NCBI GenBank assembly: GCA_020845455.1
Contig: JADLFO010000115.1
Span: 6,235-70,234, forward strand
DNA from: Caldilineaceae bacterium
GTDB taxonomy: Bacteria; Chloroflexota; Anaerolineae; Caldilineales; Caldilineaceae
Direction: 5' to 3'
Length of the DNA stretch: 64,000 nucleotides
Shown: piece by piece, positions 1 through 64,000 of the stretch
Position numbering within the stretch: the stretch's first letter is position 1
How the letters are laid out: each line of letters opens with the position of its first letter
Notes under the pieces: generated by a model
What the model was told of the DNA's origin: nothing
What the model saw: only the letters and a program-made list of their open reading frames with translations
The model's database searches: none
Made by a program: the position numbers and the translations under genes

Positions 1-148
1 GCCGGGGCGCTATCCAGTGCAGGCGCTGGTCTACGATGGGGCGACCGGTGCACCAGTCGAGGCGCGGGTCGCGGGCGCAGCAGTGGACTCACCGCTGATC
101 CCGTTGGCCCGCCTGGTATATGACCAAGGCGCTTGGTCGCATGAATAA
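1..148 (+). CDS. 3' end of a gene that starts upstream of the window; it encodes the same C-terminal 'PGxY-x5-YD' module that ends the GT-C paralogs downstream
   Basis: Frame 2 is open from nt 2 and reads ...PGRYPVQALVYDGATGAPVEARVAGAAVDSPLIPLARLVYDQGAWSHE, with stop TAA at 146-148. PGRY..YD matches PRGRYTLQMGMYD (173..2200) and PGEYRLLVGWYD (7597..10227). Confidence 0.5.
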   Translation, partial: PGRYPVQALVYDGATGAPVEARVAGAAVDSPLIPLARLVYDQGAWSHE

Positions 149-172
149 ACCGAAAATCAACCTAAGCGACGC

Positions 173-2200
173 ATGACAAATAAGATTGCACTTGCTACCC
201 ATGACACAGTTCAGGCTGAGAAGGACACTCTATCCACATCCACTACTCACGCGCGGCGCGGGCTGTGGGCGCTGGCCGCGCTGGTGGCAGTTTCGCTGCT
301 GCCGCGCCTCTACTTTGTGCTGACCAACAGCCTGGGCTATGACGAGACGCACAACCTGATGTTTGCTACGCTGGCGAGCCGCGGGGCCGCGCCCTATCGC
401 GAGGTCTTTACCGGCATCGCCCCTTTCGCCCTGTTGAGCATCGAATGGAGCGTCCTGCTGTGGGGGAGCGGCCCCCAAGTTCGCCTGCTGATGATGACCT
501 ACGGCGTCTTGGCGGTGGCGGCCCTGTTCGCCATCGTCTACCGCCAGACCAAGACGCAGCCGTTGGTGGCGGCTGCGCTGGCCGCGCTGCTCTTTTCCTT
601 CCACCCGCTCTATTTCAGCGGGTCGACGACCATCAATCTGGAGTCGGCGGCGCTGGCCTTTGGGCTGCTGTCGCTCTGGGCCATGAAAGAGTACCGCAAC
701 CACCCGGCCCCCTGGCGTCTGCTGCTCTCCGGCCTGCTCTTTGGGCTGAGCATGGCGATCAAGGTCTTTGTTCCCTTTGTGCCTGCGGTCGTGCTGGTAC
801 AGATGGTGCAGCACTGGCAGGCGGCAAACGAGGGTCGCCCGCTGCGCCATGCCTGGCCCGCGCTGCTGCGCATGGGGCTGTGGTGGGCGGCGGGCGCGCT
901 GGCCGTCTTGCTGGTCTTTATTCTGCTCTTCGACCCGGTCTTGGTCTATCAACAGGTCGTCGCTTTCCGGCTGGACCTGCGCCATGAGGAGGATGTCGAG
1001 GAAGTTCGCGAGTGGGCCGAATTTGCGCAGTTTGTGCCGCTCTTTTTGGGCGCGCTCTGGGGGCTGTTCAGCCTGCGCCGCGATTCGGCGGTCTGGGTCT
1101 GGGTGGCCTGGCTGCTGTTCGGCTCACTCTTTCTCTCGCTGCACACGCCCCTGCGCACACGCCATCTGATCATCCTGCTGCCGGCCTTGGCTGCGCTCAG
1201 CGGCATGGCCGTCGCTAATGCCCTGGCTGCGCCGCGGCGCGCCTTGCGGCTGGGCGTGGCCGCGCTCACGGCGCTGGTTCTGGTCTGGATGGTAACCGCG
1301 GCGGGACAGGCGGCGCGCACCGAAAACTTCACCGACCATCATCCGGTGCGCCGCCTTTTGATCGACTACATTCGGGCGACCACGGCCCCGGACGACTGCA
1401 TCGTCTCTAAGGAGAACCGGCTGCACTTTCTGACCGGGCGGCTCTCGACGCCCTATCTGTCCGAGGTCTCTTCGGCGCGGCTGGCGGTGGGGCTGCTCAA
1501 AGCGCCCGACATCATGGCCGAGATCGACCGCCATGACTGCGCGCTGTTGGCCAACGCCGCCGCCTTCAGCGAACTGGTTCCCGACCTGCGCCAGATGGCG
1601 ATCGACTACTTCAGCCTGCATCTGGTGCAGTTTCACCCGGACGAGCCTCGATATGACCAGGAGATCTTTGCCGTCCCGCCCGACAGCGACGTGCCGGCCG
1701 GCCAGACGGCGGACTACCGGCTGGGCGACCAGTTTCGTCTGGCCGGTTGGTGGATCACGCCGGGGGCGTGGCGGCGCGGCGGCCAGGCGCAGGTCGCTGC
1801 CTATTGGGAGACGCTGCGCCCGCCCGACGCCAATTACAAGATCTTCCTGCATCTGGTCGATGCACAGGGCAGCACGGTGCAGAGCTTTGACCACTACCCC
1901 TTCGAACTGCGCGAGGAGTTTGGCATCCGGCACTATAGCCTCAACCCGCGCTATCTGACCACGCGCAAACTGCCCGGCAACTATCCCTACACCGGGCTGA
2001 TCCCGACCGAGCTTTGGCTGCCGGGCCACACGCTCAAAGAGACGCACAGCATCACCCTCCCGCCCGATCTGCCGCGGGGGCGCTATACCTTGCAGATGGG
2101 GATGTATGACGAGGGCAGCATGGCGCGGTTGCCGGTCTTTGCCGCTGGGGATGAGACCGACCTGGGGTCTGTGTCGTTGGGCAGCGTGGAGATTCGGTGA
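173..2200 (+). CDS. Polytopic GT-C-fold membrane glycosyltransferase (ArnT/PMT, GT39-like) with a soluble C-terminal module
   Basis: 675-aa ORF. The N-terminal ~500 aa is multi-pass hydrophobic. The acidic first-loop motif LGYDETHN follows TM1, as in ArnT/PMT enzymes. The C-terminal module reads FRLAGWW..AAYWETL..YKIFLHLVD..PTELWLPG..PRGRYTLQMGMYDEGSMARLPVF. The stop overlaps the next start (GTGA at 2197-2200). Confidence 0.8.
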   Translation: MTNKIALATHDTVQAEKDTLSTSTTHARRGLWALAALVAVSLLPRLYFVLTNSLGYDETHNLMFATLASRGAAPYREVFTGIAPFALLSIEWSVLLWGSGPQVRLLMMTYGVLAVAALFAIVYRQTKTQPLVAAALAALLFSFHPLYFSGSTTINLESAALAFGLLSLWAMKEYRNHPAPWRLLLSGLLFGLSMAIKVFVPFVPAVVLVQMVQHWQAANEGRPLRHAWPALLRMGLWWAAGALAVLLVFILLFDPVLVYQQVVAFRLDLRHEEDVEEVREWAEFAQFVPLFLGALWGLFSLRRDSAVWVWVAWLLFGSLFLSLHTPLRTRHLIILLPALAALSGMAVANALAAPRRALRLGVAALTALVLVWMVTAAGQAARTENFTDHHPVRRLLIDYIRATTAPDDCIVSKENRLHFLTGRLSTPYLSEVSSARLAVGLLKAPDIMAEIDRHDCALLANAAAFSELVPDLRQMAIDYFSLHLVQFHPDEPRYDQEIFAVPPDSDVPAGQTADYRLGDQFRLAGWWITPGAWRRGGQAQVAAYWETLRPPDANYKIFLHLVDAQGSTVQSFDHYPFELREEFGIRHYSLNPRYLTTRKLPGNYPYTGLIPTELWLPGHTLKETHSITLPPDLPRGRYTLQMGMYDEGSMARLPVFAAGDETDLGSVSLGSVEIR

Positions 2201-4791
2201 GGAGCGCGGTTGTCCTGGTCTTGATCGGGGCGCCGGCGGCGCATGGGCTGCTGTGGCCGGCGCTGCCCCTGACCGTGCCTCTGATTGTGCAGAGTGCGGC
2301 CGCGCTGCTGATCACCGGTCTGCTGCCCGGCTGGCTCCTGGTCGAATGGCTGGTGGGCGGCCGCGCCGCTGCCCCGCTGGGGCTGTGGGAGCGCAGCGTC
2401 TACAGCCTGGGTGCGGGCGCAAGCGTAACCGTGGTGGGGATGCTGCTCCTGAGCTATCTGCCCGGCCCGATCTTGCCCTGGCAGGTGTTGGCGGCGTTCG
2501 ATGCGCTGACCGTGGCGCTGGCGCTGCTGATCTGGCGGCGGGCGGCGAGCACAGTGCAGGCGGGGCCGGGCCGAATGCCCGCGCCGGATGGATGGCCGCC
2601 GCTGCGTCTGGGGACAGGGCCGGCCGCCGGGCTGCTGGCGCTGGCGCTGGCGGCCGGGTTCCTGCGGCTGCCCAACCTGGGCTATTCGGAATTTCAGGGC
2701 GACGAGGCGACCGCGCTGCTGCGCACCGCCGAGGCGATCCAGGGTCGCGACGGCGCGCTGCTGCTGCATCTGAAGGGGCCGGGTGAAGTCCTGCTGCCCG
2801 CCGCGAGCTATGCGCTGCTGGGGCGCATCGACGAGACGACGGCGCGCCTGCCCTTTGCCCTGGTCAACCTGACCGGTCTCTTTGCCCTCTTTCTGCTCGG
2901 TCTGCGCCTCTTTGGCCCGGTAGCCGGTTGGAGCGCGGCCATGCTCTTGGCGCTGGACGGCTATTTCATCGGCTTTGCGCGCATCGTCCAATATCAGAGC
3001 CTCGTTTTTTGCATGGCGGTGCTGGCGGTGCTGGCCGTCTACCGGTTGGTGCGTCTGCCCCGGCTGTTGCCCGGCTATCTGCTGCTGGCCGCGCTCTTTC
3101 TGACCACCGGCCTGCTCGCCCACTATGAAGGCGCACTGGCCGGTCTGCCCGTGGCCTATCTGCTCTTTGTGCTGGGGCGCAGGGTGGGCGCGGGGCGGCT
3201 GGCGCGGGCGCTGGCGATCCCATTGGCGCTGGGCGCGGCGCTGCTGGGAGCCTTCTATCTGCCCTTTGTGCTGCACCCCAACTTTCGCATCACCTACGCC
3301 TATATCACCGTCAACCGCATCGGTGTTGGTTCTGGCGGGGGCAGCTTTCCCTATAACAACCTGGCCGATGTCTTTGACCGCACCCTGCTCTACAGCACCG
3401 TCTACTATGTGGCGCTGCTGGTGATCGTCACCGTCTGGGGGCTGATCGGTCTCTACCGGCGCAGCCTGCCCGCGGCTTGGGGCTGGGCCGTGGCCGCGCT
3501 GGTCGTCGCGGGTGTGGCGTTGAGTGTGGCGCGCCCTGCCTGGCTGCAGATCGGCGGGCAGGATCACACCTGGGCTTTTTTTGTCCTGGCGCTGGCCCCG
3601 GTCTGGTTTCTGCCTAGGCTCACGGTCGAAAAGCGGCTGGCCTGGCTTTGGTTTGGCGTGCCTCTGCTGGCGATGCTCTTTTTCATCCGCACGCCCAACA
3701 CGCATGTCTACGGCTTTTTCATCGGCTGGGCGCTGGTGGCGGGCAGCGTGATCCAGGCGGGCTGGGCGGCGCTGCGCGCCCGCTGGGGTTGGCGCGTCGC
3801 GACTTGGGCCGGGGCTGCGGCGGCGCTGGCGCTGACCCTGCTCTTTGGCAATTATGCCTATTGGTACTTTGTGGCGTCGGACCAAGAGGTGCTGCGCACT
3901 TGGCGCGACAGCCGACCGCGCGGCTATTGGGTCCCCTATACGATACCCACCGCCCTGTCGATCTTCGGCTTTCCGCTGCAGAACGGCTGGAAAACGCTGG
4001 GCGTGCTCTATGCCGAAGGCGCGCTCGACGCGCCCTTCGATACCAACGGCAAACCGCCCGTGGCCGAGTGGTACACGCGCGGCCAGGGCTACTGCCCGCG
4101 CGACCACGGCTATTTCGTCTGGCAGCAGCCGGTCGAACCCGCGGCGCAGGCGGACGCCCAGGCGCTGCGCGGCCAACTGGAGGCCGAGGGCTATCATCTG
4201 TGGGGGCAGGTGATGGTCAACGCGCAGCCCCGGCTGGCGATCTATCGACGGACCGGTCTTCCGCCGGCGGTGCAGAGTTTTTCCGCCGAGACGATGGCGG
4301 CGCGCTTTGACGCCGCGCTGTCCGGCCCTGTTTTTGAGCGCGTCGGGCCGACCGCCGTGCCCGCCATCGCCCATCCTCTCGACTTTCGCTTTGGCGATAC
4401 GATCCGGCTGGTGGGCTATACGCTGGCCCGCCAGGACGTACAGCCGGGCGGCCGCGTACATCTGACGCTCTATTGGCAGGCGAGCGCGCCCATCACGGCG
4501 GCCTACAGTGTCTTTACGCAGGTCATCGCCCCCGCCGACGCGACCAAGGCGGGCCAGCGTGACGGTGAACCGGGCTGCAACCTCGCCCCCACCTCTACCT
4601 GGCCGCCGGGCACGATCATCGCCGACCGCTATTCGATCCCGCTGGCGGAGGGGGCGCGGCCCGGAACCTATCAACTGTTGGTCGGCATGTATGGCCGCGA
4701 GAGCGGCGAACGGCTGGCGATCTTTAGCCCCAGCGGCGACCCGGTGGGCGACGCCCTGGGCATTGACGAAGTGCGGGTCGCCGCGCCATGA
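2197..4791 (+). CDS. Polytopic GT-C-fold membrane glycosyltransferase (ArnT/PMT-like) with a soluble C-terminal module
   Basis: 864-aa ORF with many hydrophobic helices and the loop motif LGYSEFQGDEATALLR. The C-terminal module reads IRLVGYTL..VHLTLYWQA..PTSTWPPG..PGTYQLLVGMYGRESGERLAIF. It overlaps the next gene by ATGA at 4788-4791. Confidence 0.8.
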   Translation: MRSAVVLVLIGAPAAHGLLWPALPLTVPLIVQSAAALLITGLLPGWLLVEWLVGGRAAAPLGLWERSVYSLGAGASVTVVGMLLLSYLPGPILPWQVLAAFDALTVALALLIWRRAASTVQAGPGRMPAPDGWPPLRLGTGPAAGLLALALAAGFLRLPNLGYSEFQGDEATALLRTAEAIQGRDGALLLHLKGPGEVLLPAASYALLGRIDETTARLPFALVNLTGLFALFLLGLRLFGPVAGWSAAMLLALDGYFIGFARIVQYQSLVFCMAVLAVLAVYRLVRLPRLLPGYLLLAALFLTTGLLAHYEGALAGLPVAYLLFVLGRRVGAGRLARALAIPLALGAALLGAFYLPFVLHPNFRITYAYITVNRIGVGSGGGSFPYNNLADVFDRTLLYSTVYYVALLVIVTVWGLIGLYRRSLPAAWGWAVAALVVAGVALSVARPAWLQIGGQDHTWAFFVLALAPVWFLPRLTVEKRLAWLWFGVPLLAMLFFIRTPNTHVYGFFIGWALVAGSVIQAGWAALRARWGWRVATWAGAAAALALTLLFGNYAYWYFVASDQEVLRTWRDSRPRGYWVPYTIPTALSIFGFPLQNGWKTLGVLYAEGALDAPFDTNGKPPVAEWYTRGQGYCPRDHGYFVWQQPVEPAAQADAQALRGQLEAEGYHLWGQVMVNAQPRLAIYRRTGLPPAVQSFSAETMAARFDAALSGPVFERVGPTAVPAIAHPLDFRFGDTIRLVGYTLARQDVQPGGRVHLTLYWQASAPITAAYSVFTQVIAPADATKAGQRDGEPGCNLAPTSTWPPGTIIADRYSIPLAEGARPGTYQLLVGMYGRESGERLAIFSPSGDPVGDALGIDEVRVAAP

Positions 4792-7346
4792 ACGCTCCCC
4801 TCACCCGCCAACGGCTGCTGCTGGCCGCGCTGGGGCTGGCGCTCTGTCTCTGGCTGCCGCGCGCCGCTGCGCTCGACCAGTTTGTCACCGCCGACGAACA
4901 CGCCTGGCTGGCGCGGTCGGGCAACTTCTACTATGCGCTGGCGCGCGGCGATTGGGCTAATACCTTTCAGCGCCATCACCCCGGCGTGACCGTGACCTGG
5001 GCCGGGCTGATGGGGTTTCTGATCCGCTATCCCCAATATGCCTGGGACGCGCCGGGGCAGTTTGGCTGGCTGACCGAAGAGATCGAGCCGTTTCTGCGCA
5101 GCCAAGGCCATGACCCGCTGGAACTTCTGGCCGCGGGGCGCAGCGTCGTCGTGGTGATCATCACCGCCACGCTGCTCGGCGTCTTTTGGCTGGCGGCGCG
5201 GCGCTTTGGGCTGTGGCCCGCTGTGCTGGGCGTCGGGCTGATCGCCTTTGACCCGTTTCACATCGCCCACTCGCGGCTGCTGCACCTCGACGGGCTGGTG
5301 AGCAGCCTCATGCTGCTGGCGGTGCTGGCCTGGCTCGACTATCTGGTCACACGCCAGCGGAGCACGTTGATCATCGCCGGGGTGGCGACCGGGCTGGCCT
5401 GGCTGACGCGCTCCCCGGCCTTTTTTCTGGGGCCGCTCTTGGTGGCGCTGACCGGGCTGGCGCTTGTGTGGCTGCCCGCCCAGGGCACGCCACGGCCCTG
5501 GGCGGCCTGGCTGCGCGGGGGCCTCATTTGGGGAGGGATCGCGGCAGGGGTCTTTGTGCTGCTCTGGCCCGCCATGTGGGTCGACCCGCTGGGCAGCCTG
5601 CGCCAAGTGCTGGACGCCGCCGAGGAGTACGCCGCCGAAGGGCACCTCAAACCGATCTTCTTCAACGGGGCCATCTATGCCGGCGACCCCGGCTTTGCCT
5701 TCTACCCGATCACCTATCTGTGGCGCAGCACGCCCATCACTTGGATCGGGCTGGCGCTGGCCGCGGGGGCCTTTGCGCTGCGCCGTGCCCCGCTGGAGAG
5801 CCGCCCGCGGCGGTTTGTGGCGGTGTCGCTGCTCGTCTATGCGTTGAGCTACATGCTCTTTATGAACCTGGGCGCCAAGAAGTTCGACCGCTATCTGCTG
5901 CCCAGCTATCTGCCGCTGGACCTGCTGGCTGGGCTGGGCTGGGGCGCGGCGCTGCTCTGGGCGCGGCAGGTTGCGATCCGCCGCGGCACGCTGCGCTATC
6001 TGCCGCCGGCCGCGGCCGCCATCGTGGCGGCGCAGGCCGCGCTGGCGCTGTCCACCTTTCCCTATTACCTGACCTATTACAACCCGCTGATGGGCGGCAG
6101 TGGGCGCGCGCCGCAGGTGATGATGATCGGCTGGGGCGAAGGCGCAGACGTGGCGGGCCGCTATCTGGATGCCAAACCCGACGCCGCCGCGCTGACGGTC
6201 GCCTCCGGCTATACCAACGGCCCTTTCTCCTATTTCTTCCGCGGGCGCACGCTGCCCATCACTTTCTGGCATAAGGCCGATTACGCCGTGCTCTTTGCCC
6301 AAGACTGGCAGCGCCAACTGCCCTCGCGCAAATCGGTCGCCTACTTTCAACACCTCACGCCCGAGCAGGTGATCACGCTCGACGGGCTGGACTACGCTCA
6401 CATCTATAACCTGGGCAGTGCGCCCCTCCCCGACTATGTGACCGGCTGGCGCATGGCGGATGATGGCGCGCCGGATGGTGGCGCGCCGGATCATGAAGTG
6501 ATCCGGCTGGTCACCTTCCAACTGCCCGCCGCGCCGGTGCAGCCGGGCGAGACGGTGCGCACCGTCTTCTATCTGGTCAACCAGGGGCCGATTGCGACCA
6601 ACCTCAACGTGCTGGTGCGCGTGGTGGGGCATGACGGCGCGGAGATCGCGCGCGCTGAGGGCTGGCCCTGGGGCGCGGCCACCAGCGGTTGGCAGCAAGG
6701 CGTCGTCTGGCCCGATGGTCATGACCTGGCGATCCCTGCCGATACGCCGCCCGGCTATTACCGTGTCGAACTGGGCTTCTATGATCCAGAGACGCAGGCG
6801 ATGCTGCCCGCCTTCCAACTCGCCGGCGGCGCAGAATTGGGCGATCTGGTCACGGTCGACACGATCCAGGTGGGCGACTTGCCCGACCCGCCGCAGCCGC
6901 TGACGCCGCCCGCGCTCATGGGCGGGCAGATCGCGCTGCTGGGGGCCGGCTGGCAGAACGGCGACGGCCCCGCCTGGGGGTCGCACGCGCCCACACTGTC
7001 GCCCGGCGACACGCTGCGAGTGGAACTCACCTGGCAGGCGCAGACCTGGCCCGCGACCGACTATACCGCCTTTGTCCATCTGGTGGGGCCCGACGGCAGC
7101 CTGGCGGCGCAAATGGATAAACCGCCGCTGGGCGGCTTTCTGCCCACCAGCACCTGGATGCCCGGCCAACGCGTGGTGGACAACTTTGTCTTGGCGCTGC
7201 CCGCCGGCGTCGTGCCGGGCGACTACCGGCTGCTGACCGGCTTCTATGACCCGGCGAGCGGGGCGCGGCTGGCGGTGACCCAGGGGGATCAGCCCGTGGG
7301 CGATGCGTTTGAACTGGCGACTGTGCCTGTCCAGGCCGCGCCGTGA
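4788..7346 (+). CDS. Polytopic GT-C-fold membrane glycosyltransferase (GT39/ArnT-like) with two tandem C-terminal modules
   Basis: 852-aa ORF with loop motif LDQFVTADEHAWLARSGNFY. It is clearly paralogous to 7597..10227 (shared HPGVT, AFDPF, KKFDRYLLP, YYNPLMGG, IGWGEG). Two module copies end in PPGYYRVELGFYDPETQAMLPAF and PGDYRLLTGFYDPASGARLAV. Confidence 0.85.
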   Translation: MNAPLTRQRLLLAALGLALCLWLPRAAALDQFVTADEHAWLARSGNFYYALARGDWANTFQRHHPGVTVTWAGLMGFLIRYPQYAWDAPGQFGWLTEEIEPFLRSQGHDPLELLAAGRSVVVVIITATLLGVFWLAARRFGLWPAVLGVGLIAFDPFHIAHSRLLHLDGLVSSLMLLAVLAWLDYLVTRQRSTLIIAGVATGLAWLTRSPAFFLGPLLVALTGLALVWLPAQGTPRPWAAWLRGGLIWGGIAAGVFVLLWPAMWVDPLGSLRQVLDAAEEYAAEGHLKPIFFNGAIYAGDPGFAFYPITYLWRSTPITWIGLALAAGAFALRRAPLESRPRRFVAVSLLVYALSYMLFMNLGAKKFDRYLLPSYLPLDLLAGLGWGAALLWARQVAIRRGTLRYLPPAAAAIVAAQAALALSTFPYYLTYYNPLMGGSGRAPQVMMIGWGEGADVAGRYLDAKPDAAALTVASGYTNGPFSYFFRGRTLPITFWHKADYAVLFAQDWQRQLPSRKSVAYFQHLTPEQVITLDGLDYAHIYNLGSAPLPDYVTGWRMADDGAPDGGAPDHEVIRLVTFQLPAAPVQPGETVRTVFYLVNQGPIATNLNVLVRVVGHDGAEIARAEGWPWGAATSGWQQGVVWPDGHDLAIPADTPPGYYRVELGFYDPETQAMLPAFQLAGGAELGDLVTVDTIQVGDLPDPPQPLTPPALMGGQIALLGAGWQNGDGPAWGSHAPTLSPGDTLRVELTWQAQTWPATDYTAFVHLVGPDGSLAAQMDKPPLGGFLPTSTWMPGQRVVDNFVLALPAGVVPGDYRLLTGFYDPASGARLAVTQGDQPVGDAFELATVPVQAAP

Positions 7347-7508
7347 GGCAGGGAGACCATGGGTCATCCCGGCATTTGCGCGCCTATGGGCGCTGCATGT
7401 GCGGCTAGAAAACTGCACCGATGCGAAAGCCCCATTGATGGGGCGTGGTTCCTTGGCCCGGCAGCTTTAGCTCCGGGCGGGCTGAATTGCGTGCCAAGCC
7501 GTGTGGTT

Positions 7509-7538
7509 TTCAAAACGCCTGCCCGCGTGTGATATGAT
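7509..7538 (+). promoter_or_regulatory. Candidate sigma70-type promoter for 7597..10227
   Basis: TTCAAA (7509-7514), an 18-nt spacer, then TATGAT (7533-7538) preceded by TGA (an extended -10 TGnTATGAT). It lies in the only sizeable gap (250 bp) of the GT-C array. Confidence 0.35.
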
Positions 7539-7596
7539 GCACGTTGCTTTGGGGGGAGCAGAGGCGCCCCCGTGTGTCCATTGAGGAGAGTTTATT

Positions 7597-10227
7597 GTGT
7601 TAGAGAATATCAACCGCGCTGAGGCCGGTTTGCCGGTGGCCTCGACCGCCGGTAAAGCGATAGCGCAGCGCCAGAGCCGCGTGGGGGCGCATACCCGGCT
7701 TGCCACCCTGATCGCCGTAGCGGTCGTCGCGCTGGCGATCTGGCTGCCGCGCGCCTTTCAACTCGACCACTTTGTGACGATCGACGAGAGCAAATGGTTG
7801 GTGCGCGCCGGGAACTTCTACCAAGCGGTGGACAGCAGGACCTATGAGAACACCTTCCAGCACGGCCATCCGGGCGTGACGATCATGTATGCAGGGCTGG
7901 CGGGCTATCTGTGGCGCTTCCCCGACTATATTGAGAAGGTCGGCAGCCAGCAGCTTTGGAGCGACGAGTTCGCCCAGGCGCTAGAGTCCAACGGACACCA
8001 GCCGATCGATATGCTGGCCGCGGGACGCACCTTTATCGTCCTCTTCAATGTCATCGCCCTGTCGGTTGCCTTTGTCTATGCCATCAACCTGCTGGGTTTT
8101 TTACCCGCCCTGCTCGGCTTTTTGCTGATCGCCTTTGACCCCTTCCAGACGGCGCTTTCGCGCTTTTTGCATCCCGACAGCCTGCTCAGCCCCTTTATGC
8201 TGCTGGCGGCGTTTGCGTTGATGCACTATCTCTTTGCTGGGCGGCGGCTGCGCGACCTGATCGTCGCCGGCGCAGTCACCGGGCTGGCGATGTTGACCAA
8301 GACCCCGGCGATCTTCCTGCTCCCGCTGGCCGGGCTGTTCTGCCTGATCGAACTGGCCGACCAGATCACGTCGCGGCCGGGCTGGCGCTGGCGGGAGTTT
8401 TTGCGCTGGTCGTCGCTGAGCCGCATCCTGCGCACGCTGTTGATCTGGGGCGGGGTGGCGGCGCTGGTCTTTGTGACCTTGTGGCCCGCCATGTGGGTCG
8501 CGCCCTGGCAGACCATCAGCCAGGTCTTTGGCATCTCCGCCTTCTATGCGACCTCCGGGCACGGCAGCCCGGTTTTTTTCAACGGCACGATCTACAACGG
8601 CAACCCCGGCGCCGACTTCTACCCGATCAACTTCCTGTGGCGCACCACGCCGGTGGTTATGCTTGGCATCCTGCTCTTGATCCCCGGTTTCTGGCTGACG
8701 CGGCGCATCCAAGACCGCCGCGTGCGTCTTACGGCGCTGGGCATCGCCTCGATGGCCTTTTTCTTTATGGTCTTTATGAGCCTGGGCGCCAAGAAGTTCG
8801 ACCGCTATTTGCTGCCGGTCTTTATGCCTGTGGACCTTCTGGCCGCGCTGGGGCTGGCGATGGTGGCGCAGCGGCTCTTTCAGGCGCGCAGCCTGGCATG
8901 GATGCGCGGCCTCACGATTGCGCTGCTGGCTGTGGCGGTGGGGGCGCAGGCATGGCAGTCGCTGCCCCTCTTTCCCTATTACATGGACTATTACAACCCG
9001 GTGATGGGCGGGCCGGCCAAGGCCCCGGACGTGATGTTCATCGGCTGGGGCGAAGGGCTGGACGAGGCGGCGCGCTACTTGAACGATACGATCGACGTAA
9101 AGACGAACACCGTCGCCTCGTGGTATGAGCGCGGGCCGTTCAGCTATTTCTACAAGGGCCTCTCTACGCCCGACGAGCGCATTTGGGAAGCCGACTACTC
9201 GGTGCTCTACCGGCACCAGTGGCAGCGCGAACTGCCGACGCGGCGCATGTTGTCCAACTTCGACCAGTTGACGCCCGAAAAGAGCATCTGGCTCAACGAT
9301 ATGGAATATGTGCGCGTCTATGATATGCAGAAGGCCCCGCCCGCCGACTATATGGTCGAATGGAACGATGCCCTGCGCCTCGTCTTTTATGAGAACGACT
9401 CCGGCTCGGTCTATCCGGGGATGTGGTATGACGTCAACCTGTTCTTCCTCAAGACTGCGCCGGTGGATGTGAACTACAACATGCTGATGCGCGTGGTCAA
9501 CCCCGCCGGGGATGAACTGATCAAGGTGGACGAATGGCCCAAGGGCTGGCCGACGACGCAGCTTCAGGTGGGCCAGGTCTTGACCGATGTGCGTCATGGC
9601 CTCTTTATCTCCGAGGTGACGCCGGTGGGACCCTATCGCATTGAGGTGAGCTTTTATGACCCGGCGACCTTCGACCGGCTGCCCGCCAGGTCGGTGCGCA
9701 CCGGCCAACCGGCGGCCGACCCCTATGTGCTAGACTATATGGTGGTGGGCGATTGGCCGCTTGCCCCGGCGGGGCGCATCAGCCCCGCGGTCAACCTGGG
9801 CGATCAGGTGGAACTCTACGGTGCGGACCTGGTTCAGCCCGACGGCACGACGCGCAAGCTGGACGACGTGACCGTTGCACCGGGAGAGAGCCTCACGCTG
9901 CGCCTCAACTGGAAGGCGCTGGACTTTATCTACCAGGATTACACCGTCTTTGTACATCTGGTGGGGCCGGACGGACGGCCGATTGTGCAGGGCGACAGCC
10001 AACCCATGCACGGCTTTATCCCAACCTCCTATTGGCCGCCGCATCAAAAGATGGCGGACGACCATATGCTGACGATCCCGGCGGATGCCGCGCCCGGCGA
10101 ATATCGTCTGCTGGTCGGCTGGTATGACCTGGAGAGCCTGCAGCGGCTGCCCATGACGCAGGGGCAGAAAGCGATCGGCGACGCCTATCAGGTCGCGACT
10201 GTGACTGTGCAGGCGGCTGCCCGTTAG
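7597..10227 (+). CDS. Polytopic GT-C-fold membrane glycosyltransferase (GT39/ArnT-like) with two tandem C-terminal modules
   Basis: 876-aa ORF with GTG start at 7597, 6 nt after GAGGAGAG (7584-7590). Loop motif LDHFVTIDESKWLVRAGNFY. Paralog of 4788..7346. Module copies end in PVGPYRIEVSFYDPATFDRLPA and PGEYRLLVGWYDLESLQRLPM. Confidence 0.85.
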   Translation: MLENINRAEAGLPVASTAGKAIAQRQSRVGAHTRLATLIAVAVVALAIWLPRAFQLDHFVTIDESKWLVRAGNFYQAVDSRTYENTFQHGHPGVTIMYAGLAGYLWRFPDYIEKVGSQQLWSDEFAQALESNGHQPIDMLAAGRTFIVLFNVIALSVAFVYAINLLGFLPALLGFLLIAFDPFQTALSRFLHPDSLLSPFMLLAAFALMHYLFAGRRLRDLIVAGAVTGLAMLTKTPAIFLLPLAGLFCLIELADQITSRPGWRWREFLRWSSLSRILRTLLIWGGVAALVFVTLWPAMWVAPWQTISQVFGISAFYATSGHGSPVFFNGTIYNGNPGADFYPINFLWRTTPVVMLGILLLIPGFWLTRRIQDRRVRLTALGIASMAFFFMVFMSLGAKKFDRYLLPVFMPVDLLAALGLAMVAQRLFQARSLAWMRGLTIALLAVAVGAQAWQSLPLFPYYMDYYNPVMGGPAKAPDVMFIGWGEGLDEAARYLNDTIDVKTNTVASWYERGPFSYFYKGLSTPDERIWEADYSVLYRHQWQRELPTRRMLSNFDQLTPEKSIWLNDMEYVRVYDMQKAPPADYMVEWNDALRLVFYENDSGSVYPGMWYDVNLFFLKTAPVDVNYNMLMRVVNPAGDELIKVDEWPKGWPTTQLQVGQVLTDVRHGLFISEVTPVGPYRIEVSFYDPATFDRLPARSVRTGQPAADPYVLDYMVVGDWPLAPAGRISPAVNLGDQVELYGADLVQPDGTTRKLDDVTVAPGESLTLRLNWKALDFIYQDYTVFVHLVGPDGRPIVQGDSQPMHGFIPTSYWPPHQKMADDHMLTIPADAAPGEYRLLVGWYDLESLQRLPMTQGQKAIGDAYQVATVTVQAAAR

Positions 10228-10245
10228 CCGTACCGCATAGGAAAA

Positions 10246-10275
10246 AGCGGCTTGCCCTGACGTCAGGGCAAGCCG
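10246..10275 (+). terminator. Perfect 15-bp palindromic hairpin after the GT-C array
   Basis: GCGGCTTGCCCTGAC/GTCAGGGCAAGCCGC lies 19 nt after the stop at 10227. There is no clear T-run. Confidence 0.45.
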
Positions 10276-10390
10276 CCACCCCTGAAATCGGGCTGCTGTT
10301 CTCCGCTTGATTTCGCGCCCGGCTGCGCGCCGGTCCCTCGTCTATTCATTTCTGTTTCGGAGGCTGTAGAAACGCCGCTAGGATTTCCCC

Positions 10391-11489
10391 ATGCGTCCTG
10401 CCGAGCGTTGGGCGGTTGTTTTCGATTGGCTCATCCCGCTCTTGCTCCTGCTGCCGCTGGCCTGGGCGCTGCTGCCGGGCGGCGTCGTCAACACGGCGGA
10501 CGGCAAGGTGCATTTTTACCGCGCCGCCGAAATGATCCACGCCTGGCAGGACGGCGTGCTGATCCCGCGCTGGTCACAGCATTTGGGCTTTGGCTACGGC
10601 ATCCCGCTCTTTGTCTATACGCCGCCGCTGCCCTCCTTTCTCACCGCCGGTCTGTATCACCTTGGCCTTACCCCCGAAGCCGCCTTCAAAGGCATGTGGC
10701 TGATCGCCATACTGTTGGCCGGCTACGGCGCTTACCATCTGGGGCGTGGGCTGCTGGACCGTTGGGCTGGGGCCGTGACGGCAGCCGCTTTTCTCTATAC
10801 TCCTTTCTTTCTGTGCGAACTCTTTATCCAGGGTAACGCCGCCCAATATCTGGCGTGGAGCTTTACGCCGTGGGTGGCGGCGGCGGTGATCCGGCTCTAT
10901 CGCGCCCCACGCGGGCGCGATGCCGTCTATTTGGCGCTGGCGCTGATGGGCGTACAGTTGAGCCATCATGTGGTGGCGTTGTTTGCGGCAGGGATGGTGG
11001 CTGGGTTGGGTCTGATCCTATTTGCTGTCACGCGCGACCGGCGTGGGTTGGGCTGGACCGTGGCAGGCGGCTGCTTGGGGCTGGCGTTGAGCGTTTGGTT
11101 CTGGGGGCCGGCGCTGCTGGAGGGACGCTATGTGGCGCTCAACCGCATCGTCGCCAGCGATTTTCATGCGCGCTTCATCCCCCTGGCTGAACTGACGGCC
11201 TGGCCGCCGCGCCTCGATACGGCGGCGATCAACCCCTATGTGGCGCTGACGCTGGGCGCGGTCCAAATTGCCGCCGCGCTGTTGGGGCTGGTGGGCGCTG
11301 CTGCGGCGCACCCCGCCCGGCGCGGCCCTGCCGGCTGTGCAGACGCGCGTCCTGGGCGGCGTGGCGCTGGATGCGCTGCAGCAGATCGCCGTGGGCGTCT
11401 ATCGGTTAGAGAGCGGGGAGCGTCTGCCCGCCGTCGACGGGCATAGCGTGCGCTTGGCCGGCGACGCGCTGATGCTCGCCTGGCCGTAG
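10391..11489 (+). pseudogene. Truncated/frameshifted PTPS-related (YfhO-like) GT-C-type membrane protein: the N-terminal membrane part is joined out of frame to the tail of the shared C-terminal module
   Basis: The frame of 10391..11446 gives a sensible polytopic sequence (DGKVHFYRAAEMIHAWQDGVLIPRWSQHLGFGYGIPLFVYTPPL...) up to ~11300, then Arg/Ala-rich junk. A different frame (11268..11489) ends ...LDALQQIAVGVYRLESGERLPAVDGHSVRLAGDALMLAWP, which is the end of the module seen in the five genes upstream. The total is ~365 aa, against 675-876 aa for the paralogs in this window. Confidence 0.5.
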
Positions 11490-11499
11490 CGGGGAGGTT

Positions 11500-12591
11500 T
11501 TAGGTGGATGCGTAAGTTTCCGCCGCGGCGGAGATGACCTCGCGCACGAAGTAGATCGGCTTTTGCTGGCTTTCGTGATAGGTGCGGATGATCATCTCGC
11601 CCAGCAGCCCCATCGTGATCAACTGCACGCCGATGACCACCAACAGCACCGCCAGCAGCAGCAGCGGACGCCCGCCGATGTCTTGGCCGAGCGCCAGTTT
11701 GAGGAAGGTCAAGTAGATGCCCGCCAGCAGGCCGGCCGACGCCGAGGCCAGGCCGATCGTGCCGAAGACATGGATGGGCCGCGTCGCATAGCCGCCCAGA
11801 AACCAGACCGTGATCAGGTCCAGTGCCACACGGATGGCGCGGCTGATGCCATATTTGGACTTGCCAAACTGGCGGGCGTGGTGGTTGACCGGCACTTCGG
11901 CCACCGTGCCGCCCACCTGGCTGGCCAGCGCCGGGATAAAGCGGTGCAGTTCGCCGTAGAGCCGCACATGCTGGAGCAGGTCGCGGCGATAGGCCTTGAG
12001 CGAACACCCATAATCGTGCAGCCGCACCTCAGTCACGTTGGAGATCAGCCGGTTGGCGATCATCGAGGGCAGCCGCCGGTCCCAGAAACGGTCCTGCCGC
12101 TCCTTGCGCCAGCCGGAGACAATGTCATAGCCTTCGTCGATCTTAGCCAAGAGCAGCGGGATATCGCGCGGGTCGTTTTGCAGGTCGGCGTCCATGGTGA
12201 CCACGACCTCTCCGCGCGCCTGGTCGAAGCCTGCTGAGAAGGCGGCGGTCTGCCCAAAATTGCGGCGCAGCCGGATCACCGTCAGCCGCGGGTCTGCCTG
12301 CGCCCAGGCGCGCAGCAGCGCAAAGCTGCCGTCGCGCGAACCGTCGTCCACGATGATGACCTCGAAGAGAATGTCGAAGCTCTCCAACGCACCGAGCAGC
12401 CCGGCGCGCAGGCCGGGAATACTCTCCTCCTCGTTATAGAGCGGGATCACGACGGAGAGCTTGGGCGGGCGCGCCTGCGGCGATAAAAGAGCATCGCGGG
12501 CCGGTGTAGATAGGCGAGTCTGGGTGCTCATGGTGTCATTATAGGGCGCATGGGCCAAATGCCCAATCCCCAGCGATGGACTGAGGGCCAT
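11500..12591 (-). CDS. GT2 polyprenyl-phosphate sugar synthase (GtrB/ArnC/DPM1-like)
   Basis: Motifs LSVVIPLYNEEESI, VIIVDDGSRDGS, NFGQTAA and TMDADLQNDPRDIP, followed by two C-terminal TM helices (PIHVFGTIGLASA..., RPLLLLAVLLVVIGVQLITMGLL). The likely true start is ATG 12531 (MSTQTRL). Confidence 0.9.
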   Translation of the reverse strand: MALSPSLGIGHLAHAPYNDTMSTQTRLSTPARDALLSPQARPPKLSVVIPLYNEEESIPGLRAGLLGALESFDILFEVIIVDDGSRDGSFALLRAWAQADPRLTVIRLRRNFGQTAAFSAGFDQARGEVVVTMDADLQNDPRDIPLLLAKIDEGYDIVSGWRKERQDRFWDRRLPSMIANRLISNVTEVRLHDYGCSLKAYRRDLLQHVRLYGELHRFIPALASQVGGTVAEVPVNHHARQFGKSKYGISRAIRVALDLITVWFLGGYATRPIHVFGTIGLASASAGLLAGIYLTFLKLALGQDIGGRPLLLLAVLLVVIGVQLITMGLLGEMIIRTYHESQQKPIYFVREVISAAAETYAST

Positions 12592-12615
12592 CTATCGATC
12601 CTGACTGGCCGGGCT

Positions 12616-14259
12616 TTACTGGCTGACGGTGGCGCTGTCGCCGTCGAGCGTGGTCTGCGCGCCGTCGATCATGCTGCGGTAAACATCGCCCAACCCCACC
12701 ACGACCGGGTGATGCCAGGCGCGCGCTGCCGCCACCAAAGGGTCAAGCGGCGAACCCAGCGCGGCCACAAAGCCGTCGGCCAGAGGCAGCCCCAATGCCC
12801 AGCCGCTGTCGAGCATCTCTGCGCCCATGATCGTGTGATGGCAGCCGTTTTTGCGCGTCGCCGTCCAGCGGCGCAGGGGGCCGCCGGCATGTCCGGCTAC
12901 GCCGGGCAGCCCTTGGCGTACGGGCTGCGCTTCCTGCTCGCCGATCAGCATATCGGACGGATGGCTGGTCTGATGGGCGGCATGCTGCGCCTGGCGTTGG
13001 GCCAGCGTGGCGCGGATCTCCTCCTGCGCGCTGATGTTCCACTCGCCGGTCATCATCAGCTTGATCTCCTCCAATTCGAAGAAGAAGATCTCGTCGGGGC
13101 TGCGCAGCCGCCCGTCGCTCATCGCTTCTTGCGCCGCGGCCAAGACCCAGCGCCGCGTCCCGGCCAAGATAAAGGCCAGCGCCTGCAGGGCGCGGCTTTG
13201 CAGCGTATGCATGCCGTGAAGCCGTTCCAGCATCTGCCGGCCCTCCTTGCGCGCCGCGGGCTGCAGCGTTTCCAGAGCCTCCTGGGCATAGTTCACCGCA
13301 GGCATCTTGGCCGGTCGGCGGGGATGGTATTCGATACAGGCCAGCAGGCTGCGCATGACCATGGTCGGGTCTTCGTTCCAGCGCGGGTTAGCAAGTTCGC
13401 CCTCTCCCATGGCGCGGTGGCCAAAGCGCGAGAAGAAATCGGCCAATGCTTCGGCTGTGGGCCGGCCGGGGAACTCCGTGCGCCAGTTCTGATAGTTGCC
13501 TGTCTTGAGCCAGGCGACGGCGGCGGCAGGGTTCTGCGTCTGCTCGGCGATGTCGATAATCGCCGTCGCCATCTCCAATTCGACCAGCCCGGTTAGGTCG
13601 GCCAGCGCGCTGTTGAGCAGCAGCAAAGTCTGCTGCGGGTCATGCCCCTCGGCGCCGGCGGCCAGCAGCCGCGCATAGAGGTTGGTCAGTTGGTGGCGAG
13701 CGGCCAAAAAGGCCATCATGCTGTCGCGCCCGGCGCGTTCAATCTCCTCCATCACCTGAAGGATCTCCGCCTGGTTCCAGTGCGCCTCGCGCGTTTTGAT
13801 ATGCCAGATCTGCGCCTGCTGGGTGGCCGTCTCGATCTGGCCGGCTAGGTGGGCAAGCTGCTCGTCGATCTTCTTCTGGGCGCGACCGAACTTAAAGCCC
13901 CCCAGCAGCCCCGGTTTCTCCCAGGGAGCCAAGGGCCAGGGCGTGCCGTTGACGCGCAGGATGATCGGGGCGACCCCGGCCTGCTGCGCCTCCAGCTTGG
14001 CGGAGATCGACAGGTTGAGATAGGCGCGCCCTTGATAGACGCACAGCACATTAGCCCGCGCCGGGGGCGAGAAGCCCAGCCGGTCGTAATAGGTATCCCA
14101 AGCCCGGCGGATGATCTCTTCTAGGACGGTAATGCTAAACGGGGTCAACGGTCCGGCAGCTACCGGCTGGATGGCGCGGTTGCTCCACACCGATTCGGAG
14201 TTGCCGGGCAGCGTGCCCGGCAGCATATAGTCGAACAAGATCAATCCCTCTTCGTCCAC
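12616..14259 (-). CDS. PEP-utilizing-enzyme-like protein (central plus mobile 'swivel' domain only, resembling the C-terminal two thirds of rifampin-phosphotransferase/PEP-synthase-like proteins)
   Basis: 547-aa ORF. The C-terminus GLPGVAGHAGGPL..MGAEMLDSGWALGLPLADGFVAALGSPLDPLVAAARAWHHPVVVG aligns to the PEP-utilizer mobile domain. No ATP-grasp N-terminal domain is present in the ORF. Confidence 0.65.
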   Translation of the reverse strand: MDEEGLILFDYMLPGTLPGNSESVWSNRAIQPVAAGPLTPFSITVLEEIIRRAWDTYYDRLGFSPPARANVLCVYQGRAYLNLSISAKLEAQQAGVAPIILRVNGTPWPLAPWEKPGLLGGFKFGRAQKKIDEQLAHLAGQIETATQQAQIWHIKTREAHWNQAEILQVMEEIERAGRDSMMAFLAARHQLTNLYARLLAAGAEGHDPQQTLLLLNSALADLTGLVELEMATAIIDIAEQTQNPAAAVAWLKTGNYQNWRTEFPGRPTAEALADFFSRFGHRAMGEGELANPRWNEDPTMVMRSLLACIEYHPRRPAKMPAVNYAQEALETLQPAARKEGRQMLERLHGMHTLQSRALQALAFILAGTRRWVLAAAQEAMSDGRLRSPDEIFFFELEEIKLMMTGEWNISAQEEIRATLAQRQAQHAAHQTSHPSDMLIGEQEAQPVRQGLPGVAGHAGGPLRRWTATRKNGCHHTIMGAEMLDSGWALGLPLADGFVAALGSPLDPLVAAARAWHHPVVVGLGDVYRSMIDGAQTTLDGDSATVSQ

Positions 14260-14599
14260 CGCGCCGGGTCTGTCGCCGGCGTTTGCGGTGCTAACCTACA
14301 GTTGATATCTGCTCGGATGGCAGGATGGCGTCCCACACAAACTCCAATTGTGTATCCTTTACAATCGCGTGTCAATTCTATGCCTCAGCCATTTTTGTCC
14401 CTCAGCCATGTTCTCTCCCTCAGTCATTTGTCTGTCAGACTTGCGTCAGTCCTCCGGGTGCGCCCGCGCCGCAAAGCGTGTATACTGTGGGGGTACACAG
14501 CGCGGGCCGGCGACCGCCGGCCCGGTCGATGTCTCCAGTTGAACACCGATTCTCCCAGCAGATTCACCCGACCCTTTTGAGCCGTTTACACAACCGTTT

Positions 14600-16747
14600 A
14601 TGCAACCCTGGACAGAGGAGAACATGCAGATGTCTCGACCCGATTCTTTCCCGCGCCGCCTGGCTCGCTGGTGGGGGCTGGCGCTGGCGGCACTTTTGGT
14701 TTTCCCGTTTGGCAACGCGCTGGCCGCCCCTTTGGGGCAGGCTGGCGCGGCCGAGCCGCTGCTTCTGGGCCAATATGCCTACCAACCCATGCTCAGCGGA
14801 GAGTCGCGCCTCTTTGAAGTGACCATTCCCGAAAGCGGCGCTTATCTGGTGACCGCGGTGGACGAAGAAACGTCGGCCAACGCCTTTGATCTGGTGGTGA
14901 CCGATGGCGGGGGGAATGTGCTGTATGACGACGTTTTTGAGAATGTCGAGCTGACCCTGGAGCCGGGCGTCTTGACGCTGGAGTTCAGCGCCGTGGAGGA
15001 TGGCGATCTTTGGTTTGTCGTCCTGGGGCAGATCGGCGGCATGACCGCCGATGCCGAGCAGCCCGGCAAGCTCAACACCGGCAGCGTCTATACTGAAGAG
15101 CGCATCAGCGAGGCACGCTACGGTCTGCTCTCGGTGCCGCCGACCTCCTATCCCCAACAAGTGCTGCTCTATGTGGAGCCGGGCGAGGAAGATTCGTTCT
15201 TTGTCAGCGCCGAAGGGGTAGACATCGGCTATGTCAGCCTCAGCACCGACGACGGCAATTTGTTGAGCTTCTGGTCGCACGGCGGCGACTATCTGATCAG
15301 CGCCGAGCCGATGGCGCGGCGTTCGGCCTTGACCCTGATTGCCTTCCTCAGCGGGCGGCCTACCCCGATTGCGGTGGACACGCCGGTGGATGCCGTTATC
15401 CCCGCCGACGCCACCCAGACCGTCTTTGAACTGCAACTCGACACCGCCTATGACAACCTGGTGTTGGATGTGCAGGGCGATGAAAGCCTGGGCGTGCGTC
15501 TAGTCGACCGCTATTACGAGGCGGAGGTCGATTTCGACAGCTACGGTGAGCCGTCGGTCGAGATCCCCAATCTCTTCCCCGGCGTCTACTATGTCTTTGT
15601 CAGCGCGCCGGAGGCCGCGGCGGAGGATATCCCCTTCACACTGAGCGTGCAGGGGGCGGCCGGCCAGCCGTTGGTGGCGTTGGAAAGCGGCGTGGCCGCC
15701 GAAGGCAGCTTTGAGGAGGGGCAGGCCACGACGACCTACACCTTTGACGTCGCTCAGGCCGGGGCTATGGTGGAGGTGCTGCTCGAGTCCACCAGCCAAG
15801 AGACCAATTTCGACATCAGCGCCGGGCTGCGTCCGGGCGAGCAGATCTGGTACACCTATTTCTGGGGGTCGAATGAATTGCTGCGCTTTGTTGCCCCGGT
15901 AGCCGGAACCTACTATATCGAGGTCAAGAGCAACGACGGCACGGGCGACTATGCCGTGACGGCCACCGAGGGCGATCTGGCGCCTGCGCTGGAAAATAAC
16001 ACTATCCTCTGGGACACGGTCGCCGCGGGCGGGCGCAATGTCTACCGCATGGAAGTCACCCAGCCCGGCCAACTGCTGATGCTGGCCTTGGTGGGCAGTC
16101 CCGAAGTTGACGTCGACGTGCAGATCGCAGCCTACAACGCCAAGGGCGACCAGGTGGCCTATGCGTCGGGCGCAACCGGCGGCTCGGTGGAGGTGGCGAC
16201 CCAACTGCTCACCGAGCCGGGCATCTATGAGGTCACAGTCGCATCCTATTTCTCTGACGCGGCGACCACCTACTTTCTGCGCACACAGTTGATGGACCCC
16301 AGCCTGCTCGGCGGCCAGTGGGCCACGGAGGCGACCGCCAGCACCCAATATGGCGACGACTCCTTCTCCGCGGCGCAGGCCACCGGCCCGCAGGATACGT
16401 TCTCGGCGGGCGACTTCCCCACCGCCTGGGCCGCCGGTGAACCCGAAGCGGGCGAGCAGACGTTAGAACTGACCTACGAATATCCCGTCACACCCTACGC
16501 CGTCGAGGTCTATGAGAGCTATAACCCCGGCGCCGTAGTTGCCGTCGAGCTGTACGACGCCGCCGGCGACGCGTGGGTCGCGGCCTGGCAAGGCGAGGCC
16601 GTCGCTGCCGAGGAAGCTTACCGCATTAACCTGTTTGAACTGGAGCCGTTGGGCATCAAGACCGACCGCATCCGGTTGGTGTTGGATACCGACGCCGTGC
16701 CCGGCTACAACGAAATCGACGCCGTGCATCTCTTTGGCCGTCCGTAA
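14600..16747 (+). CDS. Secreted acidic protein with several PPC-like (pre-peptidase C-terminal type) beta-sandwich repeats and a distinct C-terminal domain
   Basis: Signal peptide ...RRLARWWGLALAALLVFPFGNALAAP (alternative starts ATG 14624/14630 after GAGGAG 14615-14620). Repeats are of the type SRLFEVTIPESGAYLVTAVDEE..FDLVVTDGGGNVL and GRNVYRMEVTQPGQLLMLALVG..VDVQIAAYNAKGDQV..GIYEVTVASY. The protein is very D/E-rich. Confidence 0.7.
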   Translation: MQPWTEENMQMSRPDSFPRRLARWWGLALAALLVFPFGNALAAPLGQAGAAEPLLLGQYAYQPMLSGESRLFEVTIPESGAYLVTAVDEETSANAFDLVVTDGGGNVLYDDVFENVELTLEPGVLTLEFSAVEDGDLWFVVLGQIGGMTADAEQPGKLNTGSVYTEERISEARYGLLSVPPTSYPQQVLLYVEPGEEDSFFVSAEGVDIGYVSLSTDDGNLLSFWSHGGDYLISAEPMARRSALTLIAFLSGRPTPIAVDTPVDAVIPADATQTVFELQLDTAYDNLVLDVQGDESLGVRLVDRYYEAEVDFDSYGEPSVEIPNLFPGVYYVFVSAPEAAAEDIPFTLSVQGAAGQPLVALESGVAAEGSFEEGQATTTYTFDVAQAGAMVEVLLESTSQETNFDISAGLRPGEQIWYTYFWGSNELLRFVAPVAGTYYIEVKSNDGTGDYAVTATEGDLAPALENNTILWDTVAAGGRNVYRMEVTQPGQLLMLALVGSPEVDVDVQIAAYNAKGDQVAYASGATGGSVEVATQLLTEPGIYEVTVASYFSDAATTYFLRTQLMDPSLLGGQWATEATASTQYGDDSFSAAQATGPQDTFSAGDFPTAWAAGEPEAGEQTLELTYEYPVTPYAVEVYESYNPGAVVAVELYDAAGDAWVAAWQGEAVAAEEAYRINLFELEPLGIKTDRIRLVLDTDAVPGYNEIDAVHLFGRP

Positions 16748-16763
16748 GAGGCCCTAGACGCCA

Positions 16764-16786
16764 CCCGGAAGCTCCAAACTTCCGGG
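16764..16786 (+). terminator. 8-bp hairpin downstream of 14600..16747
   Basis: CCCGGAAG-N7-CTTCCGGG, 17 nt after the stop. Confidence 0.35.
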
Positions 16787-16792
16787 CTGGTC

Positions 16793-16845
16793 AGAGCATA
16801 ACGCAACTTGGCCGCGCCCCGCGCGGCCAAGTTGCGTTATGCTCT
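16793..16845. repeat. 53-nt perfect palindrome (25-bp stem, 3-nt loop)
   Basis: AGAGCATAACGCAACTTGGCCGCGC-CCC-GCGCGGCCAAGTTGCGTTATGCTCT, between 16747 and 16938. Confidence 0.8.
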
Positions 16846-16937
16846 AAAGTCGGTACAATAGAGGGCGCAGCGCCCTGTCGCGCAACAGCGCTCGAACGCT
16901 CCGAACTCTGCCACCGGCACCCCTTGTCGAACAGCCT

Positions 16938-17678
16938 ATGGAATCCATCATGCAGCAGCCCATCCTTGCTCTTATCGATTGTGACCTTGCCAGCGGCAAA
17001 GACGAACTGGCGCGCGAGGACTTGTTGGCCAATGTGAGCCGCTTTCGCTCCAACGGCGTCGCCCCGCTCTTTGTCAACTGGCTGCGCGAGCGCGCCGACC
17101 TGCGCTTTGTCTGCATGGTGCGCAACCTCTCCGAGTTTAACGATTTTATGCTGGATGTGGTGCGCGGCGTGCCCGGCGTGCGCGAGACGCGCACGACTCT
17201 TAGTTTCGGCGGGCGCGCCGATATCGACGCGCTGTTAGAACTGGAGATGGAGGTCAACCCCAGCAGCCACACGGTCGCCGCCAGCCTGTGGATCGACATC
17301 CAGCCGGGGATGGACCGGCGCTGTTTCCAGGCGCTGCTCGACCTGCCTCCCCACCCCGACGTGCGCCGCGTCTGGCTGCTCAACTGCTATCACCGCGACG
17401 ATTCCGACCTGAATATGATGTTGTTGGGCAAGAACATCGCGGCGCTGACCGGCTATGTCATGAGCTGGGTACGCACCACGCCCGGCGTCATCGACACCGA
17501 GATGGGCGCCGTGCTCGACTGGCGCTGGCTTGCCAGCCCGGAGGATATCGTGGAGTTGTGTGAGCTTTTCTTCACACGCAATGCGGTCAAGCGCGCCCAC
17601 CCTGCGCCCGCCCAGCCCTCTGCCGGCGGCGAGACGCCGGTGGAGTCCGGCAGCAACCCTGTCGAAGTCAACCAGTAG
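16938..17678 (+). CDS. Stand-alone protein with two tandem Lrp/AsnC-type ligand-binding (RAM-like) domains and no HTH
   Basis: 246-aa ORF. Two similar halves: ...FVCMVRNLSEFNDFMLDVVRGVPGVRETRTTLSF... and ...MMLLGKNIAALTGYVMSWVRTTPGVIDTEMGAVLD... No N-terminal helix-turn-helix segment is recognisable. Confidence 0.5.
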   Translation: MESIMQQPILALIDCDLASGKDELAREDLLANVSRFRSNGVAPLFVNWLRERADLRFVCMVRNLSEFNDFMLDVVRGVPGVRETRTTLSFGGRADIDALLELEMEVNPSSHTVAASLWIDIQPGMDRRCFQALLDLPPHPDVRRVWLLNCYHRDDSDLNMMLLGKNIAALTGYVMSWVRTTPGVIDTEMGAVLDWRWLASPEDIVELCELFFTRNAVKRAHPAPAQPSAGGETPVESGSNPVEVNQ

Positions 17679-18348
17679 CGCCTAACCGGTTGGTCTCGTC
17701 GCCCGCACCTGCCGCCCCAAGCTGCGCCGCCACAAAGCGGTGGCTCAACGCCCGGAACCGTCCCCAATCGCCCCATTCACGCCGGCTTTGGCCGACGGCC
17801 CCCAGCCGCGCCGCCACATCGCCCAGTTCGGCCGGCCGCCGCCACTGCCAGCCGCCGATCTGCTCGCTGGGATCCAGCGGGGCCAGCACGCCGTCGGCGG
17901 GCATCTGCACCAGGAAGTGATAGGTGGCGAAGGGGTAGGTCGTCCCTGCCGTGCGGTGCGCCAAGGCATAGACCACCACGCCCAGACAGCGCTGCACCTG
18001 CACCTGGCTTTCTGCGCCGCCTACGCCTAGCCCCGTCTCTTCATAGATCTCGCGCGCCAAGGTCTCTTCCACGCTCTCGCCCAGGTGGATGCCGCCGGTG
18101 GGCAGCCGGTATGCGCCCGCCGGGTAGAAGGTCTTGATGTGGAGCAGCAGCCCTGCGGCGGGGTCGCCGCGGTGCATGATATAGCAGATCTCGGCGCGGC
18201 GACCGTCGCTCACCAACATCTGGTGTTCGCCGGTAAGGAAGGGATGGTCGACCGCCAGCCGGTGTTGGCGAACGGGCAGCGCCCCCCAGCGGCGTTGGAG
18301 CGCGGCGAACTCGTCAGGGTCGAGCGCGGTTTGATAGGGGACAGGCAT
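17668..18348 (-). CDS. Nudix hydrolase
   Basis: Nudix box GGIHLGESVEETLAREIYEETGL (GX5EX7REUXEEXGU). Confidence 0.85.
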   Translation of the reverse strand: MPVPYQTALDPDEFAALQRRWGALPVRQHRLAVDHPFLTGEHQMLVSDGRRAEICYIMHRGDPAAGLLLHIKTFYPAGAYRLPTGGIHLGESVEETLAREIYEETGLGVGGAESQVQVQRCLGVVVYALAHRTAGTTYPFATYHFLVQMPADGVLAPLDPSEQIGGWQWRRPAELGDVAARLGAVGQSRREWGDWGRFRALSHRFVAAQLGAAGAGDETNRLGATG

Positions 18349-18422
18349 AGAGGCTCCCTAGACGACCTTGGCCAATTTGTAGCGGCGGCATCGGCGCCAC
18401 TGGCGGCGCGCCATCTGCTGCT

Positions 18423-18453
18423 CCAGACCGGCGGTACCATACCGCCGGTCTGG
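18423..18453 (-). terminator. 13-bp hairpin between the GT2 gene and the Nudix gene
   Basis: CCAGACCGGCGGT-ACCAT-ACCGCCGGTCTGG. Confidence 0.35.
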
Positions 18454-18489
18454 ACTTTGCGTCCTTTGCGGTGAATTCTCCGACCTGTT

Positions 18490-19626
18490 TTATTCCCTGC
18501 GTAACCCGCTGGCGATCAGCTGCCGGTAGGCGGCGATGCGCTGGGCGCGCAGGCTGCGTTTGTAGCCCACCAGCCACTTGGCCCCCTCCAGCGCCAGTTG
18601 CAGGCGATATTCCAGCAGTAGATAGCGGCGCAGCGCCGCGGCCCAGCGCGGCCCAAAGACTTTTTCGGTGTAAAGCAGTTTGCTGCGGTTGAAGTGGAGA
18701 TGGCGGGCGGCGACCACCTGCTCGCTGCTGCGCCCTTCGTGATGCACGACCCACGCCTCCGGCACATAGACCACGCGGTAGCCCGCGGCCTTCAGGCGGC
18801 GGCAGAGGTCTAGCTCCTCGCTGTACATAAAGAAGCGTTCGTCAAACGGCCCGGCGTACCCGGCTTGGCGGATGGCCTCCAGCGCGCTGCGCCGGGCGAG
18901 CATCGCCGCGCCCACCACCCAATCGACATCATGGCGAAAGGCGGTGGGCCAGCCCGCCATATGCAGCCGCCGCGCCCAGGGGTTGCCGGGCCAGGCGCGG
19001 CCCAGCCAAGTGCTTTCAAAAAAGCCGGTCAGCGGTGTAGGAAAGCGGCGGCGGCTGCTCTGCAGGCTGTTGTCGCCATAGCGCAACTGCGGCCCCGCCA
19101 GCCCCACCGTCGCGTCGTCCGCCACGGCGTGATATAGCTCCCACAGGCTGTCGCCGTGGAGCCGGTCCTGCACCAGTTCGGTGTCGGGGTTGAGGAAATA
19201 GATAAAGCGGCCCCGGCCGGCGGCATAGCCCAGGTTGTTGCCGGCGGTAAAGCCCAAGTTGGCCGCGCTGCGGATCACCCGCACCCAGGGGAAGCGCGCC
19301 GCCACCCGATCCGGCGTGGCGTCGTGGCTGGCATTGTCCACGACGATCACTTCCAGTGTGGCGCGCGTGCCATGTTCCTCCGGCCCAAAGACGCGCACAT
19401 CCGGCGGGCCGGGGCGCGGACTGCTGGCCTGTTCGATGCTGTGGAGACAGGCGCGCAGCAGTTCCCAGACATTCCAACTGACGATGATGACCGACAGGTC
19501 GACCGGAGCCGGGTCGAGCAGGGCGGAGGTCTGGGGAGATGGATCAGGGCGCAGCGAGAGGCGCGCCGGCAGCCGCGGGTCAGTAGGTGCGTTGGACGAC
19601 AAAGTCGCACAGCTCCAGCATGGCAA
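18490..19626 (-). CDS. GT2 family glycosyltransferase (rhamnosyl/galactosyl-transferase-like, soluble type)
   Basis: Motifs [48 protein letters not shown] and FLNPDTEL. The annotated start overlaps the upstream gene by 47 nt, so the true start may be an internal alternative codon. Confidence 0.85.
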
Positions 19627-20611
19627 AGCGGAAACGCGTGTCGGGCAGCGCGGCCAAATCGGTGCGCGCTTGCGTCAAGAAAGCGGTGGCTTCCTGCCGC
19701 GCCGCGTCGATGGCCGGGCCGGCGCGCACTTGGCGCACCAGGTGCGGCACCAAGTCCTGCCAGGGCTGCTCGTCGCCGGTGTCGGCTTCGGCCACCGCCG
19801 CATCCATCTGCGCCACCAACTGTTCGGGCGCGGGCAGCGACTGCAGGAAGTAGAAGAAGGGCAGCGTCAATGTGCCTTGCGCCAGGTCGCTGCCCGCGGG
19901 TTTGCCCAGCGTGGCCTCGTCGCCGGTGAAATCGAGGATGTCGTCCACGATCTGAAAGGCCATGCCCAGGCTATAGCCAAAGCTGCGCAGATGCTGGATC
20001 TGCGGTTCGGGCAGACCGGCCAGCACGGCGCCCGCTTCGGTGGCGGCGCAAAAGAGGCTGGCCGTCTTGGCATAGATGCGTTGGTAATAGTCGTCCTTGA
20101 CCTGGTGGAAGTTGTGGCGCGCCAGCAGTTGGCGCAGTTCGCCGTTGACAATCGTCTCCAGCGTGTCGCTGAAGATGCGGATCACGCGCATGTTGCCCGT
20201 CTCGGCGGCAAAGAGCGCAGCGCGCGCAAACATAAAATTGCCCGCCAGCACCGTCGCGCCCCGGTTCCAGATGGCGTTGAGCGTGGGCGCGCCGCGGCGC
20301 AGCAGCGCCCCGTCGATCACGTCGTCGTGTACCAAGGTGGCTGTGTGCAGCATCTCCACCGAGGCGGCGAGCGCGATGACGCTGCCGTCGAGCGCCGCCG
20401 CGGGATCGACCCTGCCGGCGTTGGCTGCCATCAGCGCCAGCGCCGGGCGCAGCCGTTTGCCGCCGCTGCCGATCAAGTCCACAAAGGCCACCGCCAGCGG
20501 GGCAAAGAGCGATGTCTCTACGCTTTTCATCTTGGCTTCGACGCGCGCCAGATCGGCCTGCACGGGCTGCAGCACCTTGCCAATATCGATCGCCGCTTTC
20601 ACGCTCATCAC
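19580..20611 (-). CDS. Polyprenyl diphosphate synthase (long-chain trans-prenyltransferase, IspB/HepT-like)
   Basis: First and second Asp-rich motifs [15 protein letters not shown] and [14 protein letters not shown]-type 4-nt overlap with the upstream TatD gene. Confidence 0.9.
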
Positions 20612-21498
20612 CCGCTCGCCTGCCCTCTCCCCAGCGCCGTCTGCTGCTCGACCGGCGCGATCGTCAAGCCAAAAAAGCGCCCGGCCAGCGCGCTGGTTGT
20701 CTGGGCAATCGTCTGCGGCGTCATTCCGGTAAGCTGCGCCATCTGCGCGCAGACCAACGCCACATAGGCCGGTTCGTTGCGTTTGCCCCGGTGGGGGTGC
20801 GGCGTCAGATAGGGCGCATCGGTCTCCAGCATCAGCCGGTCGAGCCGCAGATGCGGGGCCAGCGCGTGCAGCGTCCGGGCGTTCTTATAAGTCACCGGCC
20901 CGCCCAGGCTGATCACAAAGTTCCAATCATAGGCGGTTTGGGCCAGCGCCAGATCGCCGCTGAAGGCATGGAGCACGCCGGCAAAGGGGCGCGCCGCCAG
21001 TGGCGACTCGGCAAAGGCTGCGCTCTTCACCCATGCTGCCAAGACCGCGGCCATGTCGTCGTTGGCGTCGCGGCTGTGGATGATCACGGGCAAACCCAAC
21101 TCGGCGGCCAAGGCCAACTGCGCTTCAAACGCAGCCCACTGCTGGGCGCGCGGGACCTTGTCCCAGTAGTAGTCCAGCCCGATCTCGCCGTAGGCCACCA
21201 CTTTGGGGCTGCGCGCCAGCTGCGTCAACGCTGCCGCGGCGTGGGGCGTCCAGCCGTCGCTGCTGTTGGGGTGGATGCCCAGCGCGACATAGAGGTCCGG
21301 CTGGGCCGCGCCCGGCTGCGACTCGGCCAGCGCCACGGCGCGGCTACACTGAGCCAGGTCGATCCCCGGCACGACGATGGCCCGCACGCCCGCGGCATGC
21401 GCCCGCGCCAAGACCTCGGCCCGGTCTTCGTCGAACGGGGCAAGGTCGAGGTGACAGTGGCTATCTACCAGCGGGGCCATGCCGCGCGAACTGGACAT
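20608..21498 (-). CDS. TatD-family metal-dependent hydrolase
   Basis: N-terminal [29 protein letters not shown], and later ..IIHSRDA.. and ..[22 protein letters not shown].. Confidence 0.9.
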
Positions 21499-21632
21499 TT
21501 CCTGTGCAATCCCTCATCAAAAACGCGCCAAAGATTATGCCAAAAGCGTTTGTTCATTTTATCACAGAAGCCGCTGCGTCTAAAGTAGATCGGCTTGCAG
21601 ATAGGGGGTAGGCAGTAGCCCACCCCCCGCGA

Positions 21633-23078
21633 TTACAGCCCAGCCAGCTTCAGCCCGTCGGCTAGGATATCGGGGACGGCGGCACGGTCGGTCGTCTCGG
21701 TGTAGACGCGGATCAGCGGCTCGGTGCCGGAGAAGCGCACCAGCAGCCAGCCGCCGTCGTCCATGACAAACTTATAGCCGTCAAGCGTCACCTTGTCGAC
21801 CACGCGATGGCCGCCGAGCGTCAGCCCATCTACCTGGGCAGCGTCGAGCCTGGCCTTGGCCGCGGCCTTGACGGCGTTGTCGGTGACGCGTGTGTCGATG
21901 CGGTCATAGTAGTGCGCGCCCACCGTGTCAAACAGCAGGTCGAGCAACTGGGTCGGCGTCTTCTCCGTACGCACCATAAAGTCGAGCAGATAGAGGTTCG
22001 CCAGGATGCCGTCGCGCTCCGGCACATGGCGGCGGAAGGCATAGCCGCCGCTCTCCTCGCCGCCGATCATGGCGTCGTGTTTGATCATCGCCGGGGCCAC
22101 ATATTTGAACCCCACGCCCGTGTTGACCACCGGCACGCCATAGCGCCGGCCCAGTTTGTCTAGCATCGAGGTTGTGCTGATCGTCTTGACGATCGGGCCG
22201 CGCCAGCCGCGGATCTCCAGCATGTAATAGGCCAGCAGCCCAAAGACGCGCAGTTGGTCGATAAACTCGCCGTGCTCGTCGCCAAAGCCGCAGCGGTCGG
22301 CGTCACCGTCCATGATGCAGACGCAGTCGGCCCCGATTTGGCGGCCTGCGGCCAGCCCCGCATCCACATTGGGCGGGATCGGTTCGGGCCGTTTCATCTC
22401 CGGATAGATGGGGTTGCGCTCGGCGTGGACCTCGATGATCTCGGTTTTGCCGCCGCCCAGGATTTCGCTGAGCCAGCCCGCGCCGTTGCCCCACATGGCA
22501 TCCACCACGATCTTCAGCCCAGCATCCTTGATCGGCTGCACGTCGATCAGGTCGGCCAGGTGCGCCAGATAGGCGGGCTTGGGGTCAAAGACCTCGACCC
22601 GGCCTTCGGTCACGGCCTGGGCCAGCGGCATACGGAGGACGGCGGCGATCTCCTGCGCCGGGGGGATGTGGGCTTCGATGCGGCTGAGGCCGGTTGGGTC
22701 CACGGCGCCGCCGTGGACATCGCGCACCTTAAAGCCGCAGTCCTCCGGCGGGTTGTGGCTGGCCGTGATGTTGACCGCACCCAGCGCGCCCTTGACGGGT
22801 ACGCTGTAGGAGATGACCGGCGTCGGCGTCGCCGTCTGTGTCAGAAAGACCTTCAAGCCATTTGCGGCCAACACTTCGGCGGCGGCGGCGGCGAAATGTT
22901 CCGCCGAAAAGCGTTTGTCATAGCCTACGACCACGCTGCCGGGCTGCCCGCCCGCGGGCGCGCCGTTCTGCGTCAAATAGGCGGCGAAGGCTTGCGCGGC
23001 CCGGCGCACATTGGCATAGGTGTAGTCGTCGGCAATGCGCCCGCGCCAGCCGTCGGTGCCGAATTTGATGTCACTCAT
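21633..23078 (-). CDS. Phosphoglucomutase/phosphomannomutase family protein
   Basis: Active-site loop [16 protein letters not shown], metal loop MDGDADRCG, sugar loop GGEESGG. Confidence 0.9.
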
Positions 23079-23201
23079 AAACCCTCCTCAGGCGTGGGGT
23101 GGCAAGGGATGCTGTGCGGCTGGATTGCAGACCAGTATAGCAGCGCTGCAAGGGGATTGCGAAACGGCATAGGGTTTTTGCTGGGATCGCAGGCCGCGCC
23201 T

Positions 23202-24248
23202 CTACCATGCGGCCAAAAGGCTTTGGGCTGCGCTGTAGGGGTCGGTGCGCCGTGTGTGTACCGCTTCGACCAGCCGGTCGAGGCTGCCGGCAGGGAAGCG
23301 CGCCAACAGCCTCCGGTTCAACTCGGCATGCAGGATGTTTTCCAGCGTGCGCGCCACGCGCAACTGCTCGCGCACGGCCAACTCGCCGGATGCCTCCAGC
23401 CAGGCGCGATGCGCTACAATGCGCTCGCCCAGCGCGGCAACGCCTGTGCCGTCGGCGGCGATGGTCTTGAGCACCGTGACGCGCCAGTCGTCTGCTGTTT
23501 GGGCTGCGGCCTGCGCCGGGGGCGATTCGACACGCATCAACTGGCCGTGATGGCGCACCAGACGGCTGCCGCCATGCTCCCATTCGAGCATCATCTCCAG
23601 CGCCTTCACGGTCTTGTCCACACCGGGCCGGTCGGCCTTGTTGACGACGAGGATATCGGCAATTTCGAGGATGCCCGCTTTGATCGCCTGCACCTCATCG
23701 CCTAGGCCGGGCGCTTCGACGACCAGCGTCGTATGCGCCGTGCTCGCGATCTCGACCTCGGCCTGGCCTACGCCGACGGTCTCGACCAGAATGCGCTGAT
23801 AGCCTGCTGCGTCCAGCAGCGTGACCACATCGCCCGTGGTCTTGCTCAGCCCGCCCAGGCTGCCACGCGTCGCCATGCTGCGGATAAAGACCCCAGCGTC
23901 GCCGCTGAGTCCGCGCATACGCACGCGGTCGCCCAAGATCGCGCCGCCCGTAAAGGGGCTGGTGGGGTCGATGGCGACGATTGCCACCGTCTCACCGCGG
24001 CTGCGAAAGGTCTGCGCCAAGGCGGTGACCAAAGTGGATTTGCCGGTTCCGGGCGCGCCGGTGATGCCGATGATATGGCCGCGCCCGCTGTGCGTGTAAA
24101 GCTGCGCCAGCAGGGTGTGGGCGTCGGACTGTTCGTTCTCCACCTGGGTGATGGCGCGCGCCAGCAGCAGCCGGTCGCCCGCCAGCACCCCTGCGGCCAA
24201 CGCCGCCTGCGACACGGCGCGCCGGCGCATTTGTGTCGGCCCGCCCAT
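23202..24248 (-). CDS. meaB: Methylmalonyl-CoA mutase-associated G-protein chaperone (MeaB/ArgK)
   Basis: P-loop GITGAPGTGKSTL, GGAILGDRVRM, VVNKADR. It starts immediately after the stop of the B12-subunit gene. Confidence 0.9.
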   Translation of the reverse strand: MGGPTQMRRRAVSQAALAAGVLAGDRLLLARAITQVENEQSDAHTLLAQLYTHSGRGHIIGITGAPGTGKSTLVTALAQTFRSRGETVAIVAIDPTSPFTGGAILGDRVRMRGLSGDAGVFIRSMATRGSLGGLSKTTGDVVTLLDAAGYQRILVETVGVGQAEVEIASTAHTTLVVEAPGLGDEVQAIKAGILEIADILVVNKADRPGVDKTVKALEMMLEWEHGGSRLVRHHGQLMRVESPPAQAAAQTADDWRVTVLKTIAADGTGVAALGERIVAHRAWLEASGELAVREQLRVARTLENILHAELNRRLLARFPAGSLDRLVEAVHTRRTDPYSAAQSLLAAW

Positions 24249-24695
24249 CTAGTGGTCCATCGGGTGGGGATGCGCCTGGGCCACGGCCTGGCGGATATAA
24301 CCGGCGATCTCCTGGGTGGAGGCGCCCGGCCCAAAGACGGCGCGGATGCCCGCCGCCTGCAGCGCGGGGATATCCTCGTCGGGTACGATCCCGCCGACCA
24401 CCACGACGACCTGTCCTTGGCCCTGGGCGCGCAGCAGTTCCACCACCTTAGGGCAGAGCGTCAGGTGTGCGCCGCTGAGGATACTCATCCCCACCACGTC
24501 GACATCTTCTTGCAGGGCGGCCTCGGCGATCATCTGTGGCGTCTGGCGGATGCCGGTGTAGATCACCTCAAACCCGGCATCGCGCAGGGCGCGCGCCACC
24601 ACCTTGGCGCCGCGGTCGTGGCCGTCTAGCCCCGGCTTTGCCACCAGGACCCGGATTTTCATCTCATCGCGCCGGCTGTCAATTGGGTTGTCCAT
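24249..24695 (-). CDS. Methylmalonyl-CoA mutase-type small subunit (cobalamin-binding domain)
   Basis: [36 protein letters not shown] (DxHxxG B12 motif) ...[14 protein letters not shown]...VVVGGIVP. Confidence 0.9.
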
Positions 24696-24751
24696 AAGTC
24701 ACTCTCGCAAAAAATACGCTTGTAAAAACACGCTTCGTAAACAGATTATCT

Positions 24752-24780
24752 TTGACAGGAAGCGGGGCGGCTCGTATACT
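24752..24780 (+). promoter_or_regulatory. Near-consensus sigma70-type promoter pointing into the 960-bp gap
   Basis: TTGACA (24752-24757), a 17-nt spacer, then TATACT (24775-24780). Confidence 0.5.
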
Positions 24781-24832
24781 GCTCTAGCCGGCGACTGTGC
24801 CGGCGGATGTCCCTGTGTGGATGTTCATCTGT

Positions 24833-24879
24833 GCTCGTATCGTGATCGGCTCGTATCGTGATCATATCGCGATCGTACC
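24833..24879. repeat. Three tandem ~16-nt repeats (GCTCGTATCGTGATC x2, then a TATCGCGATCGTACC variant)
   Basis: Read directly. They lie between the candidate promoter and the small-ORF RBS, and share the TATCGTG core with the REP-like palindromes at 27238, 49193 and 55717. Confidence 0.7.
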
Positions 24880-24897
24880 AACCAGCGAGGAAACCCC

Positions 24898-25065
24898 ATG
24901 CAGCATCTAGCTCTTGCGCCGGCAGCGCTCTCTGAAGCTCTGTCGCGCGCTGTGCCTCTGCCCCGTCTAACCTCCCACCGTGCTGCCCTCTGCCTGACCC
25001 CTGCCTGTCCTCCTGCCGGTTGTTGTACCTGTTTCTGTACCTGCCCCTGTACGAAGGCCCGTTAA
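24898..25065 (+). CDS. Candidate small ORF (55 aa) encoding a Cys-rich peptide: MQHLALAPAALSEALSRAVPLPRLTSHRAALCLTPACPPAGCCTCFCTCPCTKAR
   Basis: ATG 24898 lies 6 nt after GAGGA (24887-24891) and ~118 nt downstream of the TTGACA/TATACT promoter. Stop TAA at 25063-25065. It is below the 60-aa cut-off of the ORF track. The Cys cluster coincides with an in-frame 12-nt periodicity (TGTACC at 25024 and 25036, TGTACG at 25048). Confidence 0.35.
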   Translation: MQHLALAPAALSEALSRAVPLPRLTSHRAALCLTPACPPAGCCTCFCTCPCTKAR

Positions 25066-25356
25066 CTCAACCTGCTGCGCGCCGGTCATCAACCCCCGGC
25101 AATCGGTCCCCACACGGGGCCGCAGGGCTGCCGACCGTGAGGCCGGCTGTGCGGGTCTTGCATCTCTACGCCGATATCTGCATGGAAGTCTAACATGCTT
25201 TGCGCGGCGATGCATCCTGCGCCGTAGGCTGCATCTGTTTGCCGAACCGGTTTTGTCGAGCCGGTCTAGCCAAACCGGCATTGCCAAACATGTTGAGTGA
25301 ATGGGCCGGCGCCGCGCCGCCTGTGCCGCAGCTCTGCTTGCGCCGTTGCAAGATGT

Positions 25357-25385
25357 TTGTTGGAGTGCGCGTCTTTGGTTAGAAT
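25357..25385 (+). promoter_or_regulatory. Candidate promoter for the 25658 ABC operon
   Basis: TTGTTG (25357-25362), a 17-nt spacer, then TAGAAT (25380-25385). It would give a ~265-nt leader. Confidence 0.3.
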
Positions 25386-25657
25386 AGAGCACGCCATCAG
25401 AACTGTCATCCGAACCAGCGGGAACAAGCCATCGCAAAGACGCGTGTGCGGACAGGGCATCGACCGGCCCCCGCCGGTCGCCTTAGCGTTTTGAGATCGG
25501 CCTGCCCCGCGACCTATCCCCCGGCCATGAGATCCGTGCGGCGGGCATCGCCCTGCCCAGGCCCAAGTGTAAAAAAGCCAACTTGCGAAGATACCCCGCA
25601 GAGGCTCATATAGAAGTCCGGTACTGTCACTCAGAAACTGTCTACGAGGAGAATGGT

Positions 25658-27226
25658 ATGCAAAAACGCACGACGTTGACGACACTGTTGCTGCTGGCTG
25701 TACTGCTGTTGGCGGCCTGCGCCCCCACGGCCCAGCCCGCCGCGCCCGCCGCAGGCGAAGCCGCCGCCCCCGCCGGCCCCAAGACGGGGGGCACGCTCAC
25801 GCTGTCGCTGGGTGAGGATTTCGTGACGTTTCATCCCTATTTTGACGTGACCAACGCCCAGATCAAACCGACCTTTTTCGAAGCGCCGATCCGCATCAGC
25901 GATGCCGGCGACTTTGAACCGTGGCTGGCCGAATCTTGGGAAGAAGGCGAAGATGGGCTGTCGGTCACGCTCCATCTGCGCCAGGGGATCAAATTTCATA
26001 ACGGGCGCGAACTGACCGCCGACGACGTGATCTGGTCGGTCGACTATGCGCGCAACGCCGAGTTGGGCCATCATCTCAGCGACCGCTTTCAGACCTGCAC
26101 CGGCGCCGAGAAGATCGACGACTACACGGTCAAGATCAACTACAGCGAGCACACGGCTTCGCAGCTAGACGGCATTGCGCGCCTCTATATCTTTCCGCAG
26201 GAAGCCGCCGAGACGATTGACACCGTGCCCGTGGGCACGGGGCCTTTCAAGTTTGTCGAATGGATCCCCGGCGACAGCATGACCGCCGAACGCTTTGAGG
26301 ACTACTGGCGTGAGGGGCTGCCCTATCTCGACAAGATCATCGTCAAGCCGATCCCCGACGAGCAGGCGCGTTTAGTGAATCTGGAATCCGGCAGCATCGA
26401 CGTCTTGGTGGGTGTTCCGCTGAGCGAAAAGGCGGGGCTGGCCCAGGAAGAGGGGATGGTTGTCGGCGAAGTGCCGCCAGGCTTTACCTTCTATGCCTTT
26501 ATCATGAATGTCAATGCGCCGCCCTTTGACGACGTCAAGGTGCGCCAGGCCTTTCAATATGCGATCAACCGCGAGGAGATCTCCCAGACCGCATTCCACG
26601 GCCAGGCCACGCCGCTCTTGGTCCCCTATCCTAAGACCTCCTGGGCCTATGCGCCGGACTTGGAAGATTATTACACCTATGACCCGGAAAAGGCCAAGGC
26701 GCTGCTGGCCGAGGCCGGTTATCCGGACGGCTTCTCGGTGCAGATGTTGATCCGCGGCACGGGCGGCCCGCACCTGGACCAGGCTCAGGTCTTCCAGCAG
26801 CAGTTGGCGGCCATTGGCGTGCAGGTGGAACTGTTGCCCACCGAGCTGCCACAATATTGGCCGCTGCTTTTTGAGAGCAAATTCGCGATCGTCTCGCACG
26901 CCACCGGCGACGCCACGGTTGACCCCAGCGGCCTGTTCGAAGGCGCGGCCTGCTGCCGGCCCTTCCGCAACTTCTTCGGCATCACCGAAAACCAGGACGA
27001 CTGGTTCCCGGAATATGAGCAGGTGATCCTGCAGGCGCGCGAGGAAAACGACCAGGCGGCGCGCAAGGAACACTATCACCGCGCGCTGGAAATCCTGCTG
27101 GAGCAGGCGTGGACTATCCCCACCGTGTGGGATCAGACCGTCCACGCCTATAAAAGCGACGTCAAGGACTTCCGCGTCGATATGGACGGGCTGCTCTGGA
27201 TGGGCGAGACCTGGCTGGATCGGTAG
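25658..27226 (+). CDS. ABC transporter substrate-binding lipoprotein, family 5 (Dpp/Opp/Nik-like)
   Basis: ATG 25658 after GAGGAG (25645-25650). Lipobox MQKRTTLTTLLLLAVLLLAAC. LAESWEEGEDGLSVTLHLRQGIKFHNGRELTADDV, GTGPFKFVEW, VKVRQAFQYAINREEI, YDPEKAKALLAEAGYPDG. Confidence 0.9.
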   Translation: MQKRTTLTTLLLLAVLLLAACAPTAQPAAPAAGEAAAPAGPKTGGTLTLSLGEDFVTFHPYFDVTNAQIKPTFFEAPIRISDAGDFEPWLAESWEEGEDGLSVTLHLRQGIKFHNGRELTADDVIWSVDYARNAELGHHLSDRFQTCTGAEKIDDYTVKINYSEHTASQLDGIARLYIFPQEAAETIDTVPVGTGPFKFVEWIPGDSMTAERFEDYWREGLPYLDKIIVKPIPDEQARLVNLESGSIDVLVGVPLSEKAGLAQEEGMVVGEVPPGFTFYAFIMNVNAPPFDDVKVRQAFQYAINREEISQTAFHGQATPLLVPYPKTSWAYAPDLEDYYTYDPEKAKALLAEAGYPDGFSVQMLIRGTGGPHLDQAQVFQQQLAAIGVQVELLPTELPQYWPLLFESKFAIVSHATGDATVDPSGLFEGAACCRPFRNFFGITENQDDWFPEYEQVILQAREENDQAARKEHYHRALEILLEQAWTIPTVWDQTVHAYKSDVKDFRVDMDGLLWMGETWLDR

Positions 27227-27233
27227 GCAGAGG

Positions 27234-27283
27234 TCCCGTACGGACACGAACTATCGTGTCCGTACGGGATATCGTGTCCGTAC
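27234..27283. repeat. REP-like palindrome (copy 1): GTACGGACACGA-ACTA-TCGTGTCCGTAC plus a second copy of the right arm
   Basis: The stem extends to ~16 bp (27234-27269). The extra right arm TCGTGTCCGTAC is at 27272-27283. It starts 8 nt after the SBP stop. Confidence 0.8.
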
Positions 27284-27319
27284 GACCCGCTGCCCACTTG
27301 GATAAGGAGCGTTGAGCCT

Positions 27320-28270
27320 GTGGGTGTCTATGCGTTGAAACGGCTGTGGCAGATCGTGCCGGTGATGTTGCTCGTCTCGGTCGCCGTCTTCTCGATCATC
27401 CATCTGATACCGGGCAACCCTGCCCAGATCGTCGCCGGGCCAAATGCCACGCCCGAACAACTGGCCGCGCTGGAGGCGCGCATGGGGCTGGATCAGCCGC
27501 TGTGGACGCAGTATGTCATCTGGCTTAAGAATGTGCTCAGCGGCGACCTGGGCGTCTCCTACATCAACAAATACCCGGTGGGCAAGATGATCGCCCAGCG
27601 CGTCCCGGCCACGGTGGAACTGGCGCTGGTGTCGGGGGTGATTGCGCTGCTCATCGCCCTGCCCTTGGGGATTCTGGCGGCGCTGCGGCCCGGTTCGCCG
27701 ATCGACGTGATCACCACCGGCTTTTCGGCGCTGTCGTTTGCCATGCCCGGCTTCTTTCTGTTGATCCTCTTGATCATGCTCTTTAGCCAAGAACTGCGCT
27801 GGCTGCCGCCTTCGGGCCGGCCTTCGCTGCTGGAACAGCCAGGGCTGTGGGCCAAGTCGGTGATCATGCCCGCCTTTACGCTGGGCATTGGGGTGGCGGC
27901 CAACTTGGTGCGCTATCTGCGTTCCTCGCTGCTGGAGGTCTTGAACCAAGACTATGTGCGCACGGCGCGCGCCAAAGGGCTGGCCGAAAGGTGGGTGATC
28001 TGGCGTCATGCGCTGCCCAACTCGCTGATTCCGGTGGTCACGGTCTTTGGACTGCAACTGGGCGACCTACTAAGCGGCGCGATCATCATCGAGTCGATCT
28101 ATGCCTGGCCCGGTGTGGGCCGGCTTACGATCCAAGCCATCGAATGGCGCGACTATGCCTTATTGCAGGCCAACGTGCTCTTTATCGTCTTGGCCTTTCT
28201 GCTGGTCAACCTGCTCACCGACCTGACCTATGGCTGGTTGGACCCGCGCATCCGTTTGGATCAGGGCTAG
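27320..28270 (+). CDS. ABC transporter permease (DppB/OppB-type)
   Basis: 316 aa, 6 TM helices, signature QDYVRTARAKGLAERWVIWRHALPNS. Confidence 0.9.
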   Translation: MGVYALKRLWQIVPVMLLVSVAVFSIIHLIPGNPAQIVAGPNATPEQLAALEARMGLDQPLWTQYVIWLKNVLSGDLGVSYINKYPVGKMIAQRVPATVELALVSGVIALLIALPLGILAALRPGSPIDVITTGFSALSFAMPGFFLLILLIMLFSQELRWLPPSGRPSLLEQPGLWAKSVIMPAFTLGIGVAANLVRYLRSSLLEVLNQDYVRTARAKGLAERWVIWRHALPNSLIPVVTVFGLQLGDLLSGAIIIESIYAWPGVGRLTIQAIEWRDYALLQANVLFIVLAFLLVNLLTDLTYGWLDPRIRLDQG

Positions 28271-28277
28271 TCATCTC

Positions 28278-29192
28278 ATGTCAACTGCCAATCTCAGCCT
28301 GCGCGAGACCCAGACATCCGATCTGCCTGTGGAGCGCCAAATCCAAGAGGGCCTCACCCGCGCTGCGCTGCGCGCCTTCTTGCGCCACCGCACGGGGATG
28401 GCCGGGCTGATCTTGGTGCTGGCGCTGGCCGCGCTGGCGCTGGCCGCACCCTGGCTGGCCCCCTATGACCCGGTAGAGATGCACAGCGCCGACCGCTTTG
28501 CGCCGCCCTCCGCCGCCTATCTGATGGGGGCCGACGAGTTTGGCCGCGACCTCTGGAGCCGGGTGCTCTTTGGCGGGCGGGTGGCCTTTGCGGTGGGCGG
28601 CGTGTCGGTGGCGCTCGCCACGCTGATCGGCGTGACGCTGGGGGCCATCGCCGGCTATGAGTCGGGCTGGTTCGACTCGGTGGTCATGCGCTTCTTTGAC
28701 GCGCTGCTGGCCTTCCCGGCGATCCTGCTGGCGATTGTGATCCTGGCGGTGTTGGGGCCGGGCGCGCGCAATGCCATGCTGGCCGTGGCGATCGTCAATA
28801 TCCCGATCTTTGCGCGGCTGGCGCGCGCCAATGTGCTGGCCGAAAAGCACAAAGACTATGTGGACGCGACGCGCGCCATCGGCGCGCCGCACCGCCGCAT
28901 TCTGTTCCGCACCATCTTGCCCAACAGCTTGGCGACCATCATCGTGCAGATGACGGTCTCGTTTGCGGGCGCGGTGCTGCTCGAATCGTCGTTGAGCTTT
29001 TTGGGGCTGGGCGTGCCGCTGCCCGCGCCGTCGTGGGGGTCGATGTTGAGCATCGGGCGCGGCTATATGTCCCAATCTCCCTGGTATTCGATCTTCCCCG
29101 GCCTGGCGATCATGCTGCTGGTGCTGGGGGTCTATCTGCTGGGCGACGGTCTGCGCGATGTGCTGGACCCGCGACGGCAGAAATCCATTTAG
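28278..29192 (+). CDS. ABC transporter permease (DppC/OppC-type)
   Basis: Likely start ATG 28278 (MSTANLSL). GADEFGRDLWSRVLFG, KDYVDATRAIGAPHRRILFRTILPNS. Confidence 0.9.
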   Translation: MSTANLSLRETQTSDLPVERQIQEGLTRAALRAFLRHRTGMAGLILVLALAALALAAPWLAPYDPVEMHSADRFAPPSAAYLMGADEFGRDLWSRVLFGGRVAFAVGGVSVALATLIGVTLGAIAGYESGWFDSVVMRFFDALLAFPAILLAIVILAVLGPGARNAMLAVAIVNIPIFARLARANVLAEKHKDYVDATRAIGAPHRRILFRTILPNSLATIIVQMTVSFAGAVLLESSLSFLGLGVPLPAPSWGSMLSIGRGYMSQSPWYSIFPGLAIMLLVLGVYLLGDGLRDVLDPRRQKSI

Positions 29193-29209
29193 CTCTATCC
29201 ATGAGCAAA

Positions 29210-29244
29210 GCAGCGACCGCCGCTTGTCAAGCGGCGGTCGCTGC
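29210..29244 (+). terminator. 16-bp perfect hairpin after the permease gene
   Basis: GCAGCGACCGCCGCTT-GTC-AAGCGGCGGTCGCTGC, 18 nt after the stop at 29192. Confidence 0.5.
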
Positions 29245-29266
29245 AACCGAAAGGAGCAGGAATCTC

Positions 29267-30271
29267 GTGACATCCAGCATGAACCATTGGGAGCGCGTGC
29301 GGGCCGCGCTCAAGGGCGAAGAGGTCGACCGCGTGCCTGTCAGCCTGTGGCGGCACTGGCCGGTCGAGGATGAAACCGCCCAAGGGCTTGCCAACGCCAT
29401 GGTGCGCTGGCAGCGCCAATATGACTTTGACCTGGTCAAGTTTATGCCCACCGGCATGTACGGCGTGCATGACTGGGGCACACAGACGGTCTATAACCCC
29501 GGCTTCCGCGGCAACCGCATCTCCACCAAGCCGGGGCTGACCCAGGCCGAGGAATGGCCCAAGCTGGCAGCGCTCGACCCGACCCAAGGCGCACTCGGCC
29601 AAGAGGTGGAGGCCATCCGCCTGGCCGCCGAGGAACTCAAGGGCAGCGTGCCCATCTTGCAGACGATCTTTAGCCCGCTGACCACGGCGATCAAGCTGGC
29701 GGGCGACCGCGTGCATGGCGATATGCGGCTGCGCCCCGACCTGCTCAAGCAGGGGCTGGAGATCATCGCCGATGTGACGATCCGTTTCGCCCAGGCCTGT
29801 TTGCAGGCGGGCGCACACGGCGTCTTTTTCGCCACACAGGGGGCCAGCTATCGGCTCTTCAGCGAGGCAGAGTACAGCGAGTTTGGCGCGACCTATGACA
29901 TCAAGGTGCTCAACGCCATCCGCACCGACGAGACGCTCAATATGCTGCATGTTCATGGCCTCGACATCATGTTCGACCTGGCCGCCAGCTACCCGGTCGA
30001 GATGATCAACTGGCACGACCGTCTGACCTGGCCCTCGCTCAAAGAGGCGCAGAGCCGCTTCGACGGGCTGCTGGTGGGCGGTATCGACGACCAGGTGACG
30101 ATTGCCGAAGGGCCGATCGACAAGATCCGCTGGCAGGCGCGCGACGCCGTCGAGCAGACCGGCGGGCGGCGCATTCTGGTGGGGCCGGGCTGTGTGATCC
30201 CGACCAACACGCCCGACGCGCATGTGCGCGCCGTGATCGGGGCCGTGCAGGAGATGGCTGCGGTCAAGTGA
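29267..30271 (+). CDS. Uroporphyrinogen-decarboxylase (URO-D) family protein
   Basis: Probable GTG start at 29267, 10 nt after AAGGAG (29251-29256); ATG 29279 is an alternative. MNHWERVRAALKGEEVDRVPVSLWRHWP..., FDLVKFMPTGMY, TIM-barrel-like length. Confidence 0.75.
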   Translation: MTSSMNHWERVRAALKGEEVDRVPVSLWRHWPVEDETAQGLANAMVRWQRQYDFDLVKFMPTGMYGVHDWGTQTVYNPGFRGNRISTKPGLTQAEEWPKLAALDPTQGALGQEVEAIRLAAEELKGSVPILQTIFSPLTTAIKLAGDRVHGDMRLRPDLLKQGLEIIADVTIRFAQACLQAGAHGVFFATQGASYRLFSEAEYSEFGATYDIKVLNAIRTDETLNMLHVHGLDIMFDLAASYPVEMINWHDRLTWPSLKEAQSRFDGLLVGGIDDQVTIAEGPIDKIRWQARDAVEQTGGRRILVGPGCVIPTNTPDAHVRAVIGAVQEMAAVK

Positions 30272-30356
30272 GCTACATTCGTATCAAGCCGCCAGGCCCG
30301 TACGGGCCTGGCGGCATCACAACAGCGCCCGAACCTGGCCGGACTATAGTAACCCC

Positions 30357-31541
30357 ATGATCTACCCCATCACTGAACGGCAGGCACGGTTTATCGGCGT
30401 CGCGCGCAAGCTGGCCGCCAACTTCGGCCGCCGCGCTGCCGAACATGACCGCGCCGGCAGCTTTCCGTTTGAAAATATCGACGAACTCCGCGCCAGCGGG
30501 CTGCCCGGCCTGATCGTGCCGGAGGAGTTTGGCGGCTGGGGCGCAAACCTGCTGGAGACGCTGCGTACCGTGGAGACGCTGGCTGTGGGCGACGGCAGCA
30601 CCGCGCTCAGCGTCACCATGCATATGCAGACCTTGGGCAGCGCCGCCGAGACCCGCCACTGGCCACAGCCGCTCTTCCGCCGCGTCTGCGAGGCCGCGGT
30701 GCAGCGCGGCGCGCTGATCAACGCCCTGGCAAGCGAGCCGGAACTGGGCAGCCCCAGCCGCGGCGGTAAACCCAAGACCACGGCGCGGCCCGTGTCCGCC
30801 ATGGGTGATCGCCCCGCAGGTTGGCTGATCAATGGGCGCAAGAACTTCGCCAGCCTCAGCCCGGCGCTGGACTATATGGTGATCCTGGCGGCGCGCGAGG
30901 ACGGCAGCGACGCCAACGGCAACTTTGTGGTCGAGATAGGGCCGGGTGTCGAGATCGTCGAAACCTGGGACGCCATGGGCATGCGCTCCACCGGCAGCCA
31001 TGACGTGCTGCTGCACGATGTCTTTGTGCCCGCCGAGGCCTTGATCCACGCCGGCGGTAAGGGCGGACAGCCGCGCACCAATGCCTGGTTCCCGCTCACC
31101 CTCAGCGCCGTTTATGTGGGGGTGTCCGAGGCTGCGCTGCGCAGCGCAGCCGCCTATGCCCATGAACGCGTCCCCACTGCCCTGGGCAAACCGATCGCCG
31201 AGTTGGAGAGCATCCAGCGGCGGCTGGGTCAGGCCGAACTGCTGCTGCACCAGGGGCGTGCCCTGCTCTATCAGACGGCTGCGCTGTGGGATGAACGCCC
31301 CGACTGCCGCGATGCCCTGGCCGAATCGATCCTCGTCGCCAAATATACCGCCACCAATAATGCTGTGGCCGCCGTCGACGCCTGTATGCGTGTGGTGGGC
31401 GGCGCGGGCATGAGCCGCAGCCTGCCGCTGGAACGCTATTACCGCGACGTGCGCGGCGGACTCAACCACCCCATGAACGACGACCAACTCTATGTTCACC
31501 TGGGGCAGAATGTCTTGGCCCGCCCCCAAGGAACCGCCTAG
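30357..31541 (+). CDS. Acyl-CoA dehydrogenase family protein
   Basis: 394 aa. ...AAEHDRAGSFPFENIDELRASGLPGLIVPEEFGGWGANLLE..., WDAMGMRSTGSHDVLLHDVFVP, C-terminal helical domain. Confidence 0.85.
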   Translation: MIYPITERQARFIGVARKLAANFGRRAAEHDRAGSFPFENIDELRASGLPGLIVPEEFGGWGANLLETLRTVETLAVGDGSTALSVTMHMQTLGSAAETRHWPQPLFRRVCEAAVQRGALINALASEPELGSPSRGGKPKTTARPVSAMGDRPAGWLINGRKNFASLSPALDYMVILAAREDGSDANGNFVVEIGPGVEIVETWDAMGMRSTGSHDVLLHDVFVPAEALIHAGGKGGQPRTNAWFPLTLSAVYVGVSEAALRSAAAYAHERVPTALGKPIAELESIQRRLGQAELLLHQGRALLYQTAALWDERPDCRDALAESILVAKYTATNNAVAAVDACMRVVGGAGMSRSLPLERYYRDVRGGLNHPMNDDQLYVHLGQNVLARPQGTA

Positions 31542-31561
31542 CCCCGCGCGAGGATCCCGCC

Positions 31562-32251
31562 ATGTGCCCGTCCCCCGCATCCCCCCGCCCCGTGCCCCAA
31601 GCGCCCACGCCGCCGTCGACAGACGCGCCGCCGCGGCCCCAGTGGGGGATGCTGCTCACCGGGCTGCTGGCGGGCTTGCTGTTGAGCGGCGGCGCGCTGC
31701 TGGTCTGGGATCGGCCCAGCCCGCCGCCGATCGCGATCCAACTGCCGCCCACCGCGCTCCCGGCGCTCGATCCACTGCTGCCCGCCCCCGCGTCCCCTAC
31801 CCCCGCACCTGTCGTGGTGCATGTCGCGGGCGCGGTGCGGCAGCCGGGCGTCTATACGCTGCCTGCCGGCGCGCGCGTGGTAAACGCGCTGGAGGCCGCG
31901 GGCGGCTTGTCGCCGGATGCCGACGCGGTCGCCGTCAACCAGGCCGAAGCGCTGTGGGACGGCGCGCAGGTCTATGTGCCGCGCCTGGCCGACGGCGCGA
32001 CCCCGCCCGTCATCGGCGTCTCTGGGGAGAGCCGCGCCGCGACCGTGGCGCTCCCTGAGAGTGGGGCCGGCTTGATCAACGTCAACAGCGCCACGGCTGA
32101 GGAGTTGGAGACTCTGCCGGGGATCGGCCCCAGCAAGGCGCAGGCGATCATCGCCAATCGGCCCTATGCGTCGGTCGACGACCTGGATCGCGTGCCCGGC
32201 ATCGGCCCGGCCACGCTGGAGCAGTTGCGCCCGCTCGTCACGGTGCAGTAG
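31562..32251 (+). CDS. comEA: ComEA-like DNA-binding protein (SLBB plus tandem helix-hairpin-helix)
   Basis: TM anchor; VVVHVAGAVRQPGVYTLPAGARVVNALEAAGG; INVNSATAEELETLPGIGPSKAQAIIANRPYASVDDLDRVPGIGPATLEQL. Confidence 0.85.
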   Translation: MCPSPASPRPVPQAPTPPSTDAPPRPQWGMLLTGLLAGLLLSGGALLVWDRPSPPPIAIQLPPTALPALDPLLPAPASPTPAPVVVHVAGAVRQPGVYTLPAGARVVNALEAAGGLSPDADAVAVNQAEALWDGAQVYVPRLADGATPPVIGVSGESRAATVALPESGAGLINVNSATAEELETLPGIGPSKAQAIIANRPYASVDDLDRVPGIGPATLEQLRPLVTVQ

Positions 32252-32257
32252 AACTCG

Positions 32258-32282
32258 GGCCGCGCTTATTGGCCGCGCGGCC
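32258..32282 (+). terminator. 8-bp GC hairpin after comEA
   Basis: GGCCGCGC-N9-GCGCGGCC. Confidence 0.35.
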
Positions 32283-32392
32283 ACGCCGTTTGATTCAGCC
32301 AGAATTCCGCCAGAAGATGTCTCGTCTAGGATCAGGCCAGCCCACACAGCATGGCAGATGGGGACCTGATAGAGCAAGGATGAGACAACCCA

Positions 32393-33010
32393 ATGGCAAC
32401 CGAGCCAACGGCCACCGAGAACGACAAGCTGCCGCAGGCGGGGCGACCGTCTACGCCGGGCGAGCCGCCGGTCACAGACAGCCCCGCCGCAAACCGCTCA
32501 GGCCGCTCTGACGAAGGTGCGGCCGCGAATATGGATACGGCGAACGCCGATACTGCGAACGCCGATACTGCGAACGCCGATACGGCTGTTGTGCAGTGCG
32601 CCAACCTCTTTTTGAATGTGCGCCGGCTGCTTTTTTTGAGCTTGGGCGCGCTGGCGCTGACTGCCGACGAGGCACGCGACTTTGTCGAGCGGCTGGGCGA
32701 GCGCGGCGACCTAGCCCCCGGCGCTCCCCCCGAGCTGGCCCAAGAAGAGCTAGAGCGCTGGGTAGACGACCTGCATCATCAGCATCCTGTCTTGACGGCG
32801 GATGGCGACCGCGCACACAGCGCCGGCCGGGTCGATGTGCTGTGGGGGCGGCTGCGTGTGCCCACCCGCCGTGAGATCGAAGCCCTCAGCCGCAAGATCA
32901 GCGCACTGGATCAAAAACTGGCGGCGCTGCGCGCTGCGCGCACGGCTGTCCCGCCCTCTGCCTCATCCACGTCCGGCCCTGCCGCGCCACCTGAATCCGG
33001 GCCGCGCTGA
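32393..33010 (+). CDS. Phasin-like (PHA-granule-associated family) protein with an N-terminal low-complexity region
   Basis: VRRLLFLSLGALALTADEARDFVERLGERGDL and C-terminal LRVPTRREIEALSRKISALDQKLAAL resemble phasin/PhaF-type proteins. It contains the in-frame 15-nt x3 repeat (ANADT)3. Confidence 0.5.
   Translation: MATEPTATENDKLPQAGRPSTPGEPPVTDSPAANRSGRSDEGAAANMDTANADTANADTANADTAVVQCANLFLNVRRLLFLSLGALALTADEARDFVERLGERGDLAPGAPPELAQEELERWVDDLHHQHPVLTADGDRAHSAGRVDVLWGRLRVPTRREIEALSRKISALDQKLAALRAARTAVPPSASSTSGPAAPPESGPR
32540..32584 (+). repeat. Coding tandem repeat, 3 x 15 nt (GCGAACGCCGATACT)
   Basis: Read directly. It encodes ANADT x3 inside 32393..33010. Confidence 0.9.
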
Positions 33011-33130
33011 TTTGCTCTTTGCCCTCAGATAGCCTATCATCGCGGTCTGCGCATGCCGGCGCGCTTAGCTTATTGCCGATGCTGGTTCTTAACGCTTGTA
33101 TCCACGGATCTCGACGAGAAGGGGGAGAGA

Positions 33131-33772
33131 ATGCGATTGATTGGCGCTGCCCTGTTTACCATCCTACTTGGCGCAGGGGCCTGCGCCGTGCCGCAGGTGA
33201 CGCCCGCCGCCGCGCCGCAGGTGACGCCCGCCGCCGCGCCGCAGGTGACGCCCGCCGCCGTGCTGCCGGCAGCTGAAGCGACCGCGGGCGGCGCGCCCGC
33301 CGGCCTGGAATTCGCCGCGCTGCAAAACGCGACCTATGCCGGCATCTATGACGATCCCGTGCAGTTGCACGACGGGCGCTATGAGGGGGAGCCGTTTGTC
33401 GCCGGCGGCGCCTCGCGGCCCACGGTGACGCTGGCGACCAGCGCTGCGGCCTACGGCGACCTCACCGGCGACGGCGTGGACGAGGCCGCGGTGATCTTGG
33501 CCGAAAGCTCGGGCGGCAGCGGCACCTTTATCTATCTGGCGGTGGTCGGTCTGGCCGAGGGCGCGCCGCGCAACCTAGCAACGGCGCTGCTCGGCGACCG
33601 CGTGCAGGTCGAAGAGCTTGCCATCGCCGACGGGCAGCTTATCCTCCAGGTTATGCGGGCCGGGCCGCGAGCGCCGGCATGTTGCCCCGAGGAAGCCCTC
33701 ACCCAAAAATGGGCCTTGGAGGGGGGCGAACTTATCTTGGTGGCGGGTGAGCCGATTCAATCGGACGAGTAG
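33131..33772 (+). CDS. Lipoprotein of unknown function
   Basis: ATG 33131 after GGGGGAGAGA. Lipobox MRLIGAALFTILLGAGAC, then a (PQVTPAAA)x3 linker. GDLTGDGVDEAAV is FG-GAP-like. Confidence 0.6.
   Translation: MRLIGAALFTILLGAGACAVPQVTPAAAPQVTPAAAPQVTPAAVLPAAEATAGGAPAGLEFAALQNATYAGIYDDPVQLHDGRYEGEPFVAGGASRPTVTLATSAAAYGDLTGDGVDEAAVILAESSGGSGTFIYLAVVGLAEGAPRNLATALLGDRVQVEELAIADGQLILQVMRAGPRAPACCPEEALTQKWALEGGELILVAGEPIQSDE
33191..33262 (+). repeat. Coding tandem repeat, 3 x 24 nt (CCGCAGGTGACGCCCGCCGCCGCG)
   Basis: Read directly. It encodes the PQVTPAAA x3 linker of the lipoprotein. Confidence 0.9.
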
Positions 33773-34322
33773 ATGACCTTGTAGACCACGCCAGCGGCAT
33801 AGTCGCCCACCACCAGATCGTCCACCGAGCCGAGACCAAAATAGATCCAATGGCCGCCCGTCTCGCCGCTGAAAGGGTCGGGGTCAGGGTTCCAGACCAG
33901 GCCGTTGTTTTGGTGGCGGCCCCAGCGCAGGCCGCTGATGCGCGTCTCGAAGAGGCTGGCTGCGCCGTCGCCATCCAGATACGCACCAACTGGCCGCGGC
34001 CCCCTACCCAGACCGCGCCGTCCAGAGGGTCGTAGGGCAGCCCGACCACTTCGGGGAAGCCGGTGGCGTAGAGCCGCCGGATGTCATACTGCCCATCTCC
34101 ATCCTGATCTGTATACCGCCAGATGCGCCCCTCTTGCAGGCTGACCAGCATGTCGCCGCCGGGCGTAAACTCAATCTGCGTCATCCTGGCCAGACCTTGC
34201 GCCAAGGGCTGCGCCACAAAACCGGGCGGCATCTGCAGCCCAGCCGCCAGCGCATCGCTCGCCGCGTCGATCGAAACCGCCTGCGACCAGACCGGCACAA
34301 AGCGGACGCTGTGGATCGCCAA
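33757..34322 (-). pseudogene. Relic of a PQQ-dependent sugar (sorbosone/glucose) dehydrogenase-like beta-propeller gene, truncated and frameshifted
   Basis: The first ~105 aa of ORF 33732..34322 are sensible (PPGFVAQPLAQGLARMTQIEFTPGGDMLVSLQEGRIWRYTDQDGDG...), then low-complexity junk. A shifted frame from ~34000 reads YLDGDGAASLFETRISGLRWGRHQNNGLVWNPDPDPFSGETGGHWIYFGLGSVDDLVVGDYAAGVVYKVIYSSD, with stop at 33757-33759. The total is ~190 aa, apparently too short for an intact multi-blade beta-propeller of this family. Confidence 0.45.
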
Positions 34323-34441
34323 ACTGCGAACTAGTTTAGTGTGGCGCAGACGCCGCCGCGGGCGTAAATCCGGCGCGTATCTATGCGCGCGGCTGCACGT
34401 CTTCTAGGATAGAGAAGGATAGAGAAGGATATTAGCAGGCT

Positions 34442-35395
34442 GTGGGCGCGGTCGCCGGGTGGGCCGGGGTCGCGCCCCGCAGAGGAAGGTCTTTGACGGA
34501 CGAATCGACGGCTCCCCGGCTGCCGCTCAAGCCGGTGTGGATTCACGACCTGTTGATCTTGTGGCGGCGTAACCAGTCGGTTGCGCTGCTCTTGGAGCGG
34601 GCCGGCGACTATGCCGCCCAGGAGATCCGCAGCGCAAGCGTGCGCCGCGCCGTGCTCGCCCAGATCGCGGCGCATTTTGTCGAGACGCGCCGCCACGGCA
34701 AGGCGGCGCGCACGCTGCCGCAAAATGTCTGGGCCGGCTACAGCCGCAACTTTCCCGCCGCCGCGCTGGCCCCGGCCTATCTGGTCCATTTGGCGGCGCA
34801 GTGGCCGCTGGCACTCGACTTGACCGCGGCCTTGGCCGGCAGGCTGACGCCGGGTCAAGGGCTGGACCAGGTCTTCGACGAGGCGCTGCTGGCCCAACTG
34901 CTCGGCACGGGGCCGGGCGGCAGCGCCGAGCCGGACGGTGGGCGTCCGGCCGAGCTGGACGCCTGGCTGCGCACGCTGCACTATTTTGGCTTGCTGGCGG
35001 CACGGCGCAGCGCCGGCGTCGAGGCCCTGGCCGGACGCTATGTCTTTGCCGGTCGCATGGCCGTGCCGCCGCCGATCTTCCCGCTCTTGGTCTGGACCTG
35101 GTGGCAGCGGCAGGGGACGCCCATCGTGGACTTGGCGGACTTTGCCCGCTCGCCGCTGCTGGGTTGGATGGCAGCCGAGGATTTCGCCGCAGGCTGGACG
35201 GCTGCCGCGGGCAAGCTCTGGACGCTGGACGCGTCGGGCTGTTCTGCTCGGCTGCACCCCGGCGACCGCGCCGAGTTTGTGCGGGCGCTGCTCAATTTGC
35301 TCTCCACCGATGGGCGCCGCGGGCGCAACCTGCCGCGCCGGGGCGAACCGCCCGAACCGCCCGCCGAAGCGGCGGTGCGGGCGAGTCACAGCTAG
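34442..35395 (+). CDS. Hypothetical protein with no recognisable family
   Basis: 317-aa ORF (GTG start) with ordinary, non-junk composition. It is followed by a canonical intrinsic terminator at 35426-35466. The overlapping antisense ORF 34331..35566 is Arg-rich junk. Confidence 0.45.
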   Translation: MGAVAGWAGVAPRRGRSLTDESTAPRLPLKPVWIHDLLILWRRNQSVALLLERAGDYAAQEIRSASVRRAVLAQIAAHFVETRRHGKAARTLPQNVWAGYSRNFPAAALAPAYLVHLAAQWPLALDLTAALAGRLTPGQGLDQVFDEALLAQLLGTGPGGSAEPDGGRPAELDAWLRTLHYFGLLAARRSAGVEALAGRYVFAGRMAVPPPIFPLLVWTWWQRQGTPIVDLADFARSPLLGWMAAEDFAAGWTAAAGKLWTLDASGCSARLHPGDRAEFVRALLNLLSTDGRRGRNLPRRGEPPEPPAEAAVRASHS

Positions 35396-35425
35396 ACAAC
35401 ACCTCAACCACCCACCTTTGGTCTG

Positions 35426-35466
35426 GCAGAGGGGGACGGCGCAACTGCCGTCCCCCTCTGCTTTTG
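35426..35466 (+). terminator. Intrinsic terminator (15-bp stem plus T-run)
   Basis: GCAGAGGGGGACGGC-GCAACT-GCCGTCCCCCTCTGC followed by TTTT, 30 nt after the stop at 35395. Confidence 0.7.
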
Positions 35467-35500
35467 CTCTGGCACTTTCAGGGGTACAATAGCCGATATT

Positions 35501-35551
35501 GGCGACGGTCGTCGCCGTTGACCATCCTGGCGACGGTCGTCGCCGTTGACC
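35501..35551. promoter_or_regulatory. Two direct copies of a 23-nt element, each containing a 6-bp/4-nt-loop palindrome; candidate operator upstream of the CPBP protease gene
   Basis: GGCGACGGTCGTCGCCGTTGACC at 35501-35523 and 35529-35551, separated by ATCCT. It lies 27 nt upstream of ATG 35578. Confidence 0.4.
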
Positions 35552-35577
35552 GCAGCACCGCATCATTGACTAAATCT

Positions 35578-36609
35578 ATGCACTCGTTGTTGTGGCCGAT
35601 TTGGAACGGGGCCGAGGGGAGGGTGCGCGCCGGTTGGCGCATCTTGATCCACCTGGGTCTTTTCCTCTTTGCGCCGCCGCTTCTGAACCAGGCCGTTGGC
35701 CCTGCGATTAGCCGCACCATTGCCTATCTCGCACCGGACCTTGCCCTCCTGAGCGACCGGCTTACGCTGGCCGCGCTGCGCTTGCTGGCGGTGCTTGTCA
35801 GCACCGCCCTGGTAGTCTATTGGGTCGACCGGCGGCCTTGGCGCGATCTCGGCTTGCACATGGGGCGCGCCTGGTGGATCGACCTGGCGTTTGGGCTGGT
35901 CTTGGGCGCGGTGCTCATGACCTTTGTCTTTGTGGTGCAATATGTAGCGGGCTGGGTGGAGGTGCGCGAATTCTTTGCCGTCGAACTGGTCGACACCCCC
36001 TTTGTCATTGCCATCTTGGGGCCGCTGGCCGTCTTTGTGGTGGTGGGCATCACCGAGGAACTGCTCTCGCGCGGCTATCAACTGCGCAACCTGGCTGAAG
36101 GGCTGAACATGCGTTGGTGGGGGCCGCGCCCTGCCATCATCGCCGCCTGGGTGGTCTCCTCGTCGCTCTTTGGCCTGCTGCACATCTTTAACCCCAACGC
36201 CACCTGGATCAGCACCGTCTATCTGATGTTGGCGGGTCTCTTTTTGGGGCTGGGGTATGTACTCACCGGGCGGCTGGGGCTGCCGATCGGGCTGCATATC
36301 ACCTGGAATTTCTTTCAAGGTAACATCTACGGCTTCCCTGTCAGCGGCAACACCTTTAGCAGCGTCACCGTCATCGCCATTCGCCAGGGCGGCCCGGCGC
36401 TGTGGACAGGCGGGGCCTTTGGGCCGGAGGCCGGCTTGATCGGCATCGTGGCGATCCTGCTCGGCTGTCTGCTGACGCTGGCGTGGGTGCGTGTGTGCGA
36501 AGGCCGGCTGCAGTTCTATCTGCCGCTGGCCTGCTATCGCCCGCGGCGCGCGGCGCGGGCCGGCGGCTCGCCCCCCAATGCCGCTGCCCCGCGGCCTGAT
36601 GGCGGTTAG
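35578..36609 (+). CDS. CPBP-family (CAAX/Abi) intramembrane metalloprotease
   Basis: Motifs [44 protein letters not shown]; 8 or so TM helices. It is the 3' part of track ORF 34801..36609, whose 5' part is out-of-frame overlap with 34442..35395. Confidence 0.85.
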
Positions 36610-36641
36610 CAACTGAACACGGAAACGATGAGGATCAGCCT

Positions 36642-38030
36642 ATGACAAGCAAGCTGTGGGGCGGGCGTTTCACCGGCGCAACCGACCCCTTGATGGAGCA
36701 GTTCAACGCCTCCATCGGATTTGATCAACGGCTCTGGCAAGCCGACATCCAGGGCAGCCAAGCCTATGGCCGCGCCCTGGCGCGTGCCGCCATCCTGACA
36801 CCCGCCGAGGCCGAGCAGATTGTCGGAGGGCTGGCGCAGGTGGCGCAGGAATGGGCCGCGGGCAGCTTTGCCATCCAGCCCAATGACGAAGACATCCACA
36901 CCGCCAACGAGCGCCGCCTGACCGAACTGATCGGGCCGGTCGCCGGCAAGCTACACACCGGGCGCAGCCGTAACGACCAGATCGCTACCGATGTACGCCT
37001 CTGGCTGCGCGTTCAGGTGGGCCATCTGCGTGGCCATCTGCGCCAGTTGATCAGCGTGGCCGTAGGCCGCGCCGCCGACGAGATCGACCTGATCATGCCG
37101 GGCTATACGCATCTGCAGCCGGCGCAGCCGGTGCGCTGGAGTCATTGGCTGCTCGGCCACGTCTGGGCCTGGCAGCGCGATACGGCGCGGCTCGACGACC
37201 TGCTGGCACGGCTCAACGTTCTGCCGTTGGGCAGCGGCGCGCTGGCCGGCAACCCGTTTGCGCTGGATCGCGCTGCGCTGGCCGCCGACCTGGGCTTCGC
37301 GGGGGTGACGCCTAACAGCCTGGACGCGGTGAGCGACCGCGATTTTATCGCCGAGTTTTTGTTCTGGGCCACACTCTGTATGGTGCATCTCAGCCGCCTG
37401 GCCGAAGACCTGATCGTCTTCAGCAGCCGCGAGTTTGGCTTTGTCGCCTTGGCCGATGCCTACAGCACAGGCAGCAGTTTGATGCCTCAAAAGAAGAACC
37501 CCGACGCGCTGGAACTGCTGCGCGGCAAGACGGGCCGTGTGCTCGGCGGGCTGACCGGGCTGCTGGCGACGCTCAAGGGGCTGCCCAGCACCTATAACAA
37601 GGATCTGCAAGAGGACAAGGAGCCGCTCTTCGACGCGGTGGAGACGCTGAGCGGTGCGCTGCAGATCGCCTGCGGCGTGCTTTCCACGCTCACGCCCAAC
37701 CCGGCGCGGCTGCGTGCCGCGCTTGCCTCTGAGATGCTGGCGACAGACCTGGCTGACTATCTGGTACGCAAGGGCGTGCCCTTCCGCGAGACCCATCATG
37801 TGGCGGGCACGGCGGTGCAGCTTGCCGAGCAGCGCGGGGTCGATCTGGCGGCGCTGACCCTAGCCGATCTGACCGGCCTACACCCTGCCTTCGAGGCCGA
37901 TGTCGCCGCGGTCTGGGATGTGGAACACAGCGTAGAACGGCGCGATGTGGACGGCGGGACCAGCCGCCGCGCTGTGCTGGCCCAGATCGCCCAGTTGCGC
38001 GGCTGGCTGGGCGACCCGGCTGGGCAGTAG
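36642..38030 (+). CDS. argH: Argininosuccinate lyase
   Basis: [42 protein letters not shown]...; fumarate-lyase signature [12 protein letters not shown]. Confidence 0.95.
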
Positions 38031-38105
38031 TCCCTGGGGCGGCGGGGTCTGAATGGCACGGTTTTGATGTTGGCGCTTTGGACAGTCTCTTAGGAAAAAA
38101 GGGTT

Positions 38106-38134
38106 TTGACAAACCTTGTAAGCTTTGCTAGGAT
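38106..38134 (+). promoter_or_regulatory. Candidate promoter of the large ABC block
   Basis: TTGACA (38106-38111), a 17-nt spacer, then TAGGAT (38129-38134). It would give a ~240-nt leader containing a T7 run at 38311-38317. Confidence 0.35.
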
Positions 38135-38382
38135 TGCGGTGCAAAATGGCTAGAGTAGAAATAGCTGAAGTAGATTTCTGTGGCAAACGACCCGGTGGTG
38201 CATGGCCTTTTGCCGATGTCGCCGGGACTGTTTGGTCTCGCAGTGACCTGCCCCGCCCGGCTGCATCCTCTCTGCCCCGCGCAGAGGGCATTTCCAACGG
38301 GAGATGACCGTTTTTTTGGCAGGCTCGCCGGCAATTTGCCATGATGCCTGCCTATCTGTATCTATCGATGGAGCATACCTTC

Positions 38383-39396
38383 ATGGCAAAATTGCTGGAA
38401 GTGAAGAACCTTAGAACCCAGTTCTTCACGCAAGATGGCGTTGTCCATGCCGTCAACGGCATCTCCTATTCGGTCGATAAAGGAGAGACAATCGCCATCG
38501 TGGGCGAGTCCGGCTCCGGCAAAAGCGTCGGGGTCATGTCCCTGATCCGGCTGATCCCACAGCCGCCGGGCAGAATCGTCGACGGCGAAGTCTGGTTCGA
38601 CGGGCAGGACTTGCTCAAACTCAGCGAAGACGAGCTGCGCCATGTGCGCGGCAATCGCATCGCCATGATCTTCCAAGACCCCATGACCTCGCTCAATCCG
38701 GTGCTTACGATTGGGCGGCAGATCACCGAGGCGCTCGAACTGCACCTAGATATGAACAAGGAGCAAAGCCGCAAGCGCGCCGTCCAATTGCTGGAGATGG
38801 TCGGCATCCCCGGTGCGGAATCGCGCCTGGACGACTACCCGCACCAGTTCTCCGGGGGGATGCGCCAGCGTGTGATGATTGCCATGGGGTTGAGCTGCAA
38901 CCCCCAACTGCTGATCGCCGACGAGCCAACCACCGCGCTCGACGTGACGATCCAGGCGCAGATCATCGACCTAGTAACTCGTCTCAAAGAAGAACTGGGC
39001 ATGTCCATCATTTGGATCACCCACGACCTGGGCGTCGTCGCCGGCATGGCGCAGCGCGTGCTCGTCATGTATTCGGGTTTCATCATCGAGGAAGCGCCGG
39101 TCGACCAGATCTACGCCAACCCGCGCCACCCCTACACGCTCGGCCTGCTGCGCTCGATCCCGCGGCTGGACTTGGGCCGCCAAAAGCGTCTGATCCCCAT
39201 TGAAGGGCTGCCGCCGGACCTGTTGGAACTGCCCAACCAGTGCCCGTTTGCGCCGCGCTGTGCATTTGTGATCGAAAAATGTTGGCAGGAGAACCCGCCG
39301 TTGGAGTTGGTGGGGCCAAACCATCGCGCCGCCTGCTGGGTCGATATTTCGAATGTGAAGGTGCATGTGACCGAAACCGAGGAGGCCGTGCAATGA
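38383..39396 (+). CDS. ABC transporter ATP-binding protein (OppD/DppD-type)
   Basis: Start ATG 38383 ([14 protein letters not shown]). Walker [10 protein letters not shown], signature FSGGMRQRV, Walker [14 protein letters not shown]-terminal Opp/Dpp extension ([11 protein letters not shown]...CPFAPRC). Confidence 0.9.
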
Positions 39397-40436
39397 GTCC
39401 GGCAACCGGCGCAGTTCAGACTTATTCCGCCGCTCAGCCTGCCGCGACCAATGGCCGCGGCGAGTCGCTGCTGAAGGTGCGCGACCTCAAGATGCACTTC
39501 CCCATCACACGCGGCATCATCTTTCAGCGCCAGGTGGGCGCGATCAAAGCCGTGGATGGGGTGGATTTCTCCATGGTCAAGGGAGAAACCCTGGGGCTGG
39601 TGGGCGAATCGGGCTGTGGCAAATCCACCACGGGTCGCGCCATTCTCCAACTCTATCGCCCGACCGACGGCGAGGTCTTTTTCGAAGGCGTGGACCTGAC
39701 CAAGACCAAGGGCGAAGAGCTGCGCAAGATGCGCCGCCGCATGCAGATGATCTTTCAAGACCCCTATGCCTCGCTCAACCCGCGCATGACCGTGGGCAGC
39801 ATCATCGGCGAGCCGCTTGAAGTACATAACATCGGCAGCAGCAAAAAGGAGCGTCAAGAGCGCGTCCAAGAATTGCTCAAGACGGTGGGGCTGAACCCCT
39901 ATTTTGTCAACCGCTACCCGCATGAGTTTTCCGGCGGTCAGCGCCAGCGCATCGGTGTGGCGCGCGCCTTGGCCGTCAACCCCGCCTTTATCGTCTGCGA
40001 CGAGCCGATCTCGGCGCTGGACGTGTCGATCCAGGCGCAGATCATCAACCTTTTGGAAGACCTGCAAGACGAGTTGGGGCTGACTTATCTCTTTATCGCG
40101 CACGATTTGTCGGTCGTGCGCCATATCTCCGACCGCATTGCGGTGATGTATCTTGGCAAAATTGTGGAGTTGGCCGACCGTGATGAACTGTATGCCAACC
40201 CCATGCACCCTTATACCCAGGCGTTGCTCTCGGCGGTGCCCATCCCCGACCCGGTGGTGGAAAGCCAGCGCCGGCGCATCATCCTGGAAGGCGATGTGCC
40301 CAGCCCGGCCAACCCCCCCAAGGGCTGCAACTTCTCCACCCGCTGCCCGCGCGTGATGGACATCTGTCGGGAGAAGGAGCCGCCCTTTAAGGGGTATGCG
40401 CCGGGTCACCATACGGCGTGTTGGCTGTATGAATAG
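39393..40436 (+). CDS. ABC transporter ATP-binding protein (OppF/DppF-type)
   Basis: ATGA overlap with the upstream stop and GAGGAG at 39380-39385. [46 protein letters not shown]. Confidence 0.9.
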
Positions 40437-40609
40437 CGCAAGATAGCTTCCCGGAAGCTCGGCGCTTCCGGGAAGCTCTGATCCCGCAGCTTGTACGGCA
40501 GCGCCGCCGCAGGGCCGGTTCAACTGTGTGAGAACAGCATCTGTCTACCTTTGAAGACTGATTGTCCGGTTCTTGCACTCGTGTCACTATACAAAGGAGT
40601 ATGGAGCGT

Positions 40610-42400
40610 ATGAAGATCAAGTGGTTATTGTTCACAGGGTTGCTGATCGCAGTTCTGGTCGTCGGCGCGTGTACGGCGCCCCCGGCTCCTGCCGGCGAGG
40701 CTGCGCCGGCTGCCGGCGGCGAAGCTGCCCAACCCGAAGCCGCCCCGGCTGAAACTGGCGAAAAGGTGACGTTAGACACTGTCTTTAGCACCGAACCGCC
40801 TACACTGGACCCCAGCCGAGGCACCGACAGCCAATCGATCTGGACCATCCGCCAGATATTCATGGGCCTCACCGGTTTTGACGAGCAGGCCAATGTTGTA
40901 CCTGCCCTTGCCACCGAGTGGTCGGTCTCCGAAGATGGCTTGACCTGGACCTACAAGCTGCGCGACGACGTGCATTGGGTCAAGCTCGACCCGGCCAGCG
41001 GTGAGTTTGCCGACCTGGGGCCTGTCACCGCCAAGGATGTCGAGTACGCCGTCAAGCGCACGTTGGACCCCAACACTGCCTCCGACTACGCCTATGTGCT
41101 CTATATCGTCCAGGGGGGTGAAGAGTTCAACACCGCCGACCCGGCCGCGGCCGACTTTGAAGATATTCGCAGCGCTGTGGGCGTAAAGGCGGTCGACGAC
41201 ACCACGGTCGAGTTCACGCTCAAGCAGCCCGCCGCCTATTTCCCCTCCATCACCGGTCTGTGGATCACCTTCCCGCAGAACCAGGAGGCTGTGGAAGCCG
41301 GCGGCGACACATGGACCGAACCGGGCAGCATCGTCACTAACGGCCCCTACACGCTGGAAACTTGGCAGCACGGAGCGGAGATGCGCTATGTGAAGAACCC
41401 GCTCTGGTACAACGCGGCCAACGTGCAGGTCGAGGTCATCCAAGGCCCCATCATCGAGTCCGAGTCGACGGCCATGTCGATGTATGAGGCCAACGAGATC
41501 GACATGATGGCCGACCCCGGTTGGGGGCCGCCGCTGCCCGACATGGACCGCATCAAGGCCGACCCGACGCTCAGCGCCGAACTGCTGATCGCCCCGCGCC
41601 TCTGCACCTACTACTATGGCTTTGTCAACACCAAGCCGCCCTTTGACAACCCGCTGGTGCGCAAGGCCTTTGCCGCGGCCATTGACCGCCAGAGCTTGAT
41701 CGACAATCTGCTCAAGGGCGAACAGGTGCCGGCGCACTCGTTTGTCTCGCCCGGCAATTTTGGCAACGTCGCCGGCGATATGTCAATCGGCGGCTGGATG
41801 GTGCAAGAGGACTTCGGCGCCCAGTTGGAGCAGGCACGCGCTTGGTTGGCCGAGGCCGGCTTCCCCGAAGGCGAGGGGATGAACATCACCTTGATGTACA
41901 ACACCTCCGAGGCCCATGCCCAGATTGCCCAGGCCGTGCAGGCCATGTGGGTGGAAGCCTTCCCCAAGGCCGTGATCAATGTCGAGAACCAGGAGTGGCA
42001 GGTCTATCTGACGACCTTGCTCCCCGACTCGCCGGTGGAAGAAAAGCCTGAGGTCTACCGCATGGGCTGGTGTGCCGACTATCCGGATGCCAACAACTGG
42101 CTCAACGAAGTCTTCCACTCCAAGTCGGGCCAGAATTATGCCGTCTTCAACAACCCAGAGTATGACGCTGCTGTTGAGGAGGCGGCTCTGGAGCCTGACC
42201 CGGCCAAGCGCCAGGAACTCTATAAGCAGGCCGAAACGCTGTTGATCGAAGACGCCACCGCCATCGCGCCGATCTACTACTACACCTATGTGCGTCTGTA
42301 CAAGCCGTGGGTAAGCTATGTGATTAGCCCCGTAACCGGCGATCCGGTCTCCGAATGGACGATCGACGTCGAAGCCAAGGCGGCTGCCCGGGGTCAGTAA
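40610..42400 (+). CDS. ABC transporter substrate-binding lipoprotein, family 5
   Basis: ATG 40610, 10 nt after AAGGAG (ATG 40601 is an alternative). Lipobox MKIKWLLFTGLLIAVLVVGAC. LATEWSVSEDGLTWTYKLRDDVHW, NGPYTLETWQ, LVRKAFAAAIDRQSL. Confidence 0.9.
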   Translation: MKIKWLLFTGLLIAVLVVGACTAPPAPAGEAAPAAGGEAAQPEAAPAETGEKVTLDTVFSTEPPTLDPSRGTDSQSIWTIRQIFMGLTGFDEQANVVPALATEWSVSEDGLTWTYKLRDDVHWVKLDPASGEFADLGPVTAKDVEYAVKRTLDPNTASDYAYVLYIVQGGEEFNTADPAAADFEDIRSAVGVKAVDDTTVEFTLKQPAAYFPSITGLWITFPQNQEAVEAGGDTWTEPGSIVTNGPYTLETWQHGAEMRYVKNPLWYNAANVQVEVIQGPIIESESTAMSMYEANEIDMMADPGWGPPLPDMDRIKADPTLSAELLIAPRLCTYYYGFVNTKPPFDNPLVRKAFAAAIDRQSLIDNLLKGEQVPAHSFVSPGNFGNVAGDMSIGGWMVQEDFGAQLEQARAWLAEAGFPEGEGMNITLMYNTSEAHAQIAQAVQAMWVEAFPKAVINVENQEWQVYLTTLLPDSPVEEKPEVYRMGWCADYPDANNWLNEVFHSKSGQNYAVFNNPEYDAAVEEAALEPDPAKRQELYKQAETLLIEDATAIAPIYYYTYVRLYKPWVSYVISPVTGDPVSEWTIDVEAKAAARGQ

Positions 42401-42417
42401 CCCCTTCGTCGTGAACT

Positions 42418-42467
42418 CACCTGCTGTTCCGGATGAAGCAAGACAAGCTTATCCGGAACAGCAGGTG
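42418..42467 (+). terminator. 17-bp perfect hairpin between the SBP and permease genes (attenuator/stabiliser candidate)
   Basis: CACCTGCTGTTCCGGAT-N16-ATCCGGAACAGCAGGTG, 18 nt after the stop at 42400. Confidence 0.45.
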
Positions 42468-42503
42468 TTCGTATAAAGGCTAGAAGTAGCAAAACCAACC
42501 ATC

Positions 42504-43568
42504 ATGTGGCGATTTATCCTCCGGCGGATTATCTGGTCTATCCCTGTTATCCTGCTTTTGACCTTTACAGTCTTTGCGCTGATGCGCGCGCTGCCGGGCG
42601 GCCCCTTCGACTTTGCAGGAGATAAGAGCCTGCCCAAGGCAGTGTCCGACAACCTCAAGCGTCGTTATCATCTCGACTGGCCTCTCTATCTCCAGTACTC
42701 ATCCTATTTGCTCGGCGACGATGTCACCTACGCCCTTTGTCGCGTCGTTCCGGTGACGCCCGGCTGTGACCAAGTGTTGACCTCGACCAACCTAGACGTC
42801 TCCAAGGGCATCATCCGCGGCGACTTGGGGCCGGCCATGCGCCAGCGCGGTCGCACCGTCAACGCGATCATCTCCGAGTCGTTCCCCATTTCGCTGCAAC
42901 TGGGCGCCATGGCGATCGCGTTCGGGCTGTTCTTTGGCATCCCCTTGGGAACGATCGCCGCGTTGCGCCAGAACACGGCCGTGGACTATATGGCGAGCTT
43001 CTTCGCCGTGCTGGGACTGTCCATCCCCAGCCTTGTTTTGGGGCCGCTGTTGATCTGGGTCTTTGCGCTGTGGCTGGGATGGTTCCCGGTTTCTACCTGG
43101 GGCGCAAAACCGCCCTTCCTTTTGGGCTTTATTCCTGTGCCCATAGCAGATTTCCTTCTGCATGCTGCGCTGCCCGTGACGGCCCTCGGGGTGGCGCTCA
43201 CGGCCAGCATCGCGCGCCTGACGCGCGCCAGCTTGCTCCAGGTGATCGGCGAGGATTATATCCGCACGGCGCGCGCCAAGGGGCTGCCCGGCCGTATTCT
43301 GGTGGTCCGCCATGCCCTGCGCAACAGCTTGATTCCGGTTGTGACGATTTTGGGGCCGCTGACCGCAGGGGTGGTGACCGGCTCGTTTATCACCGAGTTT
43401 GTCTTTGGCATCCCTGGAATGGGCAAGCATTTCATCACCAGCATCAGCAACCGCGATTACTCGTTGATCTCCGGCGCGACGCTGGTCTATGCGCTCATCT
43501 TGGTGTTGGCTAACCTGACGGTCGATATTTTGTACGCCTGGCTGGATCCGCGTATCCGGTATGATTAG
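42504..43568 (+). CDS. ABC transporter permease (OppB-type) with an enlarged first periplasmic loop
   Basis: EDYIRTARAKGLPGRILVVRHALRNS. The loop insertion is ...LLGDDVTYALCRVVPVTPGCDQVLTSTNLDVSKGIIRGDLG. Confidence 0.9.
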   Translation: MWRFILRRIIWSIPVILLLTFTVFALMRALPGGPFDFAGDKSLPKAVSDNLKRRYHLDWPLYLQYSSYLLGDDVTYALCRVVPVTPGCDQVLTSTNLDVSKGIIRGDLGPAMRQRGRTVNAIISESFPISLQLGAMAIAFGLFFGIPLGTIAALRQNTAVDYMASFFAVLGLSIPSLVLGPLLIWVFALWLGWFPVSTWGAKPPFLLGFIPVPIADFLLHAALPVTALGVALTASIARLTRASLLQVIGEDYIRTARAKGLPGRILVVRHALRNSLIPVVTILGPLTAGVVTGSFITEFVFGIPGMGKHFITSISNRDYSLISGATLVYALILVLANLTVDILYAWLDPRIRYD

Positions 43569-43722
43569 CTTGTAGCATCTTTTTTGACAGTGGGTCTGTC
43601 TGGCGACACCGCCATTCTCCTTGCCTGTGTGATGTATGTATCCAGCGGTGTATCCAACGGTACGCATGAACCGAGCGGGGGAACGGGGATAAGGCAGGCA
43701 AGTTTTTTGAAATGAGCGTTCT

Positions 43723-44778
43723 GTGGCTGTTGCAAAGCAATCCTTAACTCAAACGTCGCGTGACCGATCGTCGATTGACCTGATCAGCCGCCCGCGCAGC
43801 CCGCTCGGCGATGCCTGGCGCAGCTTGCTGCATCACCGCATGGCCGTGGCGAGCGGCTGTTTTGTGATTTTTCTCGCGGTGCTCGCCCTTTTGGCCGACT
43901 ATATCAATCCCTTCGTGTTCCAAGGCTACAGCGATGTGCTGGACAAACTCAACCAAACCGCCTATGCCAAGCAGACCCTGCAGGACAATGCCGCGCTGCC
44001 CATGAGCCAGTCGGCTAATCCGGACCTGGAGGGCTTTGTCTATTGGGTTGGGGCCGATTCGTTGGGCCGTGATCTGCTCAGCCGCACGCTGTACGGCGCG
44101 CGGGTGTCGCTGTCGGTAGCGATCACTGCCGCGCTCGTCAGCCTGATCATCGGGTTGGCCTATGGGCTGACGTCCGGCTATTTTGGTGGCCGGGTTGATG
44201 AACTGATGATGCGTTTTGTCGACTTTCTCTATGGCCTGCCCATTATTATCGTCGTCATCCTCATGCAGGTCTATTTCAAAGCGATGGCCCGTCGCGGCGG
44301 GGATGAAGGATTTGTGGGCACGATCCTCAGCATCAATGCTGCGATGGGCGGCATGCTCTTTGTCTTCATTGCGATCGGCGCGCTCAACTGGATCGGCATG
44401 GCGCGCATTGCGCGCGGCCAAACGCTGTCGTACAAGCAGAAAGAGTTTGTCGAAGCGGCACGCTCTACGGGCAGCCGGTCGCCGCGTATCCTCTTCTCCC
44501 ATCTGCTGCCCAATATCCTGGGGCCGTGTATCGTCCAAGAGACCCTGCAGATTCCTGGCTATATCCTGCTCGAAGCTACACTGAGCTTTATCGGTTTGGG
44601 CGTCGATCCCCCCACGCCGAGTTGGGGGATTATGATCAACGAGGGGTTTTTGGCGCTGCGCTCATCGCCCCATATCATTCTCGTCCCGGCCATTGCGTTG
44701 GTTGTGACTGTGTTGTCGTTTAACTTCCTGGGCGATGGGCTGCGCGACGCGTTTGACCCGCGCCAGCGTGGGGCGTAG
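43723..44778 (+). CDS. ABC transporter permease (OppC-type)
   Basis: GTG start. GADSLGRDLLSRTLYG, KEFVEAARSTGSRSPRILFSHLLPNI. Confidence 0.9.
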   Translation: MAVAKQSLTQTSRDRSSIDLISRPRSPLGDAWRSLLHHRMAVASGCFVIFLAVLALLADYINPFVFQGYSDVLDKLNQTAYAKQTLQDNAALPMSQSANPDLEGFVYWVGADSLGRDLLSRTLYGARVSLSVAITAALVSLIIGLAYGLTSGYFGGRVDELMMRFVDFLYGLPIIIVVILMQVYFKAMARRGGDEGFVGTILSINAAMGGMLFVFIAIGALNWIGMARIARGQTLSYKQKEFVEAARSTGSRSPRILFSHLLPNILGPCIVQETLQIPGYILLEATLSFIGLGVDPPTPSWGIMINEGFLALRSSPHIILVPAIALVVTVLSFNFLGDGLRDAFDPRQRGA

Positions 44779-44789
44779 ACGGTCTCCGC

Positions 44790-44831
44790 CCGTTCAGAAC
44801 TGTCCGTTCAAATCTGTTTATTCAGAAGCGC
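44790..44831. repeat. Three tandem 14-nt repeats upstream of the permuted SBP gene
   Basis: CCGTTCAGAACTGT / CCGTTCAAATCTGT / TTATTCAGAAGCGC, in a lower-GC spacer. Confidence 0.6.
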
Positions 44832-44876
44832 CGGTGTAAAACTGTGTCAATCTATCTTCAGCAGAAAGAGTGTGAC

Positions 44877-46838
44877 ATGAAGCAAAAACCATCACGCGGT
44901 AGTTCCATACGCATCTATGCTCTCTGGCTGTCGCTGGTCGTGCTGCTGGTCCTGTTGGCGGGCTGTGTGGCGCCGGCGGGCAGCACCACGGCCCCCGAAG
45001 CCGCCGCCACCGCAGTCCCGGCGGAAGAGGCCGCTGCCGAAGAAGTTCCGGCTGAAACGGTGTTTAGCGAAGATGCCTTTACCACGCCGCACCCGATCCT
45101 AAGTGATGTGCGTGTGCGCCAGGCCATCGCCCACTGCACCGACCGCGACGCCCTGATCGCCTCGGTCTATCCCTATGTGGACGACGAAACCAGACCGACC
45201 CTGCGCATGGACAGCTTCCTGCCCAAGACCCACTGGGCCTACAGCGGTCCCTATCAGGACTATCCGTATGACCCGGCGGCGGGCGCAGCGCTGCTCGACG
45301 AGGCCGGCTGGACGCTGCCCGACGGCGGCGCGGTGCGCCAGAACGCCAACGGCGACCCGCTGGCCCTGAGCCTGACCACCACCGACGCCCAGTTCCGTCA
45401 AACCTGGGCCGCCGTGGCCGAGCAGAACCTGGAAGGCTGTGGGTTTGACATCACCCGCAACCACACCCCGGCTTCCTGGTGGTTTGGCGACACCACCGGC
45501 CTGGCGCGCCGCGAGTTTGAACTGGGCGCGTTTGCCTGGGTGGGCGAGGCCAACCCCAAGGGGCAAACGCTCTACGCCTGCAATCAGATCCCGACGCCCC
45601 GCAACAACTGGGAGGGCCAGAACAGCATGGGCTGGTGCAACCAGGCTGCCAGCGACGCCGTCGTGCTGGCGAACAACACCCTGGACGAGGCCACCCGCAT
45701 CGATGCCTACAACATCGTTCAGGAAGAATTCGCCAAGGATATGGTCTCGCTGCCGCTCTTCCAGCGCGCCGAGGCTGAGGCCTGGAGCACCAACCTGGAA
45801 GGAATTCGCGTCAGCCCGACCGAGTATGCGACCGCCAGCGCAGCCGACTGGAGATTGGCTGACGGCGGCGACACAATTGTCGTCGGCTTCTCGCAGGAAC
45901 CGGCTTCGATGTTCACCCTGGTCGAGAGCGCGGCTGTTCAGCGCCAGATTTCTCAGATGGCAGTCGGTCTGCTCAACTCCCAGTTCGATTATGACTTCCA
46001 GCCGGTGATGCAAGACGGCTTTAGCACCATCGAAGACGGTCTGGCCACCAATGAGTTGGTCACGGTCGGCGCAGGGGATACGATTTACAACGCCGACGGC
46101 GAGCCGGAGGAACTGGCAGCAGGCACGCGTTTCATCCTCGATGGTCAGGTGACTGAATACGACGGCACAAGCGAACTGCAACTGCCGCAGTTGGTTGTGA
46201 CCTATAAGCTCAAGCCCTATACCTGGAGTGACGGCACGCCCGGCTCGATTGACGATGTCCGGCTGGCCTATACACTCAACTGTGACCCCGAATCCGGCGC
46301 GGTCGATTTCATCACCTGCCGCTCGATTGAGAACATAGAGTATGCCGAGGATGGGGCGCTGGAGTGGACGGTCACCTATCTGCCGAATGTGCAGGACCCC
46401 TATTACTACATGATGCCCTTCTGGCAGGGCACCGGCCTCTATCCGGCGCATCAAGTCGTCAGCGATGGCCGCCGGCTGGCCGACGTGCCTGCCGCCGAAT
46501 GGACCACCCTGCCTGAGATCGCCGAGATGCCGTTGAGCTATGGCCCCTTCGTGATCACCGAGTGGATCAAGGGCCAGAGCATCACGATGGAGCGCAATCC
46601 GCACTATGCAGGCGAGGTGGGCGTCGAGCGCATCGTGGTCGTCTTCATCACCGACACCAACCAGGCCGTGGCCCAGTTGCTGAGCGGCGATGTGGACTAT
46701 CTGGAGAAGGCTACCCTGGGTGGCGGCGCCGAGGTGCAAACCTTGATCGACGCTGCCGAAAGTGGCGGTGAGGTGCATATCGATATCATTCCCAGCCCGA
46801 CCTGGGAACACATCGATATGAATATGTACATTCCGTAA
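44877..46838 (+). CDS. Family-5 substrate-binding lipoprotein with apparently circularly permuted domain order
   Basis: ATG 44877. Lipobox LVVLLVLLAGC plus an Ala/Glu-rich linker. Residues ~80-340 carry motifs that are C-terminal in the paralogs (PHPILSDVRVRQAIAHCTDRDALI, YDPAAGAALLDEAGW). Residues ~344-664 carry N-terminal-type motifs (TIVVGFSQEPASMF, KLKPYTWSDGTPGSIDDV, YGPFVITEWIKGQSITMERNPHY, LLSGDVDY), and the protein ends ...WEHIDMNMYIP. Residue numbers follow the 664-aa track ORF. Confidence 0.85.
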   Translation: MKQKPSRGSSIRIYALWLSLVVLLVLLAGCVAPAGSTTAPEAAATAVPAEEAAAEEVPAETVFSEDAFTTPHPILSDVRVRQAIAHCTDRDALIASVYPYVDDETRPTLRMDSFLPKTHWAYSGPYQDYPYDPAAGAALLDEAGWTLPDGGAVRQNANGDPLALSLTTTDAQFRQTWAAVAEQNLEGCGFDITRNHTPASWWFGDTTGLARREFELGAFAWVGEANPKGQTLYACNQIPTPRNNWEGQNSMGWCNQAASDAVVLANNTLDEATRIDAYNIVQEEFAKDMVSLPLFQRAEAEAWSTNLEGIRVSPTEYATASAADWRLADGGDTIVVGFSQEPASMFTLVESAAVQRQISQMAVGLLNSQFDYDFQPVMQDGFSTIEDGLATNELVTVGAGDTIYNADGEPEELAAGTRFILDGQVTEYDGTSELQLPQLVVTYKLKPYTWSDGTPGSIDDVRLAYTLNCDPESGAVDFITCRSIENIEYAEDGALEWTVTYLPNVQDPYYYMMPFWQGTGLYPAHQVVSDGRRLADVPAAEWTTLPEIAEMPLSYGPFVITEWIKGQSITMERNPHYAGEVGVERIVVVFITDTNQAVAQLLSGDVDYLEKATLGGGAEVQTLIDAAESGGEVHIDIIPSPTWEHIDMNMYIP

Positions 46839-46863
46839 CGTTGCTCCGCTGCATACAACAATG

Positions 46864-46901
46864 GAAGCGAGGCTCAGGTCTGAGCCTCGCTTCTCAGACC
46901 T
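46864..46901 (+). promoter_or_regulatory. Two mutually exclusive hairpins after the permuted SBP gene
   Basis: Hairpin A: GAAGCGAGGCTCA-GGTC-TGAGCCTCGCTTC (46864-46893). Hairpin B: AGGTCTGAG-N8-CTCAGACCT (46876-46901). They share nucleotides. Confidence 0.4.
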
Positions 46902-46910
46902 AAGTAGGTA

Positions 46911-46962
46911 ATGGGCGGGCAGGGTCATACCGATCCGGCTCGCCCATTTTGCGATTTTTTTT
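46911..46962 (+). terminator. Stem (ATGGGCG...CGCCCAT) followed by a T8 run; possible partial terminator before the permease gene
   Basis: The T8 run is at 46955-46962. The stem arms are at 46911-46917 and 46941-46947, and the large loop makes this atypical. Confidence 0.3.
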
Positions 46963-46982
46963 GAAGACGAGTAGGCGCCACT

Positions 46983-48161
46983 ATGACAGGCTATCTGGTA
47001 CGACGACTTTTTCAAATGATGCTGGTCACTTTGTTAGCGGCCATGGCAACCTATTTTCTGTTTAGCATCGCGCCCGGCGGGCCGCTGACCGGCATCCGCC
47101 AGTCACAGTTGCGTCTGACACGCGAGGATATCGCCCGGATGCGCGCCGAGTTTGAGATGGACCTCTATTGGCCGGTGCGCTTCTCGCGCTGGCTGATCGG
47201 CGTGCCCAATGGCCCCATCGTCGTCGGCGGGCTGGAATGGTTTGTCAATGTGCCCGTGGGCTGTTATCTGCCCAACGACGACGGCTCCTGTGACGACTAT
47301 GTCTATCTGCACGAACTCCCCCAGCTTCATCCCGAGGTGCGCGGCAGCGACGGCGTGCTGCGCGGCGACTTTGGCCGCTCGACCGTAATCCGCCAGGGCG
47401 CGCCTGTCTCTGCCGAACTTGGCAGCCGTCTGGGGCCTACGCTCGAACTGATGGTCAGCGCGCTGCTGCTCTCGCTGTTGATCGGCGTGCCGATAGGCAT
47501 TTTCAGCGCGGTGCGCCAATATTCGCGCTTTGACTATTTCTTTACCACGGTCTCGTTTATCGGTTCCTCGATGCCGGTCTTCTTCTTTGGGCTGCTGCTG
47601 ATCTTGGCCTTCTCGGTCATGCCGGTCTTTTTGGAAGACACCTTCCCCTGGTTGCCACGGCTGCCGTCGGGGCTGCGTGTCGCCATCCGCCCCTATGAGA
47701 TTGCGCCCTGGCTGCCGAAGATCCAGCCCGGTTCGCCGGCCGACCGCATCCTGCACCTCGCCATGCCGCTGACGGTGTTGACCTTTTTCAACACCGCCAC
47801 CTGGAGCCGCTTTGTGCGCTCCTCGATGTTGGAAGTGCTGCGCCAAGACTATGTACGCACGGCGCGCGCCAAGGGCTTGGTCGAGCGCGTGGTGATCATG
47901 AAACACGCCCTGCGCAACGCCCTGATCCCCTTTGTCACGATCTTGGTGCTGCAGATCCCCGGCGTCTTTGCCGGCGCGATCATCACCGAGACGGTCTTTG
48001 CCTGGCCGGGGATGGGGCGGCTCTATGTGGATGCGCTCAACCGCAGCGATTGGCCGGTGGCGCTGGCCTTTATCTTTATCACGGCGGTGCTGACCGTGAT
48101 CGCAACACTGCTGGGCGACATCCTGTATACCGTGGTTGACCCGCGTATCAAATATACATAA
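46983..48161 (+). CDS. ABC transporter permease (OppB-type) with an enlarged first periplasmic loop
   Basis: 392 aa. QDYVRTARAKGLVERVVIMKHALRNA. The loop insertion is ...VGGLEWFVNVPVGCYLPNDDGSCDDYVYLHELPQLHPEVRGSDGVLRGDFG. Confidence 0.9.
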   Translation: MTGYLVRRLFQMMLVTLLAAMATYFLFSIAPGGPLTGIRQSQLRLTREDIARMRAEFEMDLYWPVRFSRWLIGVPNGPIVVGGLEWFVNVPVGCYLPNDDGSCDDYVYLHELPQLHPEVRGSDGVLRGDFGRSTVIRQGAPVSAELGSRLGPTLELMVSALLLSLLIGVPIGIFSAVRQYSRFDYFFTTVSFIGSSMPVFFFGLLLILAFSVMPVFLEDTFPWLPRLPSGLRVAIRPYEIAPWLPKIQPGSPADRILHLAMPLTVLTFFNTATWSRFVRSSMLEVLRQDYVRTARAKGLVERVVIMKHALRNALIPFVTILVLQIPGVFAGAIITETVFAWPGMGRLYVDALNRSDWPVALAFIFITAVLTVIATLLGDILYTVVDPRIKYT

Positions 48162-48191
48162 ACTACGGGGAAACCGTCTGGAGAGACCACT

Positions 48192-49190
<999 letters not shown>

Positions 49191-49192
49191 CG

Positions 49193-49228
49193 TACGGACA
49201 CGATATGACACGATATATCGTGTCCGTA
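49193..49228. repeat. REP-like palindrome (copy 2, variant with a duplicated left arm)
   Basis: TACGGACACGAT-ATGACACGATAT-ATCGTGTCCGTA. The inner perfect palindrome is GACACGATATATCGTGTC (49207-49224). It starts 3 nt after the stop at 49190. Confidence 0.8.
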
Positions 49229-49282
49229 TGGGGCGATCTCGGACTTTGTCTGCGCGGCGCAAGCCGCCTAGTTGCTTGATCA

Positions 49283-50428
49283 ATGGAACATACGGTGAAT
49301 CAAACGATTCTAGAACAACCCCGCGCCGCCACACCGATCAACGGCGAACCGCTGTTGGAGGTGAAGGGGTTGCGCACCTATTTTTATACTGAAGACGGTG
49401 TCGTCCAGGCCATCAACGGCGTAGATTTTGTGATCCGCCTCGGCGAGGTGATGGGGCTGGTAGGGGAATCGGGCAGCGGCAAGAGCGTCACGTCGCTTTC
49501 GATCATGCGCCTGCTGCCTGCCTCCGGCAAGATCGTCGCCGGGGAAATCCACTTCGACGGTCGCGACCTGGCGGCTGCGCCCGAAGAGGTGATGGTGCAA
49601 CTGCGCGGCGACGACCTTTCGATGATCTTTCAGCAGCCGACAAGCTGTCTCAACCCGGTCTTTCGCATCGGCGACCAGATCGCCGAGACGATCATGGTCC
49701 ATCAAGAGATGACGCGGCAGCAGGCCTGGAACCAGGCGGTGGAGATGCTGCGCAAGGTCGGCATCCCCGACCCGGAGCGGCGCGCCACGGCCTTTCCGCA
49801 TGAGATCAGCGGCGGGCAGGCGCAGCGCGTCATGATCGCTATGGCGCTTTCCTGTCTGCCCAAACTGCTGATCGCCGACGAGCCAACCACCGCGCTCGAC
49901 GTGACGATCCAGGCGCAGATTTTGGACTTGATGCGCGCCCTGCGCTCCGAGACGGGGACGGCCATCCTGCTGATCACGCATGACATGGGCGTGATCGCCG
50001 AGATGTGCGATTCGGTGGCGGTGATGTATGCGGGGCAGATCGTCGAATACGCCGATGTGATCACGCTCTTCGACGAGCCGCTGCACCCCTATACCGAAGG
50101 GCTGCTGGCCGCCATCCCTGTGCTGGGCGACGTGCAAGACACCTTGGCCGTCATCCCCGGCTCTGTGCCCAACCTGATCGAACTGCCGCCGGGCTGTAAG
50201 TTTGCGCCGCGCTGCCCCTATGCCAAAGATGTGTGCGTCGAACGAGACCCGGCCTTGCTCGAGGTCCGGCCCGACCATCAGGTGCGCTGTTTTATGCGTG
50301 ACCCGCAAACCGCCCATCTGTGGGCCGGGGTGAAGCGCACCGACTGGCGTTTTGAGGGCGACGAAGTCTTTGTCGACGGGACAAATGCGGCGGATGTGGC
50401 CGGCGTGGCCGAAACGGGGGGGCGATAG
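49283..50428 (+). CDS. ABC transporter ATP-binding protein (OppD-type)
   Basis: [36 protein letters not shown], plus a C-terminal extension. Confidence 0.9.
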
Positions 50429-50430
50429 GC

Positions 50431-51483
50431 ATGGCGATCCCGGTTGACGTTTCCACGCACGATCTGCTGGCGGTCGAGGACCTGCGCACCTACTTCCCCA
50501 TCCGCTCCGGTGTCTTGCAGCGTGTCGTCGCCCAAGTCAAGGCGGTGGACGGGGTGAGCTTCTCGATCCGCGAGGGCGAGACCTTTGGGCTGGTGGGCGA
50601 GTCGGGCTGTGGCAAGACCACGGTAGCGCGCACCATCCTGAAGCTGCAGAAGGCTACAGGCGGTTCGGTCTTTTTCGACGGCGAAGATGTCCTCGCCAAG
50701 CGCGGCGGCGACCTCAAGGCGCTGCGCCGCAACATGCAGATCATCTTCCAAGACCCCTATTCTTCGCTCGACCCGCGTATGCCGGTGGGTGACATCATCG
50801 CCGAGGGGTTGTATATCCACGGCATGCGCGACGCCAAGCAGCGCAGCAGCGTTGTGCAAGAGATGCTGGATAAGGTGGGGCTGAACCCCTACCATGCCCA
50901 CCGCTACCCGCACGAGTTTTCCGGCGGGCAGCGCCAGCGCATTGGCATTGCGCGCGCCCTGGCGCTCAACCCGCGCTTTATTGTGCTTGACGAGCCGGTC
51001 TCGGCGCTGGATGTATCGATCCAGTCGCAGATCCTCAACCTGCTGCGCAGCCTGCAGGCCGAGTTTGGCTTTACCTATCTCTTTGTGGCGCATGACCTGA
51101 GCGTGGTCGAACATATTAGCGACCGCGTCGGCGTGATGTATTTGGGCAAGCTGGTGGAGGTGACCAAACGGTCGGAACTGTATGCCAACCCGCTCCATCC
51201 TTACACCCAAGCGCTGCTCTCGGCGATCCCGATCCCCGACCCGCGCCGCCGGCGGCAGCGCATTACCTTGACCGGCGAAGTGCCTTCGCCGGTGAACCCG
51301 CCGAGCGGCTGTCGTTTCCATCCCCGCTGCCCCTTTGTGATGGACATCTGCAAAGAGGTGGAGCCGCCGCTGGAGCAAAAGGCCGAGGGCCATTGGGCGG
51401 CGTGCCACTTGTATACCAAGGGGCAGACCGGCGTCTCCGCCGCGCGTGCGGCAGGGCAGCCGCTGCCGGCGCGGCCGGCCTAA
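50431..51483 (+). CDS. ABC transporter ATP-binding protein (OppF-type)
   Basis: [46 protein letters not shown]. Confidence 0.9.
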
Positions 51484-51743
51484 CTTTTAGCTCCGTCTTA
51501 GATACACTTCACGTTAGCTTTATCTTGCCTGGGGAAAATGCCATAGGGTATCCGCTGCCAGGATGCTTCCTGGAAGTTCGCAGAATCTGCGAATGACCAT
51601 CGAATGCTCCGAACAGGGAAGGCCAATGGAATTCAGCTACTTTGCCCCTTGGCGAGAGTATGCTATAACAGGCCCAAGTCGCCCCAAAAAACTTCACGCT
51701 GTTCCAACCGATGCCGTAGCAGAGAGTGGAAGGAGAGTTGGTT

Positions 51744-53495
51744 ATGCACAAACGATTCCACCGATCCCGGTCGCTGTGGGTGACGCTGCTGATGCTGGTC
51801 GCGCTGGTGGCGGCCGCGTGCAGCGCGCCTGCGCCCGCCGGGACCGAAGCCGAAGCCGCCGAAGCCCCTGCGGTCGATCAGTCGCAGGCCGCCCAGTCGG
51901 TCGAAGTCAAGGGCGTCACCGTTACCAGCGATGAAGAGGTTTCTTCGCCGCGCACCCACTTTGGCGGCGAATATCACGACGTCTCCACCTCCGACGCCGT
52001 CAGCTTTCACCCCTATCTGACCACCGATACCGCCTCTAGCGGCTATCAGGGCATGGTCTACACCGGGGCGCTGCTGCGGCTGGACGAGAACACGCTGGAG
52101 TACATCCCCAACATGGCGGAGAGCTACACCATCTCCGAGGACGGGTTGACCTTCACCTTCAACCTGCGCCAGGACATGAAGTGGAGCGACGGCGAACCGC
52201 TGACCGCCCAAGACTTCAAATATGCCTACGACCAGGCGACCAAGCCGGAGAACGAGTTCCCCTATCTGTCGCAGTTGGATTTCATCGCCTCCTACGAAGC
52301 GCCGGACGACTTCACGCTGCAGATCGTGATCAAGGAACCCTATGCGCCGGCGTTGGGCCAGATGTCTGGGCTGATCACCCCGCTGCCCAAGCATGTTTGG
52401 GAATCCCTGGACTGGAAGGACCCGGAGAAGAACCCGGAGATCAACAGCCCCTCGGTTGTCTCCGGCCCCTATAAGCTGGTGGAGTGGAAGCGCGACCAGT
52501 ATGTGATCTTCGAAGCCAACGAGAACTACTGGTATCACGGGCGGCCCAACTTCGACCGCTATGTGATCGAGATCGTGCCCGACACCGACGTGGGCTATCA
52601 GAAGATGAAGAACAGCGAGACCGACACCGGCACGATCCTGCCCGAACAGTTGGAGGAGGCGCGCAACCTGCCCAACATCAATGTCTATGAGTGGTGGCCC
52701 GCGGCCGCGTCGTGGACCTATATCGGTCTCAACATGCGCACCGAGGGCGCGCCTACCCAGGACATCAACGTGCGCCACGCCATCAACTATGCCATCGACA
52801 AGGAACTGTTGACCGACGAGGTGATGCTCGGCCAGGCCAAGCGGCTCTGTTCGGTCTTCCCCGAAACGTCGTGGGTCTACAACCCGGACGTGCCCTGCTA
52901 TGACTATGACCCCGACAAGGCCATCGCCGCCTTCCAGGAGGCTGGGTACACCTTCCAAGACGGCAAGATGCTCGACGCCGACGGCCAGCAGTTGACGCTT
53001 AAGCTGGTCTACGGCCCCAACACCAACAAGATCCGTGAGTTGATCGCCACCGTCGTGCAAGACCAACTGGGTGAGATCGGCGTCAACGTGGAGATTCAGG
53101 CGCTGGAGTGGGCCAGCTTCCTCGAAGCGACTTCGGCGGCGGAGGTCGACTGGGATATGTTTATCGGCGGCTGGCGCGCCACCATCGAGCCGCACATCAT
53201 GTACACCATCTGGGAGCTGGACAAGGACAACCCCAGCTATGACCTGAACTCGGTCGGCTATGACAACGACCAGGTCGAGGAGATCTTTAGAGAGGGTGGC
53301 CGGACCTACGACAATGCGGTGCGCAAGGAGAAGTATCAGGAGGTGCAGCGCATCATTGCCGAAGAGTCGCCCTATGTCTTCCTCTATTATTCCAAGGCCT
53401 GGAGCGGCCAGAACAAGCGCATTCAGGGCATCGAGCCGACGGCGCTGGGCATCGGCTGGAACCAGGAAGATTGGTATATCCAAGAGACACAGTAG
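51744..53495 (+). CDS. ABC transporter substrate-binding lipoprotein, family 5
   Basis: ATG 51744 after GGAAGGAGAG. Lipobox LLMLVALVAAAC. MAESYTISEDGLTFTFNLRQDMKWSDGEPLTAQDF, SGPYKLVEWK, INVRHAINYAIDKELL. Confidence 0.9.
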   Translation: MHKRFHRSRSLWVTLLMLVALVAAACSAPAPAGTEAEAAEAPAVDQSQAAQSVEVKGVTVTSDEEVSSPRTHFGGEYHDVSTSDAVSFHPYLTTDTASSGYQGMVYTGALLRLDENTLEYIPNMAESYTISEDGLTFTFNLRQDMKWSDGEPLTAQDFKYAYDQATKPENEFPYLSQLDFIASYEAPDDFTLQIVIKEPYAPALGQMSGLITPLPKHVWESLDWKDPEKNPEINSPSVVSGPYKLVEWKRDQYVIFEANENYWYHGRPNFDRYVIEIVPDTDVGYQKMKNSETDTGTILPEQLEEARNLPNINVYEWWPAAASWTYIGLNMRTEGAPTQDINVRHAINYAIDKELLTDEVMLGQAKRLCSVFPETSWVYNPDVPCYDYDPDKAIAAFQEAGYTFQDGKMLDADGQQLTLKLVYGPNTNKIRELIATVVQDQLGEIGVNVEIQALEWASFLEATSAAEVDWDMFIGGWRATIEPHIMYTIWELDKDNPSYDLNSVGYDNDQVEEIFREGGRTYDNAVRKEKYQEVQRIIAEESPYVFLYYSKAWSGQNKRIQGIEPTALGIGWNQEDWYIQETQ

Positions 53496-53506
53496 TGGAT
53501 TGGACG

Positions 53507-53541
53507 CGCTGCGCCTTCCGGGTTCGCCGGAAGGCGCAGCG
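53507..53541 (+). terminator. 15-bp perfect hairpin between the SBP and permease genes
   Basis: CGCTGCGCCTTCCGG-GTTCG-CCGGAAGGCGCAGCG followed by TTTG, 12 nt after the stop at 53495. Confidence 0.5.
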
Positions 53542-53555
53542 TTTGAGGGGCCGTT

Positions 53556-54596
53556 ATGACGCGTTATATCATCCGCCGCACGCTGCAATCGATCGTTTTG
53601 GTGTGGGTCTCCACGCTGATCGCTTTCTCCATCTACCAGGCCGCGCCGGGCGGGCCGCTCCAGTTTTTGGACGACGACCCCAAACGCACGCAGGCCGACG
53701 CCGACCGGTTGACCCGGCTCTATGGGCTGGATCGCTCGATCCCCGTGCAATATGTAGCCTGGGCCTTTGGCGAAGATTGGCTGCCCCACAATGAGACTTG
53801 GCGCAGCGGGCGCTGTCTGAGCGACGCCGGCAACTGCGGGCATGGGATTGTGCGGCTGGACTTTGGTCGCTCGTTCTCCTTCAAGGGGCAGCGCGTGCTG
53901 GACTTGATCGTCGAGCGCATCCCGGCGACCTTCACGCTGGCCTTTGCCAGTTTGATCCTGAGCGTCGTCATCGGTTTCCCATTGGGCATCATCGCCGCCT
54001 ATACACGCGGGCACTGGCCCGACAACCTGATTCGGGTCAGCACGGTGCTGGTCAACACCGTGCCTGAGTGGTGGATCGGGCTGCTGCTGTTGATCATCCT
54101 GGGCGGCTATCTCGGTTGGGTGCCGCTGGGCGGCATGTACACCATCGGCGACGGGTCGCTGCCCGACCGGCTGCGCCACCTGGCGCTGCCCGCGCTGGTC
54201 AGTTCGATCAGCGGCTGGATCGGCTTTTCGCGCATCCTGCGTTTTGAGATGCTGGAGGTGCTCAACCAAGACTATGTGCGTACGGCCAAGGCCAAAGGGC
54301 TGTCGGCCTATGCCATCGCCACGCGCCATGTGCTGCGCAACGCCATCATGCCCTTTGTCACCGGGCTAAGCGGCATCTTCCTGCTGATCCTGTCTGGGTC
54401 GGTGCTGTTTGAGATCGTCTTTTCCTGGCCCGGCATGGGGCGGCTGACGATCAACGCCATCAACGCCCGCGACTATCCCATGATGATGGCGCTCTTTGTG
54501 ATCAGTTCTTTCCTGGGCATCCTCGGCACGTTGATGGTGGATATTCTGTACAGCGTGGTGGACCCGCGTGTGCGTTACGATAGGACGGTAAACTAG
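53556..54596 (+). CDS. ABC transporter permease (OppB-type) with an enlarged first periplasmic loop
   Basis: QDYVRTAKAKGLSAYAIATRHVLRNA. The loop insertion is ...FGEDWLPHNETWRSGRCLSDAGNCGHGIVRLDFG. Confidence 0.9.
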   Translation: MTRYIIRRTLQSIVLVWVSTLIAFSIYQAAPGGPLQFLDDDPKRTQADADRLTRLYGLDRSIPVQYVAWAFGEDWLPHNETWRSGRCLSDAGNCGHGIVRLDFGRSFSFKGQRVLDLIVERIPATFTLAFASLILSVVIGFPLGIIAAYTRGHWPDNLIRVSTVLVNTVPEWWIGLLLLIILGGYLGWVPLGGMYTIGDGSLPDRLRHLALPALVSSISGWIGFSRILRFEMLEVLNQDYVRTAKAKGLSAYAIATRHVLRNAIMPFVTGLSGIFLLILSGSVLFEIVFSWPGMGRLTINAINARDYPMMMALFVISSFLGILGTLMVDILYSVVDPRVRYDRTVN

Positions 54597-54599
54597 ACC

Positions 54600-55655
54600 A
54601 TGGCGCAAGGAACCCTGAGCCTGCCCCACGCCGACCTCGACGCGGCGCGCGCCGTCAAGCAGCAAAGCTATTGGGGCGCGGTTTTTCACAAGATCTACCG
54701 CGACAAGATCACCGTCTTTGCGATCTTGCTCATGGCCTTCATGGTCACCACCGCAGCCGCCGCGCCGTGGATCGCCGGCGCCTTTTTAGGCTTTGACCCG
54801 ACCGACACCAACCTGCGGATGCGCAACAAGCCGCCCACCTGGGCCATGGAATCTTGGGCAACCTTTCAGGAGTTCTCGCGCACCTGCCAGGGCGACAACT
54901 GCAATTGGGGCATATGGGGCGAGATCTTCAGCACGTCGCTGGCGGGCATCCGCCAATGTTTCCAGATGGGGCCGGGGGAGTGTCACTGGATGGGGACCGA
55001 CGACGCCGGGCGCGATGTGCTGACGCGCGGGGTCTATGGCGGGCGCATCTCGCTGCGCATCGGCATCTATGTGGCGACGGTCTCGGTGAGTGTCGGCGTG
55101 CTGATGGGGTTGATCAGCGGCTATTATGCCGCCACCTTTATCGACGACATCGTCAACGCCATCATTATGACCCTGGGCAGTATTCCGCTGCTCTTTTTAC
55201 TCATCATCCTCTCGCGCATCTTCCAGCCGGGGCCGGAGGGGCTGGCCTTTCTGATCGGCATCTTTGGCTGGATGGGGCTGTCGCGGCTGATCCGCGGACA
55301 GATCTTCTCGGTGCGCGAGCGCGAATATATCGTCGCCAGCCGGTCGATGGGCAACTCGGCCTGGCGTATCATGTTCAAGCATGTGCTGCCCAACGTCTCG
55401 TCGATCATCATTGTCTCGGCAGTCTTCAACATCGCCGGCGCGATCATCGCCGAGGCCGGGTTGAGCTATCTGGGCGTGGGGATCGGGCCGCCGCTGCCCA
55501 GTTGGGGCAATATGATGCAGGGGTCGCTGGGCAATTTCACGAACGCGCCCTGGCTGGTGATCACCCCCGGCGTCTTTATCTTTTTGACCACGCTCTCGAT
55601 CTATCTGATCGGCGACGGGCTGCGCGACGCGCTCGACCCGTGGGTGAAGAGTTAG
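54600..55655 (+). CDS. ABC transporter permease (OppC-type) with a 4-Cys periplasmic insertion
   Basis: GTDDAGRDVLTRGVYGG, REYIVASRSMGNSAWRIMFKHVLPNV. The insertion is WAMESWATFQEFSRTCQGDNCNWGIWGEIFSTSLAGIRQCFQMGPGECHW. Confidence 0.9.
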   Translation: MAQGTLSLPHADLDAARAVKQQSYWGAVFHKIYRDKITVFAILLMAFMVTTAAAAPWIAGAFLGFDPTDTNLRMRNKPPTWAMESWATFQEFSRTCQGDNCNWGIWGEIFSTSLAGIRQCFQMGPGECHWMGTDDAGRDVLTRGVYGGRISLRIGIYVATVSVSVGVLMGLISGYYAATFIDDIVNAIIMTLGSIPLLFLLIILSRIFQPGPEGLAFLIGIFGWMGLSRLIRGQIFSVREREYIVASRSMGNSAWRIMFKHVLPNVSSIIIVSAVFNIAGAIIAEAGLSYLGVGIGPPLPSWGNMMQGSLGNFTNAPWLVITPGVFIFLTTLSIYLIGDGLRDALDPWVKS

Positions 55656-55716
55656 CTCGCCTCCAGTGTTTCGCCGGTAAAGCGCCAATGATAAGCCTGT
55701 ATCGTCCTACAATCGT

Positions 55717-55744
55717 GTACGGACACGAACTATCGTGTCCGTGC
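55717..55744. repeat. REP-like palindrome (copy 3)
   Basis: GTACGGACACGA-ACTA-TCGTGTCCGTGC. Its first 26 nt are identical to 27238-27263. Degenerate partial arms lie upstream at 55702-55716. Confidence 0.8.
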
Positions 55745-55836
55745 GGGCCTATTCTCTGCATGTCCCATACTCCATCTGCGAGCCTGGGGCATTGACAATC
55801 GCTTATGAAACATCGTCTGTGACCCGTTCTGACCTG

Positions 55837-57591
55837 ATGGTGACGGCGGCGCTGGCCGTCGTCGTGCTGCTCCTGGCCGCCTTTTACGGCTGGCGTTGGT
55901 GGAACTCACCGCAGGCCGTGGCGCTTGCCACCCCCGTAGCGACGCAGGCGGCATCTCCCCCCACTCCGGTTGCAACTCTCCCTACCGGGCTGGGCGCGGT
56001 CCCGCTGTTGACCCCGCCGCCCTCCGGCGGCGACCTGCGCGAAGCGGTAGCCGCCGATGCGATCGGGCTTAACCCGCTTTTCGCCGGCGACCCCGCCGGC
56101 AGCCGTGTAGCCGATCTGCTCTACCCCCGGCTGGTCGGCCAGGACCCCAGCGGCGGCTTTCCGGTTCCCACCGAACTGGCGCAGCGCTGGGAAGTCTCAC
56201 CCGATGGCCGGGTCTATACTTTTACGCTGCGTTCCGGCGTGGCCTGGAGCGACGGCACGCCCGTGAGCGCGGCGGATGTCAAATTCACCTATGACGCCTT
56301 GGCGGATGCGCGCGTGCAAAGCCCCTTCCGCGACCGCGCCGCGGCCATCGCCGCCATCGATACGCCTGACGCCCATACGGTCGTCGTCACGCTGCGCAGC
56401 CCGTCGTGCAGCGCGCTGTTCAGCCTGCGCCAGCCGCTGCTGCCCAGCCATCGCTATGCGCCCGATTTCTCCGACCTCCAGACCAATCCGCTCAACGCCG
56501 CGCCGTCTGTCAGCGCCGGGCCGTTTCGCTTTGCGGAGCATCGCCCCGGCGAGCGCATCGTCCTGGCGCGCGATGATCAATACTGGAAGGGCGCGCCGCG
56601 GCTGGATCGCTGGGTGCTGCAGGTGATCCCCGACGCCGCCGCACGCCGCCAGGCGGTGGAAAGCGGCACGGTGGACCTGGTGACGCTCGATCCGCCGGAG
56701 ATCGTGCAGTACGGCCTGCCGGCCAGTCCCCAGATCGCGGTCTATGACTACCCCGCCGACGGCTATACCGTCCTGGCGTTCAACCTGGCTGACCCCGCCA
56801 ATCCCCAGCCGGGCCGGGATGCGGCGGGCGCGGCCATCGACCAGCCGCCCCACCCTATCCTGGGCGACGGCGCGGTGCGCCAGGCCATCGCCGAGGCGCT
56901 AGACATCCCCCGTCTGCTCGACGAGGTTTGGCAGGGACAGGGATACCCGCTGAACAGCTATGTGCTGCCGACGGTGGGTTGGGCCGCAGCCGACCTGTCG
57001 AACGTGCTGCATGACCCGGCACGCGCCGGCCGGCGGCTGGAGGAGGCGGGCTGGAGCGACCCTGACGGCGACGGCATTCGCGCCGCGGGCGATAGGCCGC
57101 TGCGCCTCACGCTCCAGACAAACGAGGATAACCCGCTGCGCGTGCAACTGGCCGAACGCATCGCTGCCCAGTTACGCGCTGCCGGATTTCAGATCGACCT
57201 GGCCGTGGGGCCGTTTGAGGAGGTCAGCGCCGCGCTGCTCGACCAGCGCTTTGACCTGGCGGTGATCGGCTGGGAGAATGTGGGCGCGGACCCGGCGCTC
57301 AGCCCCTTCTGGCACAGCCGTGAGGATCGTCCCGGCGCGGGCTTTAACGTCACCAGCTTTCACGATGCCGAGGTGGACGGCCGGCTTGACGCCGCCGATC
57401 AGATGCCCGGCTGCGGGCTGGACGAGCGCGGCGCGCTCTACCGCCAGGTGCAGGAGCAGCTTGCCCAAAGCCACCCCTACATTTTCCTGGCGGGTCACAA
57501 GGCCGCGTGGGTCTATGCCAACCGCTGGCAGGGCATCGCGCCCGGCCCGTGGGGGCTGACCTACAACGTCGAAGCCTGGGCGCTGAAGTGA
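55837..57591 (+). CDS. ABC transporter substrate-binding protein, family 5 (membrane-anchored)
   Basis: Likely start ATG 55837 (MVTAALAVVVLLLAAFYGW); the 5' extension of the track ORF runs through the REP element. LAQRWEVSPDGRVYTFTLRSGVAWSDGTPVSAADV, AGPFRFAEH, PPHPILGDGAVRQAIAEALD, RRLEEAGW. Confidence 0.85.
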   Translation: MVTAALAVVVLLLAAFYGWRWWNSPQAVALATPVATQAASPPTPVATLPTGLGAVPLLTPPPSGGDLREAVAADAIGLNPLFAGDPAGSRVADLLYPRLVGQDPSGGFPVPTELAQRWEVSPDGRVYTFTLRSGVAWSDGTPVSAADVKFTYDALADARVQSPFRDRAAAIAAIDTPDAHTVVVTLRSPSCSALFSLRQPLLPSHRYAPDFSDLQTNPLNAAPSVSAGPFRFAEHRPGERIVLARDDQYWKGAPRLDRWVLQVIPDAAARRQAVESGTVDLVTLDPPEIVQYGLPASPQIAVYDYPADGYTVLAFNLADPANPQPGRDAAGAAIDQPPHPILGDGAVRQAIAEALDIPRLLDEVWQGQGYPLNSYVLPTVGWAAADLSNVLHDPARAGRRLEEAGWSDPDGDGIRAAGDRPLRLTLQTNEDNPLRVQLAERIAAQLRAAGFQIDLAVGPFEEVSAALLDQRFDLAVIGWENVGADPALSPFWHSREDRPGAGFNVTSFHDAEVDGRLDAADQMPGCGLDERGALYRQVQEQLAQSHPYIFLAGHKAAWVYANRWQGIAPGPWGLTYNVEAWALK

Positions 57592-57715
57592 GATGAGCTG
57601 ACCCTCTAGACAAACCATGTGGAATCCTCTAGAATCACACAGAACCCGCAGCCATTTGCTAGAGGAATCATGTGGAACGACGATTTCCATTGACCTAGCC
57701 AAACCGCCAGCCCTG

Positions 57716-57754
57716 CCCAATCGCCACGCGCAAAAATACGCCGTGGCGATTGGG
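57716..57754 (+). terminator. 13-bp perfect hairpin after the last SBP gene
   Basis: CCCAATCGCCACG-N13-CGTGGCGATTGGG. Confidence 0.4.
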
Positions 57755-57830
57755 CGCGCCCACCCCCTCTTGGCCGGACCGCTCTCCATCACACTCGATC
57801 CGGGCCAGGCTTACCCAAGGGGGTCTATGC

Positions 57831-59063
57831 ATGTCTTTCCGCAAACAAGTGGCTGCGCTGCGTACGCGCCCAGGTGTTTTCTACCTGGCGATCTTCAGCC
57901 TTCCTCTCATTGACGAACTCGTCTCCGGTGTGCCGGTGTTGACCACGCCGCTGCTGCGCAGCGAACTGCAGTTGAGCTATGCCCAGGTCGGGCTGCTCTT
58001 CACGGTGGCGGAACTAGCCGGCTTTGTCGTAGACCCGCTCGTCAACACGCTCAGCGACCAATGGCCCAAACGCCGTCTGCTGCTCGGTGGCATTCTCGGA
58101 TTAGCAGCAGGCTTTGCCCTGGCTGCGGCCAGCCCCTCCTTTGGCCTCTTGCTGATCGGGTTGATGATCATTGGCGCCGCCAATGGTGCGGCACTCGGCT
58201 TGGGCCAGGCGCTGTTGATTGACGCGCAGCCTGCCACGTCGCTGCGAACCATGACGCGCTGGACGATGATGGCTGCGCTGGGCGATCTCCTGGCTCCGCT
58301 CCTGGTTGCCACGGCCCTTGCCGTACAGTTCGGCTGGCGCACGCTCTGGTGGGGCAGCGCGCTGATCTGGCTGGCCGCGGCAGCGGTGATCTGGCGGCAG
58401 CGCTTTGCGCCGGCTCACCCTCGTGCCGGCGAGGCTACATACAAGGTAGACTGGCCGGGCCTGCGCGCCAATCTGCTCATGGGCTTGCGTAGCCCGCACT
58501 TGCTGCGCTGGATCTTCTTGGATATCTGTCCGACGATGCTGGACGAACTCTTTCTGGTCTTTGCCGCGCTCTTTCTGACCGACAAGCTAGGAACGACCCC
58601 TGCCGTAGCCAGCCTGTTTCTCATGACGCCAGTCATCGGAGGGCTGGGCGGGCTGGCGCTGCTTCATGTCTTGGGCGCACGCTATGCGCCGATCCGGCTG
58701 CTGCAAGGCTCCGCGCTCGTCACTATGGCGGGCCTGGTTGTCTTCCTGGTCAGCCGTGCCCCTTTGCTCACGCTGTTTGGATTAGGTTTAGCCGGTCTGG
58801 GCGCAGCCTTCTGGTATCCCATTATGGCGGCAGGGGCCTATGACAGCCTACCCGGTCGCTCCGGCACAGTACGTGCGCTGGGTTCGCTGCGCAAGCCGCT
58901 GGAGATCGCGCTGCCCCTGCTCTTGGGTTTGGCCGCCGAACGCTGGGGCATCGCATGGGGCGTGGGCCTCTTGCTGGCAGCGCCGGTCGCAGTGCTGTTG
59001 CTGGCCCCGCGACCGGGACGCGCGCCGGATGCTGAAGTCGCCCGGTTGTCGAGGACAGATTGA
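57831..59063 (+). CDS. MFS transporter
   Basis: ATG 57831 after AAGGGGG. 12 or so hydrophobic helices, ~410 aa, with typical MFS loop patterns (LSDQWPKRRLLLGG). Confidence 0.8.
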   Translation: MSFRKQVAALRTRPGVFYLAIFSLPLIDELVSGVPVLTTPLLRSELQLSYAQVGLLFTVAELAGFVVDPLVNTLSDQWPKRRLLLGGILGLAAGFALAAASPSFGLLLIGLMIIGAANGAALGLGQALLIDAQPATSLRTMTRWTMMAALGDLLAPLLVATALAVQFGWRTLWWGSALIWLAAAAVIWRQRFAPAHPRAGEATYKVDWPGLRANLLMGLRSPHLLRWIFLDICPTMLDELFLVFAALFLTDKLGTTPAVASLFLMTPVIGGLGGLALLHVLGARYAPIRLLQGSALVTMAGLVVFLVSRAPLLTLFGLGLAGLGAAFWYPIMAAGAYDSLPGRSGTVRALGSLRKPLEIALPLLLGLAAERWGIAWGVGLLLAAPVAVLLLAPRPGRAPDAEVARLSRTD

Positions 59064-59072
59064 GCATCGGCG

Positions 59073-60266
59073 TTAATCAAAGAAGTGTTGATCCCCTTCC
59101 GGCAGATACTTGCGCGCCTCCGGCACGTTGAAGGTCAGCCCCAGCCCAGGCCGGTCCCACACGTCGATCATGCTGTCCTTGACGATTGGGTCGGGCAGCC
59201 CGTCGACGATGTCATGCCACCAGGCCGGGTGACCGACCGGGTATTCGAAGGCGATGTAGTTTTGTGGCAGCGTGGCGCAGACCTGCACCAGCGCGGCCAG
59301 CCCGATCAAGCCGTCGCCGGTGCCGTGCGGGGCCATCAGGATGCCGTGCAGGTCGGCATATTCGGCCACCCACTTGAGTTCGGCAATGCCGCCGATGTCG
59401 GCAGGGTCGGGGCCGATGATGTTGACGGCATTGGTCTCGACCAGCTCCTTGAAGTTCTGGCGCAGATAGATCTGCTCGCCGGTGTGGATGGGCGTCGAGG
59501 TGGCGTGGTTTAGCTCGCGATACTGCTCGGCCAGCACATAGGGCACATAGTCGCCGGTCAGCATATCCTCCAGCCACATGATGTGATACGGCTCCAACGC
59601 CTTCGCCAGCCGGACGGCGTCGGGCAGTACCCAGCCGGGGCCGCAGTCGAGCGCCAGCCCCACGCTGTCGCCCAAGACCTCCTTCATGGCCTCCACACAG
59701 GCGATGATGTGCTTCAGCCCTTGCTCGGTGAGCAGCCCGCGCGTGGGATAGCGCGCCTTGTCGGGGTAGCTGTCGCCGTAGAAAAAGTTGGGGACGCGGT
59801 GCGGCATGGGGCTGTGAAAGGCGATGCCCTGTTTGATGATGCGGAAATTCTCCTTGCTATCGCGCATCTTCGCCATGTTCTCGGCATAGTCTTGGGGCGT
59901 ATAGCCGTTCATGGGGAAACGCACCGCGCCGTTATAGACCAGCACCTTGTCGCGCACCTTGCCGCCCAGCAGCTTATAGACGGGCAAGTTGGCGGCCTTG
60001 CCCGCGATGTCCCACAGCGCCATCTCAATCGCGCTGACCGCGCTGCCCCAGGGCTTGAAGCTGCCCAGACGGCGGATGCGCAGCATGACGCGCTCGACGT
60101 TGGTGGGGTCTTCACCCAGGATATACTCTTTGTAGAAATTGACATGGGGGACCAGATAGGGTTTGTACGATTCGGCCTGGCCGAAGCCGTCGATGCCCTC
60201 GTCCGTCACAATGCGCACGACCGGGTTGCTGCCCAGGACGGTGCATTTCAGATCGACAATCTTCAT
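59073..60266 (-). CDS. Enolase-superfamily enzyme (mandelate racemase/muconate lactonizing family; sugar-acid dehydratase-like)
   Basis: MKIVDLKCTVLG...VRIVTDEGIDGFGQ, AIEMALWDIAGKAANLPVYKLLGG, LALDCG, HIMWLEDM, GEQI. Confidence 0.85.
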   Translation of the reverse strand: MKIVDLKCTVLGSNPVVRIVTDEGIDGFGQAESYKPYLVPHVNFYKEYILGEDPTNVERVMLRIRRLGSFKPWGSAVSAIEMALWDIAGKAANLPVYKLLGGKVRDKVLVYNGAVRFPMNGYTPQDYAENMAKMRDSKENFRIIKQGIAFHSPMPHRVPNFFYGDSYPDKARYPTRGLLTEQGLKHIIACVEAMKEVLGDSVGLALDCGPGWVLPDAVRLAKALEPYHIMWLEDMLTGDYVPYVLAEQYRELNHATSTPIHTGEQIYLRQNFKELVETNAVNIIGPDPADIGGIAELKWVAEYADLHGILMAPHGTGDGLIGLAALVQVCATLPQNYIAFEYPVGHPAWWHDIVDGLPDPIVKDSMIDVWDRPGLGLTFNVPEARKYLPEGDQHFFD

Positions 60267-60412
60267 CGCGAACGCTCCTCGCGGGTGGTGGAGTATGGAG
60301 GGAAGAGAAGGCGGCGCGGGTGCATGGCCGCGCCTTGTCTATTATCGCACGCGCGGGCGGTGGGGAGAAGATTCACCGCAGAGCACGCAACGCCCGGTTT
60401 GCCGTTTTGTAC

Positions 60413-60441
60413 AAGACAATCGCCCTTGGCCCCGCTATAAT
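60413..60441 (+). promoter_or_regulatory. Candidate promoter for 60489..61079
   Basis: AAGACA (60413-60418), a 17-nt spacer, then a perfect TATAAT (60436-60441). Confidence 0.45.
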
Positions 60442-60488
60442 CCAAATGTTCTGACCGCAATTCAGGTACTGGACTGGAGGGGAATCCG

Positions 60489-61079
60489 ATGGGCAAGGTG
60501 GTCTTTAATATGAGCATGTCGTTGGATGGGTTTGTCGCCGGGCCAAACGACGAGGTGGACCGGCTCTTTGGCTGGTACTTCAGCGGCGACACCGAATTGA
60601 CCTTTCCCGGCACAGAGATGGTCTTTAAGCTCTCCCGGCCCAGCGCCGACCTGCTGCGCGAAGCAGCCGGCACGATCGGGGCTATCGTGACGGGCCGGCG
60701 AACCTTTGACCTCGCCGGCGCATGGGGCGGTCATCCGCCATTGGGCGTGCCCCATTTCGTCCTCACGCACCGCGCCCCCCAGGAATGGGTCAAGCCGGGT
60801 TCGCCTTTTACCTTTGTTACGGACGGCATCGCCGGCGCCGTCACCCAGGCCAAGCAGATTGCCGGGGAGAAGGATGTCGCCGTCAGCAGCGCGAGCACGC
60901 TGCAGCAGTGCCTCCAGGCGGGGCTGGTCGATGAGCTCGACATTGACCTGGTTCCTATCCTGCTCGGCGCAGGCGTCCGCCTGTTCGACCACCTGGGGAC
61001 AGAGCCGGTGGAGTTGGAACAAACGCGGGTGATCGAAGGACAGGGCGTCACCCATCTCCGGTTCCGCGTGGTCAAATAA
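60489..61079 (+). CDS. Dihydrofolate-reductase-family protein (RibD C-terminal domain type)
   Basis: MGKVVFNMSMSLDGFVAGPND..., GAIVTGRRTFD, VDELDIDLVPILLGAGVRLF. Confidence 0.8.
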   Translation: MGKVVFNMSMSLDGFVAGPNDEVDRLFGWYFSGDTELTFPGTEMVFKLSRPSADLLREAAGTIGAIVTGRRTFDLAGAWGGHPPLGVPHFVLTHRAPQEWVKPGSPFTFVTDGIAGAVTQAKQIAGEKDVAVSSASTLQQCLQAGLVDELDIDLVPILLGAGVRLFDHLGTEPVELEQTRVIEGQGVTHLRFRVVK

Positions 61080-61105
61080 TACTGTTCAGATCAGGAGAAA
61101 CCATC

Positions 61106-61597
61106 ATGAGCGCCGAAACTAAAACACGCGATCTCGTCGTCACCCGTGTCTTTGACGCGCCGGTCGCCCAAGTCTGGAACGCCTGGCGCGACCCCGACCT
61201 GGTGATGCGCTGGTGGGGGCCGGAGGGTTTTACCTCGCCCATGGCGCGGATGGATTTTCGCCAAGGAGGAACCTCGCTGGTCTGCATGAGTTCCCCCCAG
61301 TTTGGCGACCTCTACAGCACATGGCGCTATCTCACCATCGTGCCGATGCAGCGCATCGAGTACATTCACAACTTGGCCGATAAGGACGGCAACACGATTG
61401 ACCCTGTCCAAGCGGGCATGACGGCGGATTTCCCGCAGGATGTGCGCCAGGTGATCGCCTTCCAGCCGCTGGGCGGCGACCGCACCGAAATGACCGTGAC
61501 GGAATATGGCTATCCGTCGGATCAGTGGTATGAACTGTCCAAGCTGGGGTTGGAGCAGTGCCTCGACAAGATGGCCGCGATCTTCGCCGCGGCGTGA
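61106..61597 (+). CDS. SRPBCC-superfamily protein (AHSA1/activator-of-Hsp90-ATPase-like)
   Basis: LVVTRVFDAPVAQVWNAWRDPDLVMRWWGPEGFT. Confidence 0.8.
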   Translation: MSAETKTRDLVVTRVFDAPVAQVWNAWRDPDLVMRWWGPEGFTSPMARMDFRQGGTSLVCMSSPQFGDLYSTWRYLTIVPMQRIEYIHNLADKDGNTIDPVQAGMTADFPQDVRQVIAFQPLGGDRTEMTVTEYGYPSDQWYELSKLGLEQCLDKMAAIFAAA

Positions 61598-61608
61598 GAT
61601 GAATCGTG

Positions 61609-61672
61609 AGGCAGTGTCATTCCGTTCATGTAGTGGGGCACAGCCCCACCGAAGGGAGGAATGACGCTGCCT
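61609..61672. repeat. Nested hairpin element (15-bp outer stem with one G-U, 7-bp inner stem)
   Basis: AGGCAGTGTCATTCC...GTGGGGC-ACA-GCCCCAC...GGAATGACGCTGCCT. Confidence 0.6.
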
Positions 61673-61714
61673 GATCGATCTGTCAAGCTCCGTTATCCTC
61701 TGGCAAAAGCACAA

Positions 61715-61741
61715 GCCCGCTTTGAGCGGGCGTTGTTCTTT
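61715..61741 (+). terminator. Intrinsic terminator-like hairpin plus T-rich tail
   Basis: GCCCGC-TTTGA-GCGGGC followed by GTTGTTCTTT. Confidence 0.45.
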
Positions 61742-61786
61742 AGTCCGGCGGCTTTAGCGCCGGACGAGCAAGCGGACGCGTGCCTG

Positions 61787-62833
61787 CTACGCCTGAATAT
61801 CGGGGTTGGCGGCCAGCACGTCGTCCGCCATGGCCTGGAGGCGGGGCAGAAAGGCCCGCACCTGCTCGCCACGCTGCACCAGATCGCCCGCCGCGGCGAT
61901 GCCCAGCAGGGCGAGCAGGGCGCGATAGCCCGGCGTATGGCGCGCCCGCATTTCCTCAGGCGCGCCCTGGGCAAAGACCTGCCGGCAGCGGCTGTAGGTG
62001 GCGACCATCCAAAAGACGGCTTCACGATGCCAGCCGCTTTGGATCAACTGGCGGCTGCCGCCAATCGCTACGGCGCGGCCCTGTTCGCTCAGGTCGGCGG
62101 CAAAGGGGTAGGACGGTTGGACCACGCGCGCGGCGTCGTCGAAGGCGGCTTCCAGGGTGGGCAACTGCGCTGTCACCTGCTCGCGGCTGAGGTGTTCACA
62201 ACCTAAAAGGTCCAGCAGCGGCGGGTAACAGTCGAGCAGCTCAAAGTCCGCCAGCAGGTCATGCGCCGCCACATAGCGCCGGCGCACCGTGGGGTTGCGC
62301 AGCCCCGCGGCCAGCAGCACATGGGGCGCGCCGCCCGCGGCAAAGAGCCAGGCCATCACCTGGTTCTGGAGCGGCGCGGACGGGTCAATTGAGTCAAGCC
62401 GCTCCACAATACGCTGGGCGGCTTGGGCGCAGCGCCGCTCGACCCAGACACGCCGGGCAAAGCCTTGGCCCACCGCCGCCTGGAGCCGGGTCAGGTGGCC
62501 GGCCGGGTCGGCGATGACGTTGGGGGCGCGAAAACTGCCCGCCAGATGATAGTCGCCCAAGACCTGTTCCGGGGTCTGCACCTGCGTCTGGGGCAAATAG
62601 GTGACTTCTAGCAGCACGCAGTCATAGACGAACTTGCCCAGCTTGTGCGGCGGCAGCGGCCCCTCCACCACCAGCATCACGTCGACGTCGGACGTTTCCG
62701 GCAGCGGCGCATCATCCGGCAGCCAGGTGATCGACCCGGCGAAGTATGCACCCACAAAGCCGGGCGTGCGGCTGCCTTCCTCAATCACCCAACGCCGCGC
62801 CACGGCTTTTGCTTCGCTCACGCGCATTGTCAA
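61787..62833 (-). CDS. Nucleotidyltransferase-fold protein (ANT/aminoglycoside-nucleotidyltransferase-like)
   Basis: N-terminal [29 protein letters not shown] (GS...DxD NTase motif) plus a helical C-terminal domain. 4-nt overlap with the upstream gene. Confidence 0.55.
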
Positions 62834-64000
62834 TCCACCGTGCCCCCATCCAGCAGGCCTACCAGCGCATCCGGCGTGGTGACGGGCAGCTTGCAGGCGT
62901 AGTTCTCGCAGACATACGCCGCCGGGCTGCCCTCCACCAGCCCGCGGCCTTCGAGCAGCGGCAGCATACTCTCGGCGTCGGGGGCTTTGAGCGCCAAGAC
63001 GGTGTTGGGCAGATAGCGGCGGCGAACCTCCCCCAGCAGCGCCTGCGTCGCCGCCGCCTCCGGGTCGCCCACAACCGCTACCTCCTGGCTGGGCTGGAGC
63101 AGCGTGTCGAGGTTGCAGAGCATGCGCCCAAAGCCGGTGGGCTGGCGGCCCATCGCCTCTTTGATCGCCAAAAGGATGCGCGCCGCCTCGCGGCGGTAGC
63201 CGTCATTGCCCACCAGCGCCCCCAGCCGCAGCAGCAACTCTGCGGCCAGCGAGTTGCCGCTGGGGATGGCATTGTCGACATAGTTCTTGCGCCGCACCAC
63301 CAGTGTCTCATGGTCGACGCCGGTCTGATAAAAGCCGCCGCCCGCGGCGTCGTGGAACTGGGCAAACATGATCTGCGTCAGGCGGCTGGCATCGCCCAGC
63401 CAGCGCAGGTCAAAGGTCGCCTCATACAGCGCCACCAGCCCGCGGGCAAAGGCGGCGTAGTCCTCCAGATAGCCGTTGAAGCGGGCGCGGCCGTCCTTAT
63501 AGCTGCGGGTGAGCTTGCCGTCAGGTTGGCTCATCTGATCCAACACAAAGCGCGCGGCGGCCTCGGCCGCGGCCAGCGCATCCGCCCGGCCCAAGACCAC
63601 GCCGCATTCGGCCAGGGCGTGGATCATCAGCCCGTTCCATTCGGCCAGGATTTTTTCATCACGATGGGGTTTGACGCGCTCCTCGCGCACGGCGAAGAGG
63701 ATGCGCCGCGCCTCGGCCAGCGCCTGCGCCGCATCGGTCTCGCTCACCCCAAAGCGCTGCGCCACGTTGTCTAGCCCCCGGCTGACATGGAGGATGTTGC
63801 GCCCCTCAAAATTACCCCGGTCGGAGACGCCGTAATAAGTTTCAAAGATGCCCGCCTGCTGCGGCGTCAGATGCTGTTCGATCTCGTCCGGCGTCCAGAC
63901 AAAGAACTTGCCCTCTTCGCCCTCGCTGTCGGCATCCTGCGTGCCGTAGAAACCGCCCTGCGGCGCGGTCATCTCACGCAGCACATAGTCGATCGTCTCG
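62830..64000 (-). CDS. Thioredoxin-domain-containing protein (YyaL/DUF255 type, six-hairpin C-terminal domain); 5' end lies outside the window
   Basis: ...[37 protein letters not shown]..., [20 protein letters not shown]. The reading frame stays open to nt 64000, so the track start (GTG 63984) is internal. Confidence 0.8.

Follow-up and report, generated by a model that had tools for sequence, protein, structure and literature searches.

We read a locus in a 64,000-nt stretch of DNA from a Caldilineaceae bacterium (Chloroflexota), hereafter the window, as a polyprenyl-phosphate-sugar-dependent glycosylation system of the outer face of the cytoplasmic membrane, with a probability of roughly 0.7. 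The locus consists of four intact genes for polytopic GT-C glycosyltransferases (g1 to g4, spanning 173-10227), a broken one (g5) and probably a further one cut off by the window edge (g0), and it is faced by a convergent GT2 gene, GT2a (Table 1). The positions of the open reading frames given in an earlier note on this DNA (173, 2197, 4788, 7597, 10391 and 11500..12591) proved exact, and its two 4-nt overlaps were found in the sequence as GTGA at 2197-2200 (g1/g2) and ATGA at 4788-4791 (g2/g3). These are the only overlapping junctions; the spacers between g0 and g1 and between g3 and g4 measure 24 and 250 nt. In addition, genes were called independently on a contig of 99.7% identity that stems from a different sample (L001), and the starts of g2, g3 and g4 came out the same. 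Pmt1-Pmt2 and EmbA-EmbB are known hetero-oligomers of GT-C enzymes, and by analogy the overlaps suggest that the products of g1, g2 and g3 may be made in stoichiometric amounts, possibly as hetero-oligomers. The hairpin that follows g4 is a putative candidate for its terminator, and searches of the window for Rfam families and tRNAs found none.

Table 1. Features of the glycosyltransferase locus, in window coordinates.
Feature	Position	Strand	Description
g0	2..148	+	49-residue 3' end of upstream gene; cut by window edge
g1	173..2200	+	675 aa; GT-C; motif GYDETHN; one C-terminal beta-sandwich domain (~residues 506-675)
g2	2197..4791	+	864 aa; GT-C; motif FQGDEA; one C-terminal beta-sandwich domain
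g3	4788..7346	+	852 aa; GT-C; motif TADEH; two C-terminal beta-sandwich domains
g4	7597..10227	+	876 aa; GT-C; motif TIDES (D63/E64)
g5	10391..11489	+	PTPS_related-type GT-C pseudogene; ORF 10391..11446 (351 aa)
GT2a	11500..12591	-	363 aa; ArnC/GtrB-type; DAD motif; two C-terminal membrane helices
Rph/PEP-synthase-like protein	12616..14259	-	547 aa; ATP-grasp part absent
Sigma-70-like promoter match	7509..7538	+	g3-g4 spacer; TTCAAA-18-TATGAT with TG; 9/12 positions; consensus match only
Perfect 14-bp GC-rich hairpin	10246..10277	n/a	directly after g4; T-run on minus strand
Sigma-70-like promoter match	14347..14375	-	upstream of Rph-like/GT2a pair; TTGACA-17-CACAAT; 10/12 positions; consensus match only

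The description of the locus as a tandem array of polytopic GT-C proteins holds for g1-g4, all of which lie above the gathering score of Pfam PMT_2 (g1 28.2, g2 35 and g3 30.8 bits), g1 (32.2 bits) and g4 being above that of PMT as well. A profile of g4 homologues reached no PDB chains other than those of Pmt. The AF2 model of g4 (pLDDT 94.1, pTM 0.91) is composed of a membrane domain (17-458), an alpha/beta subdomain (472-560) and two beta-sandwich domains (~587-717 and ~727-871), and Foldseek matched it to ArnT 5f15 (top, E 6e-9), STT3, ALG9/12, AglB, PglB, Pmt1/2, DPY19 and AftD. Profiles and model agree on the GT-C fold, and the outcome that these proteins belong elsewhere did not occur. 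The acceptor is a lipid for ArnT, a protein for STT3 and Pmt, and a glycan for ALG and AftD; structural matches of a predicted model do not discriminate between such acceptor classes. The proteins are divergent: g3 and g4 share 44% identity over their full length, and g2 has an N-terminal extension of ~4 extra hydrophobic segments ahead of its FQGDEA motif. All four acidic first-loop motifs named in the earlier note are present, with a conserved Asp. D63 and E64 of g4 are invariant among 67 homologues of the g3/g4 family, and when 67 paralogs from relatives, covering all clades, were aligned, 64 had the Asp at this place and 56 the Glu. The motif would be the counterpart of the DE motif of PMT by position only, as the Pfam and PDB alignments stop short of it.

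Every paralog closes with one or two Ig/FnIII-like beta-sandwich domains for which there is no Pfam model, and this common C-terminal module is previously undescribed. When compared by hhalign with the profile of the g3/g4 family, the C-terminal domain of g1 gave a probability of 98.8%; that of g2 reached 99.4%. In Foldseek searches the domains resembled generic Ig/FnIII folds (RbmA, transglutaminase, complement MG) and matched no carbohydrate-binding module, and the same module was also found on GT87-type and double GT87+PMT_2 proteins. The remnant of g0 terminates in PGRYxxxxxxYD (general form PGxYxxxxxxYD), the end motif of this shared domain. Many related loci have GT-C ORFs whose C-termini align with it, although each match is non-significant (E 0.2-4). 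From its end motif g0 is plausibly, and probably, another GT-C paralog.

The sixth gene, g5, had been called decayed, and decayed it is, by more than truncation. It matches Pfam PTPS_related with 40.7 bits (cut-off 26.4) over model positions 2-194 of 621. Reconstruction by tblastn and blastn against the orthologues in L047 and L032 revealed that its last ~60 codons (11307-11489) follow the N-terminal ~303 (10391-~11300) in another frame, such that the tail of the annotated ORF is out-of-frame sequence. Compared with orthologues of 904-918 aa, ~540 codons are gone through an internal deletion of ~1.6 kb plus a frameshift, and the gene is dead in this genome. Missing as well are a paralog that lies between g4 and g5 in Litorilinea, L082 and L084, and the minus-strand paralog(s) of L032, L047, L082 and Litorilinea. 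Such losses could be taken to mean that the whole array is a decaying relic whose redundant duplicates are being lost, but we find this very hard to believe: g1-g4 have intact frames, gene-like codon statistics (GC3 0.83-0.85) and conserved catalytic residues, dN/dS is 0.11 for g4 and 0.21 for g3 (g3 against isolate CFX7), and orthologues are kept across genera. In a neighbour-joining tree g1, g2, g3, g4 and g5 form separate orthologous clades; the order g2-g3-g4 is kept in Litorilinea and others, where the place of g2 is taken by orthologues of 862-873 aa, and L016 has a g1 orthologue upstream of g2. The paralogs are ancient and under purifying selection and, as they are also ordered, are not redundant copies; most likely, the acceptor site or linkage served differs from one to the next. 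Orthologous arrays exist in relatives, with as many as 7 GT-Cs counted over the 20 kb read and a higher number in Litorilinea, and tandem arrays of 2-7 large GT-Cs were present at 50 of the 78 related loci. Conservation of the array extends over the Caldilineaceae, other Chloroflexota possess it too, and the window contains a reduced version of it.

The convergent GT2 had been described as ArnC/GtrB-like, which the PDB alignments confirmed. GT2a matches Pfam Glycos_transf_2 (E 1.8e-36), ArnC 8vxh (E 6.8e-70, residues 39-355), GtrB 5ekp (E 5.5e-45) and DPMS 5mlz, and its alignment with the ArnC and GtrB structures is full length, including the DAD motif and both membrane helices. As an ArnC equivalog it was rejected, with 257 bits against the NCBIfam cut-off of 529. 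On these similarities GT2a is presumed to be, and most likely is, the enzyme that makes the lipid-linked sugar donor of the GT-Cs. It could instead be a mere neighbour that serves another pathway, with the GT-Cs drawing their donor(s) from unlinked synthases, as its convergent orientation in the window might suggest. In fact, 65 of the 78 related loci, many of them short contigs, have no ArnC-like GT2 within 10 kb; L083 has an array without it, and so do L005, L009 and L010, where the donor may therefore come from elsewhere. We nevertheless regard an unrelated neighbour as unlikely. Such a GT2 is found within 10 kb at 13 of the 78 loci, and at 5 of the 30 with full flanks, far above a chance expectation roughly estimated at ~1%. 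Seven Caldilineaceae loci have the same GT2 next to the array, in differing orientations: convergent in the window, whereas in L024, L032, L047, L082 and L084 it is co-directional with GT-C genes that it abuts or overlaps. It is directly upstream of such genes in L024, L032, L047, L080 and L084, and also comes first in an Anaerolineales cassette (8 loci) with LPG_synthase_TM (an MprF-like flippase), a 667-aa protein and a GT-C. The pairing of GT2a and array in Caldilineaceae survives rearrangements, inversions included. Thus, the comparison of genomes proposed in the earlier note found the GT2 and the array together in related genomes, with varying copy number. The co-directional minus-strand GT-C partners being absent from the window, GT2a is here only a convergent neighbour of g1-g4, and this position is secondary.

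In the mechanism that we propose, GT2a, anchored by its two C-terminal helices, would, by homology, load polyprenyl phosphate with a single sugar taken from a nucleotide sugar, at the cytoplasmic side of the membrane. The lipid-linked sugar would then be flipped; in Anaerolineales an MprF-type flippase-domain gene comes directly after the GT2. Finally, this donor would be used by g1-g4, in which the GT-C fold and the catalytic motif, a conserved Asp(-Glu) opening the first outside loop, are seen, and probably by g0; each would pass the sugar on to an acceptor close to the membrane, assisted by its one or two C-terminal domains. No flippase candidate was present in the window, and a GtrA-like gene would have no room between 1 and 18.5 kb because the intergenic gaps there are all 340 nt or less. 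Gene gaps and domain searches bear out the reported absence of GtrA-like flippase, O-antigen and arabinogalactan genes, and no LPS genes were found nearby. Gtr-type systems comprise a GtrB synthase, a GtrA flippase and a serotype-specific GT-C, in the account of Mann & Whitfield 2016 given in PMC11127046. The locus shares with them a genetically linked GT2 with C-terminal membrane helices, similar to 5ekp, and GT-Cs that presumably act outside the membrane; it differs in having no GtrA, SMR or MATE flippase gene, in its four to nine GT-Cs per array locus as opposed to one, in the size of these GT-Cs (675-876 aa, with Ig-like C-terminal domains) and in a host without O antigen or LPS.

As for the acceptor, we consider two kinds about equally likely, each at somewhat less than even odds: Ser/Thr residues of secreted or surface proteins, O-glycosylated in a PMT-like manner, and a non-LPS envelope glycan that is built or decorated. 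Lipids or something else account for the rest. An ArnT-like modification of a lipid or glycolipid, tuning surface charge or antimicrobial resistance with an ArnC-made aminosugar donor, would agree with ArnT as the best structural match of g4 and with ArnC as the closest relative of GT2a (E 7e-70, full length; end to end with 8vxh, 9bhc and 9hwj). Some homologues also carry the database name 'ArnT family glycosyltransferase'. We hold this reading to be improbable, since GT2a falls short of the ArnC cut-off, none of g1-g5 matches the NCBIfam ArnT model, and no arnA, arnB or arnD-like genes were found in the 64 kb, from which ArnE and ArnF are also absent. Moreover, ArnT has ~550 aa and no beta-sandwich domains, unlike the array proteins with their extra C-terminal domains, and 5-9 divergent conserved paralogs are more than one lipid modification needs. 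In the literature quoted in PMC13319060, Chloroflexota are without LPS genes (Sutcliffe) and without those for lipid A biosynthesis. The earlier view of a dedicated extracytoplasmic glycosylation, distinct from classical LPS modification, is supported by the missing ArnT equivalog and arnA/B/D genes.

For proteins as acceptors, the systems to compare are the PMT-type transferases (yeast Pmt1-Pmt2; actinobacterial Pmt with Ppm1; streptococcal GtrB-PgtC2 and Pgf, PMC12041528). Likeness extends from the Pfam PMT/PMT_2 matches, and from Pmt as the only PDB chains reached, to an Asp-Glu pair opening the first outside loop and, presumably, a lipid-phosphate-sugar donor supplied by a GT2, and paralog sets with distinct substrates as well as heterodimers are known in the PMT family. 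On the other hand, the array proteins have no MIR domain, we know of no C-terminal beta-sandwich modules in PMTs, and bacterial PMT systems have one or two GT-Cs where Caldilineaceae have an array. For a glycan, the paralogs may work one after another on a single envelope polysaccharide as it grows, for instance of the inner/outer layer of filamentous Caldilineae, each forming another linkage from the same lipid-linked sugar in the manner of EmbA/B/C, AftA-D and MptA-C. We entertain this assembly line tentatively, as a sub-hypothesis on the acceptor that is compatible with the core mechanism. The tandem arrays are reminiscent of embCAB, and ancient paralogs in a kept order, AftD among the matches of g4, a C-terminal module shared with GT87-type and double GT87+PMT_2 proteins, and Litorilinea envelope layers that are possibly polysaccharide all point the same way. 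With embCAB and Aft/Mpt the array has in common tandem GT-C paralogs with large beta-rich C-terminal domains, presumably extracytoplasmic, and the presumed use of polyprenyl-phosphate sugars outside the membrane, and embCAB offers a heterodimer in EmbA-EmbB. However, no priming phosphoglycosyltransferase, polymer exporter, LCP ligase or other polysaccharide gene was found in or beside the array, g1-g5 match neither the arabinosyltransferase nor the GT87 families of Pfam, the C-terminal domains are Ig/FnIII-like and not CBM-like by Foldseek, and the donor would come from a GT2 synthase rather than as PRPP-derived decaprenyl-phosphate arabinose.

For homologous arrays, full-text searches of the literature turned up neither a characterised pathway nor a known acceptor, so the outcome that would have undone the proposal, arrays already tied to such a pathway, did not occur. 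The closest cultured relative carries an orthologous array. In this organism, archaellin densities at Thr66 and Thr145 were read as O-glycans (PMC12488501), and the envelope combines an S-layer-like lattice with an inner and an outer layer (PMC13319060); its archaellin and envelope layers are plausible candidate acceptors.

The gene immediately upstream of GT2a in the window encodes an Rph-like protein with a match to Pfam PEP-utilizers and to residues 524-860 of Rph 5fbs in the PDB. The two genes are also adjacent in L024, L032, L047, L082 and L084, and the Rph-like gene adjoins the GT-C array in L005, L009 and L010. Judged by this recurrent adjacency, the Rph-like protein appears to be a conserved partner of GT2a and the array.

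The first 14 kb of the window hold a lineage-typical example of a conserved Chloroflexota array of GT-C glycosyltransferase genes with a linked ArnC/GtrB-type synthase. An ORF map reproduced the coordinates that the earlier note had proposed for the four intact genes (g1 to g4), the decayed sixth gene (g5) and the presumed donor synthase (GT2a). All of these ORFs show the codon statistics of real genes, with GC3 of 0.74-0.85 in a genome of 65% GC, and the starts of g2, g3 and g4 were matched by independent gene calls on L001, a contig of 99.7% identity that comes from an unrelated sequencing run. The 4-nt overlaps are indeed GTGA for g1/g2 and ATGA for g2/g3, and the four acidic motifs quoted previously are all present in the translations. 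The g3/g4 spacer measures 250 nt and contains a weak promoter-like match. The cut-off gene end g0, 49 residues at the start of the window (2..148), shows only the end motif of the C-terminal domain and is probably a further GT-C paralog.

Features of the GT-C array and its linked synthase, in window coordinates
Feature	Position	Strand	Remark
g1	173..2200	+	ORF map
g2	2197..4791	+	ORF map
g3	4788..7346	+	ORF map
g4	7597..10227	+	ORF map
Two-copy C-terminal module, g4 residues 582-876	9340-10224	+	same module in g1, g2, g3
Sixth ORF, 351 codons	10391..11446	+	ORF map
GT2a ORF	11500..12591	-	ORF map

At 19 nt past the g4 stop there is a GC-rich palindromic hairpin (window 10246-10277), perfect over 14 bp. 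Since its T-run is on the opposite, minus strand, the hairpin was set aside as a terminator for g4. No minus-strand gene now ends there, and the hairpin may be a leftover of an ancestral arrangement or a bidirectional terminator.

The membership of the array proteins in the GT-C class, here of the CAZy GT39/GT83-like kind, was assessed by family scores and by structure. Pfam PMT_2 matched g1 (28.2 bits), g2 (35.0), g3 (30.8) and g4 (45.8) above its cut-off of 26.1, and Pfam PMT matched g1 (32.2 bits) and g4 (23.6; cut-off 22.7), with g3 below the cut-off and g2 giving no match; by these family scores g1 to g3 are predicted GT-C glycosyltransferases. The g5 ORF belongs with another family, PTPS_related (40.7 bits, cut-off 26.4), and in hhalign it had no profile similarity to the g3/g4 family, whose profile in turn matched the single g1 and g2 sequences in the C-terminal domain alone and not in the membrane domains. 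Among the NCBIfam models no ArnT model matched g1 to g5, which gave only weak Agl23 matches (28-36 bits against a cut-off of 126), and none of the five matched the Emb/Aft arabinosyltransferase (GT53/GT85) or GT87 families of Pfam.

A single-sequence search of the PDB with g4 returned no match, and the g4-family profile found weak matches to Pmt chains only. An AlphaFold2 model of g4 was confident (pLDDT 94.1, pTM 0.91) and was used with an alignment of g4 and 66 homologues; in the model a helical membrane domain (17-458) is followed by a small alpha/beta subdomain (472-560) and then by two beta-sandwich domains. Foldseek matched this model to ArnT (E 6e-9), yeast and human STT3, ALG9, ALG12, AglB, PglB, Pmt1/2/4, DPY19 and AftD, over a range of E 6e-9 to 6e-5, and the PDB matches of the membrane part were exclusively GT-C enzymes, so that the modelled membrane domain has the GT-C fold. 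GT-C enzymes carry a catalytic acid right after TM1; in the g4 model D63 and E64, of the TIDES motif, stand between TM1 (17-53) and the first loop helix (62-79). The pair is invariant across the 67 sequences of the g4 alignment. A second alignment, of 67 proteins drawn from every paralog clade in related genomes, keeps the Asp in 64 and the Glu in 56. Its correspondence to the DE pair of PMT is one of position only, as the Pfam and PDB alignments stop short of covering it. The proposal that these are GT-C proteins thus stands on agreeing Pfam scores and g4 model, and nothing pointed to another fold.

The array is not peculiar to this genome. Among the candidates scored, g4 has 1157 relatives at E <= 1e-5, the named ones coming from Caldilineaceae, Litorilinea, Ardenticatenaceae or 'Chloroflexi'. 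A genome scan gave 571 related stretches, the best 80 of which are all from Chloroflexota, the closest of these 80 being the isolate CFX7 (96%). We annotated 78 related loci, fetched at 20 kb or less each, by BLAST against the proteins of the window: within these limits 50 of the 78 hold two or more GT-C genes, and the highest count in any of them is seven. Litorilinea aerophila, a cultured relative whose orthologous array lies at about 36-55 kb of VIGC02000001.1, and Litorilinea sp. have runs of at least seven confirmed GT-Cs, or nine counting two unconfirmed neighbours, and a Caldilineaceae MAG has seven. A neighbour-joining tree resolved clean orthologous clades for g1, g2, g3, g4 and g5 as well as further paralogs, and the order g2-g3-g4 is common to the window, Litorilinea and others; therefore the duplications are older than these genera. 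The dN/dS values against CFX7 are 0.11 for g4 and 0.21 for g3, and the paralogs are maintained, diverged enzymes rather than recent redundant copies. In two Caldilineaceae genomes a co-directional GH77 4-alpha-glucanotransferase gene lies directly upstream of the array (L082 1-773, L083 3030-4604); the matching side of the window is cut off at g0.

The sixth gene had been described as decayed, and the comparison with its orthologues, which are 904-918 aa long, bears this out. Homology of g5 with these orthologues stops near 11300, after the first ~300 codons, and the stretch 11307-11489 encodes in another frame the last ~60 residues of the protein, ending in '...IAVGVYRLESGERLPAVDGHSVRLAGDALMLAWP' and a stop, with 40-44% identity to the orthologue C-termini and a matching DNA hit besides. 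The joining of the gene start to an out-of-frame gene end indicates an internal deletion of ~1.6 kb and a frameshift, with a junction seen in this assembly only. The strain has one other, independent contig, L001 (Logan SRR24928198; window 1797-11273), and this stops ~30 nt short of the junction. Polymorphism at the junction, or difficulty in assembling it, could be the reason for this contig end. Two other elements of the relatives are absent from the window, namely a paralog between g4 and g5 (Litorilinea, L018, L082, L084) and, separating g5 from the GT2, one or two GT-C genes on the minus strand (L032, L047, L082; Litorilinea also has minus-strand paralogs after g5). We thus read the window as a reduced, partly eroded version of the array of the family.

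The array proteins share a C-terminal domain of ~140 residues, present in one copy each in g1 and g2 and in two each in g3 and g4, and the g5 remnant and g0 both show its end. Sequence searches with it found nothing in Pfam at E up to 0.1 or in the PDB at E up to 10, and a search of 1.84 billion representatives returned 18,195 proteins at E <= 1e-3 and 8,891 at <= 1e-10. The module usually occurs in tandem, with 2-4 copies at the C-terminal end of proteins of 800-1100 aa, and the carriers sampled have PMT_2, PTPS_related, TMEM260-like or GT87 membrane domains; it is thus an accessory domain of GT-C enzymes with a wide distribution. A model made separately for the 295 C-terminal residues of g4 (two copies, pLDDT 96) was matched by Foldseek to tandem Ig/FnIII-type folds (RbmA, transglutaminase C-terminal barrels, complement MG domains) and to no carbohydrate-binding module; as these folds are generic, the module gives no clue to the acceptor. 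Matches of Wzt_C, NPCBM_assoc and DUF4832 on other proteins were sub-threshold and were not taken as evidence of sugar binding. Attached as it is to several GT-C families, the module is a candidate for the definition of a new domain family.

GT2a, of 363 aa, falls into Pfam Glycos_transf_2. It had been called GtrB/ArnC-like, and it aligns over nearly its full length with such structures: three of ArnC match its residues 39-355 (E about 7e-70), and that of Synechocystis GtrB matches residues 44-352 (E about 5e-45). The next-best match is an archaeal dolichol-phosphate mannose synthase. Because these alignments take in the DAD motif ('MDADLQN') and both C-terminal membrane helices (hydrophobic segments 275-302 and 300-336), GT2a is predicted to be a polyprenyl-phosphate glycosyltransferase of the GtrB/ArnC/DPMS type. 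Its score on the NCBIfam ArnC equivalog NF007986 is 257.2 bits, below the cut-off of 529, and so its sugar cannot be named.

Directly upstream of GT2a lies a gene for an Rph-like protein of 547 aa (12616..14259, minus strand), whose similarity to rifampin phosphotransferase/PEP synthase is confined to the C-terminal two-thirds of the latter (PDB 5fbs residues 524-860). It has the substrate-binding-like part and the swivel domain and lacks the ATP-grasp part. The motif 'TSH' is the usual phospho-histidine motif of such swivel domains, and it was not evident in that of the Rph-like protein ('GSPLDPLVAAAR'). The gene occurs in the window and in L024, L032, L047, L082, L084, L005, L009 and L010; wherever a Caldilineaceae locus has the ArnC-like GT2, this gene lies directly upstream of it, and where the GT2 is absent the gene adjoins the GT-C array.

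We then asked how often array and synthase go together, counting any ArnC-like GT2 that covers at least 70% of GT2a and lies no more than 10 kb from the array. Such a co-occurrence was found in 13/78 loci, and in 5/30 of those with full flanks, against a chance expectation that we estimate at roughly 1%. The window has the GT2 convergent with the array. In L024, L032 and L047 it is read in the same direction as GT-C genes that it abuts or overlaps, and in L082 it is likewise co-directional; L084 has the Rph-like gene, the GT2 and four GT-Cs in succession on one strand, and its right-hand neighbours are those of the window (NUDIX, AsnC-like and PPC protein). The Rph-like/GT2 pair stays with the array through these rearrangements within Caldilineaceae. 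Since other arrays (L005, L009, L010, L083) have no GT2 nearby, the linkage is frequent, not obligatory. Eight Anaerolineales loci (L038, L040, L041, L042, L052, L063, L071, L073; e.g. L042 5883-11740) have a cassette in which a GT2 is followed by an LPG_synthase_TM protein (MprF flippase domain, ~320-340 aa), a 667-aa protein with no Pfam match and one or two PMT_2 GT-Cs of ~560-620 aa. We found no published description of this cassette. Its LPG_synthase_TM protein is a candidate flippase of lipid-linked sugars in Anaerolineales; the Caldilineaceae loci fetched have no LPG_synthase_TM gene.

The dedicated extracytoplasmic glycosylation system put forward in the earlier note therefore gains support from the GT-C identity, the type of GT2a and the co-occurrence of the two. 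GT2a would make a lipid-linked sugar, a flippase, for which the window has no gene, would flip it across the membrane, and several non-redundant GT-Cs would transfer the sugar outside, use of this donor being predicted from sequence and model; the synthase and the GT-Cs are both encoded and linked. The enzyme classes and the general lipid-phosphate-sugar/GT-C mechanism are already known, and databases name the array proteins 'glycosyltransferase family 39' already, so that the advance is one of context and scale, not of kind; the accessory domain is undescribed. In CAZyme tallies for Caldilineae and Anaerolineae, GT83 ranks with the most abundant GT families, and our literature search found no published study of the array genes or of a characterised Chloroflexota GT-C, ArnT or PMT system. 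With up to 20-25 kb of conserved, selected GT-C genes and a linked synthase, the block is the most obvious candidate for extracytoplasmic glycosylation in Chloroflexota, and it supplies concrete genes for testing in a cultured relative.

As to the acceptor, the matches to ArnT and ArnC structures would suit a role on lipid A. Such a role is unlikely, because no ArnT or ArnC equivalog was found, the ORFs scanned across the 64 kb include the ArnC-like gene only and none of arnA, arnB, arnD or arnE/F, and according to the literature (PMC13319060) Chloroflexota have no LPS or lipid A genes. The phylum lacks BAM genes as well. Litorilinea aerophila, which carries the orthologous array, shows that two other candidate acceptor classes exist, a surface protein and envelope layers: densities on its archaellin were read as O-glycans on Thr66 and Thr145 (PMC12488501), and cryo-tomography revealed layers and an S-layer-like lattice in its envelope (PMC13319060; bioRxiv 10.1101/2025.08.19.671072). 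We consider protein O-glycosylation slightly ahead as the candidate role, given the PMT-family matches and the apparently O-glycosylated surface protein of this relative. Glycan assembly of the Emb/Mpt-like kind, suggested by the size and conserved order of the array, comes close behind.

A bolder proposal, which we regard as rather unlikely, makes the arrays the main builders of a Chloroflexota-specific envelope structure, either as a GT-C assembly line for a layer glycan or through S-layer and appendage glycosylation. Several GT-Cs, possibly hetero-oligomeric, would then work outside the membrane from one lipid-linked sugar. They would make the glycan of the non-lipid layer, 'inner' or 'outer', that surrounds filamentous Caldilineae and Anaerolineae or, alternatively, would heavily glycosylate S-layer and appendages, and the Ig-like module without a Pfam model (>18,000 cluster representatives) would position the acceptor. 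Were this true, the arrays would be a functional analogue, in a different phylum, of the mycobacterial arabinan/mannan machinery, and would open to genetics the question of whether Chloroflexota envelopes are monoderm or diderm-like.

Other genes of the window were examined as potential members of the pathway and not retained: a polyprenyl synthetase (19580-20611) that is a long-chain trans-prenyl, quinone-type synthase, a second GT2 (18490-19626) of no specific family and a PGM/PMM-type mutase (21633-23078) that fits best an archaeal GlmM model, below its cut-off. None of the three is conserved beside the array in relatives. The secreted PPC (pre-peptidase C-terminal) protein (14600-16747, plus strand, 715 aa), checked as a possible acceptor, has no Ser/Thr-rich linker; it has a sub-threshold match to a T9SS sorting domain and is conserved between the Rph-like and AsnC-like genes in the window and in L084 (1449-3584). 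Genes of oligopeptide/dipeptide-type ABC transporters are unusually dense at 25583-31541 and 38341-57591, where about four operon-like groups together comprise six SBP_bac_5 binding proteins, eight permeases and four ATPases. Gene calls are ambiguous at 34331-36612, where two long minus-strand ORFs without Pfam match (34331-35566 and 35563-36612) overlap a plus-strand ORF of 602 aa (34801-36609) that encodes an Rce1-like CAAX protease domain, and none of the three passed the codon-statistics filter.

Follow-up and report, generated by a model that had tools for sequence, protein, structure and literature searches.

A short open reading frame (ORF) that ends in a cluster of Cys codons lies behind a near-consensus promoter and ahead of an operon for a family-5 solute-binding lipoprotein (SBP) in the window analyzed here, a 64,000-nucleotide stretch of Caldilineaceae DNA. 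The locus raises the question whether this ORF acts through its peptide, through its translation or through its RNA. A sequence-only reading had listed four answers: a RiPP precursor, a small metal-binding peptide, a leader peptide that senses Cys-tRNA supply for the importer downstream, and an untranslated array of TGTACC-N6 units bound by a protein.

The promoter, the Shine-Dalgarno (SD) sequence and the start codon described in that reading were all found in place. The sigma-70-type promoter TTGACA-17-TATACT (24752..24780; forward strand, as are the other leader elements and the operon genes) consists of TTGACA at 24752-24757, a 17-nt spacer and TATACT at 24775-24780, and matches 11 of 12 consensus positions; a scan of 2 kb gave three promoter-like sites vs 0.3 expected. 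It is followed by a 5′ untranslated leader (24781..24886) that includes a 16-nt tandem repeat (24833-24874), and by the SD sequence GAGGA (24887..24891), located 6 nt upstream of the ATG at 24898. With the -10 element ending at 24780, the 5′ UTR measures ~110 nt. The 55-codon upstream ORF (MQHLALAPAALSEALSRAVPLPRLTSHRAALCLTPACPPAGCCTCFCTCPCTKAR, 24898..25065) was translated exactly as quoted earlier. Its Cys content had been overstated: the count is eight rather than nine (residues 32, 37, 42, 43, 45, 47, 49, and 51; eight of the last 24), and TGT accounts for six of these eight codons instead of seven of nine. These codons (6 TGT, 2 TGC) form a cluster at 24991..25050 that ends four codons before the stop. 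The reported in-frame 12-nt periodicity was recovered by TRF (period 12, 2.4 copies, 25024-25052), and the 34 long ORFs with high GC3 in the window use TGT less often than TGC for Cys (40 vs 57), as the reading had supposed. The three 16-nt repeats proved to be two perfect copies (24833-24863) and a third one, 80% matching, that overlaps them with an offset of 11 nt.

Chance occurrence of such an ORF was evaluated by screening both strands of the window and of 1.74 Mb of other loci for ORFs of 18-90 codons with an ATG, an SD-like site and at least six Cys in 20 residues. Five ORFs qualified, four of which were the window ORF and its syntenic counterparts in loci L001, L002, and L003. The fifth, upstream of another SBP gene (L031), was an antisense artefact inside a gene. 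Two other Cys-rich ORFs of the window (2975-3103 and 10416-10535) lay inside long ORFs and were likewise rejected. In total, nine distinct syntenic versions were compared (window, L001, L002, L003, L161, L162, L165, L166, and L168), all of which sit between a B12-binding mutase gene and one family-5 SBP/permease/MtaA-like operon, with an SBP identity of 76-96% among the loci that carry the ORF. All nine retain TTGACA-17/18-TATACT, an SD sequence, an ATG and a frame of 48-62 codons with 5-10 terminal Cys codons, and intergenic DNA outside the conserved elements could not be aligned among them. On this comparative evidence, the Cys-rich ORF is real, beyond chance and conserved in related Caldilineaceae. 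It was annotated as a gene in just one examined locus. Other Caldilineaceae, among them Litorilinea aerophila, have orthologous SBP operons without the ORF, and most orthologous SBP/URO-D operons lack it.

Conservation was concentrated in the signals for expression. The window promoter was 100% identical to its counterpart in L001, and TTGACA/TATACT hexamers with a 17-18 nt spacer were also found in L002, L003, L161, L162, L165, L166, and L168; in L002 and L003, the ORF promoter was the sole promoter-like site in the consensus scan that was placed to drive both ORF and SBP gene. The segment from SD to ATG was 100% identical between window and L001, and each of the nine versions carries GAGGAG, AAGGAG, or AAGGAA/GGAAGG 5-8 nt upstream of the ATG despite a diverged surrounding leader. 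The 5′ UTR is ~75-80 nt long in L002 and L003. Window and L001 were 77% identical in the leader segment, their alignment containing 10 gap columns and L001 lacking one copy of the repeat; the segment could not be aligned with L002 or L003. Since the 16-nt repeat is variable or unalignable among relatives, it does not form a conserved functional array, and the repeats included in the unit by the sequence-only reading are absent from its conserved features.

All three reading frames are locally open near the Cys cluster because the tract is A-poor (8-18% A); ORF openness is therefore weak evidence for coding and was dropped as an argument in its own right. Whole-span stop counts, the distribution of TGY triplets over the frames, the phase of indels and a larger number of lineages were used in its place. 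Summed over eight lineages, stops within the ORF span numbered 0/13/12 in frames 0/1/2 and TGY triplets 61/22/30, counts that overstate independence because the lineages are related. The comparison with L001 showed zero indels in the ORF and many in its flanks, and that with L002 one 3-nt indel that kept the frame. The frame was also kept in L165, L166, and L168, whose tracts are less A-poor (16-18% A). The pN/pS ratio of the ORF was 0.30-0.65 vs 0.08-0.20 for the SBP gene. The check on frame conservation in relatives proposed with the sequence-only reading thus came out in favor of a coding frame, and the conserved start signals and frame suggest that the ORF is translated. Conserved Cys spacing, named for testing in the same proposal, was not observed: frame and Cys cluster were kept in nine versions and the spacing was not.

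The Cys codons themselves set the ORF apart. All nine versions contain 5-10 Cys, the last of them 0-5 codons from the stop, and consecutive Cys occur in eight of the nine. Cys makes up 14.2% of ORF residues vs 0.6% in genes. Positions vary among versions and the number is maintained by compensation, so that only two Cys columns are invariant in the nine aligned sequences; even between window and L001, whose SBPs are 96% identical, one Cys is replaced by Tyr in L001. Across the ORF versions, TGT outnumbered TGC by 51:10 (84% TGT), whereas the other two-fold Y-ending codons of the same ORFs showed a T:C ratio of 23:31 (Fisher 5e-6 vs Cys codons). Such a Cys-specific bias would be expected if decoding kinetics or codons mattered beyond the amino acid. 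As number and type of Cys codons are the one feature common to all versions, they point to Cys decoding itself. The remainder of the peptide drifts: the N-terminal half, its least conserved part, divides the versions into three groups that do not resemble one another, with one subgroup of versions retaining an N-terminal PWLPNPTSVIPV stretch. The GC3 of the ORF was 0.54 vs 0.83 in genes. Its RNA showed a C/G ratio of 1.7-2.4, within the top 1-5% of the window, a composition that would fit a site of Rho loading which ribosomes could mask during translation. Nucleotide conservation extended beyond the stop codon of L002 (AGGCCCG..CAACCTG).

Protein searches yielded no relatives of the peptide. 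A profile of four sequences gave no match at E ≤ 10 in 5.8e9 proteins, phmmer gave no real homologue among 1.84e9 representatives, and neither the peptide nor the MCM ORF had an entry under its exact sequence. One phmmer match, an 815-aa repeat protein, was judged spurious, its score being driven by 11 repeated low-complexity stretches. No significant match was found in Pfam or NCBIfam at E ≤ 10; the single NCBIfam match, to the listeriolysin-S TOMM family, was non-significant (E 0.91, 9 bits vs a cut-off of 33). Pfam scans of long ORFs detected no metal-responsive regulator in the 64-kb window, and scans of essentially all long ORFs agreed with the earlier statement that the window is without a YcaO, Lan, or radical-SAM gene.

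The SBP gene (25658..27226; Pfam SBP_bac_5, E 4e-99) is the first long gene of the operon. Its best NCBIfam matches, GsiB, Opp4A, and NikA, were all far under their cut-offs (187 bits vs a cut-off of 594 for the glutathione binder GsiB), and its PDB neighbors are binders of peptides, glutathione, dipeptides, heme, and nickel. It is followed by two Opp/Nik-type permease genes (27320-28270 and 28230-29192; Pfam/NCBIfam), by a gene of the URO-D family (MtaA/CmuA-like; ORF 29033-30271, true start probably near 29250) and by a gene for a type-2 acyl-CoA-dehydrogenase (ACAD)-fold protein (30357-31541). No ATPase gene was found within the SBP/permease operon, and OppD/F-type ATPase pairs occur elsewhere in the window (38341-40436 and 49283-51483). 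The ACAD-fold protein matched SfnB and sulfinopropanoyl-CoA desulfinase at a generic family level, far below the cut-offs; its closest structures were PDB 5Z8T and 5GJ7, of which no mention was found in the searchable literature. A sulfur-poor proteome signature was considered for the operon and rejected, its proteins not being sulfur-depleted. Almost every orthologous locus, whether or not it has the ORF, combines the SBP and permease genes with genes of the URO-D family. Genes for the B12-binding mutase subunit and MeaB are divergently transcribed neighbors, and housekeeping and transport neighbors were identical in kind at every locus. A gene for a CPBP/Rce1-like protease lies ~10 kb from the ORF. 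We infer from the arrangement that ORF and SBP operon are co-transcribed, with the ORF as first cistron.

Between the ORF and the SBP gene, covariance modelling and covariation delineated a predicted three-helix RNA domain (25149..25222). Its helices are P1 (25149-25154 paired with 25217-25222), P2 (25159-25162 paired with 25179-25182) and P3 (25195-25215), with GGAAGUCUAAC as the junction. The domain was 93% identical to that of L001 vs roughly 84% at neutral sites and, beyond promoter and ORF, was the sole block alignable across window, L002, and L003. The covariance model placed it 22-85 nt past the ORF stop in L001, L002, L003, L162, L165, and L168; the match in L161 was marginal and diverged, L166 gave none, and no further matches were found in ~600 kb. 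In the seven-sequence alignment, 91.5% of cells were paired and seven pairs were changed on both sides; none of 500 shuffles reached the observed score. Rfam 15 gave zero window matches at gathering thresholds; permissive settings gave two chance-level matches in 24600-25700 (E 1.1 and 9.4), neither overlapping the domain. By these comparisons, the RNA domain is a previously unnoticed orphan motif that accompanies the ORF in at least seven of the nine versions. Two further elements were rejected. A second mini-ORF at the conserved ATGCAT in the domain varied from 5 to >70 codons and has ACG in L168, and a pseudoknot of junction AGUCUA with downstream UAGGCU was confined to the window, alignment inspection showing it not to be conserved. 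The domain is separated from the SBP start by a long spacer (25223..25657) in which a 14-nt unit is repeated in tandem at 25238-25289 and a stretch at 25341-25450 is conserved. The SBP gene starts 592 nt past the ORF stop in the window vs 221-273 nt in L002, L003, and L162, an extra ~350 nt being present in window and L001 only. An origin of the added 430 nt of window and L001 as a duplicate of the leader was rejected (local alignment score 21 vs 20.3 ± 2.7 for shuffles).

A search for an output device covered terminators, base pairing and overall folding and identified none. The scan found a single weak terminator-like hairpin in the window spacer, at 25337, and no intrinsic terminator in the ORF-SBP spacers of L002 and L003. 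Sequestration of the SBP SD sequence by the Cys tract was not supported, as duplex energies were no better than those of dinucleotide shuffles, and in silico masking of the tract did not consistently free that SD sequence. Duplexes between Cys tract and RNA domain were not above shuffles, L001 excepted. Hairpins at the ORF stop codon had z-scores near 0, and folds of the whole leader were no more stable than shuffles.

The first-cistron position, the conserved SD, ATG, frame and Cys cluster, the drifting peptide and the TGT bias favor a translated leader peptide that senses Cys-tRNA supply for the importer operon, an explanation to which we assign about an even chance. Among the four earlier readings, the Cys leader peptide is hence the one that the comparative data favored, with a putative cysteine link and a putative output mechanism. 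According to this explanation, the strong conserved promoter would transcribe the SD-led Cys ORF, then the RNA domain and then the operon, in the order SBP, two permeases, MtaA-like URO-D protein and ACAD-fold protein. When charged tRNA-Cys is abundant, ribosomes would traverse the ORF and be released, and the leader would remain in a repressing state that lets few transcripts or ribosomes through to the SBP gene. Under a shortage of Cys-tRNA, ribosomes would stall and queue on the Cys cluster, mostly wobble-read UGU, near the 3′ end of the ORF; the stalled ribosomes would alter the fate of the downstream leader and operon expression would rise. The output might proceed via access of Rho to the C-rich, G-poor ORF RNA or via folding of the RNA domain. 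Cys-tRNA as the signal, the direction of regulation and the output step are all putative. Both the length of the ORF (48-62 codons) and its distance to the SBP gene (221-595 nt) are large for classical leaders.

Alternatively, the product of the ORF could be a Cys-rich micropeptide with a function in trans that simply shares the importer's expression; it might bind metal or corrinoid in the way of a metallothionein, or serve as redox buffer or thiol acceptor. This is unlikely. The translation signals and Cys richness kept in nine versions, a pN/pS below 1 and the PWLPNPTSVIPV stretch retained in one subgroup are consistent with a peptide function, as are the metal- and corrinoid-related neighbors (Nik/Opp permeases, the MtaA-like Zn/corrinoid methyltransferase family, the B12-binding mutase subunit and MeaB). 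However, Cys spacing is not conserved, a Cys is exchanged for Tyr between loci with 96%-identical SBPs, and the groups have unrelated N-terminal halves. A role of the peptide only would also leave the Cys-specific TGT bias unexplained, the peptide has no Pfam, NCBIfam, or other protein homologue, no metal-responsive regulator is found nearby, and the ORF is missing from most orthologous SBP/URO-D operons. The small metal-binding peptide of the sequence-only reading was disfavored on the shifting Cys positions, the Cys lost between close relatives and the unaccounted codon bias.

Promoter, Cys ORF and RNA domain might also act together as a single sensor of a novel, composite type rather than a mere gauge of Cys-tRNA, a view to which only a low probability is given. 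The RNA domain would then be riboswitch-like, with its folding gated by ribosomes stalled on UGU, or the Cys-rich nascent or released peptide would itself be the ligand-binding part, for a metal, corrinoid or methyl-thiol intermediate of the MtaA-like enzyme, and would feed back on the importer. A related explanation, considered improbable, is that the ORF is a translated regulatory uORF reporting a signal other than Cys-tRNA, such as general translation capacity via Rho polarity, a metal or small molecule that acts on the Cys-rich nascent chain, or a ligand of a riboswitch formed by the RNA domain, whose folding the ORF would merely assist. It shares the evidence on architecture with the Cys-tRNA leader, and the covarying domain that accompanies the ORF in at least seven of nine versions and an operon function without a sulfur theme are both consistent with it. 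Against it, number and type of Cys codons are the feature kept throughout, and the RNA domain has no Rfam relative and a sequence that suggests no ligand or partner.

A feature at the nucleotide level with an incidental frame, either a pyrimidine-rich Rho-loading tract or a UGY array bound in the manner of TRAP or HutP, is quite improbable. Low A content (8-18%), C/G up to 2.4, open frames around the Cys cluster, conservation that continues beyond the stop of L002 and a GC3 far under the gene value would all fit such a feature, and the UGU preference could be a binding motif. On the other side, each of the nine versions has SD and ATG at the correct distance, the TGY triplets share the frame of the ATG, stops do occur in both alternative frames when the whole span is counted (0/13/12), indels are zero vs L001 and 3 nt vs L002, and the less A-poor L165, L166, and L168 keep the frame. 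The spacing of TGY is always a multiple of three, whereas known triplet-repeat binders use spacers of 2-3 nt. The untranslated TGTACC-N6 array of the sequence-only reading was contradicted, as its spacing is missing in L003, L165, L166, and L168 with SD, ATG and in-frame TGY conserved; conservation of the nucleotide repeat only was thus not what was found.

A RiPP precursor with a leader and a Cys/Thr/Pro core (azole, thioether, or similar), matured by enzymes encoded elsewhere in the genome, is very improbable: the Cys/Thr/Ser/Pro-rich C-terminus resembles thiopeptide and TOMM cores in composition, and the non-significant listeriolysin-S match and the CPBP/Rce1-like protease gene ~10 kb away could be cited in its favor, but no YcaO, LanB/C/M/KC, radical-SAM, or other maturase gene was found in 64 kb, every locus has the same housekeeping and transport neighbors, precursor family matches and homologues are absent, and the N-terminal "leader" shows the least conservation, the opposite of RiPP precursors, so that this reading emerged further weakened.

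A leader-peptide switch is a known type of regulator that has not previously been described in Chloroflexota. Cysteine sensing by Cys-codon uORFs has experimental proof only in mycobacteria and has been predicted in few Actinobacteria and in Rhodobacterales. If the Cys-tRNA leader explanation is true, a well-conserved example from Chloroflexota would show that such a solution has emerged more than once and can control nutrient import besides biosynthesis. Distinctive of the locus are an SD-led, unusually long and UGU-biased ORF, a structured RNA of its own and a position ahead of an importer rather than cys genes. The ORF also provides a testable candidate clue to the substrate class, possibly cysteine or another sulfur source, of an uncharacterized SBP/MtaA-like operon that is widespread in Caldilineaceae. 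That annotation misses such Cys-rich ORFs is a warning.

In classical attenuators (trpL, hisL, leuL), leader peptide codons for one amino acid couple ribosome position to read-through, and in the tna operon (TnaC with Rho), the ribosome governs access of Rho instead of a hairpin terminator. The logic is common to these systems and the putative leader described here, which differs in that no 1:2/2:3/3:4 hairpins can be defined and in that it is three to four times longer than the trpL, hisL, leuL, and TnaC leaders. Bacterial metallothioneins (the SmtA/BmtA family; MymT of M. tuberculosis) have about 50 residues and 7-10 Cys, and the peptide resembles them in both respects. It differs from them in having no family match, no conserved Cys/His pattern, no adjacent metal regulator, a Cys-free and non-conserved N-terminal half and a synonymous bias in its Cys codons that a metallothionein would not explain.

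Closer parallels are found among Cys-codon uORFs. In Rhodobacterales, the uORFC-8-2 motif is a Cys-Cys uORF upstream of cysS (Brewer et al., 2021, PMC8632094). Like the ORF described here, it is SD-led, has conserved Cys codons and has been proposed to sense Cys-tRNA by ribosome stalling. It contains two tandem Cys codons, mostly UGC, in a stem followed by an intrinsic terminator, and the gene that it precedes encodes Cys-tRNA synthetase, whereas the ORF in Caldilineaceae has 5-10 Cys codons of which most are UGU, lacks a terminator and precedes a transporter operon. In Actinobacteria, candidate Cys leader peptides have been found before cys/cbs operons (Seliverstov et al., 2005, PMC1262725). 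These share Cys runs near the stop and a missing recognizable terminator hairpin with the ORF studied here, and the Rho-dependent output proposed for them is compatible with its C-rich, G-poor RNA. They are much shorter, precede genes of cysteine biosynthesis and have no described structured domain.

Polycysteine sORF attenuators have been experimentally proven in mycobacteria (Ms5788A, Rv2334A, and others; Canestrari et al., 2020, bioRxiv 10.1101/834739 / Mol Microbiol 114:93). Like the ORF of the window, these are unannotated first cistrons behind an apparently constitutive promoter, with a C-terminal Cys cluster and a weakly conserved remainder, and they are lineage-restricted and evolve independently. 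In contrast to the leaderless mycobacterial sORFs, the ORF has a 5′ UTR and an SD sequence. The mycobacterial Cys tract pairs with the SD sequence of the next gene, whereas the corresponding pairing is at chance level here and the gene is 221-595 nt away; mycobacterial operons hold recognizable cysteine genes, whereas the operon in Caldilineaceae encodes an importer. Unlike its mycobacterial counterparts, the ORF has a conserved RNA domain as a separate companion and belongs to another phylum, the Chloroflexota.

The best promoter-like site of the region, TTGACA (24752-24757) followed after a 17-nt spacer by TATACT (24775-24780), matched the consensus at 11 of 12 positions. Downstream of it, a Shine-Dalgarno motif (SD, GAGGA, 24887-24891) was located 6 nt 5' of the ATG (24898) of a 55-codon ORF that ended at TAA 25063-25065. 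These elements and the translation of the ORF were exactly as described in the sequence-only reading, although the peptide contained 8 rather than 9 Cys residues, of which 6 rather than 7 were encoded by TGT. Of the three 16-nt repeats also reported, two copies were perfect, while the remaining one overlapped and was degenerate. GC3 of the ORF was 0.54, versus 0.83 for genes in the window (GC content 64%), and its codons included CCT, GCT, and CTA, all rare in those genes. An Rfam search of the window gave no match. An A-rich 14-15-nt repeat (AAAAACACGCTTCGT, 2.2 copies, 24710-24741), directly upstream of the -35 hexamer and mostly retained in the related locus L001, is a candidate UP-like element, or may instead belong to the control region of the divergent mutase gene. 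The B12-binding subunit encoded by the latter probably starts at an internal Met (MKIRVLV, near 24662) instead of at 24695; its orthologues are called with lengths of 135-145 aa, and the N-terminal region of the longer version overlaps a promoter-like site on the minus strand (24682..24655).

Loci with orthologues of the downstream family-5 solute-binding lipoprotein gene (SBP, 25658-27226), which placed the window in Caldilineaceae (Chloroflexota), were drawn from species genomes, metagenomes, and assemblies with exact SBP homologues. In eight loci (L001, L161, L162, L002 (=L163), L003, L165, L168, and L166; SBP identity 96-76%), the junction between the genes for the B12-binding subunit and SBP carried TTGACA-17/18-TATACT and, behind an SD, an ATG-initiated ORF (48-62 codons) with 5-10 Cys in its C-terminal third, which in one Logan assembly had already been called as a 54-aa gene. 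The ORF is real, and this synteny check, proposed earlier, revealed conservation beyond what the earlier reader could know. Locus L004 (=L099; SBP identity about 74-76%) retained the junction and a promoter-like site (CTTTGACAGG...TATAAAT, 5528-5565), followed by an unrelated leader of ~950 nt (51% GC) with neither Cys ORF nor the RNA domain described below; the leader module seems to have been exchanged in its entirety. In Litorilinea aerophila (L164, 81%) and ~20 more distant orthologues with SBP identities below that value, upstream genes differed, often including a URO-D gene, and the ORF was absent.

The ORF tract is A-poor (8-18% A), which leaves every forward frame open near the Cys cluster, so that an open frame at that position proves little alone. 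Over the full ORF span, summed across eight lineages, frames 0, 1, and 2 contained 0, 13, and 12 stops and 61, 22, and 30 TGY triplets, respectively. Between the window and L001, SD and ATG were 100% conserved and the ORF contained no indels, versus 10-26 gap columns per ~100 nt in its flanks; four-fold degenerate sites in flanking genes differed at ~9-21%. SD and ATG were recognisable in every version, within a leader that could not be aligned. A scan of 3.5 Mb for ORFs with SD and ATG and at least 6 Cys per 20 residues yielded these syntenic ORFs and one antisense artefact, and nothing else. These comparisons indicated that the ORF is very probably translated.

The ORF showed pN/pS values of 0.30-0.65 (five pairs), versus 0.08-0.20 for SBP. 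N-terminal halves of the peptides formed three groups without similarity to one another, invariant columns were limited to Met1 and two Cys, and Cys positions shifted between versions with the count remaining high; one Cys of the window was Tyr in L001. This pattern argues that selection is not on the peptide sequence as a whole. TGT:TGC in the ORFs was 51:10, versus 23:31 for their remaining two-fold codons ending in Y (Fisher 5e-6), a statistic that, like those on selection, counts related lineages as independent and is optimistic. TGT had been proposed as the rarer Cys codon, which agreed with a TGT:TGC ratio of 40:57 in genes. The bias points to constraint on the Cys codons themselves. tRNA-Cys(GCA) reads UGU via G:U wobble, and the UGU preference is consistent with an output governed by the speed of Cys-codon decoding; a function of the peptide only gives it no obvious reason. 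That the product acts in trans, as a Cys-rich micropeptide, is unlikely, as it would explain neither the biased codon use nor the shifting Cys pattern, nor why most orthologous operons lack the ORF.

Besides promoter and ORF, a single block (25149-25222) could be aligned across the window, L002 (9785-9880), and L003 (1780-1870); the corresponding RNA domain lies at 9367-9461 in L001. In its predicted fold, P1 encloses two hairpins, and the junction, GGAAGUCUAAC, is conserved. A hand-drawn structure for four sequences had 92.9% paired cells and five double changes. A covariance model located the domain 22-85 nt past the ORF stop in L162 (2340-2432), L165 (2157-2253), and L168 (1367-1443), always just 3' of the Cys-rich ORF, gave a marginal match to a diverged version in L161, and found none in L166 or elsewhere in ~600 kb. 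The resulting 7-sequence alignment, whose fitting to the model favours the structure, had 91.5% paired cells and showed covariation, with 7 pairs changed on both sides, and no shuffle reached its score. The domain lacked a U-tract as well as any relative in Rfam; its candidate roles are those of a riboswitch-like element or of the expression platform. An arrangement in which the uORF senses something besides Cys-tRNA, or in which the RNA domain is the real sensor, is quite improbable. A purely nucleotide-level element is decidedly unlikely, being at odds with the conserved SD and ATG and with the frame statistics.

Further along the leader, a 14-nt tandem repeat (TTTGCCGAACCGGT, 3.7 copies, 25238-25289) occurred only in the window and L001, within a stretch of ~350 nt that was absent from L002 and L003. 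The spacer stretch 25341-25450, 92% identical to L001 and above the neutral level, contained a perfect 10-nt inverted repeat (25368-25377/25435-25444) and, on the minus strand, a promoter-like site (25409..25381, 9/12) whose transcripts would be antisense to the RNA domain and ORF.

Genes for the B12-binding mutase subunit, MeaB, and phosphoglucomutase are divergently transcribed upstream of the ORF. On the other side of the 960-nt gap that follows them, the first gene encodes SBP, in an operon with two Opp/Nik-type permeases, a URO-D-family (MtaA/CmuA-like) protein, and a type-2 acyl-CoA-dehydrogenase-fold protein; every functional sub-family match of the operon proteins was far under its curated cut-off. 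The operon has no ATPase genes of its own. Its SBP and permease genes were linked to 1-3 URO-D-family genes, upstream or downstream, in nearly all orthologous loci (window 25658-30271; L082, L087-L094, L136, L161, L164, L165), which suggests that Caldilineaceae possess an import-plus-methyltransferase (or decarboxylase) module that is so far uncharacterised. The remainder of the 64-kb window held four more Opp-type systems, glycosyltransferases, and housekeeping genes, and no RiPP maturase, metal regulator, or cysteine gene was found there. A RiPP precursor, without maturase, conserved leader, or any family match, is highly improbable. An Rce1-like (CPBP family) intramembrane protease gene lies ~10 kb downstream (34801-36609); family members are found in some bacteriocin clusters, and no evidence ties this gene to the ORF. 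Opp/Dpp-type systems were densely arrayed at 38341-57591 (four further SBP_bac_5 genes, three permease pairs, and OppD/F ATPase pairs at 38341-40436 and 49283-51483), none with a Cys-rich ORF upstream. Four consecutive large paralogous genes (173-10227; 675-876 aa) each encoded a PMT_2-type glycosyltransferase domain.

Among the readings offered earlier, a leader peptide sensing Cys-tRNA supply was best supported. A strong promoter is followed by a probably translated ORF whose 3' end is crowded with codons for one rare amino acid, Cys, then by a structured leader and the operon. Ribosome-mediated attenuation has this architecture. Scans for an intrinsic terminator between ORF and SBP were negative in L002 and L003, and in the window the spacer yielded a single weak terminator-like hairpin. 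As possible outputs, SD pairing was not above chance, competition between Cys tract and RNA domain was not significant outside L001, and no ORF stop-codon hairpin was exceptional. The ORF RNA was rich in C and poor in G, its C/G ratio of 1.7-2.4 ranking in the top 1-5% of the window. Such a composition would suit the loading of Rho, a step that queued ribosomes would prevent. Cys leader peptides without terminators have been predicted in Actinobacteria, with Rho proposed (PMC1262725); experimentally dissected polycysteine sORFs of mycobacteria unmask the SD of the next gene (10.1101/834739), and a Cys-Cys uORF with a terminator precedes cysS (PMC8632094). The regulatory logic is already known in principle and the element itself is convincing; new would be its occurrence in Chloroflexota, as an SD-led, long, UGU-biased ORF with an RNA domain, ahead of an importer.

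Follow-up and report, generated by a model that had tools for sequence, protein, structure and literature searches.

Evidence for a natural circular permutation in a family-5 substrate-binding protein encoded beside an OppBCDF-type importer in Chloroflexota

The locus and the parts of the gene

The window analysed here, a 64,000-nucleotide stretch of a metagenome-assembled Caldilineaceae genome, contains a gene for a substrate-binding protein (SBP) followed on the same strand by genes for two permeases and two ATPases (Table 1). The SBP, 653 aa long when counted from ATG (a GTG at 44844 is an alternative start), is identical to a protein from an NCBI Caldilineaceae MAG that is annotated as 'peptide ABC transporter substrate-binding protein'. 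It matches the Pfam family SBP_bac_5 (PF00496) at 147.8 bits (gathering cut-off 32.4, E 5.9e-43), and does so in two stretches, as had been anticipated by the first-pass annotation of this DNA, which proposed that the protein is a circularly permuted member of the family. When the sequence was re-read, every motif quoted in that annotation was recovered in its place.

Table 1. Features of the SBP gene, its protein product and the adjoining genes. Positions are nucleotides of the window unless given as aa of the 653-aa protein.
Feature	Position	Strand	Detail or basis
Family-5 SBP with permuted module order, putative lipoprotein, whole gene	44877..46838	+	653 aa plus stop
Signal peptide with terminal lipobox LLAGC (Cys30)	44877..44966	+	sequence reading
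Flexible tether, Ala/Glu/Pro-rich, aa 31-67	44967..45077	+	composition, pLDDT
C-module, aa 68-327, corresponding to canonical domain III and the C-terminal segment of domain I	45078..45857	+	alignments
Long strand SLPLFQRAEAEAWS, aa 291-304, assigned to canonical hinge 2	45747..45788	+	AF2 strand E291-304
Joint ADGGD, aa 328-332, from old C-terminus to old N-terminal strand	45858..45872	+	relatives' termini
N-module, aa 333-653, corresponding to the first strand of domain I, extra domain II and middle domain I	45873..46835	+	alignments
FTTPHPILSD	aa 68-77
YDPAAGAALLDEAGW	aa 131-145
ADWRL	aa 323-327
TIVVGFSQEP	aa 333-342
KLKPYTWSDG...	aa 444-461
YGPFVITEW...	aa 555-577
LLSGDVDY	aa 601-608
WEHIDMNMYIP	aa 643-653		up to stop
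Two hairpins, interval between SBP and permease genes	46864..46962	+
Hairpin 1	46864-46893		perfect 13-bp stem
Hairpin 2	~46911-46947		GC-rich stem, then T-run
OppB-type permease (B2), predicted cognate	46983..48161	+	Pfam BPD_transp_1
OppC-type permease (C2), predicted cognate	48192..49190	+	Pfam OppC_N and BPD_transp_1; conserved synteny
OppD-type ATPase	49283..50428	+	Pfam ABC_tran and oligo_HPY; conserved synteny
OppF-type ATPase	50431..51483	+	Pfam ABC_tran and oligo_HPY; conserved synteny

The AF2 model of the protein (pLDDT 84, pTM 0.80) places a helix at aa 7-28, within the signal peptide. In the lipobox C30 is invariant and A29 at least 90% conserved among 41 homologues, and lipidation at Cys30 is predicted. 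Six further cysteines are invariant in the same set, compatible with disulfides of an extracytoplasmic protein. The tether holds 13 Ala, 7 Glu and 4 Pro among its 37 residues, and pLDDT is below 50 over aa 29-59. Further along the chain, F295, Q296, R297, E299 and A300 of the SLPLFQRAEAEAWS strand are invariant in the 41 homologues, as are G330 and D332 of the joint, and the region around the joint (aa 321-340) is modelled at pLDDT 91-94. The query reads '...ADWRL-ADGGD-TIVVGFSQEP' here; its canonical relatives end in '...AEWDLPGK' and begin their mature chains with '...IVVAIGQEP'. The N-module stops at WEHIDMNMYIP, the point where canonical proteins run on into domain III, and the exact C-terminal end, 11 residues from the W of WEHxD, is kept in 15 of the 27 divergent members that bear the motif. 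Beyond the stop, 71 of 74 related loci have a strong hairpin in the corresponding place (mean MFE -31.3 kcal/mol versus -18.8 kcal/mol when shuffled), and a sigma-70 promoter scan around the gene gave nothing usefully above shuffled expectation.

Module order and structural model

The N-terminal part of the protein (aa 68-327) is similar to the C-terminal 40% of its canonical relatives and the C-terminal part (aa 333-653) to their N-terminal 60%. BLASTP against the paralogs in the window aligned query residues (Q) 77-329 with paralog residues 346-587 and Q439-607 with 141-300. A search of the PDB matched Thermus thermophilus 2d5w in three pieces (Q332-390 to 6-69, Q552-651 to 206-311 and Q75-299 to 322-552), Q73-323 corresponded to positions 312-552 of the 556 in the NCBIfam Opp4A profile, and the N-module corresponded to positions 16-208 of the 368 in the Pfam SBP_bac_5 profile. 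The window's four paralogs are each collinear with full-length NCBIfam profiles. None of the curated NCBIfam equivalogs (Opp4A, NikA, DppA, OppA, SapA, GsiB) scored above its cut-off against the permuted protein, and all matches were partial; the top score, 101.9 bits, came from Opp4A, whose cut-off is 650.

Profile-profile alignment with hhalign gave the same order. In native order, the alignment of the family with its nearest canonical relatives was limited to 259 columns, with Q60-326 matching template 376-640 of 643 (E 2.9e-68). After de-permutation, in which the modules were swapped back in silico before alignment, 555 collinear columns were obtained with the same relatives (1-583 to 71-640, E 2e-126), with no more than small gaps at the old junction and with the N-module occupying template columns ~71-375. 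The parts of domain I, extra domain II and domain III are thus all found in this 555-column alignment, which spans template 71-640 of 643. A collinear profile alignment had been named beforehand as a result that would speak against permutation; collinearity appeared only once the family was de-permuted. Chance similarity is excluded because of the E-values of these alignments. In place of the canonical sequential topology of cluster C, a rotated chain was found with BLASTP, the PDB search, NCBIfam and hhalign alike, and these swapped-order alignments support the earlier reading of a true circular permutation with the old termini fused via a short joint and the new termini at an inter-lobe crossover. 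One supporting detail of that reading does not stand: in paralog 55735..57591, YTVLAFNLADP (aa 344-354) had been placed directly before PPHPILGD, which begins at aa 371 after 16 intervening residues.

In Foldseek searches of the PDB every top match was a family-5 SBP aligned over only about half the chain, and family-5 proteins were matched by both halves; this order-dependent search returned no solved structure collinear with the protein over its full length. By alignment, the new termini map to hinge crossover 1, where canonical chains pass from lobe 1 to lobe 2, and in the AF2 model residues 70-71 and 651-652 are both predicted 2-residue beta bridges. Homology and the confident model together suggest that the three-dimensional fold is the canonical Venus flytrap, with one covalent inter-lobe crossover left instead of two. 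A single crossover is expected because the first inter-lobe crossing is where the new termini fall, and the sole one remaining would be the SLPLFQRAEAEAWS strand, which we take to be hinge 2 from the published OppA/DppA domain boundaries. Read from the start, the chain would pass from the lipoprotein signal through a ~37-residue flexible tether into domain III, the hinge-2 strand and the last domain I segment, and from there across the 5-residue joint into the first domain I strand, domain II and middle domain I before stopping. The membrane tether would accordingly leave lobe 2 on its hinge side. The product of this gene is, with high probability, a genuine circularly permuted family-5 (cluster C, Opp/Dpp/Nik-type) SBP that likely serves as lipid-anchored receptor of the downstream OppBCDF importer.

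Conservation and origin of the permuted order

The C-then-N order is present in all 120 close homologues examined, drawn from NCBI, JGI, ENA and Logan assemblies, and in 42 divergent clusters (formed at 50% identity) in which each module occurs once, down to ~35% identity. It was also found at 79 species-level genome loci from Caldilineales, Anaerolineae, Chloroflexus isolates and Roseiflexus, where the carriers include the cultured Chloroflexus islandicus isl-2 and Chloroflexus sp. MS-G and some of the contigs exceed 1 Mb. The permuted order is therefore conserved as a clade, a point that the first-pass annotation had proposed to check, and this clade is monophyletic in the trees of both modules, the split from canonical proteins being recovered in 185 of 200 bootstrap replicates for the N module and 121 of 200, or 60%, for the C module. 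Its distribution indicates that the permutation is old and common to several Chloroflexota classes. The first-pass annotation had thought the event plausible in this SBP-rich locus and regarded the lipoprotein signal and linker as freshly added, and neither view is upheld: the permutation is shared between Chloroflexota classes, and the four paralogs in the window are only distant relatives. The signal and linker were probably inherited, because a lipobox and a long linker of this kind are also present in the nearest canonical relatives.

The breadth of this conservation also bears on two other ways in which such a gene could come about. The source is a metagenome-assembled genome and the window holds four other family-5 paralogs, a setting prone to chimeric assembly, so that the contig or the gene call might combine the 3' half of one SBP gene with the 5' half of a second. 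Misassembly can nevertheless be excluded for all practical purposes because the order is kept in the 120 homologues and at the 79 loci, isolates and megabase contigs among them; moreover, the joint and both termini are conserved, and neither half is close to any paralog in the window (at most 35% identity over partial alignments). A chimera produced by domain shuffling, with the lobe-2 module taken from one family-5 gene and the lobe-1 module from another, is also improbable, if less remote than an artefact. Proteins with C-C, C-C-N and C-only arrangements occur in the same sequence neighbourhood, in each case with a module directly after the signal peptide, which indicates that modules can be rearranged independently, and the two modules are only weakly correlated in their identities to canonical relatives (Spearman 0.30, p 0.11), as shuffling would allow. 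However, the same three proteins (P0181, P0179 and P0188, from Anaerolineae and Caldilineaceae and hence from Chloroflexota) are the nearest canonical relatives of both modules alike, the two module trees show the same clean split between permuted and canonical proteins, and the de-permuted family fits one canonical profile end to end.

The circular permutation favoured here may have had a single origin in an ancestor within Chloroflexota, where tandem genes would have been duplicated and fused and the product then trimmed with the 5' signal sequence kept. This route is plausible because natural tandem C-N-C-N fusions exist in the same clade, for example in cluster P0270 (1494 aa), although these fusions are not true intermediates. 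P0133, with N-C-N order, was considered as a duplication intermediate and rejected, as it is a fragment of the C-N-C-N cluster P0270.

Transport role and relation to known binding proteins

The gene lies directly upstream of the B2 permease gene on the same strand at 74 of the 79 loci, with permease identities of 47-91%, and in most of these 74 loci C2 and the two ATPase genes follow. No other SBP gene accompanies this operon in the Chloroflexus loci, and SBP identity levels parallel those of the permease across loci. The most likely role of the protein is that of a lipid-anchored receptor for the OppBCDF-type ABC importer whose genes lie immediately downstream. It could instead be a real permuted SBP that acts mainly as a sensor or signalling receptor, given that the permuted module is fused to a Ser/Thr protein kinase domain in P0162 and to a TIR domain in P0172, and that the one other natural permuted SBP found, TpMglB-2, has been discussed as a possible chemoreceptor (PMC4990184). 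Such a role is unlikely for the window protein, which carries no signalling domain; the conserved gene order, the parallel identity levels and the sole-SBP status in Chloroflexus all tie it to the adjoining transporter, and a conserved hairpin or attenuator between SBP and permease genes, as seen here, is a usual feature of transport operons.

The ligand of the proposed transport receptor may be an oligopeptide-like molecule. A pentapeptide is bound by 2d5w, the nearest relative of solved structure, but family-5 proteins are chemically promiscuous, binding metals, sugars and opines as well. At the position tentatively equated with the peptide-amine-binding Asp of DppA/OppA, the permuted proteins have Gln/Glu.

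SBPs are classified, and their mechanics explained, by the chain crossings between their two lobes. Canonical cluster C SBPs (OppA, DppA, NikA, AppA and 2d5w) belong to the same Pfam family as the permuted protein, which scores well above threshold; all their modules can be aligned with the permuted family over the 555 columns, their genes have the same OppBCDF-type operon partners, and canonical Chloroflexota relatives likewise have an export signal and tether. The permuted chain differs from them in being rotated, beginning at domain III and stopping at the lobe 1 to lobe 2 crossing, so that one of the two inter-lobe crossovers would be replaced by free termini, and in a tether that would join lobe 2 at the hinge, whereas in canonical proteins it joins the first strand of lobe 1.

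Engineered permutants of periplasmic SBPs, made in biosensor design, have termini near the hinge and native ends joined by a short linker, and still fold. All of these were made in the laboratory, and most derive from proteins of clusters B, D or F, whereas the permuted family-5 proteins form a clade that is natural, was fixed long ago and has a transporter of its own. As a natural precedent only Treponema MglB-2 was found, and it belongs to a different cluster. TpMglB-2 (Tp0684) of Treponema pallidum was proposed as a 'Cluster Bc / Type Ic' circularly permuted ligand-binding protein, in which three N-lobe strands have moved and a fourth crossover has been added (PMC4990184). Like the proteins described here, it is natural, lipid-tethered and ABC-type, keeps the bilobed fold and has homologues with the permuted topology; it is an MglB-like cluster B protein with three hinge segments, and its permuted part is barely alignable, at 13% identity (PMC4990184). 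Both modules of the permuted family-5 protein, by contrast, align clearly with canonical relatives, and where TpMglB-2 gained a crossover the cluster C permutation would have lost one, from two to one. No homology to MglB-type cluster B was found, the sequence and structure matches all being to family-5 / cluster C, and with neither cluster nor sequence kinship in common the two families share the phenomenon and not the ancestry of the event.

No described permuted family-5, Opp or Dpp binding protein was found in the literature searched, in agreement with the first-pass annotation, which knew of none; two papers in which the terms occur together have no bearing on the question. Next to Treponema MglB-2, the family is a second, independent natural instance of circular permutation in ABC binding proteins, and this one too is a predicted lipid-tethered protein. 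A large ancient clade that apparently works with one cut crossover offers a natural experiment on hinge strands, closure and permease docking. A bolder reading, which we regard as possible but rather doubtful, is that this is the first natural cluster C clade with one hinge crossover replaced by free termini, that the change was adaptive and not neutral, and that the rearranged module has been favoured for reuse as the extracytoplasmic sensor of Ser/Thr kinases and TIR-domain proteins and in tandem double receptors. If so, a hinge with a single crossover and a tether on that side of lobe 2 would shift the balance between open and closed states, or the geometry of docking, in a membrane-anchored Chloroflexota receptor.

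The rearrangement is hidden by current annotation, under which these proteins are called peptide ABC transporter substrate-binding proteins, and by profile models, which return two partial hits. For turning family-5 proteins into biosensors, useful positions are marked by the clade's natural termini at the hinge and by the short joint that it tolerates, and the coexisting tandem C-N-C-N fusions provide material for the study of how permutations arise.

Module order and anatomy of the 44877..46838 product

The ORF at 44877..46838 (+ strand) is intact and encodes 653 aa counted from the ATG. Its product has an exact match at NCBI, a protein of a Caldilineaceae metagenome-assembled genome whose annotation reads 'peptide ABC transporter substrate-binding protein' and nothing further. 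The first-pass annotation had read it as a circularly permuted family-5 substrate-binding protein, and every motif it quoted was found where it had placed it. Pfam assigns the product to SBP_bac_5 (147.8 bits against a threshold of 32.4) in two stretches; the better one aligns aa 438-650, i.e. the C-terminal third, with the first half of the profile (16-208 of 368). The protein is placed in family 5 / cluster C by sequence homology, and it fails the defining sequential topology of that cluster.

The swapped order, in which a C module (matching the C-terminal ~40% of canonical, N-then-C relatives) precedes an N module (the N-terminal 60%), was confirmed by BLASTP, solved relatives, NCBIfam models and profile alignment. 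Against the four family-5 paralogs of the window, residues 77-329 match paralog residues 346-587 and residues 439-607 match 141-300. Among solved relatives the best match is Thermus thermophilus 2d5w, a peptide-binding protein, which aligns in three pieces in rotated order (332-390 to 6-69, 552-651 to 206-311 and 75-299 to 322-552), while residues 58-193 match NikA 245-372 and residues 73-145 match DppA 274-340. None of the curated NCBIfam cut-offs is reached, and aa 73-323 fall on positions 312-552 of the 556-position Opp4A model; each of the four window paralogs gives a single collinear match to full-length models. A profile of 41 homologues was then aligned with one of 18 of the nearest canonical relatives. 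In native order the alignment is not collinear and covers only 259 columns (60-326 to 376-640 of 643), whereas after in silico de-permutation, with aa 331-653 placed before aa 70-330, a single collinear alignment of 555 columns is obtained (1-583 to 71-640, E 2e-126) with just a small gap at the artificial junction (...WEHIDMNMYIP/TPHPILSD...).

The AlphaFold2 model built from 41 homologues is confident (mean pLDDT 84.1, pTM 0.80; 91-94 over the joint), with low confidence confined to the signal peptide, the tether and one loop. Top Foldseek matches in the PDB are all family-5 proteins (NikA, AppA, 2d5w, OppA and Mycobacterium tuberculosis OppA), each over 230-340 columns with query-normalised TM of 0.2-0.3; such half-length matches are expected of an order-dependent aligner given a permuted protein. 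Judged from the predicted model, this search shows no solved structure with the same module order.

Canonical relatives end in '...AEWDLPGK' and their mature part opens with '...IVVAIGQEP'; across the joint the permuted protein reads '...ADWRL-ADGGD-TIVVGFSQEP', and therefore the old termini have been fused almost directly. The chain ends 11 residues from the W of WEHIDMN, at the exact point where canonical proteins run on into '...PHPxLSDxRVRQA', the region with which the folded part of the permuted protein starts. From the domain boundaries published for OppA, DppA and NikA we take this point to be the first of two inter-lobe crossovers, and the NikA and DppA match ranges agree with those boundaries. 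Because the chain stops at this crossover, we infer that the lobes are covalently joined solely by the second, the long strand aa 291-304. The membrane tether would emerge from lobe 2 on its hinge side. In a permuted subgroup of about 770-780 aa (P0124, P0126, P0140, P0147, P0148 and P0173; P-numbers denote proteins from the cluster-representative search), ~150 extra residues follow WEHxD, and the C-terminus opened at the hinge is not a free end.

Features of the permuted protein (aa) and of its surroundings (nucleotides of the window)
Feature	Position	Description
Signal peptide	aa 1-30	ends in lipobox LLAGC; Cys30 invariant among homologues
Tether	aa 31-67	Ala/Glu/Pro-rich; model confidence very low
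C module	aa 68-327	counterpart of canonical domain III and last segment of domain I
Joint	aa 328-332	ADGGD
N module	aa 333-653	first strand of domain I, extra domain II and middle part of domain I
Two hairpins, binding-protein stop to permease start	46864-46962	perfect 13-bp stem (46864-46893), then GC-rich stem and T-run
Cognate OppB-type permease	46983-48161	392 aa; the window's two other OppB-type permeases have 354 and 346 aa
Canonical binding-protein genes	40562-42400, 51726-53495, 55735-57591	within the 38341-57591 cluster
Extra ATPase gene	38341-39396	within the Opp-type cluster

Conservation and origin of the permuted order

An assembly artefact joining parts of two genes is rejected by the recurrence of the order. 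The order is the same in 120/120 listed close homologues at 60-86% identity, drawn from NCBI, JGI, ENA and Logan assemblies. When 1.84 billion cluster representatives were searched exhaustively, 42 clusters (50% identity) proved to contain a single long copy of each module, permuted, at identities as low as about 35%; canonical-order relatives begin at ~38%. Among genomes sampled at one per species, 543 relatives were found, from which 79 loci were kept, all matched over essentially full length; these lie in Caldilineales, Anaerolineae, several Chloroflexus genomes and Roseiflexus, and include the isolates C. islandicus isl-2 and Chloroflexus sp. MS-G. Neighbour-joining trees of 42 permuted and 30 canonical proteins, built separately for each module, both split cleanly into permuted and canonical proteins with zero exceptions (bootstrap support of 121/200 and 185/200 for the C and N modules, respectively). 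Both modules have the same three nearest canonical proteins, from Anaerolineae and Caldilineaceae; an origin as a chimera of two related genes is considered improbable. The simplest reading is one old permutation event within Chloroflexota.

Circular permutations typically arise by duplication, fusion and trimming; here that route would need to keep the 5' signal and tether. The proposal of a permuted protein stands, but two details of the first-pass account are revised: the SBP-rich locus of the window is not its birthplace, the window paralogs being much more distant and not involved, and the lipoprotein signal was probably retained rather than freshly added, since the nearest canonical relatives already have a lipobox of like kind and a long tether. 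Tandem fusions of order C-N-C-N occur in the permuted clade (P0121, 1474 aa; P0270, 1494 aa, on six contigs) and show that the duplication-fusion route is accessible. At its internal N-to-C junction, P0121 regains the uninterrupted hinge sequence of canonical proteins ('...TWEHIDLNLGYVPRTVKPAADLRVRQAIAYC...'), and a Pfam scan of P0121 places a bacterial Ig-like domain at its C-terminus. The tandems were rejected as intermediates, being derived from already permuted units, as was P0133 as an N-C-N intermediate, being a fragment of a C-N-C-N tandem.

A permuted gene and transporter with 69-81% identity to those of the window lie on a 329 kb contig (CALOBW010000033.1, locus L004 of the genome scan) in a MAG labelled Thermodesulfobacteriota, which indicates either a mis-binned or mislabelled Chloroflexota contig or else horizontal transfer. 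Two permuted copies occur in some genomes (L013 with L051; L015 with L045; L050 and L052, where they form two operons in succession), and the clade has therefore split into paralogs, which may differ in ligand.

Operon context and putative function

The permuted gene is followed by genes for an OppB-type permease, an OppC-type permease and two ATPases with an oligopeptide-type C-terminal domain. An orthologous permease gene lies directly after it on the same strand in 74/79 loci, most of which also keep the second permease and both ATPases downstream; gene content 5' of the permuted gene differs among genomes, while the 3' genes are conserved. Identity levels of the transporter co-vary with those of the permuted protein, which in the Chloroflexus loci is encoded by the sole binding-protein gene of the operon. 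Strong hairpins follow the stop codon in 71/74 loci (mean MFE -31.3 vs -18.8 kcal/mol for shuffled sequence). Placing a hairpin between the binding-protein and permease genes is the common way to produce more of the former product than of the latter, and its recurrence suggests that the hairpins of the window act as an attenuator or mRNA stabiliser, setting the binding-protein:permease ratio. From neighbours, synteny and hairpins, the permuted protein is taken to be the working receptor of the downstream importer. Its ligand would by default be guessed, with low confidence, to be an oligopeptide, because the nearest solved relative, 2d5w, takes a pentapeptide.

The Pfam N-terminal permease domain model finds no match in the cognate OppB-type permease, which has two insertions, one with two cysteines, presumably in extracytoplasmic loops; a link with docking of the permuted protein is possible. 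The surrounding region (38341-57591) is a dense Opp-type ABC gene cluster with three permease pairs.

Known systems and other module arrangements

TpMglB-2 of Treponema pallidum is likewise a natural permuted ABC binding protein, and no other was found in the literature. That protein belongs to cluster B and gains a fourth crossover through its permutation; the paper describing it proposed 'Cluster Bc' as a subclass and, as speculation, a connection with tethering (PMC4990184). No description of a permuted Opp/Dpp/family-5 protein was found in the full-text literature, a scope outside which many subscription papers fall, and this absence is not proof. Such proteins bear on binding-protein mechanics, the evolution of protein topology and biosensor design.

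The C-then-N module also forms the C-terminal part of P0162 (1055 aa), behind an N-terminal Ser/Thr protein kinase domain, and of P0172 (889 aa), behind an N-terminal TIR domain; it thus seems to have been taken over as a sensor domain. In P0125, P0137, P0156, P0182, P0186, P0209 and P0238, C-C, C-C-N or C-only arrangements come straight after the signal peptide, and no Pfam family matched the remaining 350-500 aa of the C-only proteins. P0125, P0137 and P0209 share a similar terminal motif: YLPLTRR and YLPMTIR at the ends of the first two, YLPMITRR near the C-terminus of P0209.
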